From Candidatus Undinarchaeota archaeon (GTDB lineage: Archaea; SpSt-1190; DYHY01; CAZGQF01), in contig CAZGQF010000002.1 in assembly GCA_964527545.1 (NCBI GenBank), forward strand, positions 23,452 through 87,451: a stretch of 64,000 nt of DNA. The letters are read 5' to 3'. The notes under the pieces are model-generated. The model made no database searches, was not told the origin of the DNA, and worked only from the letters and a program-made list of their open reading frames with translations. Position 1 is the stretch's first letter. Every line of letters begins with the position of its first letter. This document shows positions 1 to 64,000 of this stretch, one piece after another. The position numbers and the translations under genes were made by a program.

Positions 1-1
1 C

Positions 2-1378
2 ACCACCGCCCACTACGCCTGCGCTGTCCTCTCCTGGGACGAGCCGGCCGTACTGCGACACGTGGAGGAGAACCCCAGCGCTGTGCGCCTCTCCAACTGC
101 GGCTCGAGAGGTGATGACCTGGAGTTCCTCCCCATCTGGAGCTTCTCGGACTGCGCCTTGGACTCGGACAGGTACGACCACTACTACGACATCCGCCTCT
201 CTGTCGACTACGAAACAGAGCTTGGAGGTATGGCCATCGCTCCCCAAAGTGGCGGCGACCATTACGTCTACTTCGGAAACCTCACTTCTTCTAGCGCAGA
301 ACCTGCCCTTTTCGAGAGGGTGGAGGCGCCGAACTGGACCGCAGAGGAGGAGAGCGTGGAGGAGCAACTCCTGCTCAATGCTACCCCCGCCCTCAACGCC
401 AGCGCCGCGCCCTCATTCAACATCTCCGGCAACGGCTCTGCCAGCTACAGGGCGACTCTCTGCCAGGAGGCTGTCGAGAACGCCACGGTCTGGGCAGACG
501 GCGAACCGGTCTGGGAGAGAGAGCTGTTCACAGGAAACGCCTCACTCTTTCTCGGCCCAGTCCGAGAGCTATCGTTCACGCAGTCCGGCCGCGCTCCCGT
601 CAACCTCACTTCCCTCTCCTTCCGTTTCAAGGAGGTCGCCAGGGACGTCTCTTTCTCCAACCTCACCTTCCTCCCCCTCATCTCATCCCCTCTCAACTTC
701 ACACTCCCCTCCCCCAACGTCACCCACAACTCTTCCTTCCCCCTCCTCATCACCTCCTGGATCAACGCAAGCAGGAGCTGGGAGGCGGAGCCGTTTTCAA
801 GGAGAGAGGGCGGTTCTCTCTTCAACTCGCTCTTTCTCTTCTTCCCCCTGTCCGCGAGAGAGAAAACAGTCAGTTTCGAGATAGAAGAAAACTCGACGTC
901 GAGGGAGAGCGGGGCGCCTTTTCTCTGGAGAGACGGCAAAGTCACTCTTTTTCCCAATTCATCTGCTCTCTTCTTCAACTGGACCTTTTCTCTCCCCGCG
1001 GTCGAGGAGGAGCGGGACGAGAGGCCGAGGCCGATGGCCGCCGAAGAGAAAAGCGGGCGGTCAGGCTCTTTTTCGTTTGACCTGGCCGCGGAGGAGAGAG
1101 AGCTTGAGGAGAAGAGTCCGGATCCAGAGCGGAGGGATTTTGACCCTCCAAAGCCTGTGGGCTCTGAGTCCATCTCAAGGAGGCTGGAGGGGATGAGGCT
1201 GGAGGACGGAGAGCAGGACGTTCAGGCGGAGGAGAGCGACAAGGCCAGACAGGCGCCTGTCCGCGAGTCGGAGCGGCCGGAGAACGTCACTTCAGAGTCC
1301 GGGTCGCCCGGCAAGGCGGCTTTCCCCCTCCTCTTTCTCGTCGCCCTCACTTTCCTTCTGAAATCCTGGAGTGGATGA
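2..1378 (+). CDS. Surface glycoprotein, 5'-truncated at window edge (sequon-rich ectodomain, C-terminal membrane anchor)
   Basis: Frame is open from the first bases of the window to the stop at 1376-1378; dense N-x-S/T sequons (NLT, NWT, NAT, NAS, NIS, NGS, NFT, NVT); ends in hydrophobic segment AAFPLLFLVALTFLL. Confidence 0.55.
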   Translation, partial: TTAHYACAVLSWDEPAVLRHVEENPSAVRLSNCGSRGDDLEFLPIWSFSDCALDSDRYDHYYDIRLSVDYETELGGMAIAPQSGGDHYVYFGNLTSSSAEPALFERVEAPNWTAEEESVEEQLLLNATPALNASAAPSFNISGNGSASYRATLCQEAVENATVWADGEPVWERELFTGNASLFLGPVRELSFTQSGRAPVNLTSLSFRFKEVARDVSFSNLTFLPLISSPLNFTLPSPNVTHNSSFPLLITSWINASRSWEAEPFSRREGGSLFNSLFLFFPLSAREKTVSFEIEENSTSRESGAPFLWRDGKVTLFPNSSALFFNWTFSLPAVEEERDERPRPMAAEEKSGRSGSFSFDLAAEERELEEKSPDPERRDFDPPKPVGSESISRRLEGMRLEDGEQDVQAEESDKARQAPVRESERPENVTSESGSPGKAAFPLLFLVALTFLLKSWSG

Positions 1379-1790
1379 AGCTCTCTATCCTCTCAGGGTC
1401 CCTCACGCCGTCGATGCTCTCCTCAAAATCTCCAGTCCCACTCGTGTCGATCCCTATCGTCCCAAGGTCGAACAGCCTCTCGACGAAGCTCTTCTTCACC
1501 CTCAAGTCGGTTATCCTGCCGTAGGGGACGTGTATCCAGTCCTTGGAGAAAAGGCCGGTCTCCTGGATGATCTGCTGGTTCGTGAAGTGGTAGGCGCGAG
1601 ACATCAGCTTCAGCTCGCCGTATCCGAGGATGGCGAGCGCCACGGGCAGCGCCAGCCAGAGGCGCGTGAGGAGAAAGAAGAGGAGGACGACTATAGCGGC
1701 CGCGTAGAAGAACGGCTGAGTGAGGCGGGAGGGGTGTGTGGAGAAGACCAGCTTCTCATCAGGTCCGAGGCTCTCCTCCAGTTCGCTCAT
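1347..1790 (-). CDS. Membrane-flanked PH-domain protein (bPH_2/YdbS-like)
   Basis: ORF track 1347..1838; start moved to internal ATG at 1790 because the upstream codons overlap the tRNA at 1792-1880; N-terminal hydrophobic helices followed by a soluble domain. Confidence 0.5.
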   Translation of the reverse strand: MSELEESLGPDEKLVFSTHPSRLTQPFFYAAAIVVLLFFLLTRLWLALPVALAILGYGELKLMSRAYHFTNQQIIQETGLFSKDWIHVPYGRITDLRVKKSFVERLFDLGTIGIDTSGTGDFEESIDGVRDPERIESFIHSRISEGK

Positions 1791-1791
1791 A

Positions 1792-1880
1792 TGGGCCCGG
1801 AGGGATTCGAACCCCCGATCCACTGGTTTCTTCCGCAAAGACCGAAGCCAGTTGCCCTATCCAGACTAGGCCACGGGCCC
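1792..1880 (-). tRNA. tRNA-Arg (anticodon UCG) with ~14-nt intron after position 37
   Basis: Manual fold of reverse complement: acceptor GGGCCCG/CGGGCCC, D arm GCCT-AGTCTGGATA-GGGC, anticodon stem ACTGG/CCAGT enclosing 21 nt (7-nt loop CUUCGGA plus 14-nt insert), T arm GGGGG-TTCGAAT-CCCTC, discriminator A. Confidence 0.65.
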
Positions 1881-1930
1881 GTGGAGATTGTGGAGGCGGA
1901 TTAAATAAGCGTTTCATACACGAGAAACCC

Positions 1931-1950
1931 CATTTATTAACTATATAATG
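1931..1950 (+). promoter_or_regulatory. Archaeal TATA-box promoter candidate (TTATTAACTATATAA)
   Basis: AT-rich block with TATATAA at 1943-1949, about 45 nt upstream of the ATG at 1994. Confidence 0.4.
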
Positions 1951-1993
1951 GTAAAATAATTAAGCTAGTGTTGCTTATTGTTTGATAGGGGAG

Positions 1994-2293
1994 ATGATCG
2001 GCTTGGCCCTATACAAGCGCTCATACAAGAAAAAAAGCTATGGCGGGACTTCTTCGGGTAGAAAGGGGTTCGACGAGCTGTCATATGCAAAAGGGGAGCT
2101 TTCCAAGAAGGGTCTCACTTATGACAGTCTGGTTAAGGACATGAAGACCGCGAAGGACAATACGTGGGGGGGAAGGCCTCTCTCGGCTGCAGTGAACTAT
2201 GCGAAGCGGCAGTTTGGGGTTTCGGGGAAGGTGATGGACATACTGCAGCGTAAGGGAGACCTTCACAAGAAGTACTGGGGATATGGTAATTGA
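1994..2293 (+). CDS. Hypothetical small basic K/Y/G-rich protein
   Basis: ORF track 1982..2293; first ATG at 1994; low-complexity basic composition (YKRSYKKKSYGG...), no recognisable domain. Confidence 0.4.
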   Translation: MIGLALYKRSYKKKSYGGTSSGRKGFDELSYAKGELSKKGLTYDSLVKDMKTAKDNTWGGRPLSAAVNYAKRQFGVSGKVMDILQRKGDLHKKYWGYGN

Positions 2294-2369
2294 GGCCTTT
2301 TAGTTACTAATAGGTAGTAACATTTAAAAGAGCGCGTTGCGTAATTCAATTAGGGTAGGCGGAAAATCG

Positions 2370-3794
2370 ATGGGAAAAGTCAAGAGGCTCTTCAAAAAGA
2401 TAGGCAGGGGCTTCAAGAAGGCCGGGAAAGGAGTGAAGAAAGGCGTCACATATCTTCCTGGCAAGGCGAAGAAGGCCTACCAGAGCAGGAAGGAGACGTC
2501 TGCCGGACGCCCAAGCTGGAGAGAGAGGCGGAGCTGGAGGAAGGCGGAGAAGAAGTACAAGAAGAGCAAGGAAGGGCCAGGCCTTTTTGGGAAGATGAAG
2601 GAGAGGATCGGGTCATACAGGGAAGGTAAGAAAAGGAAGGAGGTGAAGGATTTTGAGAGGGCAAAGAAATCCCTTGATGACATCAGGGAGAGGCACAAGA
2701 AAGTCCAGGAGGCCTTGCGGGGTACAGGCAAGATAAGGAAGGCAAAGCCGGGCGAGACAAGTGGACCTTTTGGGTACCATGTCGAGAAAGGCTACCTCGG
2801 GAAGAAGCTCGGCAGGGAGAGGAAGAAGCTCGACAAGGAGTTCGCGAAACTCGGCGCGAAATTTGAGGAGAAGAGAAAGTGGCTGGATGCGAAGAAGAAG
2901 TACAATAGGAAGAAGATGCTCAAGCACGCCAAGAAAGAGGGCCTTCTCGACAAGGGGGGCGAGCTCGACGTTCTGAAATACATGGGGAAGACGAAGTGGC
3001 TTTCAGAGGCTGAGAAGCTGAAGACGCACAAGTACGCGAAGAAGATGGGCGAGGCTGTCAGGCAGAGAATGAAGGAGCAGGACAAGTGGACAGCCGAGAA
3101 GACTGATGCTTGGGGCAGATACAAGACTAAGAGGCGGGGTCTGACTAGAGAGTTCGCCGAGAAGTCAGCAAAGTCGAGGGGGGCCTACAAAGGGCTGCTT
3201 TCAGAGAAGGGAGGGGAGATGGGTAGCGCCTTGGACGACCTGAAGTCGTCTGGGTTCTGGGGGAAGATGAGGGCTAGGCGGCTGGCCCGCAAGAAGGCGA
3301 AAGGCCTCCACAAGAAGGGGAAGGAGGTTTTCGAGAATGACTATGAGTTGGGTCACTGGGAAGAAGACCAGGAGATGGTCAAGGGATACGTGAAAGACCT
3401 TGGCGGTTATCTCGGCCGCCACGGAAAGGTCTCACGCGCGTTCGGGACGGCTTCAGAAGGAGTCTCGAAGGGTTTCGGCGAGGTCAAGGAGGCTTACCAG
3501 ACCTGGCGTGCGGAGAAGGCGCTTGGCAAGTATGGGCAGGAGATCCTCGCCGACTACAAGGAGACACTCATGGAGAACCCCAAGAGTGCCCATCTGCAGG
3601 ACTCCATAGAGAGGGTCCTGCTCTCCAAGGGCAGGAAGGGAGAGAAGGTCCTGAAGAAGATGGAGAAGAGCAAGGCCTATAGCGACGTCCTTGCCTCCGG
3701 CCTCTACAAGGGCGCACAGGCTGTCAAGGAGACACTTCAGATAGGTGACAAATATGGCACTGCAAAGGCCGCATACGCGAAAGCAGCATCCTAA
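2370..3794 (+). CDS. Hypothetical lysine-rich highly charged protein (~475 aa)
   Basis: ORF track 2337..3794; ATG at 2370 preceded by TATA-like TTTAAAAG at about 2322-2330; K/R/E/G-rich repeats (KKxGKG, AKK, EKK) throughout; no catalytic motif seen. Confidence 0.5.
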   Translation: MGKVKRLFKKIGRGFKKAGKGVKKGVTYLPGKAKKAYQSRKETSAGRPSWRERRSWRKAEKKYKKSKEGPGLFGKMKERIGSYREGKKRKEVKDFERAKKSLDDIRERHKKVQEALRGTGKIRKAKPGETSGPFGYHVEKGYLGKKLGRERKKLDKEFAKLGAKFEEKRKWLDAKKKYNRKKMLKHAKKEGLLDKGGELDVLKYMGKTKWLSEAEKLKTHKYAKKMGEAVRQRMKEQDKWTAEKTDAWGRYKTKRRGLTREFAEKSAKSRGAYKGLLSEKGGEMGSALDDLKSSGFWGKMRARRLARKKAKGLHKKGKEVFENDYELGHWEEDQEMVKGYVKDLGGYLGRHGKVSRAFGTASEGVSKGFGEVKEAYQTWRAEKALGKYGQEILADYKETLMENPKSAHLQDSIERVLLSKGRKGEKVLKKMEKSKAYSDVLASGLYKGAQAVKETLQIGDKYGTAKAAYAKAAS

Positions 3795-3815
3795 CTCGGC
3801 ATCGAGGAGACAAGA

Positions 3816-4586
3816 ATGGGGAGGATATGGAACTTTCTGAAGGGGTTGATTGATCCTGCTAGGGGGCTGGCCAGCCCACACTTTCAGTTTTCGAAGGCTG
3901 TTCCCAGTAAGACCTACGGGCAGTCTGCTGGTGTATCTGGTGGGACGGAGACTGCTGCAGGTCCCCCTGAAGTCTCGTCTCCTGAGAGCAGGAAGGTGGC
4001 ACAGGGTCCTGAGATCGGCAAGGGCGGGACCGGTCTCGATGGTAAGATGAAGTCGGTCTACAGGGTGAGGGCTGCGAAGAAATCGCCCGAAGACGCCACA
4101 CCTGTTGACCGCGGGTTCGTCGCCTATACAGAGATAGGGAGGGGGCTTTCCAAGGAGGACAAAAAAGAGAGCGCAAGGTCGTTTTTCGGAGCCTTCACTC
4201 CCTACTTGAACAGGATATATGGTAGCAACAGAGCAGGAGCCCGCAATGTAGTGAACGAGGATGGGATTGTTGGACTTTTCAATGACGTCTATGGCAGGCT
4301 CTCGGCTGATGAGCAGGTGGAGATGCTCGAGTCCCTGAAGGGACCGCTTAAGAGCTACAAGGGGATTGCCATAGGGACGAAGAAAGGATATTCCGAGACA
4401 AAGAAGGCCTTCTCCGCAGTTGCTGAGAAAGGGAAAGGTTCCTTCAAGGACAGGGAAGCGCTCAAACAGGCCTCTGCAGACTCTCTGAAAACTGGTGGTG
4501 TGGTCGGCCTGCCTGAAGGGAGCTACAGGTCGCCTGGCTCGACTGCCAAGGACGGCAACTATTCAAAGGCGAAGGCAGAGGCGTGA
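3816..4586 (+). CDS. Hypothetical basic G/K/Y-rich protein
   Basis: ORF 256 aa, GGAGG-like RBS just upstream, 21 nt after the stop of the preceding gene (likely co-transcribed). Confidence 0.45.
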   Translation: MGRIWNFLKGLIDPARGLASPHFQFSKAVPSKTYGQSAGVSGGTETAAGPPEVSSPESRKVAQGPEIGKGGTGLDGKMKSVYRVRAAKKSPEDATPVDRGFVAYTEIGRGLSKEDKKESARSFFGAFTPYLNRIYGSNRAGARNVVNEDGIVGLFNDVYGRLSADEQVEMLESLKGPLKSYKGIAIGTKKGYSETKKAFSAVAEKGKGSFKDREALKQASADSLKTGGVVGLPEGSYRSPGSTAKDGNYSKAKAEA

Positions 4587-4597
4587 CTCGACTCATG

Positions 4598-5062
4598 TCA
4601 CTCTTTTTTGACCATGAAGAAGTGCATCTCCCTGAAGCCGAACTCCCTGTAGAACTCTTTCGCGTTATTGTTGGAGTGGTAGCCGATGACCTGGACTCTC
4701 TCCAACCCCCTCTCCTCGAACCAGCGGAGGACCTGCTTTATCAGCTCGCTGCCGACTCCCCTCCCACGATGGCCTTCTTTCACGTAGAAGAGGCCTATGT
4801 TCCCCTTCCTCTCGTGTATTGACCAGTCGCCCCCCTCCTCTTCCTCCTCCGCCATCGCCATGCCGACCGGCTCGCCTTCAATCTCTGCGATGAAGACGAC
4901 GCTCTCGTCGGAGGAGAGCTTGCGGATCAGCTTCGAGAGCTTGAGATGCCTCGCCTCCTCCTTGATTGCGTCGTCGAACTGGCGCTCGAAATCTGCGAGC
5001 CTCTGCTGGAAACGGTCGACCAGGCCGATGTCGTCGAGAGTCGCTTTCCTGATCGAGACCAT
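4598..5062 (-). CDS. GNAT family N-acetyltransferase
   Basis: ORF track 4598..5077, start likely the ATG at 5062; acetyl-CoA binding motif HRGRGVGSELIKQV and GNAT-like length. Confidence 0.65.
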   Translation of the reverse strand: MVSIRKATLDDIGLVDRFQQRLADFERQFDDAIKEEARHLKLSKLIRKLSSDESVVFIAEIEGEPVGMAMAEEEEEGGDWSIHERKGNIGLFYVKEGHRGRGVGSELIKQVLRWFEERGLERVQVIGYHSNNNAKEFYREFGFREMHFFMVKKE

Positions 5063-5112
5063 GTTTCCTGGCGTCAAATTATCTATTTAAGGAAGGGGCA
5101 TTGGGGCCGCCC

Positions 5113-5394
5113 ATGGCCAAGGAGGTCCACGCCAGCCACATACTGGTAAAGAGCAAAGAGGAAGCGAGAGAGATATTGGAAAAGCTGAAGGGCGGAGCAA
5201 AGTTCTCGGCCATCGCAAAAAAGAGGTCTGCATGCCCATCAGGGAAGAAGGGCGGCGACCTCGGCTGGTTCACGCGCGGCAGGATGGTGAAGCCCTTCGA
5301 GAAGGCAGCCTTCTCGATGGAGAAAGGCGAAGTCTCTGAGCCTGTCAAGACGCAGTTCGGCTGGCACGTAATCAAAGTATTGGAGAAGAGGTAG
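5113..5394 (+). CDS. Parvulin-type peptidyl-prolyl cis-trans isomerase (single domain)
   Basis: ASHILVK...GGDLGWF...FGWHVIKV is the parvulin/PpiC core; about 93 aa from the ATG at 5113. Confidence 0.7.
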   Translation: MAKEVHASHILVKSKEEAREILEKLKGGAKFSAIAKKRSACPSGKKGGDLGWFTRGRMVKPFEKAAFSMEKGEVSEPVKTQFGWHVIKVLEKR

Positions 5395-5757
5395 TCAGCT
5401 TTTCATCTCCAGCTCTACTATCTTGTAGCCTTTTCCTGAGAGGGGAGTCACGAGGGTGCTCTTGCAATCGCCGCACTCTATGACGACATTTTCTCCCTCG
5501 CCGAATACCTGGTGCGGCCGTCCTTCGAAGCCGCAGATGCACTTGACGAGTCCTGGCTCCCTGTCAACGGTGAGCCTGCAGTTCTCTGCGGCACTGCCCT
5601 TGCTCAGCGTCCTGAACCAGGAGGCGAACTGGTGGGTGTTGATGCCGGAGAGCTCACCGATGGAGACCTTGACACTGCCCACCGAGCTGGCGTTGCGTCT
5701 CTCAGCGGTCTTCAGAACCTCTGAGACAACGGACTCAGCTGCTGCAAGAGGCTTCAT
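5395..5757 (-). CDS. HypA-like zinc-finger protein (hydrogenase nickel-insertion factor family)
   Basis: Pattern matches HypA as recalled (GxxxVxxVxLxIGxxS...GSxAExCxL...CxCG...CxxC); begins MKP rather than the MHE nickel-binding N-terminus. Confidence 0.45.
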   Translation of the reverse strand: MKPLAAAESVVSEVLKTAERRNASSVGSVKVSIGELSGINTHQFASWFRTLSKGSAAENCRLTVDREPGLVKCICGFEGRPHQVFGEGENVVIECGDCKSTLVTPLSGKGYKIVELEMKS

Positions 5758-6045
5758 GTGGGCGGGAGGCAACGCAGGTTAAAATGGTTAATGGGATGCA
5801 CCCCCGAAGGGGTGCGGTGGGTGAGAATAGCTGGTTGGGCCGAAGCCCAACCAAGCAAGTGGGTGACGAGAACTGCGCGAAACCGCACAGTTTACGCCGC
5901 ATTCTGGATTGGAGTCCTTTGCCTTAAATAGATTATGGTTATGGGAAGAGGATTTATATGGCTGAAACCATAATTATCACAAGGAACAGTGTAGCATTAT
6001 GGTCTGGACTAAAAACGATTTAAGCTTCCGGAGCTGAAAAACTTT

Positions 6046-6789
6046 ATGGAGCTCTTCGCCGCCCTCGACAACCCTGCCAGGAGGGAGATATTGAAGAAGG
6101 CCCTCATGGAGGGCTCCATCTCCCGGGAAGAGAGCTTCGGAGTGGCAGACCTCAGCAAGCCCACCATCTACGAGCACTTCCGCATCCTCGTCGACTCTGG
6201 TTTGCTGGAGCCCTCCACGCTGAAGAGGTTCAGGGTCTCGCCGGAGTACCAGACAGCGCTCAAGCTCCTTCTCTTTCCCCAGTCGGACGTCGAGTACCTC
6301 GACCTCAACATGAGCACCTGGCGAATCCTCGAGCACCAGTCCCAGTTTGTCTCCGTGGTCGACGAGATACTGACCGGCCTCGGCAGGGGCGACTCTGTCT
6401 ACAACATCACCACCGTCTACGGCCTCATCAGGATGTACAACCACGACCAGGAGACAGGCTACTTCTCCACCATGGCAGAGAAGGGGATCGACCTGAAGAT
6501 ACTGGCGCCGGTGACGCGGGCCAACCTCGAGGAGTGCAGGCACATGAGCGGGCTGATGGAGATGCGCCATCTCACGGATGAGAACCTCGGCCTCAAGCTC
6601 TCCCTCCAGGGGAAGGAGAACGTCTTTCTCTGGTTCATGGAGCAGGAGGAGAACCTTGGCATAGGCGAGGAGGAGCTTGTCTTCTGGCTGAAGGGGTCGG
6701 TCTTCAACGACGCATTCACCACGGTTTTCGACTACCTCTGGAGGAGGAGCGAGCCGTTCGAGGAGAGGGCGGAGGAGCTGGAAGCATGA
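6046..6789 (+). CDS. Winged-helix transcriptional regulator (TrmB/ArsR-like N-terminal HTH plus C-terminal domain)
   Basis: N-terminus LFAALDNPARREILKKALMEGSISREE...KPTIYEHFRILVDSGLL resembles wHTH regulators. Confidence 0.5.
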   Translation: MELFAALDNPARREILKKALMEGSISREESFGVADLSKPTIYEHFRILVDSGLLEPSTLKRFRVSPEYQTALKLLLFPQSDVEYLDLNMSTWRILEHQSQFVSVVDEILTGLGRGDSVYNITTVYGLIRMYNHDQETGYFSTMAEKGIDLKILAPVTRANLEECRHMSGLMEMRHLTDENLGLKLSLQGKENVFLWFMEQEENLGIGEEELVFWLKGSVFNDAFTTVFDYLWRRSEPFEERAEELEA

Positions 6790-6805
6790 GTGATGGAGAC
6801 CACCA

Positions 6806-7945
6806 TTAGAGACTCCCCCACTTCACTTCGCCGTCGACTATGGTCGCCTTCACCTGCCAGTTGAGTTCGCGCCCTTCGTAGGGAGACCAGCCGCACCTGC
6901 TCTCTATGGTCTCGCTCGTCACTCTCCACGGCCTCTTCTCCAGCACAACAAGGTCGGCCGGCTTCCCGACCTCAAGGCCTGCCTCAATGTTCATCAGTCC
7001 CGCCGGGTTGTAGACGCACTTGCGGAGGACGTCGTCGAGCGTGAGCCATCCCTCCTCGACGCCCGACATCAAGAGCGGCAGCAGCGTGTCGAGCTCAGGG
7101 ACTCCGCTCGGCGCGTTGTCCAGCTTCTCCTCGCGCGTGTGGGGCGCGTGGTCTGTCCCGATGCAGTAGACCTCTCCCAGGGAGAGACGCAGCTCTTTCA
7201 CCTCCCTCGGCGAGCGGAGCGGAGGGTTCATCTTTGCGAAAGGCCCCCTCTTTCTGTAGTCTTTCTCGGAGAGGAAGAGGTGGTGCGGCGTCACGTCGCA
7301 GGTATAGGGCGCGGCGAGAGAGACTGAGCGGTAGGTGGAGAGGTGGGTGAAGTGGGCGTTCCCGCCCCCGGCCGCCTTTCTCATCTTCTTCACAGCCTCC
7401 TCCTCCGCAATCGCCGGCCTGCTCTTGCAGTGGTTGGCATCTTCCGTGAAGTAGGAAGCGTCTTCGCAATGGATGACATGGAGCCCCTCTTTTTCGAGGT
7501 GTCTCTCTATCGCTTCGATGGAAAGGCTCTCCGCACCGGTCGTCCCCCCATAGACTATCTTGAAGAAGGGGTAGTCGATATCGAAGTTCTCTTCCGTGGC
7601 GAGGAGATAGTGATGGATCTTCGCGTCGGAGCTGGCCGCCGCCTTCTTTGCTCCTTTCAGCCGGTTGAGGGAGTCGACGGGCGGCGACTTGTTGGGCATG
7701 TCGAAGAGGCGGGCCACGCCTCCGTGGAGGGCTGCCCTCCCGCCGGTCACGAAGTCCTCCTTGTGCGACTGCCCGCCGGGAGCGCGGAGATGGGCGTGGA
7801 TGTCGATCAGCGCGGGCAGGACCATCGCCCCCTTCACGTCGATGCCCTGCCTTGAGCGCGGTTTCTTTCCTATCCTCTCGATTCTCTCCCCATACTCAAC
7901 GAAGCCTTCAGTTTTCCCCCACAGCTTCGCATTCTTAAGCAGCAT
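6806..7945 (-). CDS. pyrC: Dihydroorotase (amidohydrolase family)
   Basis: LPALIDIHAHLRAPG...KEDFVTGGRAALHGGV...MPN and CIGTDHAPH metal-binding motifs; start set at ATG 7945 (ORF track extends to 8086). Confidence 0.7.
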   Translation of the reverse strand: MLLKNAKLWGKTEGFVEYGERIERIGKKPRSRQGIDVKGAMVLPALIDIHAHLRAPGGQSHKEDFVTGGRAALHGGVARLFDMPNKSPPVDSLNRLKGAKKAAASSDAKIHHYLLATEENFDIDYPFFKIVYGGTTGAESLSIEAIERHLEKEGLHVIHCEDASYFTEDANHCKSRPAIAEEEAVKKMRKAAGGGNAHFTHLSTYRSVSLAAPYTCDVTPHHLFLSEKDYRKRGPFAKMNPPLRSPREVKELRLSLGEVYCIGTDHAPHTREEKLDNAPSGVPELDTLLPLLMSGVEEGWLTLDDVLRKCVYNPAGLMNIEAGLEVGKPADLVVLEKRPWRVTSETIESRCGWSPYEGRELNWQVKATIVDGEVKWGSL

Positions 7946-7982
7946 CGGCAAGGCTTTTATCTTGGATGGGCTTAATACAGTT

Positions 7983-8252
7983 ATGGCCAAGAAGAAGTCA
8001 AAGTCGAAAAAGTCAAGCCGCAAGGCGGAGCACAAGAGGAGCGAGAACCTCCTCTTCCTCAGCTCGGTCGGCATCGTCGTCCTCACAGCCTACGGACTCT
8101 CCCTGGTCTTCGGCGAGAGCGTGACGACGCAGAAGATGATCCAGTACACAGTCATCATGGACATGGTGCCTGTCATGATAGGGTTGATAGCCCTCCTCTT
8201 TTTGAACAGGATCCACGAGAGCATAATCGGCGTTGAAGAGGACCTTGACTGA
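7983..8252 (+). CDS. Small membrane protein (hypothetical)
   Basis: In-frame ATG at 7983 inside track ORF 7665..8252; K-rich N-terminus followed by two hydrophobic helices. Confidence 0.4.
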   Translation: MAKKKSKSKKSSRKAEHKRSENLLFLSSVGIVVLTAYGLSLVFGESVTTQKMIQYTVIMDMVPVMIGLIALLFLNRIHESIIGVEEDLD

Positions 8253-8408
8253 ATGAAGCGCAAGCAGAAGAGAAAACTGGCAGGCCTCTTCCTGGCCGCC
8301 CTCGGCACCCTCCTCCTGCTTGAGGAGCTCGGCTTTCTGGAGGCAGATTTGCTGAGGTTCTGGCCCGCCCTGCTGGTGGCTGCCGGCCTCTACATGCTCG
8401 CCAGCTGA
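8253..8408 (+). CDS. Small membrane protein, 51 aa (hypothetical; below ORF-track cutoff)
   Basis: ATG at 8253 overlaps the preceding stop (TGAATG); MKRKQKRKLAGLFLAALGTLLLLEELGF...; stop at 8406-8408. Confidence 0.3.
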   Translation: MKRKQKRKLAGLFLAALGTLLLLEELGFLEADLLRFWPALLVAAGLYMLAS

Positions 8409-8453
8409 CTCCGCGGTGGACACGTTTTTATACGCCCGGAGTCTCAACTCCCC

Positions 8454-9377
8454 ATGAAGCTCGACGTTGCAGTGGTCGGCGACATCAACGTGGACATCCT
8501 CTCTTCCGTCAGCCAGCTCCCCAAGAAGGAGGAAGAGGTCTCCCTGGAGAAGATGCATCTCGCTCCGGGCGGAAACGCCTGCCTCTCCGCCCTGGCCTGC
8601 AGGAGACTGGGGATGGGGACAGGCTTCGTGGGGAAGATAGGGAACGACCCCTTCGGGGGCTACCTCCTCGACGTCCTCCAGGACGAGGGGGTCGACATAG
8701 GCGGCCTCAAGATAGTGAAGGGACAGACAGGGGCGACGGTCGCCCTCGTCTACCCCGACTCCAAGCGCAGCTTCCTCTCCTACAAGGGCGTCACCTCCTC
8801 CCTCTCGCTCCGCGACGTCGACTGGGAGTACATTTCCAGCGCCGACGTGCTACTGCTCGCAGGCTTCTATCACTGCTCCTCCCTGCGCGCCGACGGCATG
8901 CTCCTCTTCAAGAAGGCGAAGGAGAAGGGGATGACCACGGCGATCGACACCAGCTTCGACACCAAGGGGAGGTGGAAGGACGTCTACCCGCTCCTCAAGT
9001 ACACGGACATCTTCTTCCTGGGGTGCGAGCGCGAGGGAGTGACGGGGGAGAAGGCGCCCATGAGCGCCGGCTCTTTCCTGCTGGAGAGGGGCGTGAAGAC
9101 TGCCTGCGTGAAGATGGGCGAGGAGGGCTCAATCGTAATGGACAGAGAGGAGGGCTGCGAGGAGGTCCCTGCCTTCGACGTGGAGGCTGTTGACGGGACG
9201 GGCGCAGGCGACGCCTTCAACGCAGGGTTCCTGCTCGGCCTCAAGGAGGGCCGCCCCCTGAGGGAGCGCGGCCTTCTCGCGAACGCTGTCGGCGCCCTGG
9301 TGGCAACGGAGTACGGCGGCTACGGGGCCCTCCCAACGCGGAAGAGGCTGGAAGAGTTCCTTGAAGAGAGGGCCTGA
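8454..9377 (+). CDS. PfkB-family carbohydrate kinase (ribokinase-like)
   Basis: N-terminal VVGDINVDIL and C-terminal DGTGAGDAFNAGF anion-hole motif. Confidence 0.75.
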   Translation: MKLDVAVVGDINVDILSSVSQLPKKEEEVSLEKMHLAPGGNACLSALACRRLGMGTGFVGKIGNDPFGGYLLDVLQDEGVDIGGLKIVKGQTGATVALVYPDSKRSFLSYKGVTSSLSLRDVDWEYISSADVLLLAGFYHCSSLRADGMLLFKKAKEKGMTTAIDTSFDTKGRWKDVYPLLKYTDIFFLGCEREGVTGEKAPMSAGSFLLERGVKTACVKMGEEGSIVMDREEGCEEVPAFDVEAVDGTGAGDAFNAGFLLGLKEGRPLRERGLLANAVGALVATEYGGYGALPTRKRLEEFLEERA

Positions 9378-10232
9378 ATGGCGAGCTGGCAGCTCTACGT
9401 CGCCCTTGCAGTCATCTTCTACACCCTCAACACCCTCCTCAACAAGGTGACCGCTCGCGACCGTCCGGGGGAGTTCGCTTCCCTGGCGCTCCAGCTCGTT
9501 GCCTCATTTCTTCTACTGCCGACTGTAGAGGGGTTGCCGAGCGGCAGCTGGGTCTGGGGCTGGACACTCCTTGCCTCATTTCTCTACGGCGTCAGCTCCC
9601 TGCTCGTCTTCGACGCCTACTCCATAGGCGACGTCTCCATAATAGCGCCCCTGTTCAACTTCCAGCCGGTCGTCCTCCTCTTCCTGGCTGTCTTCTTTCT
9701 CGGCGAGTCTTTCGGAATGCAGAAACTGCTGGGAGTGCTGCTCGTCGCACTCGGAGCCTCCCACCTCAAGAAGTCTCACGACATAGTCTCCAGCCTGAAG
9801 GCTTTGTTCGAGGAGAAGAGCGCTGCCTTGACACTTGCGGCCACGGCGCTCTTCGCCGGTGCCAGGACAATCGACAAGATGGTCCTTCCCTTCTTCGACA
9901 CGACCACCTACGCCTTCGTGCAGTGGTTTTTGCCAGGCTGCGTGGTCGCGACCTACGTCCTGGGCAGGCATGAGGCCAAGGACTTCTTCCGCTTCTTCAG
10001 GAGGAGGTTCATTGTTGTCCTGGTGAACGGGATCACAGGCGTCCTCGGCAATGTCTCCCTGCTCCTCGCCATCCGCCAGGCGGAAGTGAGCGTGGTGGTG
10101 CCTCTAGCCAACCTCAGCACCTTCTTTGCCGTCCTCCTCTCTCACAAGCTGCTGGGCGAGAAGATGAACGGGAGGCCCATCGCCGCCGCGGTCATGGTGG
10201 CGGGGGCCATTCTCGTCCTCACCGTTCCATGA
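9378..10232 (+). CDS. EamA/DMT-family transporter
   Basis: About 10 predicted TM helices in two halves; ATG immediately follows the kinase stop (TGAATG). Confidence 0.6.
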   Translation: MASWQLYVALAVIFYTLNTLLNKVTARDRPGEFASLALQLVASFLLLPTVEGLPSGSWVWGWTLLASFLYGVSSLLVFDAYSIGDVSIIAPLFNFQPVVLLFLAVFFLGESFGMQKLLGVLLVALGASHLKKSHDIVSSLKALFEEKSAALTLAATALFAGARTIDKMVLPFFDTTTYAFVQWFLPGCVVATYVLGRHEAKDFFRFFRRRFIVVLVNGITGVLGNVSLLLAIRQAEVSVVVPLANLSTFFAVLLSHKLLGEKMNGRPIAAAVMVAGAILVLTVP

Positions 10233-10794
10233 CGCGTCCCTGGAGCTTGTGCTGGACTGCTGTCAGAACTACGAATAGGGCGGCCACCGCCAGCATCGCG
10301 TTGGTGAAAGTGGACTCCAGCCCGACCACGCTGAGCCCTTCCGCTGCCTTGGCCCCGAGGTAGGCGTAGAAGAATGCGCGCGGGATGCCTCCGATAACAG
10401 TCGCGTTCATGAAGCTGTTGAAGTCGATCGACGTGAGGCCGGCCGAGTAGCTGATCAGGTCAGAAGGTATCATCGGTGTGAGACGGCCGGCGAGGACCGC
10501 CTTTGCCCCGTGCTTAGCGAACCACCTGTCCGAGACTGCGAGGCTGCTCTTGCCGATGACCTTCTCGACGTAGCCGCGCCCGAATCTCCTGGCGAGGAGG
10601 AATCCGACAGTGCCGCCAGCTATCTCTCCCAGCCCCCCCACCAGGCCTGCCAGGACGAAGCCGAATGAGACCCCGCCAAGCATCAGCACGCCTTCGCTCG
10701 GTATGGGCGCCACTATGGTCTGTATCACCATCAGTGAGAAAAAGCCTGCGAGGCCGTACTTCACGGCGGCCGACGCTATCCAGCCGTCCAACAT
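10219..10794 (-). CDS. DedA/SNARE-associated (TVP38/TMEM64) family membrane protein
   Basis: Signature ...VAPIPSE... with flanking hydrophobic helices. Confidence 0.65.
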   Translation of the reverse strand: MLDGWIASAAVKYGLAGFFSLMVIQTIVAPIPSEGVLMLGGVSFGFVLAGLVGGLGEIAGGTVGFLLARRFGRGYVEKVIGKSSLAVSDRWFAKHGAKAVLAGRLTPMIPSDLISYSAGLTSIDFNSFMNATVIGGIPRAFFYAYLGAKAAEGLSVVGLESTFTNAMLAVAALFVVLTAVQHKLQGRVMER

Positions 10795-10836
10795 GGGAAA
10801 CCCCCCTGAAGCCCGCTTAAAAGAGTTGAGAAGGTT

Positions 10837-11088
10837 CTATTCATCATAGTTCTTTTTTCTCTCCTGCTCGTCCCCTCTTCCTAAAAGGGCGTTGAAGAAG
10901 GAGTCAGGGAGTTCGGGAGGTTTCTCTTCCGGGTTTTTCTGGTAGAACTCTTCGAAGGCCTCATCCTGGAATCTCTTCAGCGCCTTGTCCAGTCTCTCGA
11001 CCTCGTTCCAGTCCCTCTTTTTGAGAGCATCTTGGTAGCTCTCCGACAGCTCGCTGTACCGCCGCCCGCTGTAGTCCTTCTCTTCCAT
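10837..11088 (-). CDS. Hypothetical acidic protein
   Basis: 83-aa ORF, charged helical composition; no motif recognised. Confidence 0.35.
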   Translation of the reverse strand: MEEKDYSGRRYSELSESYQDALKKRDWNEVERLDKALKRFQDEAFEEFYQKNPEEKPPELPDSFFNALLGRGDEQERKKNYDE

Positions 11089-11107
11089 TTTTATCCCAGC
11101 AGTTCTC

Positions 11108-11476
11108 TCAGTTCTGGAGTTCTTTGTAGAGTTCCTCTCTCACGGCATCGACTCCGAAGTAGCCCTGCTCCCCCATGAAGAGTTCCAGGTCTTCGACCTT
11201 CTTGAAGTATCTCTCTGCCCAATCTTCTCTGCCGTCTTGGAGTTCTTTCTCTGCCTCTCCCAGAAGGCCCTCAGCTGTCCCTATCACGACGCTGTTGAAG
11301 GTTTTTTTGGCGCCCTCAGGGACCTTGAGCCTCCCGCGGATCTCCTCCACGCGAAGGCCCTTCATCTTCTGCAGCTTCCAGTACGCCTTGTTGAATTTGC
11401 CTTCCCTCTCCGCGCGGAAAGCAGGTGCCAGGAGTCTGGTGTACTGTTCTTGTGTCGCGTTTTCATCCACGTCCAT
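11108..11476 (-). CDS. Hypothetical protein
   Basis: 122-aa ORF directly upstream of the preceding one on the same strand. Confidence 0.4.
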   Translation of the reverse strand: MDVDENATQEQYTRLLAPAFRAEREGKFNKAYWKLQKMKGLRVEEIRGRLKVPEGAKKTFNSVVIGTAEGLLGEAEKELQDGREDWAERYFKKVEDLELFMGEQGYFGVDAVREELYKELQN

Positions 11477-11577
11477 AGTTAGTCATTATACAGTAGTGAC
11501 TTAAATAGCTTACGGTCCAGATTATGGATTAAAGTCCCTTTTCTGGGCCCTAAAGCGCTCGAGCCAGGGCTGGGAAG

Positions 11578-11613
11578 TCCATGGACTGGAGGGATTCAAA
11601 GCGGTCAATGTCC
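11578..11613. repeat. Truncated copy of tRNA-Ala 3' end plus GGTCAATGTCC module
   Basis: CCATGGACTGGAGGG is identical to 11839-11853 in the tRNA-Ala gene; followed by a degenerate T-arm and GGTCAATGTCC, which recurs at 63507-63517. Confidence 0.6.
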
Positions 11614-11716
11614 TGTGACTCCGTCACAGGCTGGAAGGAAACTTCGTTTCCGACATCCCCGCGAGCCTGTGCTGTCTTTGATAGCACCAAGAAATTTTCT
11701 TTGGGGTTGGACAACC

Positions 11717-11743
11717 CCCTAATTGAGCGGAGCTCAATTGGGC
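11717..11743. repeat. Quasi-palindromic motif CCCTAATTGAGCGGAGCTCAATTGGG (copy 1)
   Basis: Inverted repeat ATTGAGC/GCTCAAT; near-identical copy in opposite orientation at 63682-63706; preceded by palindrome GGGGTTGGACAACCCC. Confidence 0.6.
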
Positions 11744-11841
11744 GCAATCGAGCTATATTGGAAACATTGTTTCCTACTATCGTACGAAGCTCTGCTTCGT
11801 AGATGCTCGATTAGCGTTTCTTTGGAAAAGAAAGGGGGCCA

Positions 11842-11915
11842 TGGACTGGAGGGGATTTGAACCCCTGGCCGCCTCGATGCGAACGAGGCGCTCTACCAGA
11901 CTGAGCTACCAGCCC
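11842..11915 (-). tRNA. tRNA-Ala (anticodon CGC)
   Basis: Manual fold: acceptor GGGCTGG with G3:U70, D arm GCTC-AGTCTGGTA-GAGC, anticodon arm CCTCG-UUCGCAU-CGAGG, T arm AGGGG-TTCAAAT-CCCCT, discriminator A; 74 nt. Confidence 0.85.
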
Positions 11916-11994
11916 GTGTGTTTACCTATGCGAGCGCCGTTGGCGAAGCCAACGAGCGCCCCAGCGCCGGCCGATGGGTTGCGGCCGCGTCTGT

Positions 11995-12015
11995 ACCAGA
12001 CTGAGCTACCAGCCC
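11995..12015. repeat. Duplicated 5' segment of tRNA-Ala (21 nt) without a matching 3' half
   Basis: ACCAGACTGAGCTACCAGCCC at 11995-12015 is identical to 11895-11915 (tRNA positions 1-21); downstream sequence is GC-rich and lacks a CCAGCCC/CCAGTCC acceptor strand. Confidence 0.55.
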
Positions 12016-12047
12016 TTGCAGAAATCTCGGCCACGTCGCTTAAAAAA

Positions 12048-13004
12048 CTATAGAGAAGTCGGTGGTTTCAGCCATCTCTCAAGCCAGAGATAGGCGTTCT
12101 CCCAGCTTTTCCTGTCGAAGTGGTGGCCGCCCTCGAACCAGGCAAGCTCGAGGCTGTCTTCCGCGCCTTCCTTTACGTAGGACTCCTCCAGCACTCCGTA
12201 GGCCCTCTCCACAGCCTTCTTGGGGAAGTTCTCGTCCTGCACGGCGGAGACCATCATCATCGGCCTGGGCGCGACCAGGGAGGCCACCTCTGGCAGGTCC
12301 GTTCTTTCGAGCAGGCCTGGGATGTAGGGGAGGAAGCAGTGGTAGACCCGCGTCTCCAGTATCTCTGGAAAGGAGCCCATGGCACAGCTGGCAACGACCG
12401 CCCCTAATCTCTCGTCCAGGGCCGCCGCCATCCAAGCCTGCATCCCGCCGAGCGAGTGGCCGGCCGCGCCTATGCCCTTGACGAACGACAGGGAGGAGAG
12501 GTAGTCCGCACATGAGATGACGTCCTCGACCATAGTCTTGGCGATGCAGGAGCCGTGGAGCAGCGCTCTTGTCGCCTCGAACCTCTCGTCCCCGCCAGGC
12601 AGCCTCTCCTCGCTCGGCGTCACGTTGGGGTCGTGCCTCTCCTCGAAGCAGATGGAGTCGGGCGCGAGTACAGCAAAACCTCGCCGGGCGAGCTCCCTGC
12701 CGAAAGGGATGGAACCGTTCTCTGCGTTGTAGTCTCTCCCGTCCACGGGCAGCCCCATCACCTCGCTCTTCCCGACTTCGTACTGGAGGTCTGCCTGGTG
12801 GAGAGCGATGACAGCCGGCCAGGGCCCCTCCCCCTCCGGAAGGGCGAGGTAGGCGGGGATCTCCCTGTCGGTCTTCAGAAGGAGCTTCTTCAGAGTGAAC
12901 CCTTCCTCGTCTCTCTCCTCGCCCTCCTCGACGGAGAGCTTCTTGTTCCTTCTCAGGCCGCCCATCGCCTTCTCGAGGAAATGTGTCAGCTCTTCTCTCT
13001 CCAT
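12048..13004 (-). CDS. Alpha/beta-hydrolase (dienelactone hydrolase/esterase-like)
   Basis: Nucleophile elbow GHSLGG, C-terminal His; start set at ATG 13004, one nt after the upstream gene stop. Confidence 0.6.
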   Translation of the reverse strand: MEREELTHFLEKAMGGLRRNKKLSVEEGEERDEEGFTLKKLLLKTDREIPAYLALPEGEGPWPAVIALHQADLQYEVGKSEVMGLPVDGRDYNAENGSIPFGRELARRGFAVLAPDSICFEERHDPNVTPSEERLPGGDERFEATRALLHGSCIAKTMVEDVISCADYLSSLSFVKGIGAAGHSLGGMQAWMAAALDERLGAVVASCAMGSFPEILETRVYHCFLPYIPGLLERTDLPEVASLVAPRPMMMVSAVQDENFPKKAVERAYGVLEESYVKEGAEDSLELAWFEGGHHFDRKSWENAYLWLERWLKPPTSL

Positions 13005-13005
13005 T

Positions 13006-14472
13006 TCACACCTCCTCCAGTTCGTAGATGAAAACATTTTCGTCGCCGTAGACTCTCTCAAGGCCTTCAAGCTCCTCGCCGCGGGCCGCCCTGAAGAGCA
13101 GAGTCTTCTCCGCCTTCTCTGTCGGCTCCCAGTCCTTTAGGTAGGGCGAGCTATCTCCGCTCGAGGCGAGGGAGATGGCGTAGAGGAACTTTCTGTCCTG
13201 CTGGGAGACGAGGAGGTGGGAGGCGCCAAGCTCTTTCATCGCTTTCGCAGTCTCCAGCCCTCCCTCCGCCAGCAGGGCGTCCGCCACTTTTCGCACCCTC
13301 TCTTCCGGGTCGCAGAACTCGCACTCGACCTCTCTGAGCTCCTCTTCGCTCATCGCCGCGTACTTGGCGACAGTCTTCAGCACTGCTCTCGAAGGGCCGT
13401 CGATGACGACCTCCCTGCCTGTCATGCCGTGGACCTGCTGGCCTTCATCCCACCAGCCCAGGAAGACAGCGTCGTCCGGCGCCTCGGCCGAGACCCACTT
13501 CAGTGCTGAGAAGAGCTCGTGGTTGACGGGAGCGCGAACTGCCACACCATCTCTCTCATAGGCGATCTCCTGCGTCTCAAGCATCTCCCTGGCCTCCTCG
13601 TCCTTTCTTTCCGTGCGGACTTCGAAGCCTTCTCCGTTTGAGGTTATCTCTACTTCGCCGTTGACCTCGTCGACGTAGACTGGCGCGTCGAACTTGGCGA
13701 GGTTCGCATAGGAGGCGATGGAGAAGAAGACTGCCTCGGGCGAGACGGCATCAAGGAACTCCGGGGAAGAGGCGTCGAGGAGGCCGTGGTGACCGGCCTT
13801 CAGGACGTCGGCGTCGAGCTCCTCGCCAGACGAGAGGAGGCCATCTTCGCACTGGAGGTTGCAGTCCCCTGTCAAGAGAGCAGAGAAGTCGCCGTAGGTC
13901 AGCTTGATGACCAATGAGTTGCGGTTGCCGTTGCCCTCCTCCTCTATCTCCTCCGGCCAGAGGACTCTCATCTCCACGGAGCTGTCCACCCGTATCTCGT
14001 CTCCTCTCTCAAGTTTTCCTTCAGGTTTCTCCCTCATCAGCTTTGCAATCTCGCTTCCCCCCACCACTCCCGCCTCCTCAATGTCGCCGTTGTGGTAGAA
14101 CTTTCTTACTGGAAAGTCCCGCTCGAAGAGGTGCAGGAGGCCCTGGAAGTGGTCGCCGTGCGGGTGTGTCAGCACCACAGCGTCGAGAGAGGCGACCCCC
14201 TTCTCAGCGAGGTGGCCCGTGATGTCGTTCTCACCGCCGTCTACCAGGATCCTCTTTCCATGAGGCGTCGTGATCAGGATCGACTCCCTGACGTCGAGTA
14301 GCGTGATGGTGAGGTTTCCGGCATCTTGGTTTTCCGCAGTTTCAAAACTGTTCTCCACCTCCGCCCCCGGCGACTCTTTCGTGATGCCCGTCTCTTCTGA
14401 TACCTCTATCTGCTCCTCGCCGACACAGCCTGCCGTGAGAATGGCGATCACGAGCAGGAGTTCCCATCTCAT
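13006..14472 (-). CDS. Secreted lipoprotein with metallo-beta-lactamase fold domain
   Basis: Signal peptide with lipobox-like LTAGC; MBL motif VLTHPHGDH and later GHHG; about 200-aa uncharacterised C-terminal region. Confidence 0.6.
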   Translation of the reverse strand: MRWELLLVIAILTAGCVGEEQIEVSEETGITKESPGAEVENSFETAENQDAGNLTITLLDVRESILITTPHGKRILVDGGENDITGHLAEKGVASLDAVVLTHPHGDHFQGLLHLFERDFPVRKFYHNGDIEEAGVVGGSEIAKLMREKPEGKLERGDEIRVDSSVEMRVLWPEEIEEEGNGNRNSLVIKLTYGDFSALLTGDCNLQCEDGLLSSGEELDADVLKAGHHGLLDASSPEFLDAVSPEAVFFSIASYANLAKFDAPVYVDEVNGEVEITSNGEGFEVRTERKDEEAREMLETQEIAYERDGVAVRAPVNHELFSALKWVSAEAPDDAVFLGWWDEGQQVHGMTGREVVIDGPSRAVLKTVAKYAAMSEEELREVECEFCDPEERVRKVADALLAEGGLETAKAMKELGASHLLVSQQDRKFLYAISLASSGDSSPYLKDWEPTEKAEKTLLFRAARGEELEGLERVYGDENVFIYELEEV

Positions 14473-14504
14473 CCCCAGACAAATGACCCCTCAAATAAAA
14501 AATC

Positions 14505-14996
14505 TCACAGCTTTTTCTTCATCACGACTATCCAGAAACTGACTCCCTTGTTTTCAGCGAGCTTCTCGCCGCTCTTCCTGAAGCCGAGCTTTCTGTAGAA
14601 GTCGACCGCAGTCAGGCTGGCGGGGACAACCAGCTCTTCCACTCCTCTCTCGCGCGCCTCTTCCTCCACCCTCTTCATCAGGGCGGAGCCGATGCCCTCT
14701 CCCGCCCTGTCAAGTCTCACGAAGACGCTCTGCACGCCTCCATCTCTCTTCAGGCTGGCCGTCCCAACCACCTCGCCGTCCTCCTCCGCGACAAGCACGA
14801 GCCTCTTTTCTGCCTTCCCTAGGATCTTCTCTGGGCTGTTCCCGCCGGCCAGCATCTCTATCACCTCGTCCGGATAGTCGCGGGAGTTGACCTCCCTCAG
14901 GGCACTTATCACCAGGTCGCTCACCTCTTCCGCGTCCTCCTCCCTGAACTCCCGGATTTTCAATCTTCCCTCTACTCTCCACGCGGATTTAACCAT
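14505..14996 (-). CDS. GNAT family N-acetyltransferase
   Basis: VRLDRAGEGIGSALMKRVEEEARERG acetyl-CoA binding motif. Confidence 0.65.
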   Translation of the reverse strand: MVKSAWRVEGRLKIREFREEDAEEVSDLVISALREVNSRDYPDEVIEMLAGGNSPEKILGKAEKRLVLVAEEDGEVVGTASLKRDGGVQSVFVRLDRAGEGIGSALMKRVEEEARERGVEELVVPASLTAVDFYRKLGFRKSGEKLAENKGVSFWIVVMKKKL

Positions 14997-15050
14997 AATC
15001 TACGACTTTCGAATGGTAAAACTCTTAAAACCACCTTTCTCTCTCTTTTC

Positions 15051-15431
15051 ATGGGGAAGGATTATGGCCATCTCTCCCGCGTGATGGAGGGCGCCGACAG
15101 GTTGGAGATAGAGTCCCGTGACAGCCGCATCAGTTGCAGGGTGCGCTTTGACGGGGAAAACGTGGAGTACTCTTTCCTTGGAATCAACCTCTGGGGGAAG
15201 AGACTGAAGAAGAGAGTGGGCAAGTATCTCAAAATACTGGGCGTGGGGGGGACAGAGTTCGAGCCCTTTGATGATGATGTGGTCGTGGGCGATGGGGAGG
15301 GCGGCATACCGACGCCGAAGCAGGTCAATGACTTTTATCACAGGCACAGGAGGAATTACAGCGGCAATTACCGTCTCGTTGTGGAGAAAAGCGGAGAGAC
15401 GAAAAGCTACATACTGAATCGTGGTCTGTGA
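15051..15431 (+). CDS. Hypothetical protein
   Basis: 126-aa ORF whose stop overlaps the start of the next gene (ATGA at 15428-15431). Confidence 0.4.
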   Translation: MGKDYGHLSRVMEGADRLEIESRDSRISCRVRFDGENVEYSFLGINLWGKRLKKRVGKYLKILGVGGTEFEPFDDDVVVGDGEGGIPTPKQVNDFYHRHRRNYSGNYRLVVEKSGETKSYILNRGL

Positions 15432-15916
15432 AGATGGAGAACAAGGCGTCCTACCAAGAGGAGAGCGTGGAGATAGGCGGAGAGTTCTATCCGAAGAGGT
15501 CCTTCAGGAGTCCCGGCAAGGACTCAGAGTACGTCTTCATCGAGATAGATGTCGAGGGCAGGACCTGCGAATCTGAGTGGTACCTGTCGAAGGTACTGCT
15601 CGACAGGCTCTCCTATCACGGCTCCTACGACGGCCACTACGCCCAGTTGATGCACATCAATGTCCCTGGCGAGAAGAGGAGGGGCGGCTTCGGGACCGCC
15701 CTAATCGAGTTCGGCGTCGAGGAGGCGAAAAGATACGGCTGCAGTCTCGGCTACGGCACTCTCCCGAGTGAAGACGGGAAGGGCCTCTACTCAACGGACG
15801 AGGTGAACAACGAGGCGAGGGGAGAGTTCTACCGCCAGTCGCTGGAGAGTTGCGGCTGCCGCTTTTTCTGGGACCTGGAGAGAGAGGGAAGGTTCATATT
15901 CCTCTTGCCTGAGTGA
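15428..15916 (+). CDS. Hypothetical protein with GNAT-like motif
   Basis: INVPGEKRRGGFGTALIEFGVEEAKRYG resembles GNAT motif A; translationally coupled to the upstream ORF. Confidence 0.4.
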   Translation: MKMENKASYQEESVEIGGEFYPKRSFRSPGKDSEYVFIEIDVEGRTCESEWYLSKVLLDRLSYHGSYDGHYAQLMHINVPGEKRRGGFGTALIEFGVEEAKRYGCSLGYGTLPSEDGKGLYSTDEVNNEARGEFYRQSLESCGCRFFWDLEREGRFIFLLPE

Positions 15917-15960
15917 GGCAGGCCGGGAAGGGATTTATACGAGGGCCGTGGGTGGTCTCC

Positions 15961-16338
15961 ATGCGACTCCTCTCCTTGTTGACGCTTCTCCTTCTGCTCT
16001 CGCCAGCTGCCGCGCAGGGGGGCGGCAGGGACTATATGCTCCTCCCCATCTCTCTCGCCTTGGTCATTCTCTACCTCCTCACTCTCGGCCTCGTGAGGGC
16101 GGGCGCTCTCTCCGTTGCCAGGCAGAAAGCCTTCTGGAACTTCGTCCTTCTAATTTCTTTCCTCATCTCAGGCGGCCTCGGCATCCTCCTCGTTCTCAGG
16201 ATCAACTACGGCCTGGCACTCTCTCTCCCCTTCAGCCAGCTCCGTCTCCACGTCGTCTCAGGCATCGTGATGGCGGTCGTCTCCGTTTTCCACGTCGTCT
16301 GGCACCTGCCCTACTTCAGGGCCGCCCTCAAGAGGTAA
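15961..16338 (+). CDS. Small membrane protein with signal peptide (hypothetical)
   Basis: ORF track 15913..16338; ATG at 15961 lies about 25 nt downstream of TATA-like GGATTTATAC (leaderless arrangement); signal peptide plus 3 hydrophobic helices. Confidence 0.45.
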   Translation: MRLLSLLTLLLLLSPAAAQGGGRDYMLLPISLALVILYLLTLGLVRAGALSVARQKAFWNFVLLISFLISGGLGILLVLRINYGLALSLPFSQLRLHVVSGIVMAVVSVFHVVWHLPYFRAALKR

Positions 16339-16340
16339 AA

Positions 16341-16350
16341 CCTTATATAA
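16341..16350 (+). promoter_or_regulatory. Archaeal TATA box (CCTTATATAA) upstream of the por operon
   Basis: Canonical TTATATA element preceded by A-rich BRE-like bases, about 110 nt upstream of the porGD start. Confidence 0.4.
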
Positions 16351-16459
16351 CCCATGCTAGCCCATAGCAACATGTTGCCCGAGAGCAAGGCGCTGTCCAT
16401 TCTCGAGGTAGCTGCAGTACTGGTGCGCTGAGCGCCCCAGGTTTTTCTGAGGTGTCCAA

Positions 16460-17443
16460 ATGCTAACATGTGAAGAGAGCAGAATAGAGAAAGAGAACGA
16501 CAGAGCTTGTGAGAACGGCCTTGCCTGGCTTGCCTTGGGCGGCCAGGGATCCGTCACTGCCAACAAGCTCTTGATGGAGGCGAAGAGCTGGGAGGGAGAG
16601 AGGTGCAAGGCGACCTACGCTCCGACTCCCGACAGGCGGGGGAAGCCCGTCTTCGTCGTCACCTTTTTCGGCTCGGAATCAGCAGTGAAGGGCTCCGACT
16701 TCAACAAGAAGGGCAACTACGTAGCCCTCCTTTCAGGAGGTTTCGACGACGCTTTCGAGAGGGTCGTCAAGGGCGGCACCATAATCGCCGACAAGAGCGT
16801 GACGGGGGGCTACGAGAAAATCTCTGAAGAGTTCCCGGAGATAGTGGACTACAACATCGCCCTCATTGACTGCACCTCCATCTGCAAGGAGAAAACGAAG
16901 GAGAAATTCGGCTTCGAGCCGACAGGGTTCGAGGTCAAGTCGAGCATGGCCGCCCTCGGCGCCATCTCAAGGATTGGTCTCGCATCACCGGAGAGCGTGA
17001 AGGGGGCGATAAGAGAGAGGTGGAACGGCAAGCTCGCTGATCTCAACCTCGAGATCTTCTCCGAGGCGTACGGGGCCGTGGAAATCTACGAGACGCCAAG
17101 GGCGGAGGAGCCAATCCATGGGAAGATCGGCAAGTCGGTCTCCCTCTCAAGCTTCACGGACGCGGCCATAGGCTTCGCCGAGAAGGGGAAGAGAGGAAGT
17201 CTTGAGATACCGATGCTGGACGGCGAGTGCGTCCAGTGCGGCTACTGCGAGGAGGTCTGCCACACCGGCGCCCTGAAGTACCGTCCGCACGGCAACGGCG
17301 ACAGCTACCTCTTTCTCTCGCTTGAGGTGGAGGGCTGCTCCGGCTGCGGCACCTGCGAGGAGGAGTGCGGATCAGGGGCCATAAAGCTTGCGCCGCGAGA
17401 GGAGGCGTTCGAGGGGGAGGGGATAGAGTATGTCCGGGAGTGA
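16460..17443 (+). CDS. 2-oxoacid:ferredoxin oxidoreductase, fused gamma-delta subunit (delta = 2x[4Fe-4S] ferredoxin)
   Basis: GGQG gamma-subunit motif near the N-terminus; C-terminal CVQCGYCEEVC and CSGCGTCEEEC ferredoxin clusters. Confidence 0.7.
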   Translation: MLTCEESRIEKENDRACENGLAWLALGGQGSVTANKLLMEAKSWEGERCKATYAPTPDRRGKPVFVVTFFGSESAVKGSDFNKKGNYVALLSGGFDDAFERVVKGGTIIADKSVTGGYEKISEEFPEIVDYNIALIDCTSICKEKTKEKFGFEPTGFEVKSSMAALGAISRIGLASPESVKGAIRERWNGKLADLNLEIFSEAYGAVEIYETPRAEEPIHGKIGKSVSLSSFTDAAIGFAEKGKRGSLEIPMLDGECVQCGYCEEVCHTGALKYRPHGNGDSYLFLSLEVEGCSGCGTCEEECGSGAIKLAPREEAFEGEGIEYVRE

Positions 17444-18623
17444 AGCGATGATGCAGGAGAGGCGACTCAACCTCTCAGGCAACGAGGCGGTCTCCTACGG
17501 CGTCCTGCTCTGCGCTCATCCGAAGAGAAAGAAGCGGCTGAAGGTCCCTGCCTATCCCATCACCCCGCAGACCAGGGTGATAGAGAAGCTCTCGGAGATG
17601 GCCGACGAGCATCCTGACAGGCTTGAGTACGTGGCCCTTGAGAGCGAGCACTCTGTCGGCGCCTTCCTTGCAGGAGCGGTCCAGACAGGGTCAGAGGCGA
17701 TGAGCGCCTCGTCAGGCCAGGGGATACTCTACATGGCAGAGGCCATAACATGGGCGGTCCACGCACGGCTCCCCATCAAGCTGGCAGTTCCCAGCAGGGG
17801 GCCGTTCTCAGGCTGGAACATACGCGCCGACGACACAGTGGTCCACTGCTACCTGCGGGACTCCGGCGCCCTAATCAGCCACGCCTCCACCTCCCAGGAG
17901 ATACTTGACGGCGTGGTCTTCGGCGCCAAGGTCGCGAACGAGGCGCTTTTGCCCCACATAGGGCCGAACTACGGCGGCTTCGAGGACTCGCACGCGGTCT
18001 CGCCAGTCACTCTCCATGACGAGGAGGAAGTGGCCGACTTTCTCGGTGACTATCGGCATCCCATCTACCAAGGCGACTTCACCGCGGGCGGGATGCAGAC
18101 ACCGGACACGTTCTACAAGGTCCACCGCGTCAAGGCTGAGAATGCCTTGGAGGGAGCCAAGGGCGCGATCCGGGAGCTGTCGAGAGAGTGGAACGAGAGG
18201 TTCGAGACGAAAAACTGGGGGATGATGAAGTACCACGGCCACGAAAAGCCGGAGACTGTCATGGTCTCCGCCGCCAACTCAATCGCCCAGTCGGCTGAGA
18301 ACGCTGTCGACGCCCTCAACTCGAGCGGAGAGAGGGTCGGCGTCGCCTCCCTCTACTGGGTGAGGCCGTTTCCAGACGAGGAGCTGGCAGAGCTGGCTGA
18401 GACGGCGGAGAGGCTGGTTGTCCTCGACAGGGCGACACTCTCGCCCTTGAGGCGCGACGTGGGGAGCTCCCTTTTCGAGCAAGGAGTCTCTCCGCGGGAC
18501 GTGGAGCTCTACGGGACGGTCCTCGGCCTCGGCGGCTCAAACGTCTCCCAGGAGGACCTCCAGCACATCTTCCACCTCGCCGAGCGCGGTGAGCTTGAGT
18601 TTCACTACGGGGTGGTCGCATGA
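17430..18623 (+). CDS. porA: 2-oxoacid (pyruvate):ferredoxin oxidoreductase alpha subunit
   Basis: Position between the gamma-delta and TPP-binding beta genes; N-terminal GNEAVSYG...; overlaps upstream gene by 14 nt. Confidence 0.75.
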   Translation: MSGSEAMMQERRLNLSGNEAVSYGVLLCAHPKRKKRLKVPAYPITPQTRVIEKLSEMADEHPDRLEYVALESEHSVGAFLAGAVQTGSEAMSASSGQGILYMAEAITWAVHARLPIKLAVPSRGPFSGWNIRADDTVVHCYLRDSGALISHASTSQEILDGVVFGAKVANEALLPHIGPNYGGFEDSHAVSPVTLHDEEEVADFLGDYRHPIYQGDFTAGGMQTPDTFYKVHRVKAENALEGAKGAIRELSREWNERFETKNWGMMKYHGHEKPETVMVSAANSIAQSAENAVDALNSSGERVGVASLYWVRPFPDEELAELAETAERLVVLDRATLSPLRRDVGSSLFEQGVSPRDVELYGTVLGLGGSNVSQEDLQHIFHLAERGELEFHYGVVA

Positions 18624-19570
18624 GCGGGGATGGCGCGCCAGCCACCAAGTGGCTTACCGGCTCGCCTTCGTGCCAGGGCTGCAGCAGCGAGCTCCTCTTG
18701 AGGAAGCTGATAGGCCACCTCTCCAGCGACGGGAAGAAGGTGGCAGTCGTTTCACCTGCCTGCTGTGCCAACGTCTATCCGATGGCGGACGACGTGACGC
18801 GCTTGGAGAACGGCATCTGGATGAACGTCCCCTTTGCCAGCGGGGCAGCCGTCGCCTCCGCTGTCTCGCGCAGCCTCCCTGACTACAGGACGCTTGTCTT
18901 CGCCGGCGACGGGGGGACCTTCGACATCGGCCTCCAAGCCCTGTCGGGCGCGGCGGAGAGGGACGAAGACATTCTCTACGTCTGCTATGACAACGAGGCC
19001 TACATGAACACGGGGACGCAGTCTTCCAGCGCCACTCCGCGCTACGCGAGGACGACCACGTCGCCGTCGGGAAAAGAGGGGAGGAAGAAGGACATCATGG
19101 CAGTCATGACGGCCCACCGCATCTCCTACGCGGCCACTGTCTCGCCCTCCTACGGCGACGACCTCGAGAGAAAGACCAAGAAGGCGATGAAGAGAGAGGG
19201 GACAAAGTTCTTCCACGCCCTCATCCCCTGCCCGCCCGGTTGGGGCTTCGAGCCGCGACAGAACGTGAGAGTGGGGAGGGAGGTGGTCAAGAGCGGCCTC
19301 TGGGGTCTCTACGAAGTGGAGAGAGAGGAAGAAAACGGAATGACAAGGATGGTGATGAAGGTCAGCCAGCCCTCCAAGAGCGTCGCCTTCTTCGGAAAGA
19401 GGAAGGGCGTGAAAGAGTATCTGAGCCTCCAGGGAAGGTTCAAGGGGATGAGCGAGGAAGAGGTGAGGCGCGTCGACGAGGAGGCGGAGCTCAACCTCAA
19501 CAGGCTGATGGCCCTGGACGGCAAGGACCTGCTCAATCCTGTCGGGAGCTACAGCTCCCCGCTCACTTGA
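18620..19570 (+). CDS. porB: 2-oxoacid (pyruvate):ferredoxin oxidoreductase beta subunit (TPP-binding)
   Basis: Cys-rich N-terminus (CQGCSS, CCAN) and TPP-binding GDGG...YDNEAYMNTG motif; ATGA overlap with porA. Confidence 0.75.
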   Translation: MSGDGAPATKWLTGSPSCQGCSSELLLRKLIGHLSSDGKKVAVVSPACCANVYPMADDVTRLENGIWMNVPFASGAAVASAVSRSLPDYRTLVFAGDGGTFDIGLQALSGAAERDEDILYVCYDNEAYMNTGTQSSSATPRYARTTTSPSGKEGRKKDIMAVMTAHRISYAATVSPSYGDDLERKTKKAMKREGTKFFHALIPCPPGWGFEPRQNVRVGREVVKSGLWGLYEVEREEENGMTRMVMKVSQPSKSVAFFGKRKGVKEYLSLQGRFKGMSEEEVRRVDEEAELNLNRLMALDGKDLLNPVGSYSSPLT

Positions 19571-20195
19571 GGACCTTGCCGGTCTCCAGGCACCAGAGGT
19601 AGAGGTCGAGCCTGGCCAGGTCTGTCTCCCATTCCTCCGCAATGCCCTTTAGGCAGTTTTCCACCTCGAGGTATTTCTTTCTGGTCAGCGTCTTCGGTTT
19701 CTCGATCAGGCTGTGTTTCTCGAGGAGGTCGATTATGTGGAAGTCGATTATGGCGCATCCCTTGCAGCCGACGTTTCGCAGGAGGTGGCTTGCTTCCTTG
19801 AGGCCGAGGCCCTTCACGTTCTCGGCCAGCCACTCTCTCTTCTCGCCAGCTTCCTCATCGGAGCAGAGCCTCTTTTTCAGCTCGCCCAGGTGCTCTCTCG
19901 CCTCCACTATGTACCCTGCCCTCTTGTTTGGGTAGCGGTGGCCGAGCTTTTTCAGCTTTTGAGCCAGCTCTTTCTCCGACAGCTCAAGGAAGCCGTCGCC
20001 AATCTTCTCCTGTATCTTTATTGCCCTCTCGGCGTTGAAGTTGGCGGTCATGATGCAGAAGCAGAGCTCCTTGAACAGCTCTGCCTCTTCTTCACGGCCC
20101 AGTTTCTCGAACTCCCTGATCCGCCGCTCTACGATCCCCTTCTTCTCTCTGCAAAGCCCCTTAACCTCTCGCTCTAGCTCTTTCATCCTTCCCAC
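19563..20195 (-). CDS. N-glycosylase/DNA lyase (archaeal Ogg-type 8-oxoguanine glycosylase)
   Basis: Helix-hairpin-helix region [26 protein letters not shown] and overall length typical of the archaeal Ogg family. Confidence 0.55.
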
Positions 20196-20557
20196 AGGCC
20201 GTGGACGTTGCAGAACTCCCTTGCAAAGACTTTCTTGTTTTTCACGCAGAACTCAGCCTCGGGCTTGTCGCCGGGCGAGAGGAACTTTCTCTGGACTTTG
20301 TCGTCCGCCAGTATCTCTATCCACTCTATGAAGTGGTCTTCTTCCATCGGATGGGGGTCGCTGCCGACTTTGACTTTCACGCCACTCTCCGTCTCCTCCA
20401 TGACTGGGACGTGCTTCTCTTTTCCCTTGTCGACCTTCTTCTCCTTCAACAGCTCCATCTCTTCGCCGCAGCAGACGAGTTTCCCGCTCCCGGCGTGGAG
20501 GACGGAGACTATGTTTCCGCAGACGTTGCACTTGTAGACTTCGAGCTTGTTGGTCAT
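20183..20557 (-). CDS. Desulfoferrodoxin (superoxide reductase with N-terminal desulforedoxin domain)
   Basis: N-terminal [10 protein letters not shown]...LVCCG desulforedoxin Cys cluster; C-terminal His/Cys ligands (HVPV..., CNVH); start set at ATG 20557. Confidence 0.7.
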
Positions 20558-20666
20558 GCCCCACTCCCTCTGAGCCCGTTTAAGTGATTTCTGTTTCTCT
20601 GCTGCGTGGGTTCCGGGCGCGGCTGAGCCCCGCAGTTTTTTATTTCCTCTTCCCAACCCCCTTTCA

Positions 20667-21251
20667 ATGGAGTTCGAGACTGTGGAGGGGGCCTGGAGAT
20701 GGGCGAACCGGAAGGTGCTCTCCGAGGGGGGCTGGATAATGGACGGCGAGGAGAAGCTGAAGGAGGTCCTCGACCTCTCCCTTACCATAAAGCGACCATC
20801 GGGAGATGGCGAGGGCGAGGAGCTGGATGAGATGAGGAGGACATTCCTGGAAAAGAAGCCTGTGAGGGGATGGGGCTACAGCTACGGCCAGAGGATCTTC
20901 GATTTCAGGGGCGTAAACCAGTTCTCTGAAACCGCTCTCAAGCTCCGCACAAATCCGGACTCCAAGTCTGCGACAGTGGCCCTCCTCGACCCGCCCAACG
21001 ACTCGCGCCATGTCCCCTGCGCCTGCCTCCTCGATTTCAAGATGAGGGACGGGAAGCTCCACCTCTTCGTCTTCTTCAGGAGCCAGGAAGTGTTCAGAAA
21101 GGGGAGGGCAGACGCCGCAGTCCTATCAGAGCTCCTTGGCATGATGGCTGAAGAGGTGGGAGCGGAGGCCGGGAAGCTCTACCTCAAGATCGCATCAGCC
21201 CACATCTACGAGAGGGACATCGAGGAGGCGGCGAGGTCTGTCAGCGTCTAG
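20667..21251 (+). CDS. Thymidylate synthase-like protein (short archaeal form)
   Basis: Core aligns by eye with ThyA: [27 protein letters not shown] versus PCH..FYV.DGKL.CQLYQRS.DV, and C-terminal ...IASAHIY; His after the catalytic Cys is Ala. Confidence 0.5.
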
Positions 21252-21609
21252 TGTCGCCGCACTCCCTTCCCATCACTATGCTGTAGGGGATGTAGAGAGG
21301 CCGCGGGACCAGGCACTCCTCTCCCTTCTCGGCCTTCACGTTTGACCTTTCTGTCGGGGCGGCCTCGAAGGCGGTGCTGAGCACGAGCCCCATCAGCAGG
21401 ATCGCCACAATTAGGGGCAGGAGCAGCATCTGTCCTGTCGGGGCTGCCGGCTTCAGCTTTTCCCAGGCCTCTCCTCCTGCTTTCTTGCCCGGGCAGTCGT
21501 GTGCGTCGGCAGGTACGTGCTTTCTGCAGAACTCGCCCTCGCAGAAAAGGCACTTGTTGGCAACGCCGTCAAATTCCCCACTGCAGAAGTCGCAGACGTA
21601 CCCAACCAT
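21241..21609 (-). CDS. Zinc-finger (CxxC-rich) membrane-anchored protein
   Basis: N-terminal CDFCSG...CLFCEGEFCRKH...HDC cluster followed by one TM helix. Confidence 0.45.
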   Translation of the reverse strand: MVGYVCDFCSGEFDGVANKCLFCEGEFCRKHVPADAHDCPGKKAGGEAWEKLKPAAPTGQMLLLPLIVAILLMGLVLSTAFEAAPTERSNVKAEKGEECLVPRPLYIPYSIVMGRECGDTRR

Positions 21610-21796
21610 GCGAGAGCATGTCAGGCACCATTTAACTTCTTAACGCTTCACTCGAAAAAGTGGCCCTCGATGCCGTCGGTGGCCTTTAAGGGCTGCGGTG
21701 GGTTTTCCAGCGGGCTATGGCCGCCGGGGTCTTCATCGCCTTCGTCCATCTCTCTGTTGCCAGCAGGGATTCACGCCTTATAACTCTTGTGAAGCC

Positions 21797-22390
21797 TCAC
21801 CCGTTGAAGACGACGATGTCAGCGTTCTTTCGCGTTGGCGCTACCCATTCCAGGTGCATCGGCCAGGCGACCTTCTCGAAATAGTTTTTCTTGCTCGCGC
21901 TGACATGCCGCCTCTTCTTCTCCCTGTCCCTCCCCATCCTTCTCTTCAGCATCGTCTCTTTCTTGACCTTCATGTAGACTGAGATGTCCCACAGTTCTGC
22001 CAGCCCTCCGCCAAGGGCGAAGAGGCCCTCCACGACAAAACTCCCCCCAGGCTCCACCTCCTCCTCGCCAATCCTCCTTGAGAGGGACATGTCGTAGACT
22101 GGCTTTGTGATCGTCTCCCCCTTCATCAAGTTGAGCACGTTGTTTTTCAGTCTCTCGATCTCGACCGCTTCAGGCAGGTCGTAGTTCCCGCCCAGCTCTT
22201 TCTCGACGAAACCTTCTCCCCTGTAGTAGTCGTCCATGGCGATGACTCTTGCGCCCAGCCGCCTTTTCAGCAGGCTGGCCATGTAGCTCTTGCCGCTCCC
22301 GGTCCCGCCTCCTATGCCGATGAAGACATCGTTCTCTCCCGCCATCCTGACCACCTTCTCCACCGCGTCCTCAAGGCCCAGGACCCCCAT
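21797..22390 (-). CDS. Uridine kinase / P-loop nucleoside kinase
   Basis: Walker A IGIGGGTGSGKS and DDYY motif typical of the uridine kinase/PRK family. Confidence 0.65.
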   Translation of the reverse strand: MGVLGLEDAVEKVVRMAGENDVFIGIGGGTGSGKSYMASLLKRRLGARVIAMDDYYRGEGFVEKELGGNYDLPEAVEIERLKNNVLNLMKGETITKPVYDMSLSRRIGEEEVEPGGSFVVEGLFALGGGLAELWDISVYMKVKKETMLKRRMGRDREKKRRHVSASKKNYFEKVAWPMHLEWVAPTRKNADIVVFNG

Positions 22391-22440
22391 GGAGCGGCCT
22401 GGTTCTCAAGATTTAAAAGAGGATGCGAAGCGCTTCTCCC

Positions 22441-23385
22441 ATGTGGCACGTCGCCCTGTTTGCCAGCTTCGTGGGCACCTACCTCCTCACTCCCGTGGTG
22501 GCAAAGCGGCTGGAGGAGGCCCGCATAACGGGCAACGACATGAACAAGAAAAGCAGGCCTGAGCTTCCCTCTCTCGGCGGCCTCTCCATAAGCGCCGGCT
22601 TTGTCTTCGCCATGCTGATCAACGTGGCGGCCCACAAGAACATACAGCTCCTCGCCGCAATGACGACCATTCTCGTCGTCACTCTCGTCGGCCTGGTAGA
22701 TGACCTCCTCCACACAAGCCAGCGGACCAAGGCCCTGCTCCCCGTTTTGGCAGCTGCCCCTCTGGTCGCCGTCAACGCAGGCAAGGCCTCAATGACCCTT
22801 CCCTTCCTGGGAAGCGTCGAGCTGGGCGTCCTCTATCCCTTGATTGTCCTGCCCCTCGGCATCACGGGCGCCTCCAACGCAGTCAACATGCTGGCAGGCC
22901 TGAACGGCCTCGAGGCAGGCCTCGGCGCCGTGATGCACGCGACAGTCCTCTTCACCGCCCTCAGCATCATGGGCGTCCATCCAGAGGCCTACTGGGCCGC
23001 CCTCATCTCCGCCTCCATGCTGGGCGCCCTCCTCGCCTTCCTCAAATACAACTGGCACCCGGCGAAGGTCTTCATAGGAGACGTGGGGACTCTCCCCATA
23101 GGCTGCGCCCTGGCTGCGGCAGTGGTCCTCGGCGACATGGAGAAGCTGGGCATAATCCTCATCGTGCCATACCTGTTCGAGTTCCTTTTGAAGGCGAGGA
23201 CGGGCTTCAAGGGCGAGAGCTTCGGCTTCCAGAGAAAGAACGGGACTCTCGGCACCAAGGAGGTCAACTCCCTCACCCACGTGGTGATGAAGGCTGGCAA
23301 ATTCACGGAGCCGCAGGTGGTTGCGGTGCTCCTCGGCATAGAGGCGGTCTTCGGCCTCCTCGCACTTTTGACCTTTGGAGCTTGA
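22441..23385 (+). CDS. UDP-GlcNAc:dolichyl-phosphate GlcNAc-1-phosphate transferase (AglH/MraY-WecA family, GT4)
   Basis: Polytopic; motifs GNDMNK, VGLVDDL, NAVNMLAGLNGLEAG; ATG at 22441 about 20 nt after TATA-like TTTAAAAG (leaderless). Confidence 0.75.
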   Translation: MWHVALFASFVGTYLLTPVVAKRLEEARITGNDMNKKSRPELPSLGGLSISAGFVFAMLINVAAHKNIQLLAAMTTILVVTLVGLVDDLLHTSQRTKALLPVLAAAPLVAVNAGKASMTLPFLGSVELGVLYPLIVLPLGITGASNAVNMLAGLNGLEAGLGAVMHATVLFTALSIMGVHPEAYWAALISASMLGALLAFLKYNWHPAKVFIGDVGTLPIGCALAAAVVLGDMEKLGIILIVPYLFEFLLKARTGFKGESFGFQRKNGTLGTKEVNSLTHVVMKAGKFTEPQVVAVLLGIEAVFGLLALLTFGA

Positions 23386-23432
23386 GGTAGTCACTCCGAA
23401 ATTATAATAAATCGGCGTCCTGGCACCTCCCC

Positions 23433-24320
23433 ATGGAGTTTGCCATCAAGCGTTCCAGCGACGGTTCATATCTCAGGCCCGATGGGGGAGAGGAACCTTC
23501 CCTGCTCTCTCTCGACGTCGCCGAAAAGCTTTCGGAGAAAGCGGGGGTGGGGCCTGTCAGGACGGGGAGCTTTCGGGAAGACTGGGACGGGGTGAGGGGA
23601 GGCTCAAGGCACACCAGAGCCGCCAAGCTCCTGATCGCTCTTGACTACAGATTCCAGGCAGAGAGGCTCCCTGATGACGCCCCCCAGTACGTGAGAAAGG
23701 GGGTGGAGCTCCTTGACACCATCTGCCATTTCATGGTGGACGAGTCGGCGAAAAAGCTGAAGAGGGAGGGCGGCCGCATCTGGTTCACGCCAAAGGATGT
23801 GGAGGGCTATCTTGGGGAGGCGGGTGTCTACTCGACTCTTGCGGGGCTGGCGGAGGCAGGGATGCTGGAGAAGCGGGAGGGATACGGCGCCGATTGGGAA
23901 GGCGAGGGTACGGTCTCCGTGGAGACGGGCAGGGCGCGGACTCTCTACTCGATAGGCGAGCAGGAAGTCCATCAGCTGAGGCAGGTCTTCATACCGCTCA
24001 CTCTCAGCGAGATGGTGCGGGAGAAGCTCTACCTCGCCGGCCAGATCTCTGAAGAGGCGCTGGCCTGCCAGGGCTATCAGGAGGTCCTGAGAGACGGGAG
24101 TGTGGAGAAGGTGAGGGAGCCCCTGCGCGTGGAGGGCAGGATGGTGACGCAGGGGACTGTGGCGTCTTTCCTGCCCATACTGACCGGCCTGCAGCCGCTC
24201 GAGGCGAGGCTTGACATGGATGACGAGGATGGCATAGATTACGTCAAGTCCCTTGCCGGGGAGCTCGCGGATAGGTCTCCGCTTTTCAGGTCTTTTCTCC
24301 AGAGGTACTCTTCTCGCTAG
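23433..24320 (+). CDS. Hypothetical protein
   Basis: 295-aa ORF with typical local codon usage; no recognised motif. Confidence 0.45.
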   Translation: MEFAIKRSSDGSYLRPDGGEEPSLLSLDVAEKLSEKAGVGPVRTGSFREDWDGVRGGSRHTRAAKLLIALDYRFQAERLPDDAPQYVRKGVELLDTICHFMVDESAKKLKREGGRIWFTPKDVEGYLGEAGVYSTLAGLAEAGMLEKREGYGADWEGEGTVSVETGRARTLYSIGEQEVHQLRQVFIPLTLSEMVREKLYLAGQISEEALACQGYQEVLRDGSVEKVREPLRVEGRMVTQGTVASFLPILTGLQPLEARLDMDDEDGIDYVKSLAGELADRSPLFRSFLQRYSSR

Positions 24321-25974
24321 TTTTGCCCTTCTGGGTGTCGTAGAGCCTCTCCACTCTCTCAATGTCGTCGGCCTCCTCGACTCCCTTGTCTTCTCTCACC
24401 CTCACCATCCTCGGGAACCTCAGCGCGTAACCGCTCTCGTAGTTGGGCGACTTCTGTATCTCTTCGTAAGCGACTTCGACAACGACCTCCGGCTTTACGT
24501 CGACCACTTTTCCAGTGTCGCTGGTGATGAGCGGCTTGAGCTTCTCCGTCATCTCCTTGAACTGGGAGTCGGTGAGGCCGGTCGCCATCTTGCCGATGGG
24601 CTTGAGGCCGTCCGGTGTCTGGACGCCGAGTATGAAGCTGCCCAGCCAGCTTGTTCGCCTCCCTTCCCCCCACTCCGCACCTATGACTGCCAAGTCGAGA
24701 GTCTCCATGGTCGGCTTCAGCTTCAGCATGTGGCCGACGCGGGAGCCGGGCTTGTAGGGCGAGTCCAGGTTCTTGACCATCACTCCCTCCAGTCCCTTGG
24801 CGACTGCGTCGAGGTAGAACTTCTTTCCCTCCTCCGGGTCGGAGGTTACCAGCTGCTCCGCAACCTTCATCCTCTCCGCCGGCTCAACCACGTCCTCCAA
24901 AATCTTCCTCCTCTCCCTGAAAGGCTTCTTCAGCAGGTTCTCTCCGTTTCTGTAGATTATGTCGAAGAGGAATGTCGTGACGGGGATCTTCTCTGCCATC
25001 TCTTCTATCTTGTACTTCCTTCTTATCCTGCGGGAGACTTTCTGGAAAGGCAGAAAGCTGCCGTCCTTCAGGCCGACCGCCTCCCCTTCCAGGATGACTT
25101 TCTTCTCCTTCACGGCCTTCTGCGCCGCCTCCACGATGTCTGGGAACTGGTCTGTCACGTCCTCCAGCCTCCTGGTGAAGACCGTTATTGTTTTACTCAC
25201 GTGGATCTGCACCCGGAAGCCGTCGAACTTCTCTTCTATGGCCGCCTTTCCGCCCACCTTTTCGAGCGCCTCCTCCATGCTCTCCGACTTGTAGGCGAGC
25301 ATCACCTTTATTGGCCTTCCCAGCTCCATCCCCAGCTCTCCGAGGCCCTTTTCTCCTTTCTCCTTAACCACCTTGGCCACGAGGGCATAGTCGTTGACGA
25401 GGGCGTAGGCCTTCTCGACCGCCTTCTCTTTTACTTCGAACGCGGAGGCGATTGCCTTCCTGGTGACGCCCTCGCCCACGCCTATCCTCAGCTCCTCCGT
25501 AACAGTCCTGGAGATGTACTTCGCTTCCAGGGGGGAGGCGGAGGAGAGCAGTTCTGACACTAGCGCTGTCTTCTTGTCCACGCTTCCCTCGCCGCCGACG
25601 TCTGCCAGCTTCCGCAGGTTCTGGAACACGTCGCTGACCGTCAGCTTTTTTGATGTGAGGGTCGCTTGGTTTTTCTTTGCGAGGAGGCTCTCTGCCGCCG
25701 CACCGACGTCACCCTCGTTCTTTATCTCTTCCAGCACCGCTCTCTTGTTCCTGCCCGTCACTCTCGAGAGGGAGGCGATTATCAGCTGCTTCCCGAAGTC
25801 GAGCTTCTTCTGCGACCAGTTGGGGAAGACCCTGCCGTTGATCAGCAGCGCCACCATCTCAATCTCGTCCTGGGACGCTTTTCTGAAGAGGCCGGAGAGT
25901 ATCTCCGTCTTCTGGAGGGTGCTCGACTCCTCTTCCAGCTCGTTGTAGGTCTCTGCAAGTTCTTGGTATCTCAT
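24286..25974 (-). CDS. lig: ATP-dependent DNA ligase
   Basis: Adenylation motif KFDGFRVQIH (KxDG), N-terminal DNA-binding domain, length 562 aa. Confidence 0.85.
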   Translation of the reverse strand: MRYQELAETYNELEEESSTLQKTEILSGLFRKASQDEIEMVALLINGRVFPNWSQKKLDFGKQLIIASLSRVTGRNKRAVLEEIKNEGDVGAAAESLLAKKNQATLTSKKLTVSDVFQNLRKLADVGGEGSVDKKTALVSELLSSASPLEAKYISRTVTEELRIGVGEGVTRKAIASAFEVKEKAVEKAYALVNDYALVAKVVKEKGEKGLGELGMELGRPIKVMLAYKSESMEEALEKVGGKAAIEEKFDGFRVQIHVSKTITVFTRRLEDVTDQFPDIVEAAQKAVKEKKVILEGEAVGLKDGSFLPFQKVSRRIRRKYKIEEMAEKIPVTTFLFDIIYRNGENLLKKPFRERRKILEDVVEPAERMKVAEQLVTSDPEEGKKFYLDAVAKGLEGVMVKNLDSPYKPGSRVGHMLKLKPTMETLDLAVIGAEWGEGRRTSWLGSFILGVQTPDGLKPIGKMATGLTDSQFKEMTEKLKPLITSDTGKVVDVKPEVVVEVAYEEIQKSPNYESGYALRFPRMVRVREDKGVEEADDIERVERLYDTQKGKTSEKSTSGEKT

Positions 25975-27839
25975 ATAGCCATCACGCTCACGAAGGCGAG
26001 GGCCAGGACGACCAGAACGGTGCCCGGGAGGGTCGCCTTGCTGAGTGAGATGAATGCGCGGGTCGCGGACAGTATCTTCTCTGGCTTGCCTGCCCCCAGG
26101 AAGTTCATGCCTGAAACGACGGCCAGATCGGTCCCCACCTCCGCCCTCTCGAGGTCCTCAACCGCCTTGGCGGTCGCCTTCCTGCAGGCGGAGACGACAT
26201 CGCTGGGCGGGATCTGCGCTCCTACTGGGTTCAAGTCGCTCATCAGCGAGTTCACGCTGTGGTTGTCGGTGGTGGCGACCACGACCTCGTCGACCATCTC
26301 GTTCAGGCCAAGCTCTATCTCTTCTCTCAGGCCTTCGATGAGGTTGTTGCCGTCGATGAGCACGTATGCAGTTTTCTGCCCTTCGACCTCCAGGACGGCG
26401 GACTGGACGCCAAGACGGCCAATTCCCCTCTCCGGCGTCCCGAGCTTCTTGTTGCCGACCCCTATCTTCATGTTTCCCGTCTTTGGCTCTTTTTTCATCT
26501 GCTCGATCAGCTGGAATATCTCGAAGGCAGTCTCGTCGCCGTAGTCGATGGAGCCCTCCATGTAGGCCCCTCCCCCTGCCAGCTCCGAGGCCCAGAAGCC
26601 GTCAAGCAGCGCCCTCTCCAGCCGGTTGTGGCCGTCGATCAGTATGGGCTTCCCTTCCATCATCGCCACTGCGCCGCCCACGCTGGCATGGATGTCCTCG
26701 CTGGTCCCCATGTACTTGTAGGCGACGTGCAGCGGCCTGCCGCCGAGGAGCTGGCGGGTCACCACGACCTCCTTTCCGACGCTCTTCTCCAGCCTGGAGG
26801 CCTGCGGGGAGAACTTGAGCGAGTCGATCCCCCTGCGCAGGGCGTCGAAGAGCTTCGGGAACTCTTTTCTGCTGACAGGGTTCAGTTCGTGGCTGCTGGG
26901 GCCGTGGAAGCAGAAGACCTCCATCTTTTTGAACTCGTCCTGCAGTCGGGAGGGCAGGTCTGAGCCGCCGATGTTGGCGAAGGGCCCTGGATGGACACCC
27001 GGGACAACCCAGAGGACGTTTTTGCCGTCTCTCTTGAAGAGGACGATTCCCGCCAGCGTCTTCGCCTTCTTCCCGATCTTCCCCAAAGCCTCCTCTATCT
27101 CTCTCCTCTCGCCCGATAGGAAGCTGATGAAAGTGTTTATCACCTCCATACCGCCCAGCCCGAGTTCGTTCCTGAAGGTCTGGTCGATGGCGAAGAAGAC
27201 GATGCCCATGTCGAAGAGAACCACGCTGTAGAGGAGGGCTGCCTGGAAGACGAAGACTGTGAACTGCGGCATGGGGAAGAGGTCGTTCGTTGAGACGAAG
27301 GCCGCCAGCAGGATGGGGAGGGTGAGCGGGGAGGAGAGCGTGAAGCTCGTGGTGAAGTTTTCGGTGAGGAAGATGAAGCCGACGAAGGATGCTGCGAAAG
27401 CGGCGGCGCCAGAGAGGGTGAGGATGTCGTCCGCGGCCAGCGGCGTGAACTTGGCGAGGCCGTAGCCGATGAGCATCGTGCCAGAGAAGAACCAGAAGGC
27501 CACAGCAGCGTTGAAGACTATGTCTCCCCTCTCCACCCTATTCGGGGCCGGCATTTTCCTGTTTGCCAGGAGGGAGAGCAGTATCCCCAGCAGATAAGGC
27601 CCCCCAATGACCAGGAAGCCTGTCCTGGCGCCTGTGGAGAGGATGAAGGAGAGCGCGGCCTCGTGCCTGTACTGCAGTGCGGTCAGGACGCCGAGCGCCA
27701 TGCTGGCCAACACTATCCCGGGGACGTTCCTGGGGAGGGAGTGGGCCTCCCTCATCGATTTGTAGAGCCATGTCCCCAATTTCAGGAGGAGCCTGTCGGA
27801 GGCAGGCAGATTGGTCCAGACGCTGCTCTTCTCCCCCAT
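25971..27839 (-). CDS. Polytopic membrane protein with large soluble domain (DUF2070-like)
   Basis: 622 aa; about 8 N-terminal TM helices, soluble middle, C-terminal TM; ATGA overlap with the ligase gene; family assignment from memory only. Confidence 0.45.
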   Translation of the reverse strand: MGEKSSVWTNLPASDRLLLKLGTWLYKSMREAHSLPRNVPGIVLASMALGVLTALQYRHEAALSFILSTGARTGFLVIGGPYLLGILLSLLANRKMPAPNRVERGDIVFNAAVAFWFFSGTMLIGYGLAKFTPLAADDILTLSGAAAFAASFVGFIFLTENFTTSFTLSSPLTLPILLAAFVSTNDLFPMPQFTVFVFQAALLYSVVLFDMGIVFFAIDQTFRNELGLGGMEVINTFISFLSGERREIEEALGKIGKKAKTLAGIVLFKRDGKNVLWVVPGVHPGPFANIGGSDLPSRLQDEFKKMEVFCFHGPSSHELNPVSRKEFPKLFDALRRGIDSLKFSPQASRLEKSVGKEVVVTRQLLGGRPLHVAYKYMGTSEDIHASVGGAVAMMEGKPILIDGHNRLERALLDGFWASELAGGGAYMEGSIDYGDETAFEIFQLIEQMKKEPKTGNMKIGVGNKKLGTPERGIGRLGVQSAVLEVEGQKTAYVLIDGNNLIEGLREEIELGLNEMVDEVVVATTDNHSVNSLMSDLNPVGAQIPPSDVVSACRKATAKAVEDLERAEVGTDLAVVSGMNFLGAGKPEKILSATRAFISLSKATLPGTVLVVLALAFVSVMAI

Positions 27840-27873
27840 TTGCTCAACGCTTATAATTTGGTCTTTGTATTAA

Positions 27874-28506
27874 ATGGGTATGGATGCTCTTGAGGCCATA
27901 AGATCACGAATTTCTGTCAGAAAGTTCGACCCCACTCCCCTCTCCCGGCAGGAGCTCTACAAGATCCTCGACGCGGCAAGGTGGGCGCCTTCTGCTGGCA
28001 ATCTCCAGTGCTGGGAGTTCATACTTGTCGAGGAAGAGGAGCGGAAGGCCCTGGTGGCAGAGGCCTGCCTCAACCAGGGATGGATTGCGGGCGCCCCCAC
28101 CGTGGTGGTTGTCTGCGCCGACACCGAGAGGAGCGCCCTTCGCTATGGCGAGAGGGGGAAGTATTTCTACTCGCTGCTTGAGACATCGGCGGCGGTGGAG
28201 AACATGCTGGTCGCCGCAACTTCCCAGGGGATAGGCTCCTGCTTCGCGGCCGGGTTCGACGAGGCGGAGCTGGCGCGCATCCTCGACCTCCCTGCCGCTG
28301 TGACCCCCATAGCGGTGGTGCCACTCGGCTATCCTGCAGAGGACGGGGAGCACGAGCACCCCGAGAGGGCGGATTTGAGCAACAGCGTCCACTTCGAGGA
28401 GTACGGCAACTACAACCCGAAGGAGATCCCGGACGCGTTCAGGGCTCCCGCAAAGAAGCCCGTCAAGAAGGGGAAGAGAAAGGGCCTCCTCGGCATCTTC
28501 GCCTAG
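27874..28506 (+). CDS. Nitroreductase-family flavin oxidoreductase
   Basis: N-terminal RISVRKF...P and overall nitroreductase-like pattern; Lys-rich C-terminal tail. Confidence 0.6.
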   Translation: MGMDALEAIRSRISVRKFDPTPLSRQELYKILDAARWAPSAGNLQCWEFILVEEEERKALVAEACLNQGWIAGAPTVVVVCADTERSALRYGERGKYFYSLLETSAAVENMLVAATSQGIGSCFAAGFDEAELARILDLPAAVTPIAVVPLGYPAEDGEHEHPERADLSNSVHFEEYGNYNPKEIPDAFRAPAKKPVKKGKRKGLLGIFA

Positions 28507-31382
28507 TCGAGAAGTTCGTTGATGGAGACCGGCTTTATTCTCTCTTTTTCGCGCAGTGCCGTGAGCAGCGCCTCCGCCGCCTTTTCGTTCACCAGGCAGG
28601 GGACGCTGTGCTCGACTGCGGCCCGCCTCAATTTCTTCCCGTCTCTCGTGGTGGCGACGACCAGCTGGATCTTCCCCTCCCTTATCCTCTTCTCACTCCC
28701 TTCCACCGCTTTTTCAGTCGACCAGCCGTCCCTTTCCAGCATCGCTCTCAGTCTGCCGCCGCTCTTGACGCTGAGCAGGGCGTTTCCCTTCAGCAGTTCG
28801 AAGTCGGCGCCGAGGAGCGCCTTGTAGAGGGCGGCCGGGTAGGTCCTGGCGATCCCCATGCTCTCGCCCGTCGACTTCATCTCAGGACCGAGCGTGAAGT
28901 CTGCACCTTGAAGCTTCTGGAAGGGAAAGACGACGCTCTTAACTGCGACCGCCTTCGGCTCCACCAATCCGCTTCTCTCAAGCGGCACTCCCGTCATCGC
29001 CCGGGTTGCCAGCTTGGCTAGCGGCACCCCTGTCGCCTTGCTGAGAAAGGGGATCGTCCTTGACGCGCGCGGGTTGGCCTCTATGACATAGACGTCGCCC
29101 TCGGAGGCGATGAACTGTATGTTGACCAGTCCGACTATTCCGAGCGCCTCGGCGATGCGCTCCGTGTAGTCGACTATGGCCTCTTTCTCCTTATGGAGCG
29201 ACTGGTGGGGCGTCACGCAGGAAGCGTCGCCGGAGTGGACGCCTGACGGCTCTATGTGCTCCATTATCCCTCCTATCAGCGTCTTTTCACCGTCCCTCAC
29301 CGCGTCGGTCTCGCACTCGATACCCTCCACGAAGCGGTCCATGAGAAGCGGTCGCTCCGCAGTTACTTTGACTGCCTTTTTCACGTACCGCTCGAACTCC
29401 TTCCCGCTTTTCACCACGCGCATCCCCCTCCCGCCGATCACGTAGCTCGGCCTGAGGAGGAGGGGATAGCCCAGTTTCTCCGCCTTTCGCCTCGCCTCGT
29501 CCACGCCATGAGCGACGTCGCCTTCCGGCTGGGGTATGCCGAGTTTTGAGAGAAGGCGGGAGAACTTTTTCCTGTCCTCTGCCAGGTCTATGGATGAGAG
29601 GCTCGTCCCCAGGACTTCGCCTTTCAGCTTGTGGGCGATGTTGATGGAGGTCTGTCCGCCGAACTGGACTACTGTCCCGAGGGGGTCTTCTGCCTCGATG
29701 ACGGCGTTGACGTGCTCGGGGGTGAGGGGCTCGAAGTAGAGCCTGTCGGAGGTGTCGAAGTCGGTCGAGACGGTCTCCGGGTTGTTGTTGACCATCACCG
29801 CCTCGAAGCCGAGCCGCCTCAGCTCGAGAGCGGCGTGGACGCAGCAGTAGTCGAACTCGACTCCCTGGGCGATCCTGATCGGCCCGCCGCCGAGGACTAT
29901 AACCTTTCTCTTCTTGCTCTTCCTCAAGTCGCTCTTGCTCCCCGCAGTCGAGTAGTAGTAGGGCGTCTTTGCGACGAACTCTCCTGCGCAGGTGTCGACC
30001 ATCTTGAACTTGTCTCCCCCTTCTTTCTCCATCCCCTTTACCTTCTCAAGGAACCAGGGGTTGACATTGGTCAGCTCAGCCACCCTCTCCACGCTCATCT
30101 TTTTCAGCGCCTCCCTGATGGCGAAGAGCCTCATGTGGGTGGGGTTCTCGAGAGTTTTCTCCAGGTCGCCCTCGAAGCAAGAGTCGATGCTCCCGAAGCC
30201 GAGGTCGAGGGAGCGGATCGCCTTGTGGAGCGCCCCCTCGAAAGAGCGGGAGATGGCCATCACCTCGCCGGTCGACTTCATCTGCGTCCCTATTGCAGTC
30301 TCGGCGTCGTCAACCTTGTCGAACGGCCACCTCGGTATCTTGACCACCACGTAGTCGAGGGCGGGCTCGTAGAAGGCGCTGGTTTCCGTGATGGGGTTCT
30401 TTATCTGGTCAAGGCTCTTGCCCATCGCTATCTTGGCCGATATCCTTGCTATGGGGTAGCCGGTCGCCTTGGAGGCGAGGGCCGACGAGCGGGAGAGGCG
30501 CGTGTTGACCTCTATCACCCTGTACTCTCCCGTCTCCTCGTTCAGGGCGAACTGGATGTTGCACCCTCCCTCTATCCCGAGAGATCTGATTATCCTGATG
30601 GCCGCGGCCCGGAGCATCTGGTGATCCTTGTCTGAGAGGGTCTGGGCTGGCGCCACCACTATGCTCTCGCCAGTGTGGACGCCGCACGGGTCGAGGTTCT
30701 CCATGGTGCAGACGACTATGCAGTTGTCTTTGCCGTCCCTCACAACCTCGTACTCGAACTCGCCCCAGCCGTAGACGCTCTCCTCGACGAGGACCTGGTG
30801 TATCCGCGAGAAGGCGAGGCCCCTCTCCACTATTTTCTCCAGCTTTTTTTCGTTCGCAGCGATGCCCCCGCCGCTCCCGCCAAGGGTGAAGGCAGGCCTG
30901 ATGATGACGGGGTAGCCTATCCTCTCTGCCGCCTTCTTTGCCTCCTCCATCGTCTCTGCAGGCTCGCCGCGGAGGATCGGCTCGCCTATCTGTCTCATCA
31001 GCTGGTTGAAAGAGCTCCTGTTGCCGCCCTTGACCATGGAGCGGATGGGCGTCCCCATCACTTCGATGCCGAGCTCGTCCAGGACGCCGCGCTCGTGGAG
31101 CTCCATCGCCAGGTTGAGGGCTGTCTGGCCGCCCATGCTGGCAATTATGCCGTCCGGCTTCTCTATGCGCAGTATGTCGGCCACGTTGCGCGGCGTTAGC
31201 GGCTCTATGTAGACTCTGTCAGCGACGTCTGTGTCGGTCTGTATGGTGGCAGGGTTCGAGTTGACGATGACTGTCTCTATGCCCTCTTCCCTCAGCGCAA
31301 GCGAGGCCTGGGAGCCGGAGTAGTCGAACTCGGCGGCTTGCCCTATCCTGATGGGGCCGGAGCCGAGGATGACCACTTTCAT
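28503..31382 (-). CDS. carB: Carbamoyl-phosphate synthase large subunit
   Basis: Duplicated ATP-grasp halves, each beginning ILGSGPIRIGQ / VLGGGPIRIAQ with GGQTALN/GGQTSIN; 959 aa. Confidence 0.9.
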   Translation of the reverse strand: MKVVILGSGPIRIGQAAEFDYSGSQASLALREEGIETVIVNSNPATIQTDTDVADRVYIEPLTPRNVADILRIEKPDGIIASMGGQTALNLAMELHERGVLDELGIEVMGTPIRSMVKGGNRSSFNQLMRQIGEPILRGEPAETMEEAKKAAERIGYPVIIRPAFTLGGSGGGIAANEKKLEKIVERGLAFSRIHQVLVEESVYGWGEFEYEVVRDGKDNCIVVCTMENLDPCGVHTGESIVVAPAQTLSDKDHQMLRAAAIRIIRSLGIEGGCNIQFALNEETGEYRVIEVNTRLSRSSALASKATGYPIARISAKIAMGKSLDQIKNPITETSAFYEPALDYVVVKIPRWPFDKVDDAETAIGTQMKSTGEVMAISRSFEGALHKAIRSLDLGFGSIDSCFEGDLEKTLENPTHMRLFAIREALKKMSVERVAELTNVNPWFLEKVKGMEKEGGDKFKMVDTCAGEFVAKTPYYYSTAGSKSDLRKSKKRKVIVLGGGPIRIAQGVEFDYCCVHAALELRRLGFEAVMVNNNPETVSTDFDTSDRLYFEPLTPEHVNAVIEAEDPLGTVVQFGGQTSINIAHKLKGEVLGTSLSSIDLAEDRKKFSRLLSKLGIPQPEGDVAHGVDEARRKAEKLGYPLLLRPSYVIGGRGMRVVKSGKEFERYVKKAVKVTAERPLLMDRFVEGIECETDAVRDGEKTLIGGIMEHIEPSGVHSGDASCVTPHQSLHKEKEAIVDYTERIAEALGIVGLVNIQFIASEGDVYVIEANPRASRTIPFLSKATGVPLAKLATRAMTGVPLERSGLVEPKAVAVKSVVFPFQKLQGADFTLGPEMKSTGESMGIARTYPAALYKALLGADFELLKGNALLSVKSGGRLRAMLERDGWSTEKAVEGSEKRIREGKIQLVVATTRDGKKLRRAAVEHSVPCLVNEKAAEALLTALREKERIKPVSINELLD

Positions 31383-32431
31383 CTCCTCACCACCTCCAGA
31401 AAGCTGTCGAAGAGATGCCTGGTGTCGTGCGGCCCCGGTGACGCCTCAGGGTGGAACTGGACGCTGAAGACCGGCTTCTGCAGGTGGGCGAGGCCCTCAA
31501 CGCTCCCGTCGTTTAGGTTGAAGTGGGTCGGCCTGACCTCCCTCCCCAGCTGCATCCTCACAGCGTAGCCATGGTTCTGGCTGGTCATGAAGCAGCGCCC
31601 GTCGACGTCGCGGACTGGCTGGTTGGAGCCCCTGTGGCCGAACTTCAGCTTGTAGGTGCTGCCGCCGAAGGCCATTCCCAGGAGCTGGTGGCCGAGGCAG
31701 ATGCCGAAAGTCGGGACCTGCGACGAGACCTCTTCCACGCAGTCGACTATCTTCCTCAGGACTGACGGGTCGCCCGGCCCGTTGGAGACGACAAAGCCTT
31801 CCAGGTCGTGGCTCAGGATTTTTTCAGCCTGCGTGTAGGCCGGGAACCTGACCACCTCGCACCCCCTTTCGACCAGAGCCCTCACTATGCTCTCCTTGAC
31901 TCCGCAGTCGAGAAGGCCAACCCTTGTCCCCTCCCCCTTCTCTCTCACCTTCCCACAGCTCACCTCCCCGACGAAGTCGACACCTTCATAGTCGACCCCA
32001 TTTGCCTTCTTCACTGCCTCTTCCAGCTCCACGCTCTCATCGACGATGACGCCTTTCATCACACCCCTCTCCCTGATCTTGATCGTGAGCGCGCGGGTGT
32101 CAACACCCTCAAGGCAGGGGACTTCCAACCTCTGGAGGAACTCTGCGAGCGTATCCTTGCTGTTCCTGTGTGACGGCCTCCTGCACGCCTCCCCGACCAC
32201 GAACCCCCTCACCTGCACGCTGCCGCTCTCGAAGCTCCCCTCGTGGATGCCGTAGTTCCCGACCAGCGGGAAGGTCATGGCAAGTATCTGGCCCCTGTAG
32301 CTCGGGTCGGTCAGCGCCTCCTGGTAGCCCGTCATGCTGGTGTTGAAGACCACTTCGCCCTCGCAGCTCCCGCTGGAGACGAAGAGGCCGTCGAAAAATG
32401 TCCCGTCCTCAAGTACAAGCCTCCCTTTCAT
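31379..32431 (-). CDS. carA: Carbamoyl-phosphate synthase small subunit (glutamine amidotransferase)
   Basis: GICLGHQ catalytic Cys motif and HPE near the C-terminus; ATGA overlap with carB; start at ATG 32431. Confidence 0.85.
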   Translation of the reverse strand: MKGRLVLEDGTFFDGLFVSSGSCEGEVVFNTSMTGYQEALTDPSYRGQILAMTFPLVGNYGIHEGSFESGSVQVRGFVVGEACRRPSHRNSKDTLAEFLQRLEVPCLEGVDTRALTIKIRERGVMKGVIVDESVELEEAVKKANGVDYEGVDFVGEVSCGKVREKGEGTRVGLLDCGVKESIVRALVERGCEVVRFPAYTQAEKILSHDLEGFVVSNGPGDPSVLRKIVDCVEEVSSQVPTFGICLGHQLLGMAFGGSTYKLKFGHRGSNQPVRDVDGRCFMTSQNHGYAVRMQLGREVRPTHFNLNDGSVEGLAHLQKPVFSVQFHPEASPGPHDTRHLFDSFLEVVRR

Positions 32432-32546
32432 CTTATCACCGGGGAGGCCTCTGTGAACCCTGCCGTGGCCCATCGCCCGGTTTAAAATAGGTTTCCCTTT
32501 GGTAAATGCATATATGTGGCCTGACTTCTTCCTCGGGAGGGTTTAA
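32432..32546. promoter_or_regulatory. Divergent carA / pyrB promoter region
   Basis: 115-bp intergenic spacer with TATA-like GTTTAAAATA (about 32481-32490) and ATGCATATATG on the opposite side. Confidence 0.35.
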
Positions 32547-33428
32547 GTGGACATCATTTCGATGCGGGACCTGACGAAGAACGACATTCTTGGCTTTCTC
32601 GACCTAGCCGCCAAGCTTGAGGGCTACAGGGGCGACGACCTCGATGGCAAGATACTTGCCACACTCTTTTTCGAGCCGTCCACCCGGACGCGGCTCAGTT
32701 TCCAGAGCGCCATGGCAAGGCTGGGCGGCGAGGTGCTCAGCGTGACCGACGCGAAGAAGACGTCACAGGCCAAGGGCGAGAGCCTCTCCGACACTATCAG
32801 CGTGGTCGAGCGCTATGCAGACGCCATAGTGATGCGCCATCCGCTTGAGGGCGCCGCGAGGCTGGCCAGCGAAGTGGCGTCGATACCAGTCATAAACGCG
32901 GGCGACGGTGCCAACCAGCACCCCACGCAGACTCTCCTCGACCTCTACACAATCAAGCAGGAGAAGGGGAGGTTCGACCTGAACGTCGCCCTGGTCGGTG
33001 ACTTGAAGTATGCGAGAGTGATGAAGTCGCTGGCCCTCGCCCTCTCCCTCTTCGGCGCAGACCTCCGCCTCATCTCCCCGTCCCCGCTCCGGATGGACGG
33101 CGCCCTGAAGGAGGAGATAGAGAGAAACGGCTCCCCCATCGAGGAGAGAGAAAAGATAGACCTCGACGGGATGGACGTCGTCTACATCTGCAGGATACAG
33201 AAGGAGAGGTTCCCCGACGAGGAGGCCTACCACAAGGTGAGCAGGTCCTACAAGCTCCTGCCCTCCCATCTGGAAAAAGCCAACCACGATGCCATACTGC
33301 TCCACCCGCTGCCCCGCGTCGGCGAGATGGACCTCTCCATCGACGACATGGCGCAGGCAAAGTACTTCGACCAGGCGGAGCGCGGCGTCACCCTCAGGAT
33401 GGCACTTCTCAGGGAGGTGATGGGATGA
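32547..33428 (+). CDS. pyrB: Aspartate carbamoyltransferase catalytic subunit
   Basis: STRTR carbamoyl-phosphate binding motif and HPLP; GTG start at 32547 assumed. Confidence 0.85.
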   Translation: MDIISMRDLTKNDILGFLDLAAKLEGYRGDDLDGKILATLFFEPSTRTRLSFQSAMARLGGEVLSVTDAKKTSQAKGESLSDTISVVERYADAIVMRHPLEGAARLASEVASIPVINAGDGANQHPTQTLLDLYTIKQEKGRFDLNVALVGDLKYARVMKSLALALSLFGADLRLISPSPLRMDGALKEEIERNGSPIEEREKIDLDGMDVVYICRIQKERFPDEEAYHKVSRSYKLLPSHLEKANHDAILLHPLPRVGEMDLSIDDMAQAKYFDQAERGVTLRMALLREVMG

Positions 33429-33865
33429 AGGGGAAGCTGAAGGTCAGCAGGCTGGAGGAGGGGACTGTCATCGACCACCTCGCCGCTTCCAGCGCCCTGA
33501 AGGTCTTGGAGATGCTCTCCCTTCCCCCCTCCGCGACAGTCCTGGTTGCCATCAACGTCTCCAGCGGGAAGATGGGCAGGAAGGACATAGTCAAGGTCGA
33601 GGGAAAGTTCCTGACGCCTTCGGAGCTCGACAAGGTGGCATTGCTCGCGCCCGGGGCGACGATAAACCTGGTGAAGGCTGGAGACGTGGTGGAGAAGCGG
33701 TCGGTGACTGTCCCGGAGAAGGTGGTCGGCGTGCTGGAGTGCCCCAACCCGGCCTGCGTGACCAATCACGAGCCTGTCAAGAGCGTCTTCTCTCTGGAGG
33801 GGGGAGAGTTCATGTGCGCCTACTGCGAGAGGTCATACCCCCTCGACTTGCTTGAGCTGAAGTAG
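33425..33865 (+). CDS. pyrI: Aspartate carbamoyltransferase regulatory subunit
   Basis: ATGA overlap with pyrB; C-terminal zinc domain CPNPAC...CAYC. Confidence 0.8.
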   Translation: MKGKLKVSRLEEGTVIDHLAASSALKVLEMLSLPPSATVLVAINVSSGKMGRKDIVKVEGKFLTPSELDKVALLAPGATINLVKAGDVVEKRSVTVPEKVVGVLECPNPACVTNHEPVKSVFSLEGGEFMCAYCERSYPLDLLELK

Positions 33866-33873
33866 CGGCCGCC

Positions 33874-36800
33874 TCACTGGGAAGGCGGCGTCCACTGATT
33901 GCCTGTCGTCCCCGGCGAGCTTCCTGTCTCTTCTCCTTTAAACCCCCCGCTGGTGGTGGTGTCTCCTTCTCCCCCACCGGCTTGAGTCTCCTTTTCCAGC
34001 CTGTTCCCCACAGGTATGATCTCTTCCGCCATCAGTATCCCGTTCTCCACTCTCCCCTTCACCATGCAGGACATGTCTGAGAGACCCCCTTCTGAGTAGA
34101 CCTTTATGGAGCCTGAGTCATCTGTCAGGTTGCCGTTGTGCTCGTCGACCGCCTTCAGGTAGCCAGTCAGGTAGACGATTGGGTACTCGTCCGGGCTCTC
34201 GAGGACTTTGGCCACGTTGACACCTTCATCTTTCTTCGTCTTGTAGAGGTAGTAGCCGCCCCCTGCCAGGGCGAGGAGCAGGAGGACTACCGCCGCAATG
34301 ACGACGGGAGAGATGCCCCCTCCCGCCCCCTCCACGTCGACTTCCTCTTCCACCTCCTCGCAGCGGTGGGTGGAGGTGTTGCACTCCTCCCCTTCCGGAC
34401 AGCCGCAGTCCTCGCAGCAGACGTCCTCTTCGCAGAGGCCGTCCCCGCACCTTGGCACTCTCTTGGCGACTGCGGTTGTGGTGATCATGTTCAGGCTCCC
34501 CTGGTCCAGGTCCTCCAAGAACTGGTACCTGAATGTCTTGCCTATTGTGTCGAGCTGATAGGCGAAGACTGGGTCGTCTTCGAAAACTATGGGCTGGTCA
34601 AAGAACCTCAAGCTGTCGGCGTCCCCTGCCAGGTCCTTTGGCACAGTGACGACTAGGAGGGCGTTCTCTTTCGAGCTTCTCAGCTTTGCGCTTATGGTGA
34701 TGGTTGTGTAGTAGTTTGTCTGGCCTCCCACCTCCCACTTCACCACTTCGGCCTCCACCTCGAAGATCACCTCCTCGTTGATGGCCTCCATGTCGGTCTC
34801 GTTGGTGTAGTTCTTCGCCAGCTCCAAGGCGACGTCGCTCGTGGTCAGCATCCTTGGCTCGTAGCTGTCCACGACGCTTGCGGTCCCTATCGAGCTGTCC
34901 AGGCTCGAGATCAGCGTCTCAGCGTCGCTTAACTGTCCTGCCGCTATCATGCTCTCTATCTCCTCGATCACCTCCTGCTCGATCTCAAGCGGGATCCCGA
35001 GGTCCCTTATCTCCTCAATCTTGTCCTTGAGTTCCTGGAAGTCGGTCTCTGCCTGGCTGACCTCCTCTGTCTCGTTGCCCTCTTCCTCTTCCCCCTCCTC
35101 CTCTTCCTCATCGTCGTCGCCCCCTCCGCCTATGAACCCCCCGCCGCCGTTCAGGTCGGGCTCAACGTCGACGGCGACATCGACCTCCCTGTCGCAGGCC
35201 TTCAAGGTAACAGTCCCTTCGAACCCCTCGTCGTCGGTCGGGACGTAGATCTCTATGGTCCTCGACTGGCCGGGTGTGAGGGTTATCTCGTCCTCGAGGT
35301 CGGTATACATCTCTTCCTCGTCCTCGTCGATCTCTACCTCAAGGGTGGTGGCGACGTTGCCTATGTTCTGGACAGACCTCCTGCTGGTCCCGCCCACCGT
35401 TATGTCCTCGTTGTTGAAAGAGCAGTCCAAGATTGTGGGAATGTCAAAGGTCGCGGAAGAGTTGATTGTCTCGCCGCTGCGGGAGAGGGCCGTGTAGCTC
35501 GTCCCGCTGGTCAGGGAGGCGTAGACAGAGTAGGTGCCGGGCGGGTTGGTCCTGTTTATCTTTGTCCTGCTGATGTCGGCGTAGTCCCCGCTGGTCAGGT
35601 CGATGGCCCCGTCCCACGTGACAGGGTATTTTGTGTTGTTGATGACGAGTTCGCCGTCGTCGTCGAAGATCTCGAAGCGGTAGGTCGCAGTCGCAGTCGC
35701 ACCTGTGTTGTTGAAGAATCCCTTCTCTATCTCCACCCAGTCGCCTATCTCAGCCTCGTCCTGGTCCAGCTCTATGGGAACCACCGGCGTGTCGAGCAGT
35801 GTCACCGTGGTCGTGTCTGAGAATGGAGTGTCGAAGTAGAAGGTCCGGGTCATATTGTAGCGGAGTGTGTAGACTCCTGCAGGGTCCGAGATATCGAACT
35901 CGTAGTTGGATGAGAATGTGGTGTTTTCGTAGGGCATTAGGGTATCTGAGTCTGACCTGTCGGTCCTGAGCCCGACGATCTCTGTATCCAACCAGAACGA
36001 GAAACCGTAGTAGCTCTGCAGCACGACCGACAGGTTGAGCGGGTAGGCGACCTCCGCCTTGACAGGAGTGGCCCACTTCACGTCGCTCACGTTCAGCTTT
36101 TTCGTCTCGAACTCCAGGTTGTAGGTGAGCTCCGAATTTGCAGGCATCGTCGCGTTCTCAGTCCAGTTGAGCCAGCTCGGCCAGGAGAACTCGAAGGGGA
36201 CAGCGTCGCCGTTGTAGGTCAGGTCGTAAGGTGTGGTGTTGTAGGTCGGCGCCTCGAAGCTGACAGAGACGTTGTCTATCTCCTTGCTTGCCCTGTTCTC
36301 CAGTGTCAGCTCTTCAACCCAGCTCACGTGAGTCTCGTTTTCGCTTGAGAAAACAGTGTCGGTCTCCTCCGTGAGAGCCGGCGCGGGCAGGTCGTAGGTG
36401 ACGTTGAACTTCCGCGAAGAGCCGGCGCCGAGGAAGAAGACCTCCTTCGCGAAGTCCCCCGTTGTGCTCGACGAGTTGTCGCAGTCGTCGCAGACGGTCC
36501 AGTTGACCCCCCTTATGTTGGTCGCGTCGTGCGGGACAGGAAAGATGGCCTGTATCGTCCCGCCGATGATCAGGTCGTTGACCACTGTGACGTTCTGCGT
36601 CCACTTGATGGGCTCGCCCTCCACTATCTCAGCGTTTCTCCTGTCGGTTCCGTTAACGTTCCTGAGGGAGGTGGTGTTGTAGTCTATGAAATAGTCTCTC
36701 TTCTCGCCCGCAGAGAGCGTCCCCACGTCGAACCAGACAGTGTCGTTGGTGGAGTTCTCAATCTTGTCGTACGCAAGTGGCGTCCCGTCCAGCGTGACCT

Positions 36801-39366
36801 CCTCAACGCTCGAGTTGGCGTCGATCTCGACACTCACGAAGCCGAACTCTGCAGGAGACGCCTTTGAGTTGTTGAGGGAGAGCGTGTGGCGGACGTTGAT
36901 GGTGCTGGGCTGGGGGAAAGGCGGGTTGGAGTAGCCGCGGAACTCTATCTCTTCGCCTCTCGAGAAGTCGTCAGTGTCTATCTCGTAGGTCCCAGTCCAG
37001 ACAGGAGTGCTGTTCCAGTTGCCTGCCGCGTCCCTCACTATGAAGGTGGCGTTGACCTCCGTGGAGTTGGGGAGCGACGAGAAGAACTTGATGCAACGGC
37101 CGTCCTCCACGTTGAGAGTCTCAGGCGTCTGCGCCGCGCCGTCGAAGTAGGCCGTTATGTTGCAATGCGTCGCACCACTATTGTCGTCGCTGACGTTTGC
37201 GTAGAAGACTGGCCTGTCGTTGGCCACCGTTTCGTTGACGGACGGCGAGACGCCTGTCACGTTCGGGTCTGTCCCGTCCACGGCGAGGTCGAGTCCGACA
37301 GTCAGGTTGGAGTAGCTGAAGCTGTCGGTCGCGTTGAAAGAGAGAGTGTGGTCGCCGCTGCCTCCAGGTATCTGGCAGGCGAGCGAGTAGTTGCCGTCAC
37401 CCGCCGAGCTGTCGATCCCTGCGCCGTCGTCCTTGAGCTCCGTCCAGCTCCCGCCGAGGGGAGTCAAGTTGAGTGTGAAGTTGGTGACCAAGCCGATGTC
37501 CTCCACTCTCGCGAAGACCTCGATCCAGTCGCCAGGCTTCACGACTGTGTCGTTGACCATGACGTCCAGTACGTCCGGCGCCGACCTGTCGATGGTGAGG
37601 TTGACCCGCTGGCTTGAGTTGTAGTGGCCGAAGGTGTCGTTGGCGAAAAAGATGATTGTCTGGTTGCCTTCCTCTGCCTCAGGCACGGTGTAGCGGGCAG
37701 AGTGGTTGCCGTCGCCCCCTGCGGCGTCTGGCTGGGAGCCGTCATCAAGAAGGCGGGCAGTGTTGAAGTCAACAATGTGCACGTAGGAGTAGGTTCCCGA
37801 TGCGTCGTAGTAGGTTATCAGCTCGTCAGTGCCGTCACCGTCACTGTCGATGGTCCCTTCCACGTAAAAACTGCTGATTATCTTGTCTGCAGTTAGGTTG
37901 AAGACGACGCTCCTGTTTACGAACGGATCGAAAAACCTTGAGTTGCCATAGTTGTTGCTGTCCGTGTAGACCAGCGTCTCCCTGTTTCCGCCGTAAAAGG
38001 AGCCCTTGCTCTGCGTTGAGGTTGTCAGCTCTCCGAACACGATCGGCGTATCAGCAATCTGTGTCTGGTTGTCGTAGAACTTCGAGTCGAAAATAATCTC
38101 CTTGCTTCCGTCCCCGTCGCTCTCGATGGCGACCAGGGACAACGAACTGGAGACCAACTCTGACGTGTTGTAGTACTCTTGTGTCTGGTTGTCGAAGATG
38201 TGGAGGTAGCTCGTAGTCGCATTCGAGTAGGCGATCTCCCCTGCACCGTCTCCGTCGATGTCGCCGCACACGAACTGCGAGGACTTTATGCTCGTATTCT
38301 CCAAGCGCCCTGTGGCGTTTTCGTAGATCATGACCCATTGTCCTGTTTTGTTCCTGAACAGTATCTCATCCGCACCGTCGCCGTTCACGTCGCAGAGATG
38401 GAGATACCCTGAGGCGTAATCCGTCACTGAATATGTCGTATTGGTCGAGTTGTCGAGGACGGCAACGTAGTAGCTGCTCATGTCTTCCGTGACGTTCAAA
38501 TAGACCACCTCGTTCTCGCCGTCGCCGTTCACGTCCCCGACTTGAGGCACAAATCCGAGCCTGCCGGTAGAGTCTGTCCTGCCGTTCGCAAAGTCCCTTA
38601 TCTCGATGGGAAAGCCAGTGGACCAGCTGCCCTCGGAGACGTTGTTGTAGACAAGTTCGTCCGCACCGTCGCCGTTCACGTCGCCCGATCCAAGCATGGG
38701 TGACCCTGTGTAGGTGAGCACGCTCGTGTTTGTCGATGCATGGTCGAAAGGCATCAACGCCTTGACGCCTTTTACATCACCGTCCGAGTTGTTGGCCATT
38801 GCATAGAGCTCGATGATTGAACCGTTTGTGACCAGCGTCTGGTTGACAGTGGCGTTGACAGTCGGCCAGGTTAGGTTGACATAGGTGTAGTTCTCTGCGT
38901 AGCAGGGCGCGTCTGTCGCGTTGTCCCGGGCGGTCGCGTTCCAGGTCACGTTGCCGTCTTTCCAGGCAGACATGAGGAGGGTTATGTTCAGGTAGTCGCC
39001 GGCGGTCGCATTCGGATAGTTTTCCTTGGGCGTGCAGTTGACTTTCTCCCTGTAGCCGTCGCTGTCCGAGTCCCAGACGCCGCACTCCCAGGCAGTCCCG
39101 TTCGCCTTCCCGGTCTCGTTCGACCACCATGTCGCCTCGGCGTAGGTGACATTGTAGTGCTCTCTCGGCGAGGTGATGTTCGAAAGTTCTGTCATGTTCC
39201 AGGACTCCGGCCCCTCGTTCCAGAGGGTGAAGTTGTAGTAGCGGGGGAGGGCAGACCCCACGTAGGCCGTCTCGTTGACAGTGAGATTTGCCGCGGCCGA
39301 GGCCAAGCCTAGCAGAAAGAGCAGGACCAGACCTTGCTTCAACACACGGAAGCAACTACAGACCAT
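33874..39366 (-). CDS. Giant integrin-like surface glycoprotein (FG-GAP-like repeats, Cys-rich stalk, TM, cytoplasmic tail)
   Basis: Signal peptide from ATG 39366 (track ORF extends to 39678); several D-x-N/D-G-D-G-x-x-E repeats; many N-x-S/T sequons; acidic linker; Cys-rich RCGDGLCEEDVCCEDCGC; TM VVIAAVVLLLLALAGG; about 110-aa tail. Confidence 0.7.
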   Translation of the reverse strand: MVCSCFRVLKQGLVLLFLLGLASAAANLTVNETAYVGSALPRYYNFTLWNEGPESWNMTELSNITSPREHYNVTYAEATWWSNETGKANGTAWECGVWDSDSDGYREKVNCTPKENYPNATAGDYLNITLLMSAWKDGNVTWNATARDNATDAPCYAENYTYVNLTWPTVNATVNQTLVTNGSIIELYAMANNSDGDVKGVKALMPFDHASTNTSVLTYTGSPMLGSGDVNGDGADELVYNNVSEGSWSTGFPIEIRDFANGRTDSTGRLGFVPQVGDVNGDGENEVVYLNVTEDMSSYYVAVLDNSTNTTYSVTDYASGYLHLCDVNGDGADEILFRNKTGQWVMIYENATGRLENTSIKSSQFVCGDIDGDGAGEIAYSNATTSYLHIFDNQTQEYYNTSELVSSSLSLVAIESDGDGSKEIIFDSKFYDNQTQIADTPIVFGELTTSTQSKGSFYGGNRETLVYTDSNNYGNSRFFDPFVNRSVVFNLTADKIISSFYVEGTIDSDGDGTDELITYYDASGTYSYVHIVDFNTARLLDDGSQPDAAGGDGNHSARYTVPEAEEGNQTIIFFANDTFGHYNSSQRVNLTIDRSAPDVLDVMVNDTVVKPGDWIEVFARVEDIGLVTNFTLNLTPLGGSWTELKDDGAGIDSSAGDGNYSLACQIPGGSGDHTLSFNATDSFSYSNLTVGLDLAVDGTDPNVTGVSPSVNETVANDRPVFYANVSDDNSGATHCNITAYFDGAAQTPETLNVEDGRCIKFFSSLPNSTEVNATFIVRDAAGNWNSTPVWTGTYEIDTDDFSRGEEIEFRGYSNPPFPQPSTINVRHTLSLNNSKASPAEFGFVSVEIDANSSVEEVTLDGTPLAYDKIENSTNDTVWFDVGTLSAGEKRDYFIDYNTTSLRNVNGTDRRNAEIVEGEPIKWTQNVTVVNDLIIGGTIQAIFPVPHDATNIRGVNWTVCDDCDNSSSTTGDFAKEVFFLGAGSSRKFNVTYDLPAPALTEETDTVFSSENETHVSWVEELTLENRASKEIDNVSVSFEAPTYNTTPYDLTYNGDAVPFEFSWPSWLNWTENATMPANSELTYNLEFETKKLNVSDVKWATPVKAEVAYPLNLSVVLQSYYGFSFWLDTEIVGLRTDRSDSDTLMPYENTTFSSNYEFDISDPAGVYTLRYNMTRTFYFDTPFSDTTTVTLLDTPVVPIELDQDEAEIGDWVEIEKGFFNNTGATATATYRFEIFDDDGELVINNTKYPVTWDGAIDLTSGDYADISRTKINRTNPPGTYSVYASLTSGTSYTALSRSGETINSSATFDIPTILDCSFNNEDITVGGTSRRSVQNIGNVATTLEVEIDEDEEEMYTDLEDEITLTPGQSRTIEIYVPTDDEGFEGTVTLKACDREVDVAVDVEPDLNGGGGFIGGGGDDDEEEEEGEEEEGNETEEVSQAETDFQELKDKIEEIRDLGIPLEIEQEVIEEIESMIAAGQLSDAETLISSLDSSIGTASVVDSYEPRMLTTSDVALELAKNYTNETDMEAINEEVIFEVEAEVVKWEVGGQTNYYTTITISAKLRSSKENALLVVTVPKDLAGDADSLRFFDQPIVFEDDPVFAYQLDTIGKTFRYQFLEDLDQGSLNMITTTAVAKRVPRCGDGLCEEDVCCEDCGCPEGEECNTSTHRCEEVEEEVDVEGAGGGISPVVIAAVVLLLLALAGGGYYLYKTKKDEGVNVAKVLESPDEYPIVYLTGYLKAVDEHNGNLTDDSGSIKVYSEGGLSDMSCMVKGRVENGILMAEEIIPVGNRLEKETQAGGGEGDTTTSGGFKGEETGSSPGTTGNQWTPPSQ

Positions 39367-39403
39367 TATTAAAGCTTTAAAGGGGCAGAGGGAGTTCGGG
39401 CGG

Positions 39404-39646
39404 GTGAGAGTCGAGGTCAAAGTCAGAACCAGCGCCCAAAAGGAGAGGATTGAGCTTGAGGACGGCCGCCTCGTCGTCTCCCTCAAGGAGCCAGCCAGGA
39501 AGGGAAAGGCCAATCTTGCCCTCGTGAAGCTCCTCGCCGGCAGGGCGGGCTGCTCTTCTGCAGAGGTGGCCTTTGTCAGCGGCCTCTCCTCGCGGAGGAA
39601 AGTACTTGAGTTTCCAGACTGCGAGATAGAGAAGCTGCTCGGATGA
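39404..39646 (+). CDS. YggU-like (DUF167/UPF0235) small protein
   Basis: VEVKVRTSAQKERIE...GKANLALVKLLA...VSGLSSRRKVLEF matches DUF167 pattern; in-frame GTG at 39404 proposed (track ORF from 39275 overlaps the signal-peptide end of the giant gene). Confidence 0.45.
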   Translation: MRVEVKVRTSAQKERIELEDGRLVVSLKEPARKGKANLALVKLLAGRAGCSSAEVAFVSGLSSRRKVLEFPDCEIEKLLG

Positions 39647-39830
39647 CTTTTGGCACGTTCGTGGCAAACCTCCCGCAATACTTATAAATGGCCTTTCTCT
39701 CCTCTCTGCAGAACTCACATCATCAGTTCGCATTCACTGTACATGGGAAGCGCCGGTTAACATTGATGTCTAGGCGCGGTTGCAGGGCAGCTCGGCTGAT
39801 TTTGCAGAGTTCTGAAGAAGGTGAAGAAGA

Positions 39831-41039
39831 ATGGGAAAGATAAGTCCAATCGCAGCAAAATACACTGTTAAGGCTAAACTGAAGGCCGAAGGGGTCGTCG
39901 AGAAGCCTGACGTGGTAGGAGCAGTTTTCGGCCAGACGGAGGGCCTCCTCGGAAGCGACCTGGAGCTGAGGGAGCTCCAGAAGAGCGGCCGCATAGGGAG
40001 GATCGAAGTCTCTGTCTCGAGCAAGGGGGGGAAGACCACGGGGACGATAGAGATACCTTCCTCAATGGACAAGGCCGAGACCGCGATAATAGGGGCGGCG
40101 ATAGAGACCATCGACAGGATAGGTCCCTGCGACGCCAAGCTGAAGGTCGTCTCCATCGACGACGTTCGCTCAAGCAAGAGAAAGTTCGTGAGTTCGAGGG
40201 CCAAGGAGCTTCTCAAGAAGATGATGGAGGGCTCAATGCAGGAGTCTGAGGAGCTGACAGAGGCAGTGAAGGACTCAGTCAGGGTGAGCGAGCTCGTCGA
40301 ATACGGCAAGAACAAAGTCCCTGCCGGGCCGGCCATCGACTCGAACGAGGACTTGATTGTGGTGGAAGGAAGGGCGGACGTCCTCAACCTGCTGAAGCAC
40401 GGCTTCAAGAACGTTGTCGCCATCGGCGGGACAAAGGTCCCGGACACGGTCAAGGAGCTGACAAAGCACCACACCGTCACCCTCTTCATCGACGGGGACA
40501 GGGGAGGAGAGCTGATACTGAAGGAGATGCTCCAGGTCGCCGAAGTCGACTTCCTCGCCAAGGCGACGCCTGGCAGGGAGGTCGAGGAGATCTCCGAGAA
40601 GGAGATCCACAAGGCGCTCCGCTCCAAGGAGCCGATAACACAGGCCATGCTCGAGGACGCTGGCGTGGGCGGCAAGAAGTCAAGGGACAGGAAGTCGAAG
40701 AAGTCCTCCAGCTACGACTGGAAAAAGGACGCCAAGTCGCTCGGAGAAGAGACCCGCAAGAAGCTGAAGGAGATAGCTGACGACCTCATCGGGACGAGGG
40801 GCGCTTTCCTGCTGGACGAGAAGAACGAGATACTGGGCAAGGTCCCCGTGGCAGAGCTCCGAAAGACCCTGAACAAGATCGAAGGCGTCAAGGCCATAGT
40901 GATGGACGGCAAGATAACGAGGAGTTTGGCCAAGATGGCGAGGGACAGCAAAGTCGAGACTGTCGTCGGCTCCAAGAGGGCAGGCCTGAGCAGCCCGCCG
41001 AGAGGGCTCATCATACTGACCGGCGAAGAGCTGGGCTGA
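39831..41039 (+). CDS. dnaG: Archaeal DNA primase DnaG (TOPRIM)
   Basis: TOPRIM motifs LIVVEGRADVLNL and TLFIDGDRGGE; archaeal DnaG-like N-terminal region. Confidence 0.85.
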   Translation: MGKISPIAAKYTVKAKLKAEGVVEKPDVVGAVFGQTEGLLGSDLELRELQKSGRIGRIEVSVSSKGGKTTGTIEIPSSMDKAETAIIGAAIETIDRIGPCDAKLKVVSIDDVRSSKRKFVSSRAKELLKKMMEGSMQESEELTEAVKDSVRVSELVEYGKNKVPAGPAIDSNEDLIVVEGRADVLNLLKHGFKNVVAIGGTKVPDTVKELTKHHTVTLFIDGDRGGELILKEMLQVAEVDFLAKATPGREVEEISEKEIHKALRSKEPITQAMLEDAGVGGKKSRDRKSKKSSSYDWKKDAKSLGEETRKKLKEIADDLIGTRGAFLLDEKNEILGKVPVAELRKTLNKIEGVKAIVMDGKITRSLAKMARDSKVETVVGSKRAGLSSPPRGLIILTGEELG

Positions 41040-41041
41040 AT

Positions 41042-41491
41042 TCAGCGGATGTAGCTGGAGTCGACCACTTCCTCGGACTTCTCCTCTTTTTTCTTGGGAG
41101 AGAAGTGGGGGAACTTGATGGGCGGCGGGAGCTGCATGTCGTCTGTCATGAGGACGCAGAGCCTGATGCACTTCCTGGTTATGGCGTTGAGGGCCATGAA
41201 CTTCGCGTCCTCCTTCAGCGAAGTCTCCGTCCCCTTTGTTTGGACAAGGTCTTCGATCTTTTCGTCTGTCAGGAAGGCCTCGCCCTCCACCCTGAAGTCC
41301 CCTATCCTCGGGTTGTAGCTGCTGGTGAAGACGAAGTCGACGGCAACGACCTCCTGGCCCTCGTGCTTCATCCTTGAGACCTTCCTGAGGTGCGTCGAGG
41401 AGGAGACTTTCACCTTCTTCGGCCTCCCGTGGGCGTGTATCCTGTCCGCCGCAATCCTTGCAAAGTAGATGGCATCGACTTCCATGTCCAC
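41042..41491 (-). CDS. Hypothetical protein
   Basis: 149-aa ORF convergent with dnaG; no motif recognised. Confidence 0.4.
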   Translation of the reverse strand: MDMEVDAIYFARIAADRIHAHGRPKKVKVSSSTHLRKVSRMKHEGQEVVAVDFVFTSSYNPRIGDFRVEGEAFLTDEKIEDLVQTKGTETSLKEDAKFMALNAITRKCIRLCVLMTDDMQLPPPIKFPHFSPKKKEEKSEEVVDSSYIR

Positions 41492-41546
41492 ACCCCTCAG
41501 CCTGCCTATTTAACTGCTCTCCACTCACCCATACCCAAATATATTC

Positions 41547-42554
41547 TTGGCCACTTTCTTTCCCATGCGACTGCCGCGCGCCACACTCCTCCTTCTCTTC
41601 GTCAACCTGCTCGTCTTCAGGCTCGCGGCCGGCTCCTTCTTTGCTTCACCTCTCGTCTCAGAGATCTCCCGCTTCGGCCTCTCGCCCGCCAACCCGCTCT
41701 CTGTCTTCACCTACCAGTTCCTCCACCTCTGGCCAGCCCATCTCGCCACCAATCTCTTTCTCCTACTCGTCTTCGGCTCCATAGTGGAGGGGGCGGTCGG
41801 CGGACACAAGACGCTGGCCCTCTACCTCTGTGGCGGCGTCACCGGCGGCGTCGTCCATCTTTTCTTGGAGGGCGGGACGGTGGTCTCGGGCGCCAGCGCC
41901 AGCGTCTGGAGCGTGGTCGGGGCGGCCCTTGTTCTCCGCCCGATTCTCTCCTTCACTTCGTTCGCCGCTTCCCTGCTGCTCGTCCCTTTCGCTCTCCACC
42001 CGTCAGTGCAGTGGGCGAGAAGAAGCTGGGAGGAGGCGAGAGGCGAAGAGCTGGGAGCAGTGGTCTCCAGGGAGGAAGAGGCGAGAGGCGAGTTTTTCAG
42101 GACTGCGCAGGAGGTCGCGGAGCTGATGGAGAACAGGTCCTCGGCCGAGAGCGAAGCTGCGGCGAGGGAGGACGAGCTGGAGAGGCTGGAGGAGATGAAA
42201 AAGGCCGGAGAGCTCTCGCCCGAGGAGTATGAAGATAGGGCAGAGCCCCTCGAGGAGGCTTTGGAGGAGAGAGAGGCGGAGATACGCGAGCTGGAGGCGA
42301 GGGTCGAGGAAGAGGAGCGTCAGCTCAACCAGACGGGAGAGCAGCTCTCGCGCCTCTCAAGGCTCTCATCGTCGCTGAGAAGAGAGATGGAGCTCTTCTA
42401 CTACTCTTCCCAGCTTGAGCAGGAGACGGCCACAGCGGAAGCTCCGCACCTGGCAGGCCTCCTGACAGGCTATCTCATGGTCATTCTCTCGGAGCCGCTC
42501 GCCTTCGAGAGATGGAAAAGGTATTTTACGGACTGGTGCGGGAGTGGGCCATGA
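41547..42554 (+). CDS. Rhomboid-like membrane domain fused to charged coiled-coil region
   Basis: N-terminal polytopic domain with rhomboid-like HLxxNL...GxxxEG and GASASVWSVVGA; C-terminal approx 170 aa E/R/A-rich coiled coil. Confidence 0.5.
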   Translation: MATFFPMRLPRATLLLLFVNLLVFRLAAGSFFASPLVSEISRFGLSPANPLSVFTYQFLHLWPAHLATNLFLLLVFGSIVEGAVGGHKTLALYLCGGVTGGVVHLFLEGGTVVSGASASVWSVVGAALVLRPILSFTSFAASLLLVPFALHPSVQWARRSWEEARGEELGAVVSREEEARGEFFRTAQEVAELMENRSSAESEAAAREDELERLEEMKKAGELSPEEYEDRAEPLEEALEEREAEIRELEARVEEEERQLNQTGEQLSRLSRLSSSLRREMELFYYSSQLEQETATAEAPHLAGLLTGYLMVILSEPLAFERWKRYFTDWCGSGP

Positions 42555-43891
42555 AAGAGATTGTCGTGGGGCGTGACGAGTCGGATCGCCAGAGGTTCGG
42601 CGATACTGGCCTCTCTTACCTGGCCAAGCACTACGTGACCACCGGCGACAAGACCAACCTCGCCAACAAGGTGATGATGGACTTCGCCCGCCCCCACGTC
42701 GTCTTCATCTGCGGCAAGCGCGGACAGGGAAAGTCCTACACTCTCGGCGTGATGGCGGAGGAGATGACACTCCTCGAGCCGAAGCTGAGAAAAAGGCTGG
42801 CCAGCGTCATCTTTGACACGATGGGCATCTACTGGTCGATGAAGTTCCCCAACGAGAGGGGAGAGCCCCTCCTCAAGGAGTGGGACCTGGAGCCGAGGGC
42901 AGTCGACACCAATGTTGTCGTCCCCTTCGGCTTCGTCGACCAATATCGCGAGTGGGGAGTCCCAGTCGACGAGACTTTCGCCCTCAAGGCGAGCGAGCTG
43001 ACAGCCAGCGACTGGTGCGCCACCTTCGGCATCGACCTCTTTGACAAGATGGGCATTCTCATCGACCGCGTGGTGAAGAAGCTTAAGGAGGGGAGCGGGG
43101 ACTACTCGTTCGACGACTTTGTCGACGCTGTCGGCCAGGACGAGAGGGCCGACGTCTCCGTGAGGGACGCTGTGGAGAACCGCCTCATGGCTGCGGAGGA
43201 CTGGGGCCTCTTCCACAGGAAGGGGACGAGCCTGAGCAAGATAATCCAGGCAGGAAAGGTCAACGTCCTCGACATCTCTGTCTACGGCGGCGCCATAGGG
43301 GGCTGGTCGACCCGCTCACTCGTGGTCGGCCTCATAGTGAAGCGCGCCTTCGAGGCCAGGATGATGGCACGCAGGATGGAGGAGATGGGGGCGATAAAGA
43401 CGGCCCAGAGCGAGTTCCAGACTGAGGAGAAGCTCTACAAGGAGGCGGTCGAGAAGATGCCGATGACGTGGTTCTACCTCGACGAGGCGCACGAGATGAT
43501 GCCGCGCACAGGCTCCACTCCAGCCCTCGCACCGCTGGTCCAGCTGATCCGCGAGGGCCGCCAGCCCGGTCTCACGCTGGTCGCCGCCACGCAGCAGCCG
43601 GGAAAGATCCACACCGACATGATGAGCCAGACCGACCTTGTGGTCTCCCACCGCGTTACCTCTGTCCCCGACATGGGAGCGCTCAACAACATCATGGGCA
43701 CCTACATGAGGTTCAATCTTGAGAACTACCTCGCCTCCCTCCCCAGGGAGAAGGGGGCGGCAATCCTCCTCGACGACAATTCCGAGAAGGTCTATCCCAT
43801 CAGGATGCGGCCGCGCCTCTCCTGGCACGGCGGCGAGAGCGCGACGCTGCTGAGAAGCCACGAACAGGAGACCGTAGAGGGAGTGGGCTGA
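42551..43891 (+). CDS. HerA/FtsK-superfamily P-loop ATPase (DUF87-like)
   Basis: Walker A GKRGQGKS and Walker B WFYLDEAHE; ATG at 42551 overlaps the upstream stop (ATGA). Confidence 0.6.
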   Translation: MKEIVVGRDESDRQRFGDTGLSYLAKHYVTTGDKTNLANKVMMDFARPHVVFICGKRGQGKSYTLGVMAEEMTLLEPKLRKRLASVIFDTMGIYWSMKFPNERGEPLLKEWDLEPRAVDTNVVVPFGFVDQYREWGVPVDETFALKASELTASDWCATFGIDLFDKMGILIDRVVKKLKEGSGDYSFDDFVDAVGQDERADVSVRDAVENRLMAAEDWGLFHRKGTSLSKIIQAGKVNVLDISVYGGAIGGWSTRSLVVGLIVKRAFEARMMARRMEEMGAIKTAQSEFQTEEKLYKEAVEKMPMTWFYLDEAHEMMPRTGSTPALAPLVQLIREGRQPGLTLVAATQQPGKIHTDMMSQTDLVVSHRVTSVPDMGALNNIMGTYMRFNLENYLASLPREKGAAILLDDNSEKVYPIRMRPRLSWHGGESATLLRSHEQETVEGVG

Positions 43892-45772
43892 CTACTCCTC
43901 AAGCTTCGGGACCATCTTCTCAACCAGCAGTATGAGGTCGCGGATGTCCGTCTTTGTGGGCATCTCCTTCAGCTCCTCCTCCATAGTGCGGGCCACGTTG
44001 GAGATCCTGCGCAGGTCCGCCTCCATCTCCGAGAGCTTCTCCCTGGTCTCGTGGGGCGATGCCTCCTCCAGCCTCTCTATCTTGTCCAGGAGTTTCTCCA
44101 CGTGCTTTTCGTGGGACTCCACGCCCTTCTCCATCCTCGCCAGGTCGGCGGACGACGTGTTGACTTTGGCATTGACCTTCTCGACGCGGTCGAGAAGTGA
44201 GCGTATCTCCCCTCTAATTGAGGCCGCGACCTTTCTCGCCTCCTCCCCGCTGTCCATCGCCTTCATCTCTTCCTTGGTGACCGCCTTCTCGCCGAGCTTC
44301 TCGACCCTCTCGATCAGCGAGGCCTGAGCCTCGCCGATTCCCTTTACGCTCTTGGCGATGGTGTTGATCCTGTCGTTCAGTATGTCCCTCGTCTCCCTCA
44401 AGACGCCGACCTCCTTCTTCAGCTCGTCGCCCGGAACAGACTCCAATCTCTTCTTCATCTCATGGAGCGGCTCCTGGAGCGCCTTCTCGACCATCTCGCG
44501 CTCCCTCTCCTTGCTTCTCTCCATCCTGATCTGGAGTTCGTCAATGACCTCGCCCATCTCCGATGTTTTTTTCTCCAGTCTTGAGAAACGGTCGTCCGCT
44601 TCCATCCCTGCCAGGATGCGCTGGTTCTGGTCCACGACCTCCTCCAGGCGGTCGAAGTCCTCCCTTGCCCTGTCCAGGCTCGCGCCCATCCCCTTCATCT
44701 TCTCTATCTCGCCCTGGAGGTGCTCTTCTCTCTTGCTCAGCTCCTTCAGCGCGTTCATCACCCTTTCGCTCGATGCGACAGTCTCCTTCCCGCCGACTGT
44801 CTTGATCTCGTCCTTGAGGTCTTCAACCCCCCGCCTCAAGTTCCTCTCTGTCTCCTCCAGCTTCTCCGCCAGCCCCTGCTGGGCCGACTCGACCTTCTCT
44901 ATCCTGGCCATCCCGCCGCCTGCTGCCTTGGCTGCCTCCTCGACGGCCTCCAGCTTCGCCTCCAGCTTCTCCGCCCTCGCCTTCCCCGTCTCCTCGACCT
45001 CCCTTATCCTCTCGACAAGGCCCTCCTCCACAGTCTTGCTCAGCTCCAGCTCGCTCTTCAGCTCCTCCCTCTCTGTGGCGCCCCTCCTTATCTCCATCAG
45101 CTCCTTGCTGACTGTGTTGCTCAGCTCCGAGAGGTTCTCCACTTTCGTTTCCAGCTGTTCGCACTTGTCGTGGAGCCGCGAGGTAAGCTCCATGTTCTTG
45201 CCGAACTTCTCCCCAAGGGAGCCGGCCTTCTGGGAGAGCTCCATCTTCTCACTCTCGAAGGCGAGCGTCGACTTCTCCAGCTTGTTGAGCCTCCTCTCTA
45301 TTGCGTTGATCGAGCTTATCAGTGTCTCCCTGACATCTGAGAAGAGCCGGATCCGCTCGTTGAGCTGGTCCATCTTCCTCTCGAGCTCCGTGTCGTCGAG
45401 CTTCTCCGCGATGGCGGAGAGCTGTGACTCCCTTTTCTTGGTCTGCGCCGAGACCATTTTCACTTCTTTGGAGAGCCTTGCTATGGCGGACTCTATGTCT
45501 GACTGCTGGCGCCCCCGCGAGACTATCTCGTCGCTTATCCTCTCCAGCCTCTTCTGGAGCTCCCTGACCTCCTGCCTGGCCTTCTGGTCCTCTCCCGTCT
45601 CCGAGAACTCGAGGACCCTCTTCCTTATCACGCCGTAGGCCTTGGAAAGCTCATCCAGCCGCTTGGACTGCGCGGAGAGCCTTCCGTCCAGGGCCTCCAA
45701 ACTCTTGGCGAGGCCGTCTTTCTCTTTTCTACCCTCTCTCGGGCCGAGCAGATCGTCTATAACGTTAGCCAT
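43892..45772 (-). CDS. Long coiled-coil protein (~625 aa)
   Basis: Continuous heptad-like E/K/R/L-rich sequence without TM or nucleotide-binding motif; start at ATG 45772; 8-nt overlap with upstream gene. Confidence 0.55.
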   Translation of the reverse strand: MANVIDDLLGPREGRKEKDGLAKSLEALDGRLSAQSKRLDELSKAYGVIRKRVLEFSETGEDQKARQEVRELQKRLERISDEIVSRGRQQSDIESAIARLSKEVKMVSAQTKKRESQLSAIAEKLDDTELERKMDQLNERIRLFSDVRETLISSINAIERRLNKLEKSTLAFESEKMELSQKAGSLGEKFGKNMELTSRLHDKCEQLETKVENLSELSNTVSKELMEIRRGATEREELKSELELSKTVEEGLVERIREVEETGKARAEKLEAKLEAVEEAAKAAGGGMARIEKVESAQQGLAEKLEETERNLRRGVEDLKDEIKTVGGKETVASSERVMNALKELSKREEHLQGEIEKMKGMGASLDRAREDFDRLEEVVDQNQRILAGMEADDRFSRLEKKTSEMGEVIDELQIRMERSKEREREMVEKALQEPLHEMKKRLESVPGDELKKEVGVLRETRDILNDRINTIAKSVKGIGEAQASLIERVEKLGEKAVTKEEMKAMDSGEEARKVAASIRGEIRSLLDRVEKVNAKVNTSSADLARMEKGVESHEKHVEKLLDKIERLEEASPHETREKLSEMEADLRRISNVARTMEEELKEMPTKTDIRDLILLVEKMVPKLEE

Positions 45773-46463
45773 CTTCCTTGAACTCCACGAAGGTCTTTGT
45801 GGGGCAGAGCCCTTCAACTCTCTTCTTTCCCGCGCCCCCTATCGCGACCAGGGCGAAACAGCCCTGGAGACGTGACTGCTCTGAGAGAACAGTTAATATT
45901 GCTTCTGCAGAGCGCCCCGTCCTTATGACGTCGTCGACGAAGAGCGTCTTCGTCGAGGAGCTGCAGACCTCTGCAGGCAGGTAGAGGGGACGGGCGGTCC
46001 CCTTCTCGTCGAAGATGTTGATCTCTATGTAGTCTTTCACTCCCAGCTTCTTTCTCTCGCGGAGGTAGCCGATCCTCGCCCCGATCTCCTTTGCCAGCAG
46101 CGTGGCGACGGGCAGGCCGTCCTCCGTGGTGACTACCAGTTCCACCTTTTCGTAGTCTCCAGCCACCGCTTTTGCAATTGAAGAGAGCAGCTTAACGTCT
46201 GTTAGGAGGTCGATGTCGTTGATGAACCTTCCGAACTTCAATATCTTGCTTTTCGCCTCTTCCTTCAACCTTCCCCCATAGAGGGAGATTATCATCCCAC
46301 TCTTCTCCTGGTTGGGCAGTACCCTGCCCTTAACGTAGCGGTTGAGGACCGTTATGGGGAGGCCGGTCTCGCCGGAGAGCTTCTTGTAGGTCTTCTCCCT
46401 CTTCTCCCTCTTCAGGAGCTGGACTGCCCGGAGAGAACGTTTTACCCTTCCCAGCCTTCGCAT
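45765..46463 (-). CDS. HTH plus phosphoribosyltransferase-like regulator (GfcR/PyrE2-like)
   Basis: N-terminal HTH (TYKKLSGETGLPITVLNRYVKG) and C-terminal PRTase motif TLFVDDVIRTGRS. Confidence 0.5.
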   Translation of the reverse strand: MRRLGRVKRSLRAVQLLKREKREKTYKKLSGETGLPITVLNRYVKGRVLPNQEKSGMIISLYGGRLKEEAKSKILKFGRFINDIDLLTDVKLLSSIAKAVAGDYEKVELVVTTEDGLPVATLLAKEIGARIGYLRERKKLGVKDYIEINIFDEKGTARPLYLPAEVCSSSTKTLFVDDVIRTGRSAEAILTVLSEQSRLQGCFALVAIGGAGKKRVEGLCPTKTFVEFKEDG

Positions 46464-46543
46464 GCTGGGTTTGACATATTCGTGATTAAAAGAGTTCCCA
46501 CTGGTCTCGATAAGAATAAAAGAGCTTGTTATGGTAGGGCGGC

Positions 46544-47542
46544 ATGCTCCCTGACAAGCTGGAGGAGGGCGACGAGGTCAGAGTCATCGCACCGTCCAGG
46601 TCGCTCTCCATAATCTCTTCCGACGTGAGAAAGCTGGCTGAGAGAAACCTCGAGTCCCTCGGCCTGGAGGTCACATACTCTGAGCACGCCGAGGAGTCGG
46701 GCGAGTTCAGATCGCCTTCGCTCTCCTCCCGCCTCTCCGACATACATGCCGCCTTCTCTGACTCGGGCGTGAAGGCGATACTCTCCTCCATTGGTGGCTG
46801 GAACGCCAATCAGCTGCTTCCCCATCTCGACTACTCCCTCATAGCCCAGTGCTCCAAGATATTCTGCGGCTACTCTGACATCACCGCCCTCCAGAACGCC
46901 ATCTATGCAAAGACGGGCATGGTCACTTACTCAGGGCCGCACTTCTCGTCCTTCGGCATGGAGGAAGGCCTTGAGTATACAGTCGAGTATTTCAGGAAGT
47001 GCCTCTTCTCGGAGTCGCCATTCGAGATACTGCCTTCGCCCCGATGGAGCGAGGACGAGTGGTTCATCGACCAGGAGGACAGGACTTTCATAGACAACCC
47101 AGGCCACTTCATCATAAACGAGGGCCTTGCGAACGGGGAGATAGTCGGGGGAAACCTCGGCACGTTCTCCCTTCTCAAGGGAACAGAGTACATGCCAGAT
47201 CTCGAGGGCAAAGTCCTCTTCTTCGAGGACTGCCTTGAGTCGCCCACATCATATCTCTGTGACTTCGACCGCGAGCTCACCTCCCTCATGCAGCAGCCCG
47301 GATTCGAGGACGTGGAGGCCATAGTGCTGGGCAGGCTACAGTCCGTGAAGGGTCTGACCCGCCAGCGCCTCAAGGAGAAGCTTGTTCTCCTGGTTGAGGC
47401 CAAGTCTGAGCTCGACAACATTCCAGTGATCGGGGGCGTCGACTTCGGCCACACCACCCCCCAGATCACTTTCCCAATAGGCGGCACGGTCGAGATAGCG
47501 GCAGAAGGAGACGAGACTGAGATAAAAATGATGATGCACTGA
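46544..47542 (+). CDS. LD-carboxypeptidase (peptidase S66, MccF/LdcA-like)
   Basis: GDEVRVIAPS N-terminus, GYSDITAL nucleophile region, FGHTTPQ C-terminal His motif. Confidence 0.6.
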   Translation: MLPDKLEEGDEVRVIAPSRSLSIISSDVRKLAERNLESLGLEVTYSEHAEESGEFRSPSLSSRLSDIHAAFSDSGVKAILSSIGGWNANQLLPHLDYSLIAQCSKIFCGYSDITALQNAIYAKTGMVTYSGPHFSSFGMEEGLEYTVEYFRKCLFSESPFEILPSPRWSEDEWFIDQEDRTFIDNPGHFIINEGLANGEIVGGNLGTFSLLKGTEYMPDLEGKVLFFEDCLESPTSYLCDFDRELTSLMQQPGFEDVEAIVLGRLQSVKGLTRQRLKEKLVLLVEAKSELDNIPVIGGVDFGHTTPQITFPIGGTVEIAAEGDETEIKMMMH

Positions 47543-47548
47543 GGCATC

Positions 47549-48400
47549 CTAGCCAGAGCTGATTAGCGCTATCCCCACCACTGTCGCCGCCGCTACCGCC
47601 GTCCCCTTCAGGAAGCCGTCCTCCCCGAAGTACTTTCCGCCGACGAAAGAGGCCAGCACGCTCCCAGTCTTCTTCAGCGGTATGATGAGGCTGATGAGGC
47701 TCGACGGGGCGACGACAGCCTGGAAGTAGAAGAGGTCCCTCACGAACGAGAAGACGCCCAGAAGGAAGAGCAGGGGCTCCCCCTCGAAGCCGAGCCACAG
47801 CTCCTTCACGCCCTCCCTCCAGGCGATGACGACACCGTAGCCGACTGCCATGAAGAGGAACGGATAGAAGATCATGGAGGGGTAACCGACTGCGGCGGTT
47901 ATCGCCTTGTCGAGTACGGCGAGAAGGCAGCCCATGGTCATGGCTGCGAAGAGGGGGACGAGGGGGCCGGAGTCCGGGAGGTCAGACGGCTTCTTGAGGT
48001 GGAGCTCGTCTTTGAGGAGGAGGGAGGCGCCGACCACCAGGCCGACCCCTGCCAGCTGAGGGAGGCCGAGTCTCTCGCCGAGGAAGAGATAGCTGAACAA
48101 GAGGAGGATGACAGGCGAGGTGTTGCTGAGCGGCTCGATGAGATGTATCGACAGTTCCCTGAAGGCGCGCAGGTAGAGTATCCAGGACGACGCCATCAGA
48201 ACCGACTTCAGCATCAGCAAGGCGAATATTTCGAGGGAGGGGATTGGCGGGGGGAAGAGCGTCAGGGAGAGCAGCGAGACGGAGAGTGAGACGGAGAAAG
48301 CGAGGTGGAGCGGCATCTCCACCTTCAGCTCGCTTTTTGTGAGGATGTCGTTGAGAGCGACAAAAATGGCGGAGAGCAGCGACAGCACGACCCAGTCCAT
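47549..48400 (-). CDS. EamA/DMT-like membrane transporter
   Basis: About 9-10 TM helices with duplicated halves. Confidence 0.5.
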   Translation of the reverse strand: MDWVVLSLLSAIFVALNDILTKSELKVEMPLHLAFSVSLSVSLLSLTLFPPPIPSLEIFALLMLKSVLMASSWILYLRAFRELSIHLIEPLSNTSPVILLLFSYLFLGERLGLPQLAGVGLVVGASLLLKDELHLKKPSDLPDSGPLVPLFAAMTMGCLLAVLDKAITAAVGYPSMIFYPFLFMAVGYGVVIAWREGVKELWLGFEGEPLLFLLGVFSFVRDLFYFQAVVAPSSLISLIIPLKKTGSVLASFVGGKYFGEDGFLKGTAVAAATVVGIALISSG

Positions 48401-48459
48401 GTGCTTCTGCCCAGTTCCTCACTAATAACCCTTATATCTGACTGCGGACACACTCTGGC

Positions 48460-49404
48460 GTGAAGGCCTTCGACCTGGTCCAGCCGTCGATCGACTCGAC
48501 CGTCTCGTTCTACAGGAAGCTGGACCTTGAAGGCTGGCTGAAGATGGGACTGGTCAACACCCTTTCAGGCAGTGGCGGCGGCGGGAACCCAAGCGTCTCT
48601 TCCAGCAGCAGTGGCGGCGGTCCAACTCCGGAGATGCCAGACCCAGCCACTTTCCTCAAGAAGTGGGGCCCGGTCATCTTTGTCCTCGGCCTGGCGGGCG
48701 TGGTCCTCGCAGCGATAGGTGCCTCCATAACGTGGCTCTTCACTTTTCTCTTCTACGACATAGTGGACAGCGGCAAGATCAACTTCGATCTCTTCAAGCG
48801 GAAGTCCTCTGTCTGGCAGATGGTTCTCTACACTCTCGCCCTTGGGCTTCTCGTTCTCTTTGTTGTCTCTGTCGGCGGCGGAGGACTCTACGCAATCTAC
48901 TCCCGATCGGAGACTGCTGCCGTCCCCGCTTTCGTGTTGTTGGTGCCGCTCTTCCTCATCCTTTTCTCCCTGATCTTCTTGTTCAACACGCTGGTCACCA
49001 ACTTTGCGGTGCCAGACGTCTTCTACAGGAAGAAGTCCATCTGGGAGTCCCTGAAGGCCTCCCTCCCCGCAGTCTCTAAGAATCTTGGCGAGTCCTTCTT
49101 TTTCCTCTTGGCGAAGCTGGTGCTCGGCGCCGTGGCCAGCTTGATCCTGCTCATCGGGGCACTGTTGCTTTTAGTCCCGCTCGGCCTCATTGCAGCCATG
49201 GTGGCCTTGCCCTTTTTCCTTTTCGCCATCTTCGTCTCCGGTCCGGGCGCAGCAGCCGTCGCAATGGTCGCCGCGATTCTTGCCCTGCCCCTCCTCTTTC
49301 TCTTCGGCCTGGCAGTCTCGTCGCTCACTTCACCCATAAGCTTCTTCATGAACCACTACACGCTCTCATTCTACAGGAACGTCCTCTCCAAGTCGATGGT
49401 GTGA
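48460..49404 (+). CDS. Polytopic membrane protein (hypothetical)
   Basis: Gly/Ser-rich linker followed by 6-7 strongly hydrophobic helices. Confidence 0.45.
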   Translation: MKAFDLVQPSIDSTVSFYRKLDLEGWLKMGLVNTLSGSGGGGNPSVSSSSSGGGPTPEMPDPATFLKKWGPVIFVLGLAGVVLAAIGASITWLFTFLFYDIVDSGKINFDLFKRKSSVWQMVLYTLALGLLVLFVVSVGGGGLYAIYSRSETAAVPAFVLLVPLFLILFSLIFLFNTLVTNFAVPDVFYRKKSIWESLKASLPAVSKNLGESFFFLLAKLVLGAVASLILLIGALLLLVPLGLIAAMVALPFFLFAIFVSGPGAAAVAMVAAILALPLLFLFGLAVSSLTSPISFFMNHYTLSFYRNVLSKSMV

Positions 49405-49410
49405 GCCTGG

Positions 49411-49977
49411 CTAGACCGGCGCACTGGCCTCGACGACCTTGAGCCGGTACTTCGCAGTTGCCTCCGCCCCTCCAGGCATGGGAAGCACGCCTTTCTCCAG
49501 GCAGTCGTCGACCTGGGCTCGGTTTCTTCCTATCCTCTCCAGGTAGTCGCCGAGGTTCCGAAGGAAAGAGCAGACCCGCTTCTTCGGCTTCAGGAGGCCG
49601 AGGAAGATCTCGTCTCCCGGCCCCAGCGCGAAGAGGGCGTCCTTAACGACCTCCCCCTCGTAGATAGTGCCGTGACTGCCGCTCCCCTCGTAGAGGAGAT
49701 CCCCTTCCAGCATGAACAGTGTCCCGTGCTCTTCTGATATTGTGAAAGGCCAGTTCTCCTTCAGCCCGATTTTCTTGCCCCTTATCTCCATGAAGTCGTT
49801 CAGCAGGCTGTAGTTTTGGTTGTTCCTTCCAATGACCTTCTCCCCGGGCTTTATCTCCATCTCCCTGTAGGCGAATGGCGATGTCGGGTCTCGCGGCCTT
49901 CCCTTCTGGTCTTCTAGGTAGAAGAGGTCGTTCTGCCTCCTCAAGTCCTCGACCCTGATTGCGATTGCGCCCGGCAT
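49411..49977 (-). CDS. FHA-domain-like protein
   Basis: VIGRNNQN...ISEEHGTLF...GSGSHGTIYEGEVV...GDEIFLG resembles the FHA core. Confidence 0.4.
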   Translation of the reverse strand: MPGAIAIRVEDLRRQNDLFYLEDQKGRPRDPTSPFAYREMEIKPGEKVIGRNNQNYSLLNDFMEIRGKKIGLKENWPFTISEEHGTLFMLEGDLLYEGSGSHGTIYEGEVVKDALFALGPGDEIFLGLLKPKKRVCSFLRNLGDYLERIGRNRAQVDDCLEKGVLPMPGGAEATAKYRLKVVEASAPV

Positions 49978-50041
49978 CCATATTACTACTCTGAAGTCAC
50001 TTAAATCTTTTCCGTTCCCTGGCCGGAGCGCTTATAAGAGG

Positions 50042-50338
50042 GTGGAACCGGCCGACCACATGCTTTCCAAGATACCGTTGGACTTGAAGAAGGCCGAAGG
50101 CAACATCGACACGGAGATCCTCCGCGTCGGAATCATAGCGGAGCTCGACGCCATCAACCTCTACGAGCAGATGGCAGCGATGACAGACGACGTCCTCCTG
50201 AAGAAGGTCTTCATGGACATCGCAGAAGAGGAGAAGACTCACGTCGGCGAGTTCCAGGCCCTGCTGCTCGAGAAGGACCCTGAGCAGAAGAAAGAGCTCG
50301 AAGAGGGCAAGGAAGAAGTCGACGAGATGCGCGAGTGA
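50042..50338 (+). CDS. Ferritin-like (rubrerythrin-type) small protein
   Basis: ELDAINLYE and EEEKTHVGEF resemble ExxH di-iron motifs. Confidence 0.4.
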   Translation: MEPADHMLSKIPLDLKKAEGNIDTEILRVGIIAELDAINLYEQMAAMTDDVLLKKVFMDIAEEEKTHVGEFQALLLEKDPEQKKELEEGKEEVDEMRE

Positions 50339-50391
50339 AGAGTGTCAAGGGGTTCTTCTCTGCTTGACCGGTTGTCTGGCCAGCGTCTCAG

Positions 50392-50958
50392 TCACTCTTC
50401 CCCCAAGATGTCGTAGAGATCTTCTTTCAGGACTATCTTGTTGGTCCTTCCTAGGGGCTTTTTCTCGACTACGCCCTTTCCCTTCAATTTCTTTATTGCG
50501 CGGTGGACGCTGACTTTGTTCATACCAGGAAGCTTGGAGAACTCATACTGCTTGGCCTCCCCACCTTTCTCCTTCAGCTTGTCTACTATTTTTCGTTCAT
50601 CTTGGGAGAGAAGGTCCAGCATCATGTCTGTATTCTTTTTCAGCGATTCGTCTTTCTCGACGACCTGCTCCGACATCAAATAGTATACCAGCGTCCCAAC
50701 GAGGACGCCCGAGAAAGCTGCGAATGGAATGAACAGTTCGGGCGGCAGTCTTCTCCTGCTTTCCCTTTCGCACTCCAGACATCTCGTCACGTTTGGGGGG
50801 GCCGTGAAGTTGAGGCTCCGGTTATCCAGCCTTTCCGCTTGGAACCTCTGGAACATGCTCGTCCTTCTGTCTTCTATGTAGAGGCTGGCCGACAATACAA
50901 GGAGGGCGAAAGTTACGAGGACCCCTATGCCCAGCACAGTCCGGCGGTTTTGGTTCAT
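50392..50958 (-). CDS. Membrane-anchored winged-helix transcriptional regulator
   Basis: Two TM helices followed by cytoplasmic wHTH (DERKIVDKLKEKGGEAKQYEFSKLPGMNKVSVHRAIKKLKGKGVV). Confidence 0.5.
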   Translation of the reverse strand: MNQNRRTVLGIGVLVTFALLVLSASLYIEDRRTSMFQRFQAERLDNRSLNFTAPPNVTRCLECERESRRRLPPELFIPFAAFSGVLVGTLVYYLMSEQVVEKDESLKKNTDMMLDLLSQDERKIVDKLKEKGGEAKQYEFSKLPGMNKVSVHRAIKKLKGKGVVEKKPLGRTNKIVLKEDLYDILGEE

Positions 50959-51002
50959 CCTGACAGTCTCTGACGGGCTCGAGAATAAATGTCTTTTCGT
51001 GA

Positions 51003-51060
51003 GTTTCGCATTTTGAAACGTTGCTTAAAAATCGTTTCGGAAAGACCTATCAATCGTTTC
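51003..51060. promoter_or_regulatory. Candidate operator/promoter with repeated CGTTTC/GAAACG half-sites
   Basis: GAAACG(51015-51020)-N12-CGTTTC(51033-51038) inverted repeat spanning TTAAAAAT; further CGTTTC at 51055-51060 and GTTTCG at 51004-51009. Confidence 0.4.
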
Positions 51061-51158
51061 TTGTTTAGTAACTTTAGGATCGGGGGGAAAGGTCCACACG
51101 GGAATGATGAGATGAAAGGAAAATTCGGCTCGCAAGTTAATGGAAAGGGTTCCGAAAA

Positions 51159-51857
51159 ATGAAACCAATAGTGGTTCTTGATGATGTCTGGAAGACATAT
51201 AGAATGGGAGAGGTCGATGTCCCCGCAATAAGGGGCGTCAGCCTCGAGATCAAGCAGGGCGACTTCGTGGCTGTCACGGGCCCCTCGGGCAGCGGGAAGT
51301 CAACAATGCTAAACATGATAGGCTGTTTGGATGCGCCGACGCGCGGAACAATTCACCTGAAGGGCCAGAGCATAACCACGTTGCCTGAATCGCGCCTCTC
51401 GGAGCTGAGGGGAAGGACCATTGGATTCATCTTTCAGCAGTACAACCTGATCCCGTCGGTCGATGCCTACTCAAACGTCATACTGCCGCTTGAGTTCCAA
51501 GAGGTCGATGACGACGAGGCAGACAAGAGGGTCAGGGAGGTCATGGAGAGGGTTGGTCTGGGCGGTTTCATGCACCATCTGCCCACGGAACTCTCCGGCG
51601 GTCAGCAGCAGAGGGTCGCGATAGCGAGGTGCCTGGTCTCCAGGCCGGAGATGATACTGGCGGACGAGCCGACAGGCTCCCTCGACAGCGTCACCGGTGA
51701 GAACATAATCGGCATGCTGAGGGAGTTCTGGGAGGAGGGGAAGACAGTGGTCATCGTGACGCACAACCCAGAGCTTGCAAAGTTCGCTCACACGACTGTC
51801 GGACTTCAGGACGGCATGGTAGTCGAGACAAAGGTAAACAAGGAGACAAAGAGATGA
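51159..51857 (+). CDS. ABC transporter ATP-binding protein (MacB/LolD-type)
   Basis: Walker A GPSGSGKST, signature LSGGQQQRV, Walker B ILADEPT. Confidence 0.85.
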   Translation: MKPIVVLDDVWKTYRMGEVDVPAIRGVSLEIKQGDFVAVTGPSGSGKSTMLNMIGCLDAPTRGTIHLKGQSITTLPESRLSELRGRTIGFIFQQYNLIPSVDAYSNVILPLEFQEVDDDEADKRVREVMERVGLGGFMHHLPTELSGGQQQRVAIARCLVSRPEMILADEPTGSLDSVTGENIIGMLREFWEEGKTVVIVTHNPELAKFAHTTVGLQDGMVVETKVNKETKR

Positions 51858-53125
51858 CAAAAATGAAGAAAAGAAAGATGCTTGAAAGAACGGTTTTGAT
51901 GACCTTTTTGTTTGGTCTTCTGGTCGGCGGGGCCTCCGCGGAAACGGGCTCCGTCACCCTCAACCTGGTCAACCAAGACCCCGACCCAGCAGTCGCTGGG
52001 CGTCTCGTGGAGATAAGGCTCGGCCTGGAGAACAGGGGAAGCGAGACGCTCAATGACCTCAAAGTGAAGCTGGCTCCGGAGTATCCCTTCGAGCTCCTGC
52101 CGGGCAGTGACGGCATAGTGAGTGTGGGCTCCCTGAGGCCCTTCCAGAGCGACGAGGAGATCAGCATAGTGAAGGCCAGGCTGAACAGCTTTTCTGGGGC
52201 AACTTCCGGCTCTTACGACTTGGACGTCTTCGTCTATGAGAGCGGAAGGGAGAACCAGACCAAGGTAAGGAGGACAGTCAGTCTCGAAATCGAGAGCAGG
52301 GAGATGGTAGCGGTGACGGACATAAGCAGGTCTGCGCTACTGCCTGGGGAGAAGGGCGAGCTGTCCTTCACCCTCAAGAACGTGGGGTCCGCATCTCTGC
52401 AGGATGTCACATTTTCGTGGACAAGCGAGGACGACGCAATACTCCCCGTCAACTCGCCGAATTCGAGGACCCTCCCAGAAATTGGGGCGGGTGAGAGCGT
52501 GGAACTCAAGTACGATGTCATGGCAAGCACGGGCGTGGCCGCGGGGCTGTACAAGCTCAGCATGGAGATAAGCTATGACGATCCCATCACTGATGAGAAT
52601 GCATCGGAGGAGAGCGTCGCAGGGGTTTACGTGGGGGGAGGGACAGATTTCGAGGTGGCTTTTTCCGGCTCTTCCGACGAGGACTTCACATTTTCCATAG
52701 CCAACACAGGCGCAAACCCGTCCTACTCTGTTGCTGTCCACGTCCCTGAACAGGATGGTTGGAGGGCGGCAGGGACGGACACTTCGATAATCGGCAACCT
52801 TGAACAGGGCGACTACACCGTTGTGACCTTCCAGCTGGAGGGGACCAGGAACAGCGGTGAGCTCGCCCTGGAGATAAGGTACACGGATACTGCAGGCGAG
52901 AGAAGGGTTTTGAGTAAGAAGGTAAGCATGCCTTTTTCGCTGGCCAGCGGGACCTCGTCTGCAATTGAGTCTGTCAGGACATCAAATGAATCGGGGAGGC
53001 CGAGGGGGATGAATATGGTGCCCCAAGAAGGCGCACTCTCGCGGCTGTGGGAGCAGGTCAAGCTGCCCCTTCTTGCAGTTGCCGCCTTGGCAGGGCTCTG
53101 GCTCTACAGAAAGAAGAAGGGATGA
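51854..53125 (+). CDS. Secreted beta-sandwich protein with C-terminal TM anchor (CARDB/COG1361-like ABC partner)
   Basis: Signal peptide, three approx 110-aa repeats, C-terminal LPLLAVAALAGLWLY anchor; ATGA overlap with the ATPase gene. Confidence 0.55.
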   Translation: MTKMKKRKMLERTVLMTFLFGLLVGGASAETGSVTLNLVNQDPDPAVAGRLVEIRLGLENRGSETLNDLKVKLAPEYPFELLPGSDGIVSVGSLRPFQSDEEISIVKARLNSFSGATSGSYDLDVFVYESGRENQTKVRRTVSLEIESREMVAVTDISRSALLPGEKGELSFTLKNVGSASLQDVTFSWTSEDDAILPVNSPNSRTLPEIGAGESVELKYDVMASTGVAAGLYKLSMEISYDDPITDENASEESVAGVYVGGGTDFEVAFSGSSDEDFTFSIANTGANPSYSVAVHVPEQDGWRAAGTDTSIIGNLEQGDYTVVTFQLEGTRNSGELALEIRYTDTAGERRVLSKKVSMPFSLASGTSSAIESVRTSNESGRPRGMNMVPQEGALSRLWEQVKLPLLAVAALAGLWLYRKKKG

Positions 53126-53129
53126 GCGG

Positions 53130-54332
53130 ATGAAGCTGGCCAAGAGTCTTAGTCGCGCCTTTGGGATAGTCGCCCACAGCAAGTTGAGGAGCTGGCTTAC
53201 CATAATCGGCGTAGTCATTGGCGTGGCATCTGTCATAGCGATAGTCTCCATGGGGAAAGGCATGCAGGCCTCCGTGGAAGAGGGGCTGGGAGGACTTGGA
53301 GCGGACCTGATAACAATAACGCCGGGCGCTTCGAGAGGCTTCGGCAGGGGACCTTTCAGGATGGAGACGGGTGCGGTGGAAGAGGAGGTCACCCTCGACG
53401 ACAAGGACGTCCTTGCCTTGAAGCTGATTGTCGGTATAGACGAGATAAGCCCTGAGATATCGGGTAACGTCGAGGTCAGCTACTTGAGCAAGTTTGCCAA
53501 AGTCAACATAAGAGGAATAGACCCCTCCGTCTGGCCGAAGGTTACGACAGAGGAAGTGGTCGGGGGGAGGATGTTTGGCCCTGCGGACAGGAATGTCGTC
53601 CTGATAGGGAGCAGGCTGGCCGAGGACTATTTCGACTCGCCGGTTGGGCTGAACCAGAGGATCCAGGTCGAGGGCGGCTCTTATAGGGTTGTTGGCATAC
53701 TGGACGGCGGCTCCACGGTCTACATGCCCATGCAGAGCGCCTACAGTCTTCTGGACGACGTGGAGCGGGGGACATATGGTTCCATAGTCGTCAAGATTAG
53801 GGAGGGTGGGGACCTGGACGCCGTCAGGGAGGAGATTGAGAGGCGGCTTAGGATATCAAGGAACGTCTCCGAGAAGGAACAGGATTTCTCTGTGAGCGAC
53901 CCGTCTGCCTTCAGCGAGAGGATAAGCGAGGTGAGCACCACAATGACCACCTTCCTGGCAGGGATAGCTGCAATCTCGCTGGTGGTCGGCTCCGTCGGCA
54001 TAGCGAACACCATGTTCACCTCCGTCTTGGAGAGGACAAAGGACATTGGGATAATGAAGGCGATAGGGGCCAGGAACCGCGACGTGTTCACAATTTTCAT
54101 TTTCAGTTCCGCCCTGCTCAGTCTCTTTGGCGGTATCATAGGGGTCGCCCTCGGGATCTGGCTCTCTACTTTGGTGGGTCCTGTGATGGGTACGGGCGTT
54201 CAGGGCGTTGTTACCCCAGATGTGGTAGCCGGCTCCCTTTCCATCTCTGTTGTGGTCGGGCTGGTCTCCGGCTTTGCTCCCGCCTACAAGGCATCAAAGC
54301 TGAAGCCGGCAGAAGCGTTGAGATGGGGTTAG
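53130..54332 (+). CDS. ABC transporter permease (FtsX/MacB-type)
   Basis: N-terminal TM, large periplasmic-type domain, C-terminal 3-TM FtsX-like bundle; start at ATG 53130. Confidence 0.75.
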   Translation: MKLAKSLSRAFGIVAHSKLRSWLTIIGVVIGVASVIAIVSMGKGMQASVEEGLGGLGADLITITPGASRGFGRGPFRMETGAVEEEVTLDDKDVLALKLIVGIDEISPEISGNVEVSYLSKFAKVNIRGIDPSVWPKVTTEEVVGGRMFGPADRNVVLIGSRLAEDYFDSPVGLNQRIQVEGGSYRVVGILDGGSTVYMPMQSAYSLLDDVERGTYGSIVVKIREGGDLDAVREEIERRLRISRNVSEKEQDFSVSDPSAFSERISEVSTTMTTFLAGIAAISLVVGSVGIANTMFTSVLERTKDIGIMKAIGARNRDVFTIFIFSSALLSLFGGIIGVALGIWLSTLVGPVMGTGVQGVVTPDVVAGSLSISVVVGLVSGFAPAYKASKLKPAEALRWG

Positions 54333-54374
54333 CTTTCTGGAAAAGGATTTAACCCTGCGTGCAGGCTCTGCTCC

Positions 54375-54839
54375 ATGGCCGAGCAGGTCGTCACTTTTGG
54401 GGCTGGCTGCTTCTGGCACGTCCAGGCCGCCTTCGACAAGATCGACGGCGTGGTCGAGACGACAGTGGGATACATGGGCGGCGACTTTGCGGAGCCGACC
54501 TATGAAGAGGTCCACACCGGAAAGACCGGCCACGCAGAGGTCTGCCAGGTAATCTACGACACCGAGAAGGTCTCTTTCGGGAAGCTGCTCGACGTCTTCT
54601 GGTCGATACACGACCCGACACAGGTCGACAGGCAGGGGCCGAACGTCGGCCCCCAGTACCGCTCTGTCGTCTTCTTCCACTCAAAAGAGCAGAGGGAGAA
54701 GGCCCTGGCCTCGCGGGAGAGGGAGGCGGAGAGGCGCGAGGAAGAGATAGCGACTGAGATTCTTCCTGCAAAGACGTTCTGGAAGGCGGAAAACTGCCAC
54801 CAGAAATACTACAAGAAGGGGCCTCTCAGCCTCTTATGA
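54375..54839 (+). CDS. msrA: Peptide methionine sulfoxide reductase MsrA
   Basis: Catalytic GCFWH/GAGCFW motif near the N-terminus and HDPT region. Confidence 0.85.
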   Translation: MAEQVVTFGAGCFWHVQAAFDKIDGVVETTVGYMGGDFAEPTYEEVHTGKTGHAEVCQVIYDTEKVSFGKLLDVFWSIHDPTQVDRQGPNVGPQYRSVVFFHSKEQREKALASREREAERREEEIATEILPAKTFWKAENCHQKYYKKGPLSLL

Positions 54840-55271
54840 CCGCTTTTCCCACGGGAAGACCAGCCACTCGTTGCCTGTCTTCTTCCAGTAGAAGTCTGGC
54901 TCGAACTCACTCTCCTTTTTGAGGTAGAGGGTCGCGGTGCAGACATCACCTTCGAAGAGCTGGCCTATCCTCTCCATGGTGATCCCCTTCTGGACCACTT
55001 CGTCGACGAGAAGCGTCTTGCCCTCCGGCAGTTCGAGGGGCAGCTGGTAGACTTCGAGCTCTCCCCCTTCGCCGCCTTCATACCTCTTCGCCCCCACTGA
55101 GTATGCCTTTCTCACGTCGAACCTGTTTGCGAGTAGGAGGGCAGGGAACCAGCCGCCCTTGGCTATGCCGACCACATTGCTCGGCCTGCCCCACTCCGCC
55201 TCAATCCTGTCCGCCAGGCAGTCCACGCCATCCTTTAAGTCCTGATAGGTGACTTCTATCTCTTCCGCCAT
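54834..55271 (-). CDS. Purine phosphoribosyltransferase (type I PRTase, Gpt-like)
   Basis: PRPP-binding motif LLVDEVVQKG; about 145 aa. Confidence 0.6.
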   Translation of the reverse strand: MAEEIEVTYQDLKDGVDCLADRIEAEWGRPSNVVGIAKGGWFPALLLANRFDVRKAYSVGAKRYEGGEGGELEVYQLPLELPEGKTLLVDEVVQKGITMERIGQLFEGDVCTATLYLKKESEFEPDFYWKKTGNEWLVFPWEKRS

Positions 55272-55377
55272 CTCCCGCCTGCGTCTCCCGCCTTTTTAGT
55301 TTTAACGAGTGACAAGTTTGGCGAGATGTGTTGGGTCTGTGCTCTGCTCCAGAAAGGGTTATATCTCTGGGGTGAGG

Positions 55378-57255
55378 ATGGCGGCCATGAAAAAGGCAGT
55401 CCTCTTTTTGGCCTTGATCCTTTTGACGCCCGCCTTCGCGGAGACAATTAGTGACGCCTGCGGAAACGGCGTGGGATGGAGCGACAATACGGCAGAGCCC
55501 CATTGCGAAACGCAGGACTGCTGCGCCTGGTACCAGACGACACATGTCCACGACCTCGGCGAGATCGCCTCCGGCCAGCTCGAGGTCGAGTTCATGCCCA
55601 GCTTCTCTGCTGGCTGCCAGCCCGGCCCGGGGAGCGGCATCTGGGTCTCCGAAGGCGGCCCGGTTGAAGACGACGAAAGCTGGATGCAGTGGAGCTGGGA
55701 GAAGATCTACACGATCACCGAAACCACGCAGTCTGAAGGGGGCTGGTGGCACAAGTACTCTGAGACGTTCCAGGTCTCAAACACGCGATACGTGAAGGTC
55801 TCCATCGAGAACTGCTACAACGACTACTCCAAAGCCACTCTCTCCGCGGACGAGCCCGCAGCTGAGTGCGGGAACGGCATCATCGAGGAGGGCGAGATGT
55901 GCGAAAGCGACGCGGACTGCTACGAAGGCGAGTGCATCGATTGCCAGTGCTTCGCGTCTACGTCTGTCTGCGGCGACGGCATCTTATCATCAGACGAAGA
56001 GTGCGAGACCGACGCAGACTGTCCAACAGACATGGCCTGTGCAGAGTGCGAGTGCATCGACTCCGTCTGCGGCGACGGCATCCTCTCAGCTGACGAGATG
56101 TGCGAGACAGATGACCACTGTCCGCCGGGCTTGATCTGCGCCGAGTGCGAGTGCATCGAGACAGGCTCTGTCTGCGGCGACGGCATCCTCTCAGCTGACG
56201 AGATGTGCGAGACAGACGACCACTGTCCGCCGGGCTTGATCTGCGCCGAGTGCGAGTGCATCGAGACAGGCTCTGTCTGCGGCGACGGCATCCTCTCAGC
56301 TGACGAGATGTGCGAGACAGACGACCACTGTCCGCCGGGCTTGATCTGCGCCGAGTGCGAGTGCATCGAGACAGGTCCTGTCTGCGGCGACGGAGTGATA
56401 GAGGGAGAAGAGGAGTGCGAGTACGATTACGACTGTTTGGAAGGCGAGGAGTGCGACAACTGCGTCTGTGAGCCGTTTGAGCCGGTCTGCGGCGACGGCA
56501 TCCTCTCGTCAGACGAGGAGTGCGAAGACGATGGAGACTGCGACCAGGGCGAGTTCTGCGAGAACTGCGAGTGCGAGTCTCCTGTTTGCGGCGACGGAGT
56601 GATAGAGGGTTGGGAGGACTGCGAAGGCGACTGGGACTGCATGGAGACCGGCGAGACCTGCATAGACTGCAGCTGCATCCACACAGGCTCTGTCTGCGGC
56701 GACGGCGTGATAGAGGGAGAAGAGGAGTGTGAGTACGATTACGACTGTCTGGAAGGCGAGGAGTGCGACAACTGCGTCTGCGAGGAAGCAGGTCCTGTCT
56801 GCGGAAACGGCATCGTGGAAGCGGGGGAGACTTGCGAGAGCGACATGGACTGCGCCGGCGACTTCTACTGCGACAACTGTGAGTGCAAGCCGATTGCCCC
56901 CACGCCGGAAGAGGGGGTGGGCCAAGAGGAGCCAGTTAGGTGTCCGGGCAGGCCGGACTGCGGCGACGGCATACTCTCCGCTGACGAAGAGTGCGAGTCG
57001 GATGGCGACTGCATGGCTCCTTTCTCGTACTGCAGCTGCTGCGAGTGCCTGTCGACCTGCGGCGACGGCGACGTCGACGCGGGGGAGGAGTGCGAGTCGG
57101 ACCTTCACTGTGGAGAAGGTAGTGAGTGCGTCGGCTGCAGGTGCGTGAGGGAGGGGGTCGGCGGGGGTTCCGGACAGACCGAACAGCTCAACAGGATAGC
57201 TGAACTCTTGGAGGAGCTGATCTCCATACTGAGGGGCCTTTTCGGCGGTCAGTAG
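55378..57255 (+). CDS. Secreted cysteine-rich repeat protein (CGDG-x-EECE-x-D-x-DC repeats)
   Basis: Signal peptide MAAMKKAVLFLALILLTPAFA; about 12 repeats of approx 35 aa each beginning (V)CGDG; start at ATG 55378. Confidence 0.65.
   Translation: MAAMKKAVLFLALILLTPAFAETISDACGNGVGWSDNTAEPHCETQDCCAWYQTTHVHDLGEIASGQLEVEFMPSFSAGCQPGPGSGIWVSEGGPVEDDESWMQWSWEKIYTITETTQSEGGWWHKYSETFQVSNTRYVKVSIENCYNDYSKATLSADEPAAECGNGIIEEGEMCESDADCYEGECIDCQCFASTSVCGDGILSSDEECETDADCPTDMACAECECIDSVCGDGILSADEMCETDDHCPPGLICAECECIETGSVCGDGILSADEMCETDDHCPPGLICAECECIETGSVCGDGILSADEMCETDDHCPPGLICAECECIETGPVCGDGVIEGEEECEYDYDCLEGEECDNCVCEPFEPVCGDGILSSDEECEDDGDCDQGEFCENCECESPVCGDGVIEGWEDCEGDWDCMETGETCIDCSCIHTGSVCGDGVIEGEEECEYDYDCLEGEECDNCVCEEAGPVCGNGIVEAGETCESDMDCAGDFYCDNCECKPIAPTPEEGVGQEEPVRCPGRPDCGDGILSADEECESDGDCMAPFSYCSCCECLSTCGDGDVDAGEECESDLHCGEGSECVGCRCVREGVGGGSGQTEQLNRIAELLEELISILRGLFGGQ
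56065..56379 (+). repeat. Three near-perfect 105-bp tandem repeats inside the Cys-rich protein gene
   Basis: Unit GTCTGCGGCGACGGCATCCTCTCAGCTGACGAGATGTGCGAGACAGA(T/C)GACCACTGT...ATCGAGACAGGCTCT begins at 56065, 56170 and 56275; one mismatch between copies. Confidence 0.85.
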
Positions 57256-57277
57256 GTTTTCCGTCCCCTCGGGCCCT

Positions 57278-57736
57278 TTGGCCCAAAAACATAATTACAG
57301 GACTGCAGGTATATTTACGGTCAGCGAAAAGATGCAGGCGATAACTTACAATACTGGCGGCCACGTGGACGAGCTCGAGGCGAGGGAGAAGTTGCTTGGC
57401 TTCTACGCCAGGGGCGACATCTCCGGCGCTTATGAATTCATGTCCCAAGCCCTCTCAGACCGGCTCCTCGAGCCGTCCGATTTGGAGACTGTCAGGGGGG
57501 AGGTCGCCAGGACAGAGAAGCTGGCAAAGGCTGCCAGGTCGGTGCGCAGGTCCCTGATAAACATGGGGAAGAAAGAGAAGGCCAGGGAGTTTTATGGCAA
57601 GTACTCCTATCTCATCAAGTTCGTCGGCTTCTCCAACGTCTCGATGGAGGCATTGAGGGAGAGGGAGTCGGAGGAGCTGCGTGCAAACGAGATGCGGGAC
57701 GAGATGGCGGGGTATTTGAAGCAGTCTCTCGCTTGA
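57278..57736 (+). CDS. Hypothetical protein
   Basis: 152-aa ORF, helical charged composition. Confidence 0.4.
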   Translation: MAQKHNYRTAGIFTVSEKMQAITYNTGGHVDELEAREKLLGFYARGDISGAYEFMSQALSDRLLEPSDLETVRGEVARTEKLAKAARSVRRSLINMGKKEKAREFYGKYSYLIKFVGFSNVSMEALRERESEELRANEMRDEMAGYLKQSLA

Positions 57737-57739
57737 CTT

Positions 57740-58924
57740 TCACGGTTTTGCCGGCGTCTCCTTGTAGGTGTGGGAAGGCCTCATTCTGTGGGTCGCTGAG
57801 AAGACGAAGCCGACCAGCATGATTGTGGCGCCCGCGACCGGCAGGGCGTCGGGAGAGGCGAACTGTATGAGGGCCCCACCCACGAGGGGGGCGAAGACGC
57901 GGGAGAGGCTGTCGATGGAGTCGAAGACGCCGAGGAACTCACCTTTCCTTCTTGGCGGAGCCCTCTTCGAGGCCTCGGACATTATTACTGGCCTTATGGC
58001 GCTACCACCGTAGGAGAAGAGCATCATCCCTGGGTAGAGGAGGCCTTCTCTCAGGAAGGCAAGGAAGGCGGCAGGGAGGGCGAGGAAGCCGGAGAGCTTG
58101 AGGGCCTCATCCCCTATCATCCCGACCAGGCGCGGGAGGACGCCGGCCTGGAGGACTATCCTGAAGACGCCGACGAACATGAGGAGGATTCCGACAGTGG
58201 AGGCGTCGATGCCGAACTTCATGTCGAGAAGCACTGCGAAGTTGGGCATCATCATCGAGAAGGCGGAGATGAAGACAGCGAACTCTATCAGCAGGTCCCT
58301 CAGCTCATCTCTTTTCCACGCCCTTGCCAGCTGGCGCAGCGGGATGAAGTCGGAGTAGTCGATCTCCATCTCGTGCTTTCTCTCCACTGTCTCCTCGAGG
58401 CGCGTTATGAGGTAGAGGGCGACCAGGGAGACGAAGGCTGCCAAGAAAGAGGGGACGTGGTAGCCCCAACGGGAGAGGTAGCCCCCGACAGCCGGCCCTA
58501 TCATGAAGCCGAAAGCGAAGACGCCGCTCGCCTGCGAGTAGATCTTCGTCCTCTCCGCGGGGGACGTTATGTCTGCTATGTAGGCGCGGGCTATTATCAT
58601 GTTGCTGCCGAAGATGCCGTCCACTATCCGCGAGACAAAGATCATCTCCACCGACTTGGCGAAGCCCAGGATGACGAAGCTGAGGAATGTCGAGAACTGC
58701 GAGATCAGGAAGAGCGGCTTTCTCCCGTACTTGTCTGAGAGCTTTCCCACGATTGGGGCGGAGAGGAACTGCGAGAATGAGAAGACGGCGAAGATGGCGG
58801 AGATTGTGAGGGGGGTCGCGCCGAGCTGGGAGGCGTAGTAGGGGAGGAAAGGCAGCAGGAGGGAGAAGCCTAAGACCTCCGTGAACATCACCAAAAAGAT
58901 GGGGAAGAGCTTGCCGTCTATCAC
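57740..58924 (-). CDS. MFS transporter
   Basis: 12-TM layout with MFS motif GKLSDKYGRKP between TM2 and TM3. Confidence 0.75.
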   Translation of the reverse strand: MIDGKLFPIFLVMFTEVLGFSLLLPFLPYYASQLGATPLTISAIFAVFSFSQFLSAPIVGKLSDKYGRKPLFLISQFSTFLSFVILGFAKSVEMIFVSRIVDGIFGSNMIIARAYIADITSPAERTKIYSQASGVFAFGFMIGPAVGGYLSRWGYHVPSFLAAFVSLVALYLITRLEETVERKHEMEIDYSDFIPLRQLARAWKRDELRDLLIEFAVFISAFSMMMPNFAVLLDMKFGIDASTVGILLMFVGVFRIVLQAGVLPRLVGMIGDEALKLSGFLALPAAFLAFLREGLLYPGMMLFSYGGSAIRPVIMSEASKRAPPRRKGEFLGVFDSIDSLSRVFAPLVGGALIQFASPDALPVAGATIMLVGFVFSATHRMRPSHTYKETPAKP

Positions 58925-58972
58925 GGCAGTGGTTTCAGCGTCCCCTATAAAAGGATGTTTGGGAGCCGGAGC

Positions 58973-60079
58973 TCAATATCTCCTGTTGTAGGCCAGCGTC
59001 AGCTTGGGGTTCTCTTCAAGGACCGCCCTGAACTTTTTGAGCTGTTTCACCCTGTACTTTTCCGCCGCCTCGTTTTTTGGGATGTGCTTTGAGAGCTGCA
59101 TCTCGATCATCTCCACGGTCGATGGCTCCATGATCACCTTTGTCTCTTTCACCTGCAGGAGACCGCATTCCTCGGCCTCACTCAGCATCCCGTCCTCTGA
59201 TGAGGAGAACGAGTACTTGTCGAAGAGGGAGAAGAGCATTTTTTCGAAGGCCTCCCTGAACTCGTTGTCTTCGCAGTAGTTCTTGACATTGCTGCAGAGT
59301 TTCTTGTAGCTGTGGAGGGCCCTCTTGAACTTGCTGGCCTGCTCCTGGTCGATCTGGTGCCTTGCCCTGCCCTGCGGGCCGGTCCTCACGAAGCCGGAGG
59401 CCATGTTGAAGAAGTCGTCGACCTGCTCGAGCTTGCAGAAGAAATCTGAAGTGTTGGCGTGGTTTCTGCTCGTCGTCCTCTCCTTCGACTTCTGCTTGCT
59501 TTCTGCGTAGGCGTCCCAACCGCCAAGGACGATCTCTATCTTGGAGAGAACTGTGAAGTCGACGTCGTTCTTGGAGATGGGGATCAAGTTCTTTCTGTAA
59601 GACCTCTCCGGGTCCTCGGACCTCTTTCTCTCTGGAACGGGGGCCACGAAGTCGCTGCCCCTCCAGATCTCGTTCTGTCCGTAGCCCGAAGGGGCGGAGT
59701 AGTTCAAATCCTTCTCTGCCTTCTTCTCCCTTCTTCTCCTCTCTCTCGTCTTGGGCGAGTTGACTTCGTCCACTTCGTCGCGTATCTTCTCGAAGTCCTC
59801 CTCCCCCACTTCAACGATGATGTGTACGTTGGTCTTGCAGCCTCCCCCCTCTTCCCAATAAGAGCGGAGCTTTCCATTGAGGTCGAACTTGGAATGCGGG
59901 TGGAGGCAGTCGATGGAGAGTCCCCCCTTGAGGTGTCTTTTGGAGGGGAAGCCCTGCCTAAGGACGGGGACTAGTTTCTTGAACGAGCCGGTCAGTTCGT
60001 AGTACCAGCTGTTGAGGCCTTTCTTCTTCCTAGTGACCTTTATCGTCTCTGACGGACCGTAGAGAACCTCTGCCTGCAT
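58973..60079 (-). CDS. Hypothetical protein (368 aa)
   Basis: Long ORF with normal local codon usage; no motif recognised. Confidence 0.45.
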   Translation of the reverse strand: MQAEVLYGPSETIKVTRKKKGLNSWYYELTGSFKKLVPVLRQGFPSKRHLKGGLSIDCLHPHSKFDLNGKLRSYWEEGGGCKTNVHIIVEVGEEDFEKIRDEVDEVNSPKTRERRRREKKAEKDLNYSAPSGYGQNEIWRGSDFVAPVPERKRSEDPERSYRKNLIPISKNDVDFTVLSKIEIVLGGWDAYAESKQKSKERTTSRNHANTSDFFCKLEQVDDFFNMASGFVRTGPQGRARHQIDQEQASKFKRALHSYKKLCSNVKNYCEDNEFREAFEKMLFSLFDKYSFSSSEDGMLSEAEECGLLQVKETKVIMEPSTVEMIEMQLSKHIPKNEAAEKYRVKQLKKFRAVLEENPKLTLAYNRRY

Positions 60080-60153
60080 AAGTTGCCACTAAAGAAGGAT
60101 ATTTATAATCTTAACTTATGACAGGGCCTGTCACGCCACGGGACAAGAGATAA

Positions 60154-60621
60154 ATGGCTGTCGACACACTCTTTCCCGTGTCGGTGAAGGTCCTCTTCGT
60201 CTGCAGCGGAAACGTGCTCAGGAGCCCCGTGGCCGCCGCGTTCTTCAGGAAGAGGGTCGCCGAGATGGGGCGAGAGGGCGATTTCGAGGCGGAGTCGGCT
60301 GGGACTGCCACTGGCCTCGACGACAGTCTCGACCCGAGGGTGATCGGGCTCGTGGGGGAGATGGGGGCCGGGGAGTTCCTCGACCTCCAGCCGAGACAGC
60401 TCTCTCGGGAAGAAGTAAAGGGGGCGGACGTCATAGTGGCGATGGAGGAGGAGCACCGTCGCGCAGTCCTCTCCCTCGACACTGCGGCAGAAGGGAGAAT
60501 CGAGGTCTGGGGCGTCTCTGATCGCTTCCAGGACTTCGACAGGGAGCTGCCTGGCTGGATGGGACGGCTGAAAGAGAGGACGGAGGCCCTCGCCGAGGAG
60601 CTGGCGGAGAGATGCAAGTAA
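60154..60621 (+). CDS. Low-molecular-weight protein-tyrosine phosphatase / ArsC-like
   Basis: P-loop VLFVCSGNVLRSP (C-x5-R) near the N-terminus. Confidence 0.7.
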   Translation: MAVDTLFPVSVKVLFVCSGNVLRSPVAAAFFRKRVAEMGREGDFEAESAGTATGLDDSLDPRVIGLVGEMGAGEFLDLQPRQLSREEVKGADVIVAMEEEHRRAVLSLDTAAEGRIEVWGVSDRFQDFDRELPGWMGRLKERTEALAEELAERCK

Positions 60622-60648
60622 TATAAGTGGCAGTCATTCAATTTTGTT

Positions 60649-61251
60649 ATGGGCTCGATGCTCTACTTTCCCAGGAAGGTCTCACTCAGTCCTGTCGTGC
60701 AGAGATACGTGGCGAGCTGCGACTGCCCTCCTTCTTACCCCAACTACTCCGATGCCAAGGAGTGGAAGTCGAAGCTCTTGGACTCAGCAAAGTCGGGAGA
60801 GAACCTCGAAATAGACACATCCCAGATACTGACCGCCTTCCCGACTCTCGCCTATCTTGTCGGCTCCGCAGAGATCGAGGGAGACGGGATACAGAGCTAC
60901 TTCGAGGGGAGGGGAAAAGGGGGCCACAACTTGCTGCTCTACAGCTTTGCGAGGAAGGTGGTCGACAACCCGCGCTCACCTCGAGAACTCAGAGAGAGCA
61001 TCCTCAAGCACGCAGACAGCTGCTCGGTCAAGCTGGCAGACTGGGAGAGGAATAAAGTCTGGTCGATCTACGGCGAGAGAGATGCGACTTTCTCTGACCC
61101 GTTCGGCGTGAGGCCGGAGAGGTACGCCCTGGTCCACGGCCTCGAGAAGGGGAGCCACATAGTCGTCCGTCCCGCAGACGAGAAAGAGGCAGAGGTCTTT
61201 CAGGCCCTCCCGGAGATGTGGAGAAAGTGCCTGGAGCAGGTCACTGACTAG
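60649..61251 (+). CDS. Hypothetical protein
   Basis: 200-aa ORF 28 nt downstream of the phosphatase gene. Confidence 0.4.
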   Translation: MGSMLYFPRKVSLSPVVQRYVASCDCPPSYPNYSDAKEWKSKLLDSAKSGENLEIDTSQILTAFPTLAYLVGSAEIEGDGIQSYFEGRGKGGHNLLLYSFARKVVDNPRSPRELRESILKHADSCSVKLADWERNKVWSIYGERDATFSDPFGVRPERYALVHGLEKGSHIVVRPADEKEAEVFQALPEMWRKCLEQVTD

Positions 61252-61289
61252 TTTTTGTTCGGACAACATTTATTAGCTTCTTCTCATCC

Positions 61290-61502
61290 ATGCATCCCAT
61301 GTGGAAGAGCCTTGAGAGCGAGCACGGGACGCTCTTTGCCATGCTCGTAGGCCTGGCAGTGGTTTTCTACTGGAGGGGCGTCTGGGGCCTCATCGACCTT
61401 TTCTTGTTCCCGGACAACGAGGCCTTGAGCTACGCGGTCTCCATACTGCTCGGCCTGGTCGTTCTGAGGTCGACGCGATACTTGAGGAAAGAGCTGATCT
61501 GA
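61290..61502 (+). CDS. Small membrane protein (hypothetical)
   Basis: 70 aa with two hydrophobic helices. Confidence 0.35.
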   Translation: MHPMWKSLESEHGTLFAMLVGLAVVFYWRGVWGLIDLFLFPDNEALSYAVSILLGLVVLRSTRYLRKELI

Positions 61503-61569
61503 AAGTTCTGTCAATGTCAGCCTAGCCCTCAGAGCAAGAGATTTAAGTCTTCGACGCCGAGAAACAGAT

Positions 61570-61788
61570 ATGAAAGAGATTTTGAGCGCCGTGGTTCTGA
61601 CGGTGGTCGCCTCGGTGGTGCTGGTCGCGGCCAGCATCGTCTACTTCGGCCTGAACCTGTGGGTGATAAAGACCGCCAGCGAGATGTTCTTCGGACCTGG
61701 CCTCGACGCCAACTGGGCAGTCTTCTCTGCGGCCCTGCTCTCGACCGGTGCTGTGTTGGCAGGCGCACTGGAGAAGAAGTCGAGATAG
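61570..61788 (+). CDS. Small membrane protein (hypothetical)
   Basis: 72 aa with two hydrophobic helices. Confidence 0.35.
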   Translation: MKEILSAVVLTVVASVVLVAASIVYFGLNLWVIKTASEMFFGPGLDANWAVFSAALLSTGAVLAGALEKKSR

Positions 61789-61831
61789 GCAGAACGGTGC
61801 CCATAAATAGCTGACCGACCATTTCAGCCAG

Positions 61832-62290
61832 GTGGGAGAGCGAGCAAAGGAGGAGTCAAGGCCTTCCCGCAAGGAGGCAATCTACAAGATCTTCTCTCCT
61901 TTGATGCCTGAGTTCAGGACCAAGGACGTAGTCCAAGTGATGGTCGGCTCTTCCATACTCGCCATCCCTGTCGCCTTGACAGAGGAGACGTGGAAGCTGG
62001 GAGAGACCCTTCCCCTCCCCAACGTCTTTGCCTTCCTTGCCATCTCTCTCGTCTTCGTCTCCACTTTCGTCTTCTACAACTACTACAGGACATCCCTGCG
62101 TCAGCACTGGCTGGAGTTCCTGAAGCGCGTCATCTCCACCTATCTGCTCTCTTTCCTGGTGGTCGCCTCCGTCCTCACAATGATCCAGAAGGCGCCCTGG
62201 CAGTCGGACTGGATGCTCGCCTTCAAGAGGGCGGTCATAGTTACATTCCCCTCCTCAATGAGCGCGGCGGTGGCCGACACAATCAAGTGA
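61832..62290 (+). CDS. Membrane protein (hypothetical, 4 TM)
   Basis: 152 aa with four hydrophobic segments. Confidence 0.4.
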   Translation: MGERAKEESRPSRKEAIYKIFSPLMPEFRTKDVVQVMVGSSILAIPVALTEETWKLGETLPLPNVFAFLAISLVFVSTFVFYNYYRTSLRQHWLEFLKRVISTYLLSFLVVASVLTMIQKAPWQSDWMLAFKRAVIVTFPSSMSAAVADTIK

Positions 62291-62293
62291 AAA

Positions 62294-62992
62294 TTAACTT
62301 TCCAGGTCCTCCGGCCGCGTGAAGTGGAGGCGCTCCCCCTTGAGGGGGACCGCTATGACCTTTCCTCCCTTTTTCAGCATCAAGTTGACGGCGTCCGGCA
62401 TCTCGTACTCCCCCCTCGCTGACGGCTCTGTCATGCGGATGAAATCGAAGATTTTCGGGTCGAGGACGCTGAAGCCCGGGTAGATTGTCGCGCAGGGCGG
62501 CTTTTCAGGCTTCTCGACCAGCTCCACGACTCTCCCCTCCTCGCAGACCACGAAGCCGCCCCTATAGCTTTCCAGATCCTCACCCTCAAGCTCGAGTGTG
62601 CCGATTGTCGCGTCCGCCCCCTCTCGGAGGTGGACGTCCACGACCTCTCCCAGGTTGTCGCAGAGGAAGAGGTTGTCGCCGTGGTGGACAATGAAGTCGC
62701 CGTCAATGAACGGCTCAGCCTGGAGGATGGCGTGGGCCAGGCCCATTCTCTCCGGCTGCTCTGCGTACTCTATCCTCACACCAAAGTCTGACCCGTCGCC
62801 GAAGTGTTTCGTGATCTCTTCCTTGAGGTGGCCCACCACCATCACTATCTCGTCGACGCCCAGGTTTTTGAGACACTCCACGATTCTCTCAAGGATGGGC
62901 TTTCCCCCGTACTCAAGCATCGGCTTCGGGGTCTCGTCAGTGTACGGCCTCATCCTCGTCCCGTGGCCGGCCGCAGGAATCACGGCCTTCAT
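62294..62992 (-). CDS. Sugar-phosphate nucleotidyltransferase (glucose-1-phosphate thymidylyl/uridylyltransferase-like)
   Basis: N-terminal AVIPAAGHGTRMRP nucleotide-binding motif. Confidence 0.7.
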   Translation of the reverse strand: MKAVIPAAGHGTRMRPYTDETPKPMLEYGGKPILERIVECLKNLGVDEIVMVVGHLKEEITKHFGDGSDFGVRIEYAEQPERMGLAHAILQAEPFIDGDFIVHHGDNLFLCDNLGEVVDVHLREGADATIGTLELEGEDLESYRGGFVVCEEGRVVELVEKPEKPPCATIYPGFSVLDPKIFDFIRMTEPSARGEYEMPDAVNLMLKKGGKVIAVPLKGERLHFTRPEDLES

Positions 62993-63008
62993 CTGCGAAC
63001 CCGCCTTT

Positions 63009-63377
63009 CTAGAATCGCCTGAAGCTGCGCGGGTTCTGGACGTGCTTGTCGGAGACGTTGTTCTCGGTGTTGACCTCCTCCAGCTTCTCCTCCGACGGCT
63101 TCATGATCCCCCTCCTACCGAGGCTCAGCCTCATGGAGTTCCTGAAGACGTTGACGTAGGCGTGCTCGATGTCGTAGGTCTCCCCTATCTCCGCCTCCTT
63201 TATCGACTCGTTCCAGAGGGAGAGGATTATGGCGCCTGTCTCGTCGCCCACCAGGAACTCTGCCACGGTGAGCTGTTCGCCCCTCTTCGAGGTGACTTCC
63301 CTCTCATCGAGCTTCTCTACGATCTTGACATTCATGTCGACCCCTCGCGAGGCCGGGTTCAGTTCTTCGACTTTCAT
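63009..63377 (-). CDS. OB-fold nucleic-acid-binding protein (SSB/RPA-like)
   Basis: Single approx 120-aa OB-fold-like pattern (VDMNVKIVEK...AEFLVGDETGAIILSLWNE). Confidence 0.45.
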   Translation of the reverse strand: MKVEELNPASRGVDMNVKIVEKLDEREVTSKRGEQLTVAEFLVGDETGAIILSLWNESIKEAEIGETYDIEHAYVNVFRNSMRLSLGRRGIMKPSEEKLEEVNTENNVSDKHVQNPRSFRRF

Positions 63378-63472
63378 TCCTACTCGTCCCGCCTCAAAGC
63401 CGCGAGTTTAAAATGGTTTTGTGGCCCCTCACACTTGTCCGTGGGCAAGCGCGTGGCTTGATTGGGCCGCCT

Positions 63473-63495
63473 TGAAAACAGGAGCGCCGGGGATT
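63473..63495. repeat. Direct repeat 1 of tRNA-Ser 3' end plus trailer (23 nt identical to 63734-63756)
   Basis: TTGAAAACAGGAGCGCCGGGGAT occurs at 63473 and again overlapping the tRNA-Ser 3' end; followed by GGTCAATGTCC, shared with the tRNA-Ala locus. Confidence 0.7.
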
Positions 63496-63606
63496 GGATT
63501 CGCAGAGGTCAATGTCCCCTTCACAGCCTATCCTATCTTCGCTTCGCTCGATAGGAATCGATCCAATGGAGTTTCTTTCCTCTGCGGAGAGGGCCATATT
63601 AGGAAA

Positions 63607-63623
63607 GGAGCGCCGGGGATGGG
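63607..63623. repeat. Direct repeat 2 of tRNA-Ser 3' end (17 nt identical to 63742-63758)
   Basis: GGAGCGCCGGGGATGGG identical to the acceptor/T-stem segment of tRNA-Ser. Confidence 0.65.
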
Positions 63624-63681
63624 GTTCAAAGCGCCCTTTTTCTTTGAAAAGAAACCCAAATTGAACAGAGTTCAATTGGGC

Positions 63682-63706
63682 CCCATTGAGCTCCGCTCAA
63701 TTAGGG
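63682..63706. repeat. Quasi-palindromic motif CCCATTGAGCTCCGCTCAATTAGGG (copy 2)
   Basis: Reverse-complement match to 11717-11743; preceded by palindrome TTGAACAGAGTTCAA. Confidence 0.6.
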
Positions 63707-63745
63707 AGTCCCGCCTGCCAAAAAGAAACATATTGAAAACAGGAG

Positions 63746-63833
63746 CGCCGGGGATGGGATTTGAACCCATGTGAGACTGACGCCTCACGAGCTTTCCAGG
63801 CTCGCGCCTTAGACCGGACTTGGCTACCCCGGC
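63746..63833 (-). tRNA. tRNA-Ser (anticodon GGA)
   Basis: Manual fold: acceptor GCCGGGG/CCCCGGC, anticodon arm CGAGC-CUGGAAA-GCUCG, long variable arm GTGAG...CTCAC, T arm ATGGG-TTCAAAT-CCCAT, discriminator G; 88 nt. Confidence 0.8.
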
Positions 63834-63911
63834 AAGATGGCCTCCGGTTTTTCCCTATTAAAGCGTATCCCGCTGGGCAGAGCTTAAAAGAGAGTCGGGG
63901 AGTGGGAGCGC

Positions 63912-64000
63912 ATGCGCAAGCTCATAAGAAAGTATGCCTTGAGGAACGCATTCTTCTTCGACGGCAAGGCGGACGTCGGCGCCGTCCTCGGCAAGGTCTT
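63912..64000 (+). CDS. Glutamyl-tRNA synthetase-like protein, N-terminal fragment (runs off window end)
   Basis: MRKLIRKYALRNAFFFDGKADVGAVLGKV resembles the conserved N-terminus of archaeal GluRS as recalled; only 29 codons visible. Confidence 0.4.
   Translation, partial: MRKLIRKYALRNAFFFDGKADVGAVLGKV

Follow-up and report, generated by a model that had tools for sequence, protein, structure and literature searches.

A giant archaeal surface protein with a predicted seven-repeat propeller nested in an Ig-like domain

We analysed a giant protein encoded in a 64,000-nucleotide stretch of DNA (hereafter the window) from an uncultivated anaerobic archaeon. Its architecture suggests, with a probability that we put at about 0.5, that it is a stalked, membrane-anchored, heavily N-glycosylated and acidic binding protein, either an adhesin or a lectin-like receptor. 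This function was deduced from the architecture alone. Beyond what a first-pass annotation of the window had reported, we found that the predicted propeller is nested in another domain and absent from an orthologue, that the cytoplasmic tail is predicted to contain an OB fold, and that the juxtamembrane cassette is shared with other proteins.

Gene structure and orthologues

The gene occupies 33874..39366 on the minus strand and diverges from a plus-strand neighbour.

39375..39381, minus strand: TTTAAAG TATA-like box, in the 37-bp divergent intergenic region common with the DUF167 gene
39404..39646, plus strand: DUF167/YggU gene (80 aa), flanking the giant-protein gene

The open reading frame is intact and runs from an ATG at 39366 to a stop codon at 33874-33876, encoding 1830 aa. 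The true start is probably the TTG at 39342, which gives a protein of 1822 aa (MKQGLVLLFLLGLASAAA). This start is favoured because a database copy that is 100% identical to the giant protein (P0001, 1822 aa) and both orthologues start there, the N-termini of P0002 and P0037 aligning to MKQGL of the giant protein. The TTTAAAG box lies ~36 nt upstream of the TTG and only ~10 nt upstream of the ATG, and by standard archaeal promoter geometry it may be the promoter element of the gene. A longer ORF, extending to 39678, is spurious because it overlaps the real DUF167/YggU gene. Residue numbers below are counted from the ATG.

Only two syntenic orthologues, P0002 and P0037, were found in about 1.8 billion representative proteins, a library that was searched with a profile of residues 700-1830. 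The gene is present and colinear in all three related genomes, within a block of ~15 conserved genes, and is flanked by pyrI and DUF167. The giant protein is 48-50% identical to the L002 orthologue, compared to 68-89% for the housekeeping neighbours; such faster divergence is typical of exposed proteins. A scan of GTDB species-representative genomes with the family alignment gave 98 pattern matches and no relative, so that, at least by these patterns, neither the source genome nor its relatives belong to that set. A scan of JGI metagenomes gave one generic FG-GAP locus only. The DNA ligase encoded in the window was closest to Thermococcales and Archaeoglobus enzymes when compared with the PDB, and a genome scan with it returned only ligases of 32-37% identity from bacterial MAGs (Patescibacteria/CPR, Blastocatellia, Gammaproteobacteria).

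Topology and glycosylation

39289..39366, minus strand: signal peptide, residues 1-26, hydrophobic core GLVLLFLLGLASAAA; from hydropathy, conserved in P0002 and P0037
34243..34311, minus strand: transmembrane (TM) helix, residues 1686-1708, preceded by GGGISP and followed by YKTKK; hydropathy up to 2.57, AlphaFold2 (AF2) helix at 1687-1708

Hydropathy analysis detected two hydrophobic segments only, the signal peptide (residues 1-26) and the C-terminal TM helix (residues 1686-1706). Combined with the positive-inside rule and the distribution of glycosylation sequons, this would place the protein in the membrane with type-I topology. The protein contains 80 N-x-S/T sequons, 79 of them in the ectodomain, compared to 21.5 +/- 4.1 in 1000 shuffles (z-score of the ectodomain excess ~14). 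In the 50%-identical orthologue, 61 of the 80 fall at aligned sequon positions. The ectodomain is strongly acidic, with a net charge of -199 and a pI of 4.05. These results agree with the first-pass annotation, which had described a surface protein of ~1830 aa with a signal peptide, a heavily sequon-decorated ectodomain, one TM helix and a cytoplasmic tail in a type-I layout; the tail is 124 aa long rather than ~110 aa. A GT4 (AglH-like) glycosyltransferase gene is also located within the window.

The predicted propeller and its nesting in an Ig-like domain

The N-terminal part of the ectodomain was divided as follows.

38917..39288, minus strand: N-terminal beta-sandwich domain, residues 27-150; AF2 all-beta, pLDDT about 70-80
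38713..38916, minus strand: N-terminal half of the Ig-like domain D0, residues 151-218; the propeller interrupts D0
37750..38712, minus strand: seven FG-GAP/VCBS repeats, residues 219-539, anchors at 229, 278, 326, 369, 415, 459 and 507
37582..37749, minus strand: C-terminal half of D0, residues 540-595, with choice-of-anchor X motif 1 (LLDDGSQPDAAGGDGNHS)
37273..37581, minus strand: D1, an intact Ig-like domain and D0 paralogue, residues 596-698, with choice-of-anchor X motif 2

The N-terminal domain carries a DSDSDG loop and a Cys95/Cys111 pair and has no Pfam or NCBIfam match. A word-indexed search with the N-terminal 658 aa returned generic FG-GAP proteins only, so this domain has no relatives beyond the three-member family.

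The seven propeller repeats are spaced 43-49 aa apart. Exact Dx[DN]xDG loops were found in five of the seven blades; blade 5 has ESDGDG and the loop of blade 6 is degenerate (YGGNRETLVY). The whole protein contains six Dx[DN]xDG motifs compared to 0.15 expected in shuffles, and all four calcium loops quoted in the earlier annotation are present. The FG-GAP-type repeat region that it had proposed is likewise supported, since the Pfam FG-GAP family (PF01839) scored 26.8 bits against a gathering cutoff of 22.1 and there are seven repeats. FG-GAP_3 (PF13517) reached 25.3 bits in four stretches (cutoff 26.9), and the NCBIfam family PA5033_fam gave a partial match with an E-value of 1.2e-8. AF2 modelled blades 1 to about 5 with pLDDT 75-90. 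It gave pLDDT below 50 for blades 6-7, D0, D1 and the N2 segment, D1 being all-beta at low confidence. When the model was compared to the PDB with Foldseek, nearly all of the 50 matches listed were beta-propeller proteins, at low TM-scores of 0.2-0.4. Ranks 1-5 among these matches were chains of the KICSTOR complex, which we take to be ITFG2.

Splicing the two halves of D0 together produced a sequence that aligns to D1 with an E-value of 1e-11 and 30% identity over 102 aa, and the alignment passes straight over the splice point. The second halves of D0 and D1 also matched each other in hhalign at 95.8% probability. NCBIfam NF041940 (choice-of-anchor X) scored 34.6 bits (cutoff 25) and matched twice, around residues 540-560 and around residues 643-679. 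Judged by these alignments, the propeller is inserted inside D0, a predicted Ig-like choice-of-anchor X domain. The orthologue P0037 is without exactly the unit of D0 plus propeller (about residues 152-596), and the unit is thus present in two genomes and absent from the third. The conserved function of the family therefore cannot depend on the propeller.

VCBS/FG-GAP proteins form a broad prokaryotic propeller supercluster (PMC8023676). The loop of the superfamily binds Ca2+, and its members with binding modules include the fungal lectin PVL, tachylectin and integrins (PMC8023676, PMC3192720). By sequence, the propeller of the giant protein is assigned to this supercluster. Like the proteins of PF01839 and PF13517, it has tandem blades of ~45-50 aa with Dx[DN]xDG after the first strand, and the sequence relatives of residues 219-539 all come from this group and are either secreted or located at the cell surface. 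In contrast to the long tandem arrays seen in the matches, there is exactly one seven-repeat unit here. The unit also differs in being nested in an Ig-like domain, in the lost loop of blade 6 and in having sequons inside the blades. Its nearest relatives are generic bacterial repeat proteins, with identities of 22-37% over parts of the sequence.

The stalk and the membrane-proximal cassette

35170..37272, minus strand: stalk region, residues 699-1399, about seven sequon-rich segments of ~100 aa; boundaries from sequence only
35056..35169, minus strand: acidic Gly/Asp/Glu low-complexity linker, residues 1400-1437, net charge -18, pLDDT below 50
34888..35055, minus strand: three short helices, residues 1438-1493, a predicted bundle packed on the membrane-proximal beta domain
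34459..34887, minus strand: membrane-proximal beta domain, residues 1494-1636, an unnamed domain family
34354..34458, minus strand: eight-Cys knot, residues 1637-1671, RCGDGLCEEDVCCEDCGCPEGEECNTSTHRC; pLDDT 60-75

The stalk segments are presumed to be beta-sandwich domains. Sub-threshold matches only were obtained for residues 699-1399, to the beta-sandwich families Big_3_2, fn3_5, CHU_C, WxLIP and FxLYD, and a profile search of PDB sequences with residues 590-1400 found nothing. Among internal repeats, D0 and D1 alone are clearly related; within the stalk there was one weak match, between D3 and D5. The acidic linker is present as first annotated, and is the least conserved part of the protein (14-20% identity to P0002). 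The segment next to it had been read as a coiled coil. Instead, AF2 predicts three short helices (1438-1455, 1464-1475 and 1479-1493) with pLDDT above 90.

The membrane-proximal beta domain has the signature (I/V)PK..A......RF...P.(I/V).(E/Q).DP. It also occurs next to the membrane anchor in small archaeal DPANN proteins, one of them named Woesearchaeota. The Cys-rich membrane-proximal module noted in the first pass was recovered (residues 1640-1669) as a knot whose eight Cys are invariant across the three family members, and the same pattern is found in P0038 and P0039. Its proposed likeness to the CGDG repeats at 55378..57255 has no statistical support at profile level. A BLASTP match with an E-value of 0.003 over 28 aa is its sole support, and homology was rejected since a profile of 11 repeats scored 0.7 bits, equalled by 8 of 500 shuffles. 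The Pfam family DUF4215 has no match in the giant protein.

No other protein among the 681 six-frame ORFs of the window has the cassette, the beta domain or the tail of the giant protein. The cassette does recur at the C-terminus of P0038, a 1989-aa archaeal S8 subtilase surface protein from Logan metagenome assemblies. The two proteins have in common the helical segment, the beta domain, the CC.DCGC Cys knot and the TM helix (E-value 1e-14, profile positions 713-992). In contrast, P0038 has an entirely different ectodomain (Peptidase_S8) and a different genomic context. A relationship between the two tails was also considered and rejected: the tail HMM has no match and the hhalign probability is 0.5%.

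The cytoplasmic tail

34009..34185, minus strand: cytoplasmic OB-fold domain (predicted), residues 1728-1786, net charge about -7
33877..34008, minus strand: C-terminal end, residues 1787-1830; Gly/Thr/Ser-rich, poorly conserved, predicted disordered

The tail domain is predicted to be a five-stranded closed beta-barrel that can be superposed on known OB folds. The model comes from one AF2 run on a 10-sequence alignment in which the tail is covered by three rows only. Pfam and NCBIfam OB families gave no match to the tail at threshold, the best being stress_OB_fold with an E-value of 0.1. Net charge of the domain ranges from -4 to -7 across the three orthologues, which argues against nucleic-acid binding. 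Unlike the small OB folds of RPA14, Ten1, RMI2 and the YgiW/anticodon-binding type, the predicted domain is acidic and forms part of a surface glycoprotein, to whose cytoplasmic end it is fused. A further difference from these small folds is that helices are predicted neither between strands 3 and 4 nor after strand 5.

Discussion

Attachment of uncultivated archaea to partners, hosts and minerals is determined by cell-surface proteins, of which very few have been characterised. Our preferred reading of the giant protein is that of a binding protein with the following predicted layout. The signal peptide exports the protein and the single C-terminal helix holds it in the membrane. The conserved cassette lies next to the membrane and is made up of a small bundle of helices, a beta domain and the eight-Cys knot; above it come the flexible acidic linker and then about eight segments of ~100 aa, presumably beta sandwiches. 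Near the far end, a loop of an Ig-like domain displays the seven-repeat propeller with its five to six Dx[DN]xDG loops. The stalk may carry this head tens of nanometres off the membrane. The propeller could be a ligand-binding head that is exchangeable and stabilised by calcium, its likely ligand being a glycan or a protein on another cell or surface, and the constant stalk and cassette could act as a platform for display and anchoring. The acidic OB-fold domain, on the cytoplasmic side, would most likely dock a cytoplasmic protein partner and not nucleic acid. The protein is a clean example of how domains nest and how heads are exchanged between orthologues. It also defines a cassette of an unnamed membrane-proximal domain and a Cys knot, which is reused in a protease-bearing giant protein, while the beta domain is reused in small DPANN membrane proteins.

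A serious though less favoured alternative is that the giant protein is an S-layer protein (SLP) or a component of an S-layer stalk, that is, a "colossal" Ig-rich SLP that forms a lattice. The C-terminal helix would then be the anchor, the domain array the pillar and the propeller a lineage-specific crown or insertion. The architecture parallels that of a 292-kDa SLP from Pyrobaculum. This protein and its relatives are N-glycosylated and combine a signal peptide and a C-terminal TM helix with many Ig-like domains, into which non-canonical domains are inserted, and with a membrane-proximal element that is conserved; the homologues differ greatly in length through insertions (bioRxiv 10.64898/2026.08.21.746120). 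The giant protein resembles the Pyrobaculum SLP in giant size, signal peptide, presumed Ig-like arrays with non-canonical insertions, predicted N-glycosylation, conservation of the membrane-proximal element, C-terminal TM helix and length variation among homologues. A highly acidic, sequon-rich ectodomain also suits an SLP, as do a gene that occurs once in the window and, in each of the three related genomes, lies within a conserved block of housekeeping genes, and a protein that evolves faster than its housekeeping neighbours. This stable neighbourhood and the presence in three genomes fit a core envelope component at least as well as an accessory adhesin. If the reading were true, "colossal" Ig-rich S-layers would reach a lineage outside the Thermoproteota.

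Several observations weigh against an S-layer function. The giant protein has no sequence likeness to solved SLPs or to the S-layer families of Pfam and NCBIfam, and PDB chains gave no match at E-values of 1 or below except for one spurious match of 53 aa. Its layout of signal peptide, multidomain sequon-rich ectodomain and C-terminal membrane anchor is of the SLP type, but does not discriminate because many other surface proteins have it. The tail of known colossal SLPs is short and basic; here it is 124 aa long and has a predicted folded domain. The cassette is a general anchor and not an SLP hallmark, as it also stands behind a subtilase in a different archaeon. A second anchored, sequon-rich protein, whose gene lies at the window's left edge, would qualify equally well as an SLP. 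The codon bias of the giant-protein gene is unremarkable (Nc 41.8, rank 19 among 27 genes) and so gives no sign of exceptional expression, but the test is weak and does not favour any reading. The Pyrobaculum SLP further differs from the giant protein in having no detectable sequence relationship to it, in belonging to the Thermoproteota (the DNA ligase here is Thermococcales/Archaeoglobus-like) and in having a beta-hairpin where the giant protein has a helical bundle and Cys knot; the ectodomain here is strongly acidic and the long tail OB-fold-containing.

We regard it as doubtful, though worth stating, that the cassette and OB fold form an undescribed archaeal device that couples an exchangeable extracellular head to a cytoplasmic partner. 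Such a device, having arisen independently of integrins, could connect outside to inside as integrins do or serve as a cytoskeletal or segregation tether, and the cassette would be a general display platform for various heads, here the propeller and elsewhere the subtilase. Predicted cases in which a surface glycoprotein carries a folded OB domain at its cytoplasmic end are rare, and this one makes transmembrane coupling testable in an archaeon.

It is very unlikely that the giant protein is an extracellular enzyme or a polymorphic toxin with the VCBS propeller as an accessory domain. VCBS propellers do occur in rhamnogalacturonan lyase, aldos-2-ulose dehydratase, the ABC toxin TcB and archaeal VCBS-containing toxins (PMC8023676), and ~700 aa of the giant protein (699-1399) are without assignment. 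However, Pfam, NCBIfam and PDB sequence searches revealed no catalytic or toxin domain, the C-terminus consists of a membrane anchor and a predicted OB fold rather than a toxin cassette, and the flanking genes, pyrI and DUF167, are not immunity-gene-like.

The first-pass annotation had called the protein integrin-like. As a loose architectural analogy this holds. Both integrin alpha and the giant protein have a membrane-distal seven-repeat propeller with calcium loops, leg or leg-like domains, a single TM helix and a cytoplasmic tail, and positions 1, 3, 5 and 9 of the Ca2+ motif match (PMC3192720). Integrin alphaV appeared at rank 36 among the Foldseek propeller matches listed, and the propellers of integrins group as satellites around the prokaryotic VCBS supercluster (PMC8023676). 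That the protein is a true relative or functional equivalent of integrin alpha, acting as a heterodimeric transmembrane-signalling receptor, is highly improbable. The integrin Cage/FG-GAP motif has the form phi-phi-G-phi X13-20 P X2-15 G in each blade (PMC3192720). With phi either aromatic or generally hydrophobic, no propeller blade of the giant protein matched this motif and the GAP proline was missing from all of them. Residues 201-560 contain only seven prolines, and a lone G[AS]P tripeptide at residue 221 lies just before blade 1, off the GAP position. Because this test failed, membership of the integrin alpha family is refuted. Moreover, Integrin_alpha2 (thigh, calf-1 and calf-2) gave no match at E-values up to 1 with the whole protein or up to 10 with four segments covering 801-1829. 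GFFKR is absent from the tail, where the sequence after the TM helix is YLYKTKKDEG, and the 52 other window ORFs scanned contain no VWA or integrin-beta-like Pfam match. The blades, at 43-49 aa, are shorter than those of integrins, and their nearest relatives are all generic bacterial VCBS/FG-GAP proteins. Instead of standing at the N-terminus, the propeller is inserted into an Ig-like domain, and one orthologue dispenses with it; the tail is a predicted folded OB domain. The giant protein thus has no bearing on the origin of integrins.

An origin of the gene as an artefact, whether a long ORF arisen by chance, a chimeric assembly or the frameshifted pseudogene envisaged in the first pass, has a negligible probability and is refuted by the existence of orthologues: the single uninterrupted ORF has two colinear syntenic orthologues of 48-50% identity at the equivalent genomic position, an identical protein is found both in an independent Logan assembly of SRR15425350 and in NCBI, codon usage is native, and the Cys and sequon positions are conserved in the family, which points to selection.

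A single uninterrupted gene in a conserved block

The gene for the giant protein is a single unbroken minus-strand reading frame ending at 33874, and its longest mechanical ORF extends back to 39678. The first 104 codons of this ORF overlap a plus-strand DUF167/YggU gene (80 aa at 39404..39646; Pfam E 5.5e-16) that is the same in two independent assemblies. Since the overlapped gene is genuine, these codons are not part of the giant gene. A start at ATG 39366 gives 1830 aa, and residue numbers throughout follow this start. The 100% identical database copy, P0001, begins at TTG 39342, eight codons downstream, and both orthologues align to the TTG start (MKQGLVLL / MKRVLVLV / MLKRGLILL). A TTTAAAG box at 39375-39381 lies ~36 nt upstream of the TTG and only ~10 nt upstream of the ATG, so ordinary archaeal promoter geometry would favour the TTG.

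Among 5.8 billion proteins searched by word index, P0002 was the sole full-length relative; it has 1813 aa, is 50% identical and stays colinear throughout. A profile built on residues 700-1830 and run with HMMER exhaustively against 1.84 billion cluster representatives brought in one further relative, P0037 (1388 aa). The family is very small. All three of its genes directly adjoin a DUF167 gene, and the P0002 locus (L002) lies in a conserved block of ~15 genes including DnaG primase, a rhomboid, a HerA-like ATPase, pyrI/pyrB, carA/carB and DUF2070. Identity between the window and L002 was 68-89% for the housekeeping neighbours compared to 48-50% for the giant protein. Together with the shared block, this marks the giant gene as vertically inherited and fast-evolving. 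Its codon usage is that of the neighbouring genes. A pseudogene or chimera is ruled out by this inheritance, the two colinear orthologues and the native codon usage; the frameshifted pseudogene entertained in the first-pass annotation is equally at odds with the uninterrupted frame and with orthologues in the same genomic position.

In the region 42512..43891 (+) and 43892..45817 (-), the HerA/DUF87-like ATPase is 89% identical to its L002 counterpart, far above any neighbour. Beside it are genes for a 641-aa coiled-coil protein (47% identical to L002) and a protein of 232 aa whose HTH match is weak (69% identical).

Among solved structures, the window's DNA ligase is closest to the Thermococcales and Archaeoglobus enzymes. 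The desulfoferrodoxin and 2-oxoacid:ferredoxin oxidoreductase genes suggest an anaerobe. PyrI, DnaG, DNA ligase, CarB, MsrA and DUF2070 are each singletons at 90% clustering of ~15 billion proteins, and pattern scans of GTDB species representatives gave no match to the window's genome, which points to a sparsely sampled lineage.

The ectodomain is densely and conservedly decorated with sequons

The giant protein has only two hydrophobic segments, residues 1-26 and 1686-1706. Of its 80 N-x-S/T sequons, 79 fall between these segments, compared to 21.5 +/- 4.1 expected from 1000 shuffles, and one falls in the tail. Sequon density is 4.4 per 100 aa, against 0-0.8 in the window's cytoplasmic proteins. 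Sixty-one of the 80 coincide with aligned sequons of the 50%-identical orthologue, suggesting selection on the sites themselves. These data bear out the signal peptide, heavy sequon decoration and single TM helix read from the sequence at first pass. The ectodomain has a net charge of -199 and a pI of 4.05. The window also holds a GT4 glycosyltransferase gene (22423..23385), a kind of enzyme that initiates the assembly of archaeal N-glycans.

Domain layout of the giant protein (minus-strand gene)
Residues 27-150: N-terminal beta-sandwich domain, after the signal peptide (AF2 pLDDT ~70-80)
Residues 219-539: seven repeats of 43-49 aa, each a hydrophobic strand, a D-x-N/D-G-D-G-x-x-E loop and 2-3 more strands
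Residues 1400-1437: Gly/Asp/Glu linker, the least conserved part, predicted disordered
Residues 1438-1493: three short helices packed on the beta domain (AF2)
Residues 1494-1636: membrane-proximal beta domain (AF2)
Residues 1637-1671: eight-Cys knot (AF2 pLDDT 60-75)
Residues 1687-1708: TM helix (AF2)
Residues 1730-1785: five-strand barrel, predicted OB fold (AF2 pLDDT 79-95)

A propeller head is nested in an Ig-like domain

The N-terminal domain showed no relatives outside the family in the word-indexed search or in Pfam/NCBIfam. Within the seven repeats, blades 1-4 and 7 keep the exact calcium loop and blade 6 has lost it; blade 5 reads ESDGDG, where P0002 has DTDGDG. All four loop strings originally quoted are present, and Dx[DN]xDG occurs 6 times compared to 0.15 expected. 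Pfam FG-GAP scored above its gathering score, with FG-GAP_3 just below, in four stretches. AF2, run on an alignment that included partial-propeller segments of distant relatives, modelled blades 1 to ~5 confidently (pLDDT 75-90). Foldseek against the PDB returned beta-propeller proteins almost exclusively, at low TM-scores. Ranks 1-5 were KICSTOR complex chains, which we take to be ITFG2, an FG-GAP propeller; integrin alphaV ranked 36. At the level of sequence, residues 219-539 are thus well supported as a propeller of the VCBS/FG-GAP supercluster. The FG-GAP propeller proposed earlier therefore stands on its repeats, profile match and first ~5 modelled blades, blades 6-7 being modelled without confidence.

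The protein had also been called integrin-like. Integrin-type blades carry the Cage/FG-GAP motif, phi-phi-G-phi X13-20 P X2-15 G (PMC3192720). This motif, with its GAP proline, is absent from every blade of the giant protein. Compared to integrin alpha, the blades are 43-49 aa long, thigh and calf homology is missing in Pfam, and there is no GFFKR. Apart from the giant gene, 52 ORFs of the window were scanned and gave no VWA or beta-subunit-like match, and the nearest propeller relatives are generic bacterial VCBS/FG-GAP proteins. The resemblance is therefore architectural and the label overstated. The missing Cage motif rules out an integrin homologue, and the protein is best classed with the VCBS/FG-GAP propeller proteins.

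A choice-of-anchor X motif lies in residues 540-595, which match the second half of the following Ig-like domain, D1 (596-698), with 95.8% hhalign probability. When residues 151-210 and 537-595 were spliced together, they aligned to D1 over 102 residues (30% identity, E 1e-11), and the alignment passed straight across the splice point. The propeller thus sits within a loop of another Ig-like domain, D0, a paralogue of D1. In P0037 the N-terminal domain runs directly into D1, and exactly D0 and the propeller (~residues 152-596) are missing, which makes the head a gain-or-loss cassette and the family's conserved function independent of it. The nested, dispensable propeller head is new here.

The stalk ends in a shared juxtamembrane cassette and a predicted OB fold

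Sequons abound in residues 699-1399, a stretch conserved across the family's three proteins. It gave only sub-threshold beta-sandwich family matches in Pfam and NCBIfam and nothing in the PDB. From linker patterns we infer ~seven further domains of ~100 aa. For the C-terminal 431 residues, AF2 gave a mean pLDDT of 76.7, rising above 90 for 1439-1639. The acidic linker described at first pass was recovered, and its coiled-coil segment became three short helices in the model.

The beta domain carries the signature (I/V)PK..A......RF...P.(I/V).(E/Q).DP, matches nothing in Pfam, NCBIfam or the PDB sequences, and belongs to an unnamed family. On a different archaeal contig, one giant ends in the same helices, beta domain, Cys knot and TM helix:

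P0038 (L027, 10001..15970): 1989 aa; N-terminal S8 subtilase, sequon-rich middle, cassette and 170-aa cytoplasmic tail

P0038 is present on nine contigs of one sample series. In P0039 (500 aa), which is anchored at its N-terminus, the beta domain and then the Cys knot follow on the anchor's outer side. In small proteins of 178-453 aa, including one annotated as from a Woesearchaeota MAG, the beta domain adjoins a membrane anchor without the Cys knot. The cassette, also new here, thus recurs in other archaeal surface proteins, which makes it look like a general display module next to the membrane.

A resemblance had also been noted between the Cys-rich module and the repeats of another gene product:

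55378..57255, plus strand: secreted CGDG-repeat protein, 13 CG[DN]G six-Cys units of ~35 aa

Both begin CGDG, and both are acidic and Cys-rich; pairwise BLASTP gave a 28-aa alignment at E 0.003. When scored with a profile made from the repeats, however, the module reached only 0.7 bits, equalled by 8 of 500 shuffles of the module. Its Cys spacing differs as well, its eight Cys including a CC pair. The resemblance is compositional and homology unsupported. The repeat protein has a sub-threshold DUF4215 match, and three identical 105-bp tandem DNA repeats in its gene suggest recent expansion. Though exported, it has zero sequons, unlike the giant protein.

The tail is taken as cytoplasmic from the type-I topology, the YKTKK after the helix and a lone sequon not shared by P0002. 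One model predicts an OB fold here, also new. The domain's net charge is -4 to -7 in the three orthologues, while the window's cytoplasmic proteins have pI 5.8-9; because it is acidic, protein binding would be likelier than nucleic-acid binding. No relationship to the P0038 tail was detectable with a tail HMM and hhalign.

A rhomboid intramembrane protease gene (41547..42554 (+)) is found three genes away from that of the giant protein, an arrangement kept in L002, and the TM helix starts with a helix-destabilising GGGISP. That the giant protein is a rhomboid substrate is conceivable but pure speculation.

Proposed surface binding and the S-layer alternative

The first-pass description was largely accurate and the finding is real: the protein falls among giant archaeal surface glycoproteins, of adhesin or S-layer type. 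The analysis establishes signals for export and anchoring, sequons that are enriched and conserved, FG-GAP/VCBS repeats bearing metal loops, a nested domain absent from P0037 and a common cassette. We give roughly even odds (~0.5) to a stalked surface-binding protein with a possible OB-fold tether. A long stalk bearing a distal binding head is standard prokaryotic adhesin design. Here the glycosylated stalk of ~eight domains, with cassette and linker, would hold the head far from the membrane; the head may be a calcium-stabilised binding module and the predicted OB fold might hold on to a partner in the cytoplasm. The same design is found in those VCBS supercluster proteins that act as binders: the fungal lectin PVL, tachylectin and integrins (PMC8023676).

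The main rival, which we regard as serious but less probable, is that this is the S-layer protein (SLP) of the lineage. 'Colossal' SLPs, described in a 2026 preprint, combine many Ig-like domains and inserted non-canonical domains with a conserved membrane-proximal element, a C-terminal TM helix and N-glycosylation, and their homologues differ greatly in length (bioRxiv 10.64898/2026.08.21.746120). The architecture of the giant protein parallels this feature set, and its stable housekeeping context and presence in 3/3 related genomes fit a core envelope role. However, it has no similarity to any known SLP in Pfam, NCBIfam or PDB sequences, its codon bias is ordinary, it carries a long, folded tail where known colossal SLPs end in a short basic one, and its anchor cassette also serves a protease. 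In addition, the window's left edge encodes a second sequon-rich anchored protein. Over 438 aa, this ORF (2..1378 (+), open at the left end) encodes 18 sequons, a density (4.1 per 100 aa) like that of the giant protein, together with a C-terminal hydrophobic anchor (...AAFPLLFLVALTFLLKSWSG*), and it has no Pfam match. Its product adds a second surface protein dense in sequons to the window and offers another candidate for the S-layer.

Other features of the window

An LD-carboxypeptidase gene (46544..47542 (+)) encodes Peptidase_S66 N- and C-terminal domains (E 1e-31 and 5e-27). This family is usually tied to murein peptide recycling, and here it occurs in an archaeal genome. The 89-nt tRNA at 1792..1880 (-) scores 55 bits in Rfam and probably contains an intron; ARAGORN did not resolve its anticodon. 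The gene at 2337..3794 (+) encodes a 485-aa, extremely Lys/Arg-rich protein with no sequons and no Pfam match, and sits in the window's lowest-GC, strongest purine-skew stretch (GC skew 0.29, AT skew 0.27).

Follow-up and report, generated by a model that had tools for sequence, protein, structure and literature searches.

The window analysed here, a stretch of 64,000 nucleotides from a contig of a Candidatus Undinarchaeota archaeon, carries a rhomboid gene followed on the same strand by the gene of a HerA-clade P-loop ATPase (Table 1). Both genes and the ATGA shared by the rhomboid TGA and the ATPase ATG (a 4-nt overlap) are present as the original prediction described them, and so are the Walker A and Walker B motifs. 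The convergent coiled-coil ORF beside a co-oriented HTH-phosphoribosyltransferase (HTH-PRTase) gene was also found, with 626 instead of the claimed 625 residues. Its stop codon abuts that of the ATPase gene, and the HTH-PRTase gene, whose product has a weak Pfam HTH_3 match at its N-terminus, lies upstream of it with an 8-nt overlap. All four ORFs have homologues elsewhere and a GC3 of 0.74-0.86, typical for genes of the window.

Table 1. Features of the rhomboid-ATPase locus (window positions; rhomboid residues numbered in the 335-aa frame, as throughout the text)
Feature	Position	Strand	Remarks
Archaeal DnaG	39831-41039	+	Pfam Toprim; upstream member of the syntenic block
Conserved hypothetical protein	41042-41491	-	149 aa; divergent from the rhomboid gene
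TATA-like AAATATATT	41537-41545	+	Direct sequence reading
Rhomboid, longest ORF	41547-42554	+	TTG start; 335 aa
Rhomboid, favoured start	41565-42554	+	ATG start; 329 aa, the length of database entry P0121
TM2 motif HLATN	41739-41753	+	H65, N69; GlpG oxyanion-hole His/Asn by alignment
TM4 motif GASASVW	41889-41909	+	Predicted catalytic Ser117 (41895-41897), aromatic W121; aligns with GlpG GLSGVVY
Acidic coiled-coil hairpin between TM5 and TM6	41997-42437	+	147 residues (151-297); AlphaFold2, family profile, Pfam
Hairpin-tip motif GELSPEEY (G-x-[IL]-S-x-[ED]-x-Y)	42207-42230	+	SHOCT-like, sub-threshold
TM6 motif HLAGLLTG (HxxGxxxG)	42447-42470	+	Predicted catalytic His301
HerA-clade P-loop ATPase, DUF87	42551-43891	+	446 aa
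Walker A GKRGQGKS	42713-42736	+	G55, K56, R57, G58, G60, K61, S62 invariant in 41 sequences
Walker B YLDEAHE	43475-43495	+	D311, E312, H314 invariant in 41 sequences
Coiled-coil protein	43892-45772	-	626 aa; convergent with the ATPase gene
HTH-PRTase	45765-46463	-	NCBIfam NF006328, E 8e-44, 149.9 bits (cutoff 184)

The TATA-like AAATATATT lies directly 5' of the TTG at 41547 and about 20 nt upstream of the ATG at 41565, a spacing that points to a transcript with a short leader or none, beginning at 41565 rather than at the TTG; judged from the sequence, the ATG is probably the rhomboid start. The ATPase start at 42551 is backed by the consensus start of a 41-sequence alignment. A GGAG located 8-11 nt 5' of this ATG, together with the overlap, implies that both genes are co-transcribed in this genome. 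The overlap itself is unremarkable, because 8 of the 29 same-strand neighbour pairs in the window share one of 4 nt.

A 70% identical homologue of the 149-aa hypothetical protein occupies the same position in L082, the closest relative; the protein has no match in Pfam, NCBIfam, PADLOC, or PHROG. Only L082 also has the HTH-PRTase and a homologue (46% identity) of the 626-aa protein, which gave only weak coiled-coil-type matches. In other clade members a different gene lies downstream of the ATPase, and this cytoplasmic all-coiled-coil protein is probably not part of the unit.

A rhomboid with a coiled-coil hairpin in loop L5

The rhomboid domain was recognized by Pfam (residues 52-135, E 2.3e-14), and its AlphaFold2 model matched GlpG with a Foldseek probability of 1.0. 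Like GlpG-type rhomboids (PF01694; E. coli and H. influenzae GlpG, 2IC8 and 2NR9), it has a six-helix core with predicted N-in/C-in topology, the TM4 GxS serine, the TM6 HxxGxxxG histidine, the TM2 His/Asn pair, and an aromatic residue at Ser+4. The alignment to H. influenzae GlpG spans H60, H65, N69, S117, and W121. G115 and S117 are invariant among family members and canonical rhomboids; H65, H301, G304, and G308 do not vary within the family, and the TM6 segments of canonical rhomboids match the motif. The Ser-His dyad proposed earlier (Ser in GASASVW, His in TM6) thus proved intact. N69 is replaced by Asp in the P0127-P0130 subfamily. The cytoplasmic C-terminal helix that follows TM6 (residues 298-315 in the AlphaFold2 model) is conserved, with invariant P317 and W323. 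Unlike GlpG, the window protein lacks an N-terminal cytoplasmic domain and has a short L1 loop, in which we saw no WR motif by eye and where the pLDDT is low.

The protein had been described as an N-terminal rhomboid with a C-terminal coiled-coil tail. Rhomboid and coiled coil were both confirmed, but the coiled coil is an insert in loop L5 and not a tail, because the TM6 motif HLAGLLTG comes after it. AlphaFold2 predicts a helix from residue 132 to 219, a turn at 220-224, and a second helix at 225-294, forming an antiparallel hairpin about 10 nm long with about 70 residues per arm (block pLDDT 87-96 across residues 161-280). Against the family profile, canonical rhomboids align over positions 5-144, and their match resumes only about 25 residues further on, at positions 291-305. 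In-silico removal of residues 159-287 extended the Pfam match from positions 6-90 to 6-138/143 of the profile and raised its score from 54 to 62 bits. Where GlpG has a short L5 cap loop, the window rhomboid thus has a 147-residue hairpin, and its TM5 and TM6 run on as predicted extracellular helices of about 70 residues. G221, S224, and Y228 at the hairpin tip are invariant in seven family members; the Pfam SHOCT match there scores 21.5 bits against a cutoff of 27. We found about ten insert-type rhomboids, all within one archaeal clade and diverged to about 28% identity.

The predicted inside loops contain seven Lys and Arg residues, compared with one in the short predicted outside loops. In the inserts of P0127-P0130, which have 8-12 Asn residues, 7-8 of these belong to N-x-S/T sequons, where 1.5-2.6 would be expected (P≤0.001); in the window insert both Asn residues do. 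This charge bias and the N-glycosylation sequons place the hairpin, by prediction, outside the cell and away from the cytoplasmic ATPase, which it would therefore be unable to tether.

A widespread ATPase and its rhomboid neighbour

The ATPase belongs to a very large family that is widespread among DPANN-labelled archaea. Depending on the clade, its neighbours are Hef, DNA ligase, MGMT, or DnaG; inteins are frequent in the family and winged-helix fusions occur sometimes. From these features we infer a housekeeping DNA translocase. That the ATPase acts on DNA is suggested by neighbourhoods, fusions, inteins, and fold, although several of the neighbourhood links could reflect clade-level synteny. 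ATPase conservation amounts to 89% in a comparison of relatives that share 42-46% identity in their flanking proteins, and on the ATPase tree the relatives of the window make up a single clade. In this clade, and also in L005, L057, and L072, the DnaG gene precedes the ATPase gene by 2.6-7.3 kb.

The window ATPase differs in its length (446 aa compared with about 500-580) from archaeal HerA of the HerA-NurA complex for end resection (S. solfataricus 4D2I, T. kodakarensis 9X1M). Where that HerA has a full HAS barrel, the part ahead of the P-loop strand is here limited to some 50 residues, which form three strands and one helix. It scored 35.6 bits with the NCBIfam HerA equivalog, far below the cutoff of 970. 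No NurA, Mre11, or Rad50 was found among the Pfam-family-called genes of L082-L084 and L119-L123; unlike in HerA-NurA systems, the DNA-repair neighbours of the ATPase, where present, are Hef, ligase, MGMT, or DnaG.

Wherever the flanking sequence is long enough to tell, an insert-type rhomboid gene is followed by the ATPase gene on its own strand, although these rhomboids have diverged to about 28% identity; this, like the implied co-transcription in the window and the conserved C-terminal helix of the rhomboid, we counted against separate roles for the two proteins. The genes are directly adjacent in six loci (the window, L081, L082, L083-85, L086, and L121), with spacings from a 4-nt overlap to 117 nt. 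In L119 and L123 a pair of genes comes between them, with opposite-strand genes among the intervening ones. L120 and L122, whose ATPases branch within the rhomboid clade of the ATPase tree, have no rhomboid at the locus, and none of the 80 other loci fetched has a rhomboid match adjoining the ATPase. The adjacency recurs within one clade, and the wider ATPase family is usually without a rhomboid nearby.

Probable separate functions and alternative readings

These data do not support the dedicated membrane-anchored module for translocation, remodelling, or defence that had been proposed: the rhomboid is absent at most ATPase loci, other genes can intervene, and the predicted place of the coiled coil is outside the cell. 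ATGA overlaps are common, matches to PADLOC models are weak and partial, no effector gene is adjacent, and the 626-aa protein and the HTH-PRTase recur in L082 alone. We consider it most probable (about 0.6) that rhomboid and ATPase are neighbouring genes with separate jobs, held together by descent. The rhomboid gene would have been inserted, in one clade with a compact genome, into an older block running from DnaG to the ATPase. Adjacency and overlap would be outcomes of this insertion, with co-transcription here and no obligatory coupling. The second gene would then encode this genome's member of a family that evolves slowly: a HerA-clade ATPase, located in the cytoplasm and shortened in its N-terminal domain, which may form a ring-shaped DNA translocase or helicase for replication or repair rather than a membrane machine.

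The two proteins could instead form a two-component machine analogous to CedA/CedB or VirB4-type systems, in which the cytoplasmic tails of the rhomboid dock a HerA-like hexamer, DNA or protein is transported across the membrane, and the external stalk touches a host or partner cell. We regard this as unlikely. The ATPase family is far broader than the rhomboid family and has no membrane partner conserved across clades, the loci without a rhomboid or with opposite-strand genes in between do not fit it, and the coiled coil, by its predicted topology, could not reach the ATPase across the membrane. In VirB4/CedB-type systems (type IV secretion and crenarchaeal Ced DNA import) the ATPases work with polytopic membrane partners. 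In a comparison of gene neighbourhoods, the window ATPase has as its membrane neighbour a catalytically intact protease instead of a CedA/VirB6-like channel, and most lineages lack this neighbour; the operon of the window clade showed neither a pilin gene nor a VirB2/CedA-like one. The full set of catalytic residues kept by the rhomboid likewise fits a protease better than a channel. A somewhat more doubtful reading takes the rhomboid for a non-catalytic scaffold (an iRhom/Derlin-like pseudoprotease) with the stalk as a spacer or S-layer anchor. Its large loop insert does resemble the enlarged L1 domain of iRhoms, and the Asp at position 69 in one subfamily, the missing WR motif, and the low L1 pLDDT would suit it. 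However, members that are otherwise only about 28% identical all retain the catalytic Ser and His, H65, and an aromatic residue following the Ser, which implies selection for catalysis, and the proline typically found before the catalytic Ser in iRhoms is missing from GASASVW. The first gene thus probably encodes an active rhomboid intramembrane serine protease, as predicted from its sequence.

Two further readings concern the ATPase, and we hold both to be very improbable. An anti-virus defence system that pairs HerA with an effector, here the rhomboid or the coiled-coil protein, would draw on weak PADLOC matches to HerA models and mad8 (best E 1.8e-13, mostly in the C-terminal motor motifs), on solved defence HerA proteins among the structural matches, and on a distant homologue from a haloarchaeal plasmid, which sits in an island resembling DNA-modification or defence loci. 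Defence HerA proteins (Sir2-HerA/Nezha, DUF4297-HerA, TdpAB, DndH/DptH) share the hexameric HerA fold and these motifs. The window ATPase, in contrast, has no full-length PADLOC match, no adjacent Sir2, DUF4297, nuclease, or other effector gene, and no defence-island context, its flanks being housekeeping genes (DnaG, DUF167, PRTase, LD-carboxypeptidase). Its high conservation relative to the flanks and its clade-wise, apparently vertical tree are unlike patchy defence genes, and it has no phage matches. The last point also bears on a mobile-element origin, by which a viral packaging ATPase, conjugative coupling protein, or Zot-like protein came to lie beside the rhomboid by chance. Inteins in the family, faint precomputed Pfam Zot/FtsK matches in relatives, and weak PHROG matches to terminase large subunit (E 4.8e-15, residues 266-384 only), FtsK-like, and Zot-like proteins could be read this way, but 50,697 phage records yielded no match and only four plasmid records did, the two near-full-length ones at 24-33% identity. 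The chromosomal site near DnaG is stable across the clade and the sequence is very highly conserved.

In rhomboids, as established for GlpG, TM5 and L5 form the lateral gate and cap. Here the gate helix TM5 and the catalytic helix TM6 would be prolonged outside the cell as an acidic antiparallel hairpin, and because this stalk would be rigid and continuous with both helices, it may act as a lever or sensor. It would couple a component of the envelope or of a partner cell to gate opening, and hence to cleavage of surface proteins that span the membrane once. Among rhomboids, regulatory domains outside the membrane occur in B. subtilis YqgP/GluP and in the eukaryotic iRhoms with their large L1 domain. 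The window rhomboid may follow the same principle, by which a soluble addition to the rhomboid core influences how substrates gain access or partners bind, although its addition is modelled as a plain coiled-coil hairpin inside the gate/cap loop itself. The rhomboid elaborations known to us are terminal domains, extra TM helices, and enlarged L1 loops, none of them an L5 insert, and our literature searches, which were not aimed specifically at L5 inserts, returned no such rhomboid. The novelty of this locus lies in a rhomboid variant and not in a module.

A rhomboid with an insert in loop L5

The four genes of the region, which encode the rhomboid, the HerA-clade ATPase, a coiled-coil protein and an HTH-phosphoribosyltransferase (PRTase), are well supported, and their codon-position GC (GC3 0.74-0.86) is in line with that of other genes in the window. 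As originally predicted, the ATG of the ATPase gene overlaps the TGA of the rhomboid gene, both Walker motifs of the ATPase could be located, and the convergent coiled-coil protein shares its strand with the PRTase. An alignment of 41 sequences favored 42551 as the ATPase start over the earlier ATG at 42512. For the rhomboid, ATG 41565 is more likely to be the start than TTG 41547, because a TATA-like sequence abuts the TTG; the resulting 329-aa protein has the length of its database entry, P0121 (residue numbers here refer to a 335-aa frame). Scans of the window with promoter and terminator consensus sequences, which are bacterial, gave counts at shuffle level. No rRNA was found in the window; a tRNA gene that scored 55 bits with Rfam, and whose anticodon ARAGORN left undetermined, may be intron-containing or atypical in another way.

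Features of the region and of related loci (window positions unless a fetched locus, L, is named)
Feature	Position	Strand	Remark
tRNA, 89 nt	1792-1880	-
Surface protein, ~1800-1900 aa	33874-39300 (longest ORF to 39678)	-	rich in N-x-S/T sequons
TATA-like AAATATATT	41537-41545	+	immediately before TTG 41547
Rhomboid-like ORF	41547-42554	+	Pfam Rhomboid
L5 insert of rhomboid, 147 residues	41997-42437	+	replaces loop L5
P-loop ATPase, 446 aa	42551-43891	+	start backed by alignment
Walker A GKRGQGKS	42713-42736	+	read in ATPase
Walker B YLDEAHE	43475-43495	+	read in ATPase
Coiled-coil ORF, 626 aa	43892-45772	-	convergent with ATPase
HTH-PRTase gene	45765-46463	-	8-nt overlap, upstream of coiled-coil gene
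DUF7544 membrane protein	48460-49404	+	L082: 11961-12893
Zinc ribbon, 68-69 aa	L083 6501-6710; L119 5665-5871; L123 422-628; L122 ~7420-7620
L124, Haloplanus sp. HW8-1 plasmid NZ_CP098519.1	108101-124451		389-aa ATPase homologue

The rhomboid was first described as carrying its coiled coil as a C-terminal tail. The intact protein matches the Pfam Rhomboid family (PF01694) with a score of 54.2 against a gathering score of 22.6, covering only profile positions 6-90 of 143; when residues 159-287 were cut out in silico, the match extended to positions 6-138 and the score rose from 54 to 62 bits. The segment HLAGLLTG, equivalent to the HxxGxxxG of rhomboid TM6, comes after the charged region, and the family profile aligns with canonical rhomboids over positions 5-144 and then 291-305, the latter falling just ~25 residues further on in the canonical proteins. 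AlphaFold2 modeled TM5 as a continuous helix (132-219) followed by a turn (220-224), a return helix (225-294) and TM6 (298-315), with block pLDDT values of 87-96 across residues 161-280. Because the profile gap, the excision test and the model agree, we concluded that the coiled coil is a 147-residue insert replacing loop L5. The six-TM rhomboid core fold is evident from the Pfam match and from the similarity of the modeled core to GlpG (probability 1.0, TM ~0.55 normalised to GlpG). In the model the insert is an antiparallel hairpin of ~70 residues per arm and ~10 nm in length. Its tip carries the motif G-x-[IL]-S-x-[ED]-x-Y, in which G221, S224 and Y228 are invariant, and resembles SHOCT with a score below threshold.

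The Ser/His dyad, for which an alignment check had been proposed, is conserved. In TM4, S117 of the GASASVW segment lies in a G115-A-S117 stretch that is invariant in the family and its canonical relatives and aligns to the GLSG of Haemophilus influenzae GlpG; in TM6, H301-L-A-G304-L-L-T-G308 is invariant in seven members, and canonical TM6 segments match there. The TM2 pair of the oxyanion hole, H65 and N69, is present in the window protein, N69 being replaced by D in a subfamily of four database homologues (P0127-P0130). Family members share only ~28% identity overall, yet G115/S117, H65, H301, G304 and G308 do not vary among them and align to the catalytic residues of GlpG; the rhomboid is thus likely to be an active protease. 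The WR motif of loop L1 is not carried by all rhomboids; no WR dipeptide was seen in the family alignment, which has an R-F-G-L segment in this region, and L1 is short, with pLDDT <50 at residues 32-48.

Homology to GlpG (N-in, C-in) places L5, and hence the insert, outside the cell. Lysine and arginine number seven in the predicted inside loops and one in the predicted outside short loops. The inserts of P0127-P0130 have 7-8 of their 8-12 asparagines in N-x-S/T sequons, compared with 1.5-2.6 expected by shuffling (P<=0.001), and in the window insert both asparagines (2/2), N196 and N261, lie in such sequons (P 0.017). Compared with the rhomboid of the closest relative (locus L082), the insert is 25% identical and the core 52%, so that the insert is the faster-evolving part. 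The architecture is rare: a family-profile search of 5.8 billion proteins returned seven L5-insert rhomboids, three more came from the fetched loci L119, L121 and L123, and a metagenome scan with the family alignment retrieved mostly canonical rhomboids, with family members only in L085 and L086. Literature searches on DPANN with DUF87, rhomboid with HerA and rhomboid architectures, which were not aimed at L5 inserts specifically, found nothing relevant and no rhomboid of this architecture.

Linkage between the rhomboid and the ATPase

Wherever flanking sequence is available for an L5-insert rhomboid gene, the ATPase gene follows it on the same strand, either directly adjoining (window, L081, L082, L083-85, L086 and L121) or two genes away (L119 and L123). 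The gene-neighborhood check proposed for the pair gave a divided answer: the pair recurs beyond the window within one clade, whereas none of the 80 ATPase loci from other DPANN-labelled genomes has a rhomboid match adjoining the ATPase. A single clade of the neighbor-joining tree holds all rhomboid-bearing loci, yet L120 and L122, which are nested in it, lack a rhomboid at the locus and have upstream of the ATPase a DNA ligase (L120) or DnaG, an eS26-like and a CutA-like protein (L122). A decayed rhomboid was sought in the 796-nt uncalled stretch of L122, which proved to encode the eS26-like zinc ribbon and the CutA-like protein. DnaG also lies upstream of the ATPase in L005, L057 and L072, all without a rhomboid, so the DnaG arrangement predates the rhomboid. 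In the simplest history, the rhomboid gene would have entered a DnaG...ATPase block in the ancestor of one clade and have been retained.

The original prediction was that the rhomboid-HerA pair may be a membrane-anchored translocation, remodelling or defence module. This reading is favored by the complete linkage seen from the rhomboid side and by the conserved cytoplasmic C-terminal helix of the rhomboid, which carries P317 and W323. Against it, the ATPase mostly occurs without a rhomboid nearby, and the ATGA overlap is not special, because 8 of the 29 same-strand neighbor pairs in the window overlap by 4 nt. Moreover, the stalk is predicted to be extracellular and so cannot bind the cytoplasmic ATPase directly. 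The module as first framed is probably not real; the underlying observation was largely right and the architecture misdescribed.

L082 is the only other locus with the 626-aa coiled-coil protein and the HTH-PRTase; elsewhere in the clade, the genes that follow the ATPase are unrelated. Proteins of similar length in L119 (620 and 633 aa) and L122 (645 aa) were rejected as homologues of the 626-aa protein since they are not coiled-coil proteins; the two from L119 have pilin-like N-termini, and the L122 protein is weakly similar to both. Downstream of the HTH-PRTase, the window and L082 have a polytopic DUF7544 membrane protein, shifted in the window by genes for an LD-carboxypeptidase and an EamA transporter. 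Several clade members encode a small zinc-ribbon protein, with a weak Ribosomal_S26e match in L083, after DnaG and before the rhomboid or ATPase; neither the window nor L082 was noted to have such a gene there.

Class and neighbors of the ATPase

Of secondary interest is the ATPase itself, a member of an uncharacterised HerA-clade family widespread in DPANN-labelled archaea. It has the RecA-like core, the Walker A and B motifs and the HerA-type helical insertion of a hexamer-forming fold. Clustering with KaiC/RecA-like housekeeping families, which was to count against the original prediction, was not seen, the closest structural and sequence relatives being neither KaiC, RadA nor RecA. Orthology to HerA proper is ruled out by the short N-terminus (only ~50 residues precede the P-loop strand, in place of the full HAS-barrel domain of HerA proper), by sub-cutoff scores with the NCBIfam models NF040819 (35.6 bits, cutoff 970) and NF040937 (17.8, cutoff 800), and by the lack of NurA, Mre11 and Rad50 in related loci. 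No such Pfam family occurs among the called genes of L082-L084 and L119-L123, or among the scanned genes flanking the pair (window 39275-49977).

A defence module had also been suggested. PADLOC HerA models match the ATPase only over ~residues 290-430 (best mad8, E 1.8e-13, partial), and neither the adjacent effector nor the full-length model match of defence HerA systems (Sir2-HerA, DUF4297-HerA) was found. The genes next to the ATPase gave no defence-specific PADLOC matches, only coiled-coil-type ones to JetC/LmuB-like models. Because the PADLOC matches are partial and a phage search with the ATPase returned no match, a defence or mobile-element reading is unlikely; the empty phage search together with only four, weak, plasmid matches also disfavors a mobile-element origin. 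Ced/VirB4-type systems, compared by gene content, combine the ATPase with a channel-forming polytopic partner and pilin-like subunits. Here, the membrane protein encoded upstream is instead a rhomboid protease, and no small pilin-like genes were found in the window operon. Type IV pilin-like genes do occur near the ATPase, mainly in an Aenigmatarchaeota-type clade, and unrelated pilin-like proteins in a few other loci; a link to type IV pilins (clusters 1, 5, 12 and 19) was rejected, as it is confined to that clade and opposite-strand genes intervene.

Searches returned >5000 homologues of the ATPase; 250 clusters at 50% identity reach E<=1e-30. The family has named sources in Aenigmat-, Woese-, Nano-, Nanohalo-, Micr-, Parv- and Altiarchaeota; the nearest named relatives carry the Altiarchaeota label (54-56% identity). 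Between the window and L082 the ATPase is 89% identical, the rhomboid 42% and the coiled-coil protein 46%; the ATPase is a slowly evolving protein. Many relatives contain inteins at the P-loop (~residues 57-61) or at Walker B (~residue 313), including P0134, P0138 and P0287 (labelled Nanoarchaeia) besides many two- or three-piece matches, and some inteins have a LAGLIDADG homing endonuclease. The inteins mark a highly conserved and probably essential gene. Some members are fused to a winged helix or DUF835. Multidomain relatives of 750-1650 aa (P0187, P0216, P0236, P0248 and P0185) include a Lokiarchaeota/Promethearchaeota protein (P0187, TFF89564.1); an N-terminal extension of ~270 residues occurs in some of them and DUF835 at the C-terminus in some, while one contains an ArsR/MarR-type winged helix.

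Genes of the fetched loci were called as longest ORFs by greedy selection, so that neighbor lists include some spurious antisense ORFs; key neighbors were re-checked by tblastn or Pfam. No partner gene of the ATPase conserved across clades was found in these loci. Hef (DEAD, ERCC4 and HhH, Pfam-confirmed) lies directly downstream of the ATPase in L063, L068 and L079, is separated from it by one small membrane-protein gene in L066 and L076, and is found within 2-7 kb in L044 and L065. DNA ligase, directly upstream in L120, is found within ~6-6.5 kb in L017 and L067. Eight loci from three clades have MGMT within 1.5-5 kb of the ATPase, and two clades have DnaG upstream. From these DNA-metabolism neighbors, together with the HerA fold, the presence of inteins and the fusions to a winged helix, we infer that the ATPase is ring-shaped and serves repair or replication as a DNA translocase or helicase.

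Several of these loci have further features. L063, L066, L068 and L076 (~8000-12000 each) show an operon-like order of ATPase, Hef and DUF460 with class-III-signal pilin-like proteins upstream, and in L066 and L076 the ATPase gene shares its 3' end with an overlapping gene for a protein of 160-168 aa that has 3-4 TM segments. Aenigmatarchaeota-type loci (L004, L008, L017, L035 and related) have two small conserved proteins just upstream, of ~88 aa (22 loci) and ~64 aa (12 loci), both divergent from the ATPase and without a Pfam match. The Haloplanus plasmid homologue (33% identity) has TGT/DpdA-like, QueF-like and AddAB-like neighbors and a BREX-ATPase-like gene in its cluster. The gene upstream, with which it shares 4 nt, encodes a 380-aa protein that matches no Pfam family, and the locus as a whole resembles a 7-deazaguanine-type DNA-modification or defence island.

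A possible substrate and a speculative contact sensor

The surface protein encoded upstream crosses the membrane once, through a C-terminal segment (...ISPVVIAAVVLLLLALAGGGYYLY...), and has ~110 aa as a cytoplasmic tail; its homologue at the equivalent position in L082 gave faint FG-GAP matches. As a type-I single-pass protein, the kind cleaved by rhomboids, it is a possible substrate. A more far-reaching reading, which we regard as very improbable, would make the extracellular stalk a contact or tension sensor for the TM5 gate and couple the rhomboid physically to the HerA-like hexamer. On touching a host or the cell's own envelope, the stalk would open the gate and free very large single-pass adhesins, for example the FG-GAP-like protein of ~1900 aa 2 kb upstream, much as apicomplexan rhomboids shed theirs, and the conserved cytoplasmic C-terminal helix would couple to the downstream hexamer. 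If true, surface contact and a DNA (or protein) motor would form one membrane-spanning apparatus specific to the clade.

What is new is the form of this rhomboid: according to the model, its gate helices continue outside the cell as a coiled-coil lever. The part of TM5 and the L5 cap in rhomboid gating is under debate, and for work on regulated intramembrane proteolysis a natural protease with both gate helices built as a rigid external lever would make a good test case. Recording the probable unreality of the rhomboid-HerA module guards against over-interpreting the overlap. DPANN-type lineages have reduced DNA-repair gene repertoires; the recurring Hef, ligase, MGMT and DnaG neighbors leave a DNA-repair or replication role of the ATPase open to test, in a very conserved, intein-bearing family with multidomain relatives in Asgard archaea. 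The L5-insert rhomboid, for its part, is a candidate sensor of envelope or host contact in an archaeon with a small genome.

Follow-up and report, generated by a model that had tools for sequence, protein, structure and literature searches.

Within the 64-kb stretch of archaeal DNA that was analysed (hereafter, the window), a gene for a predicted membrane protein with a winged helix lies back to back with an ABC transporter operon, and the DNA between them carries repeated GAAAC half-sites. This arrangement raises the question of whether a protein held in the membrane binds these half-sites, and which of the flanking genes it would control by doing so.

The putative regulator and the divergent operon

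The regulator gene (50392–50958, minus strand) encodes 188 residues. Hydropathy analysis revealed two hydrophobic membrane segments, residues 5–30 (TM1) and 73–95 (TM2), the latter with a G84xxxG88 motif. The predicted layout comprises a short cytoplasmic N-terminus, TM1, an extracytoplasmic loop of about 45 residues, TM2, a stalk helix and a winged helix-turn-helix. The loop contains three N-X-S/T sequons (N46, N50 and N56) and two cysteines, C60 and C63, in the CxxC sequence CLEC. The C-terminal part (residues ~118–186) belongs to Pfam DUF7343 (E = 4.5e-9; 36.5 bits, cut-off 27.6); a weak match to a second Pfam family, HVO_A0114, fell below the cut-off of that family. The AF2 model has a pLDDT of 82.7 overall and above 90 in the winged helix, which Foldseek matched to the C-terminal winged helix of CodY and to those of MarR and ArsR. 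The two membrane helices and cytoplasmic winged helix of the original prediction are thus borne out, and sequence and model support a membrane-tethered winged-helix one-component regulator by architecture. A literature search returned no publication on DUF7343 or HVO_A0114, and no published operator or target for the DUF7343 family.

Across the regulator family (745 clusters), conservation is found in TM2, in the segment directly after the membrane and in the winged helix. The outer loop with its cysteines (CLECE) had been among the features taken to suggest a membrane sensor. Both cysteines are present, but the loop is not conserved across the family; there is therefore no family-wide sensor domain in it, and as a sensor common to the family it is a weak candidate.

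The divergent operon begins with an ABC ATPase of 232 residues (51159–51857, plus strand; Pfam ABC_tran, 3.5e-35) of the MacB/LolD/FtsE-like type. Its top NCBIfam matches are MacB, FtsE and LolD, all under their equivalog cut-offs. The next gene (51854–53125, plus strand), which overlaps the ATPase gene by 4 nt, encodes a COG1361-type envelope protein of 423 residues (Pfam NPCBM_assoc, 4.8e-12; CARDB, 3.6e-10), whose homologues carry the source label ‘COG1361 S-layer family protein’. Its AF2 model shows a signal or N-terminal helix and three beta-sandwich domains, which a disordered linker rich in Ser and Gly connects to a membrane anchor at the C-terminus, with RKKKG after it; comparison with the PDB gave generic Ig-like matches only. 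The third gene (53130–54332, plus strand) encodes a MacB-type permease of the FtsX fold (400 residues; Pfam MacB_PCD, 2.1e-36; FtsX, 7.1e-20; NCBIfam MacB, 7.7e-41, under the cut-off) with, from hydropathy, four membrane helices, the first two flanking a large extracytoplasmic domain. Its start was placed at ATG 53130, 5 nt past the preceding stop, because homologues align only from about residue 13–19 of the longer ORF; the alternative TTG at 53073 is less likely. Pfam, NCBIfam and AF2 results thus support the composition originally predicted, a MacB-type ABC module plus a beta-sandwich protein that is secreted and anchored at its C-terminus. By family resemblance, the operon may serve detoxification or export.

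The half-site array and its conservation

The spacer between regulator and operon (50959–51158) is exactly 200 bp long. Four GAAAC/GTTTC pentamers lie within 58 bp of it, the densest such cluster of the window, which was matched in 3 of 300 Markov simulations. Sites E and D form the palindrome GTTTC-N7-GAAAC (51003–51019), a candidate operator 13 nt upstream of the regulator TATA, with its half-sites at −49 and −61 relative to the ATG of the regulator; it occurs once in the window and was seen in 6 of 100 shuffles. Half-site B (GAAAC, 51034–51038, minus strand) is separated by 31 bp from site E and by 22 bp from half-site A (GAAAC, 51056–51060, minus strand). The original prediction had singled out another combination, GAAACG-N12-CGTTTC. 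This is exact at 51015–51038, its sole copy in the window, and none of 100 shuffles contained one, while 14% did when one mismatch was permitted. Of the two further half-sites then claimed, one is a third exact CGTTTC (51055–51060); the other (51003–51008) reads GTTTCG and has the core GTTTC in common, not the hexamer. As a word, CGTTTC is not enriched across the window (26 copies observed, 29.8 expected).

The window and 18 related loci, with GC contents of 25–59%, were compared over the 160 bp upstream of each regulator gene. The nearest relative of the window regulator is only ~41–47% identical, so that there is no true orthologous promoter for comparison. Whether the half-sites occur in related promoters had been fixed beforehand as a check of the original prediction: arrays of two to six GAAAC half-sites are present upstream of 17 of the 18 homologous regulator genes, which come from genomes of 25–51% GC. 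In the whole set 75 half-sites were observed against 7.4 expected, figures that do not amount to an independent-sample probability because many of the compared loci are related. This recurrence supports the view that the half-sites are not due to chance.

The consensus of the alignment is TGAAACTATAC..CTGAAACTAT..TGAAACTnAGTTTCA-N6-TGAAAC-N10-TTTATATA-about 23 nt-ATG, in which site A of the window aligns with TGAAACTATAC and site B with CTGAAACTAT. Forward sites are helically phased, with spacings of 20–23, 31–32, 40–43 and 63 bp, in all loci except two: L039 has sites of composite form, and L110 includes one distant outlier. In 12 of the 18 homologous loci a GTTTC-N7/8-GAAAC palindrome is found shortly 5′ of the regulator TATA. 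Nine have the N8 form at −59/−46 (±2 nt), L023 and L109 show other offsets, and L028 has the N7 form, as in the window. Thirteen of the 18 have a TATA-like hexamer between −29 and −32 relative to the ATG. The window has its palindrome at −61/−49 (−59/−46 in the homologues) with a spacer of 7 nt as against 8, its TATA at −31 (about −30), and no site C, which most homologues carry.

By homology, the regulator's own TATA-like element would be TTTATT (50984–50989, minus strand), 31 nt 5′ of the ATG, a distance implying an mRNA with little or no leader. Both this promoter and that of msrA in the window genome appear leaderless. For the ABC operon, the candidate TATA, assigned by homology only, is TTTAGTAA (51064–51071, plus strand), 3 nt from site A. 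In sec164-type homologues, named after a small secreted protein, the consensus places a TATA-like CTATATGA between site A and the divergent gene, 2 nt away from the site, and L109 has TTATATAG at a distance of 9 nt from site A. With TTTAGTAA as its TATA the operon would have a 5′ UTR of ~60–65 nt, unlike the leaderless-looking regulator and msrA promoters. The TATA-like TTAAAAAT noted originally is present between sites D and B (51025–51032) and could be an alternative promoter element in either direction; it has no conserved counterpart in the aligned homologous loci.

Two-helix regulators of this family divergent from an ABC-COG1361-FtsX operon were also found in three other lineages (L039, L040 and L109), each with GTTTC/GAAAC arrays; the L109 regulator shares 44% identity with the window protein over the C-terminal part. 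The closest regulator homologues, however, usually face an operon led by sec164 and not the ABC operon. The sec164 gene is itself a frequent fourth gene of the latter, lying directly 5′ of 19 of 52 non-redundant ABC-COG1361-FtsX operons. A DUF7343 regulator occurs within ~6 kb of only 9 of the 52 COG1361 operons, and the divergent partner varies by lineage (sec164 operon, Trx-DsbD fusion, DsbA/Trx operon, ABC operon). The comparison thus indicates that the link between regulator and ABC module is real but not universal. At two loci, single-helix DUF7343 regulators beside COG1361 operons are accompanied instead by GTTCC repeats fixed around the TATA, at two promoters in L012 and at one in L061.

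Control of the flanking genes

On balance, we favour a model in which the transmembrane one-component regulator binds the GAAAC array and controls both its own gene and the divergent export operon. The two helices would hold the C-terminal winged helix at the inner face of the membrane, where it would bind GAAAC half-sites; the protein would probably do so as a dimer or a larger oligomer held together by TM2, which is conserved and contains GxxxG. One part of the array, the palindrome, would act directly 5′ of the BRE/TATA of the regulator's leaderless promoter; the other consists of the two direct repeats (51034 and 51056), which would extend toward the operon promoter at phased distances of 22 and 31 bp. 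Perception of the signal could fall to the variable outer loop, here with its CxxC, or take place in the membrane via a partner such as the permease. Since the conserved sites occupy positions 5′ of the TATA boxes, between about −45 and −105 relative to the regulator ATG, and do not cover the TATA or the start site, we favour activation, including positive autoregulation; this sign is the least secure step of the model.

A reading built on the original prediction would have the opposite sign. There, GAAACG-N12-CGTTTC is an operator bracketing the operon TATA TTAAAAAT, and a bound dimer blocks TBP/TFB and so represses the ABC operon; a signal perceived at the Cys loop would relieve the block. 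In its favour, the match to the palindrome is exact and none of the shuffles contained one, TTAAAAAT is plausible as an archaeal TATA-like element and, if it served as the operon TATA, it would have sites B and D on either side, an arrangement that would argue for repression. Moreover, an additional GTTTC lies just 3′ of a TATA in L040 and L109, as does GTTCC in L012 and L061, so repressive positions do occur in related promoters. We nevertheless consider this reading distinctly unlikely. Its site spacing is not conserved, the sites matching B and D being 3 nt apart with no TATA between them in homologues having both (e.g. L016, L017, L025), and the palindrome that is conserved is the neighbouring GTTTC-N7/8-GAAAC. 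In addition, its divergent half-sites are 18 bp apart from centre to centre as against 12–13 bp in the conserved pair, and the Cys loop is variable in the family.

It also seems unlikely that the array serves autoregulation only, with the ABC operon using an independent promoter and adjacent merely through genome rearrangement. The best-conserved elements, palindrome and TATA at a fixed distance, do belong to the regulator's own promoter, the divergent partner differs by lineage and such a regulator is missing from the vicinity of most COG1361 operons. Yet the distal sites A and B are conserved as well and abut the TATA of the divergent gene in homologues, this regulator type is paired with the ABC operon in four independent lineages, and in L012 the ABC and sec164-like promoters both carry the motif of the adjacent regulator subtype. 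Improbable, too, is binding of the array by another, soluble factor, the winged helix of the membrane protein serving for protein contacts or for tethering DNA to the membrane. We infer binding by the regulator, and winged helices also make contacts between proteins (one from ESCRT-III gave a weak sequence match in the PDB); but the array accompanies the regulator gene across phyla and over the whole GC range, another regulator subtype is accompanied by repeats of another sequence, and the array is placed relative to TATA boxes. Coincidence in AT-rich intergenic DNA would accord with the lack of CGTTTC enrichment and with the frequency of one-mismatch patterns in shuffles. It is hardly tenable in view of the cluster statistics, and is contradicted by 17 of 18 other loci, in which the sites are conserved in sequence, order, phasing and position.

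Relation to known systems

Transmembrane transcription regulators (TTRs) are reported to be widespread in archaea, at about four per genome, and like the window regulator combine a DNA-binding domain and membrane helices in one polypeptide as a one-component system (PMC10269533). The class is defined by architecture alone, and no studied DUF7343 member was found in it. ArnR and ArnR1 of Sulfolobus acidocaldarius are membrane-bound activators of cell-surface structure genes; two inverted repeats at −43 to −84, 5′ of the BRE/TATA, are both required for binding (PMC6396743). The window regulator is likewise archaeal and membrane-bound with two membrane helices, but its domains run the other way round: in ArnR the HTH is N-terminal and two helices are C-terminal, with HAMP and sensor domains as well, whereas here two N-terminal helices precede a C-terminal winged helix and there is no cytoplasmic sensor domain. 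The sites (TCGAC-N5-GTCGA in ArnR, GTTTC-N7/8-GAAAC plus phased direct repeats here) and the targets (archaellum and pili; putatively an ABC export module) differ as well.

BcrR of Enterococcus faecalis, transcribed as an independent unit, is a transmembrane one-component regulator that controls the adjacent ABC operon BcrAB in response to an envelope-active compound (PMC3968067). The window regulator is similarly encoded beside an ABC transporter operon; BcrR is bacterial and no homology is implied. BcrR combines an XRE-type HTH at its N-terminus with four membrane helices, and BcrAB is not known to be a MacB/FtsX-type transporter. With MacAB-TolC, LolCDE and other type VII ABC systems the window operon shares a separate ATPase and a four-helix MacB_PCD+FtsX permease, but its scores are far under the equivalog cut-offs. 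It has no MacA-type adaptor or outer-membrane partner and instead encodes a membrane-anchored triple beta-sandwich COG1361 protein between ATPase and permease; in many genomes such operons also encode a small secreted helical protein.

With MarR and Lrp/AsnC proteins the regulator has in common the winged-helix fold and a putative palindromic operator with an AT-rich centre. A weak sequence match to PH1519 (Lrp family, E = 3e-4) and weak MarR/ArsR structure matches were obtained, and the Pfam MarR and Lrp models gave no match at E ≤ 0.01. In contrast to those proteins, it has neither MarR dimerisation helices nor a RAM domain, and membrane helices replace the soluble effector domain.

Because the GAAAC array recurs 5′ of related regulators in distant archaea, the locus very likely represents a real membrane-bound gene switch, uncharacterised and of an already known general type, and the regulator probably controls the export operon.

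A membrane-tethered winged-helix protein

The regulator gene (50392–50958, minus strand) is an ORF of 188 aa whose product matches Pfam DUF7343 (PF24034) at residues 118–177 (E 4.5e-9; 36.5 bits, above the gathering cut-off of 27.6). PF24034 is also present in the precomputed database annotation of P0001, a protein identical to the regulator. Two membrane segments were found by hydropathy (residues 5–30 and 73–95), and both are helical in the AlphaFold (AF2) model, which has a mean pLDDT of 82.7 and exceeds 90 in the winged helix. The two membrane helices and the winged helix of the original prediction are therefore well founded. The model shows, in this order, a long TM1 helix, a short helix in the loop, TM2 running into a stalk helix, and the winged helix, with approximately 20 residues of stalk between TM2 and the winged helix.

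The protein thus carries a recognised DNA-binding domain. Foldseek superposed the winged helix on the DNA-binding domains of CodY and of MarR-type and ArsR-type proteins; among proteins of solved structure, the HTH of the Lrp-type PH1519 comes closest in sequence (E 3e-4). The regulator nevertheless falls outside the MarR family, since no match to MarR or MarR_2 was obtained at E≤0.01 and only its winged-helix core superposes on MarR structures, longer alignments giving large rmsd values. A pair of helices puts the N-terminus on the same side of the membrane as the winged helix, and the three N-X-S/T glycosylation sequons in the 44-residue loop are consistent with a cytoplasmic winged helix. 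We infer from this that the membrane-anchored DNA-binding domain is cytoplasmic.

The loop also contains C60-L-E-C63, a CxxC. The CLEC of the proposed Cys-containing loop is thus present, but the loop, including CLECE, shows no conservation in an alignment of 25 family members. Conservation in this alignment is confined to TM2, an ‘LKKNT’ segment just past the membrane, and the winged helix; TM2 contains an invariant G88, which together with G84 makes up a GxxxG. An exhaustive HMMER search at E≤1e-3 returned 745 clusters. Among the matches listed, most are 160–190 aa long and none is closer than 34–47% identity. The regulator HMM found no further copy within the 64-kb window, and a literature search on DUF7343 and HVO_A0114 yielded nothing relevant.

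A predicted operator array and promoter assignment

The spacer between regulator and ATPase genes is exactly 200 bp long. It contains GAAACG-N12-CGTTTC exactly as proposed (51015–51038), an arrangement seen in none of 100 shuffles, together with a third CGTTTC at 51055–51060 and GTTTC-N7-GAAAC at 51003–51019. CGTTTC as a word is not enriched in the window; the four GAAAC/GTTTC cores within 58 bp of the spacer are the densest such cluster of the 64 kb, a density reached in only 3 of 300 simulations.

Related promoters had been named in advance as the place where the prediction could fail. They were taken from homologous regulator loci in public assemblies and from loci surfacing in a survey of COG1361 operons (denoted by L-numbers), with genome GC between 25% and 59%. 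At 17 of the 18 other loci, the 160 bp preceding the regulator gene contain two to six cores, and the half-sites thereby withstand this check. Window and 18 loci together have 75 cores against 7.4 expected in these upstream regions, a value to be read as a footprint and not as an independent-sample probability because many of the loci are interrelated. The alignment gave the consensus TCATATAG-n-TGAAACTATAC-N11-CTGAAACTAT-N11-TTGAAAC-TnA-GTTTCA-N6-TGAAAC-N10-TTTATATA-(about 23 nt)-ATG. Forward sites are spaced by 20–23, 31–32, 40–43 or 63 bp, i.e. by whole helical turns, the only exceptions being composite sites in L039 and a single distant outlier in L110. GTTTC-N8-GAAAC lies at −59/−46 (within 2 nt) from the ATG in nine loci, and a TATA-like hexamer at about −30 from the regulator ATG in 13, which implies leaderless mRNAs.

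Read in regulator orientation, the window shows site A (GAAAC, 51056–51060) at −102 from the regulator ATG, site B (GAAAC, 51034–51038) at −80, site D (GTTTC, 51015–51019) at −61, site E (GAAAC, 51003–51007) at −49 and a TATA-like TTTATT (50984–50989) at −31, the last fitting the family pattern. Order and orientation of the sites are those of the homologous loci, and the forward sites are 22 and 31 bp apart. Compared with the consensus, site C is absent and the palindrome spacer is 7 nt, as it likewise is in L028. The N12 spacing of sites D and B, on which the original prediction had centred, is not a conserved unit: homologues having both sites separate them by 3 nt and have no TATA in the interval. 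The conserved placement of the GAAAC array relative to TATA boxes upstream of family members suggests that the membrane-bound regulator may bind these promoters and alter their transcription.

The TATA box of the operon can be assigned in two ways, and the choice decides between activation and repression. TTAAAAAT (51025–51032) is indeed present within the N12, where a TATA-like element had been noted, and it is possible that it serves the operon; sites D and B would then flank the TATA, in a repressor layout. Against this stand the homologues lacking a TATA at that position. Homology points to TTTAGTAA (51064–51071) as the operon TATA, which abuts site A as CTATATGA does in the alignment of homologues facing the small secreted protein sec164; in L109, TTATATAG lies 9 nt from site A. 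Use of TTTAGTAA would correspond to an activator layout and give a 5′ UTR of about 60–65 nt.

Downstream of the operon, msrA is preceded by ATTTAA (54347–54352), 28 nt before its ATG (54375) and resembling the regulator’s TTTATT at −31. By virtue of this element msrA is probably a separate leaderless unit outside the operon. The msrA and regulator promoters together suggest frequent leaderless transcription in this genome.

A riboswitch or sRNA reading of the spacer is without support, as no known RNA was found by Rfam in 50300–51400. A 16-codon upstream ORF (51111–51162, plus strand; MKGKFGSQVNGKGSEK) overlaps the ABC start codon by ATGA, and a 27-codon ORF with the same overlap occurs in L039, about 90 nt upstream of the ABC start at 1204. 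Both are probably due to chance, because any ABC gene starting ATGA (ATGAAA) closes an upstream frame bearing TGA.

Similar motifs occur near tRNA genes of the window. The tRNA-Ala(CGC) gene (11842–11915, minus strand) has incomplete copies of its own ends on either side (11560–12040), ccatggactggaggg recurring at 11580 and accagactgagctaccagccc at about 11987; the scar of an integration or the remnant of a tRNA could account for them. Near it are GGAAAC-N3-GTTTCC hairpins (11637–11651 and 11760–11774). ARAGORN also reported an 89-nt tRNA-like gene (1792–1880, minus strand) with a two-base anticodon call, 30 nt from a lone GTTTC-N8-GAAAC (1911–1928). The hairpins and the lone repeat were not counted as operators because they lack the array and TATA context.

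The ABC-COG1361-FtsX module and its partners

The operon comprises an ABC ATPase (51159–51857, plus strand; Pfam ABC_tran, 3.5e-35), a 423-aa COG1361 protein (51854–53125, plus strand; NPCBM_assoc 4.8e-12, CARDB 3.6e-10) and a permease (53130–54332, plus strand; MacB_PCD 2.1e-36, FtsX 7.1e-20). The first two genes overlap by 4 nt and a 4-nt gap precedes the third. ATG 53130 is most likely the permease start, and not the alternative TTG 53073, because homologues align only from residue 13–19 of the long ORF. In long-ORF numbering, MacB_PCD matches residues 40–257 and hydropathy gives four hydrophobic segments (18–46, ~268–300, 318–354 and 360–385), i.e. a four-helix FtsX-fold permease of the MacB (type VII) kind in which a large extracytoplasmic domain separates TM1 from TM2. 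The ATPase belongs to the MacB/LolD/FtsE clade, its best NCBIfam matches being the ATPase part of MacB (4.5e-65), FtsE and LolD. In NCBIfam, ATPase and permease are nearest MacB, LolCDE and FtsEX, with every score far under the equivalog cut-off, so that the ATPase is not an orthologue of any named system. AlphaFold models the 423-aa protein (pLDDT 71) with a helix at the N-terminus, three beta-sandwich domains (34–146, 152–260 and 266–358), a disordered linker and, at the C-terminus, a membrane helix. Its PDB matches are generic Ig-like repeats only and therefore permit no functional conclusion. Pfam, hydropathy and AlphaFold thus agree with the gene identities first put forward: MacB-type ATPase, beta-sandwich protein with C-terminal anchor, and FtsX-type permease.

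More than 80 loci of genomic and metagenomic origin have these three genes in the same order. Homologues of the 423-aa protein, which are named ‘COG1361 S-layer family protein’ by their sources, are present in Woesearchaeota, Nanoarchaeota, Aenigmarchaeota and Methanoperedens. A literature search on COG1361 ABC operons in archaea found nothing relevant and no experimental work. The module differs from MacAB-TolC, having no adaptor (MacA) or outer-membrane channel gene and a COG1361/CARDB beta-sandwich protein in the middle. Archaea are not known to have an outer membrane of the kind that MacAB-TolC spans. By analogy to the MacB fold, the operon may serve export or detoxification.

The divergent pairing of regulator and ABC operon recurs in three further lineages, L039, L040 and L109, each with a two-helix family member. 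L040 has an additional membrane-protein gene between the two, and the L109 regulator shares 44% identity with that of the window over the C-terminal part. All three spacers contain GTTTC/GAAAC cores. In L039, TTTTATATA lies between two copies of GTTTCGTTTCactatGTTTCa; in L040, GTTTCA-N6-TGAAAC lies between two divergent TATA boxes, at −61/−48 from the regulator ATG against −61/−49 in the window; and in L109, a GAAAC is followed by a second 22 bp on, by GTTTC-N8-GAAAC and then by TTTTATAA. The pairing is, however, not that of the closest regulator homologues (36–42% identity), in which the divergent gene is sec164 and not ABC, followed by genes for a SHOCT-like membrane protein, a His-rich lipoprotein and a DUF4405 protein. 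Two other regulators face a thioredoxin-DsbD fusion (L028) and a DsbA/thioredoxin operon (L110).

Proteins of the sec164 family carry a signal peptide, two helical repeats (consensus AIEAGDYDAWKEA) and, in many cases, SAYRGD; they match nothing in Pfam or NCBIfam. An HMM of the family identified them in L001 (5354–5848, minus strand), L012 (7473–7892), L011 (2981–3472) and 28 further loci; no copy was found within the 64-kb window. Among 52 non-redundant ABC-COG1361-FtsX loci, 19 have a sec164 homologue directly upstream and nine a DUF7343-type membrane regulator within the fetched locus. These counts show sec164 to be a frequent fourth component of the module; it is also what regulators of this family usually have as their divergent neighbour.

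A second DUF7343 subtype (L012, L061), composed of a signal peptide, an outer domain of ~150 aa, one membrane helix and the winged helix, also adjoins ABC-COG1361-FtsX operons. Its promoters have GTTCC-N5-GTTCC, a 7–17 nt spacer, TATATT, 3–4 nt and GTTCC, found at the ABC promoters and, in L012, at a sec164-like promoter (L012: 3150–3252 and 7350–7476; L061: 1270–1345). The GTTCC repeats are predicted to be a different operator in a comparable layout. That repeat and regulator subtype vary together is the best indirect evidence for binding of the repeats by these regulators and for the ABC operon being part of their regulon. L033 has three GGAAC upstream of its ABC gene; they fall within the coding region of a different gene and are attributed to chance.

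The neighbours of operon and regulator are ordinary chromosomal genes. CarB (28503–31382, minus strand) has 959 aa and is ~100 residues shorter than its homologues (1020–1090 aa). One relative is 78% identical and the next, in Micrarchaeota-like genomes, ~53%; so few near relatives indicate that the source archaeal lineage is very sparsely sampled. An ORF for a Cys-rich protein of 648 aa (55309–57255, plus strand) begins 977 nt beyond the stop codon of the permease gene. The protein contains a signal-like segment at its N-terminus and many tandem units of ~35 aa (e.g. VCGDGILSADEMCETDDHCPPGLICAECECIETGS, in three identical copies), and has no Pfam match.

Relation to known systems and possible role

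Transmembrane transcription regulators are a recognised class, reported to be common in archaea (PMC10269533). Functional or biochemical work on archaeal members, in the literature found, is limited to ArnR/ArnR1, activators needing two inverted repeats at −43 to −84 (PMC6396743). In ArnR the HTH is N-terminal, HAMP-like and sensor domains are present, and the two membrane helices are C-terminal (PMC6396743); the order in the present regulator is the opposite, with the helices N-terminal and the winged helix C-terminal. A bacterial case is BcrR of Enterococcus, a transmembrane one-component protein that regulates the ABC transporter next to it (PMC3968067). Our regulator is predicted, by analogy, to work like ArnR/ArnR1 and BcrR, and is a member of none of their families. 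The original observation is confirmed, and the locus is an uncharacterised example of an already known regulator type. The initial interpretation is supported in outline and corrected in detail, namely in the pairing of sites, the choice of TATA, the part played by the Cys loop and the generality of the link to the ABC operon. BceAB-BceRS, with a ten-helix permease and an adjacent two-component system, differs from the present locus, where the permease has four helices and the scanned adjacent genes include no histidine kinase or response regulator.

Several genes near regulator-family members concern thiol chemistry. DsbA/thioredoxin_4 lies downstream of the family member in L009; L014: 33–770 encodes DsbD_TM; the divergent thioredoxin-DsbD fusion is at L028: 4751–5908; and divergent DsbA, aminotransferase and thioredoxin genes occupy L110: 2196–4735. 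In the window, msrA (54375–54839) lies beside the operon, and a rubrerythrin/EncFtn-like gene is at 50042–50338. The regulator loop has CX6C in L028 and CxxC in the window. The recurrence of thiol-redox and oxidative-damage genes hints at an extracytoplasmic redox theme.

It is conceivable, if improbable, that the two-helix DUF7343 regulator, sec164 and the ABC-COG1361-FtsX pump form a conserved archaeal circuit for sensing and answering envelope stress. The regulator, lacking a sensor domain of its own, would use its conserved TM2 to monitor the state of pump or secreted partner, a flux- or partner-sensing analogous to that of BceAB-BceS, and would then turn the module on from the membrane. 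The recurrent thiol-redox neighbours, msrA and the loop CxxC would suggest that the cue is oxidative or thiol stress outside the cytoplasm. If true, this would be the first defined archaeal envelope stress response with a predicted operator.

How membrane-fixed proteins find and control promoters is poorly understood in any organism. To the known regulator type this analysis adds a family-wide operator architecture, the covariation of motif and regulator subtype, and a three-way association of regulator, small secreted protein and ABC-COG1361-FtsX module. The family is small (160–215 aa) and widespread, with a likely target operon next door and a clearly predicted operator, i.e. a palindrome plus helically phased direct repeats at a fixed distance from a leaderless promoter. 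Binding, oligomerisation through the membrane helix and signal sensing thereby become directly testable, and the module, widespread in archaea, gains its first regulatory handle.
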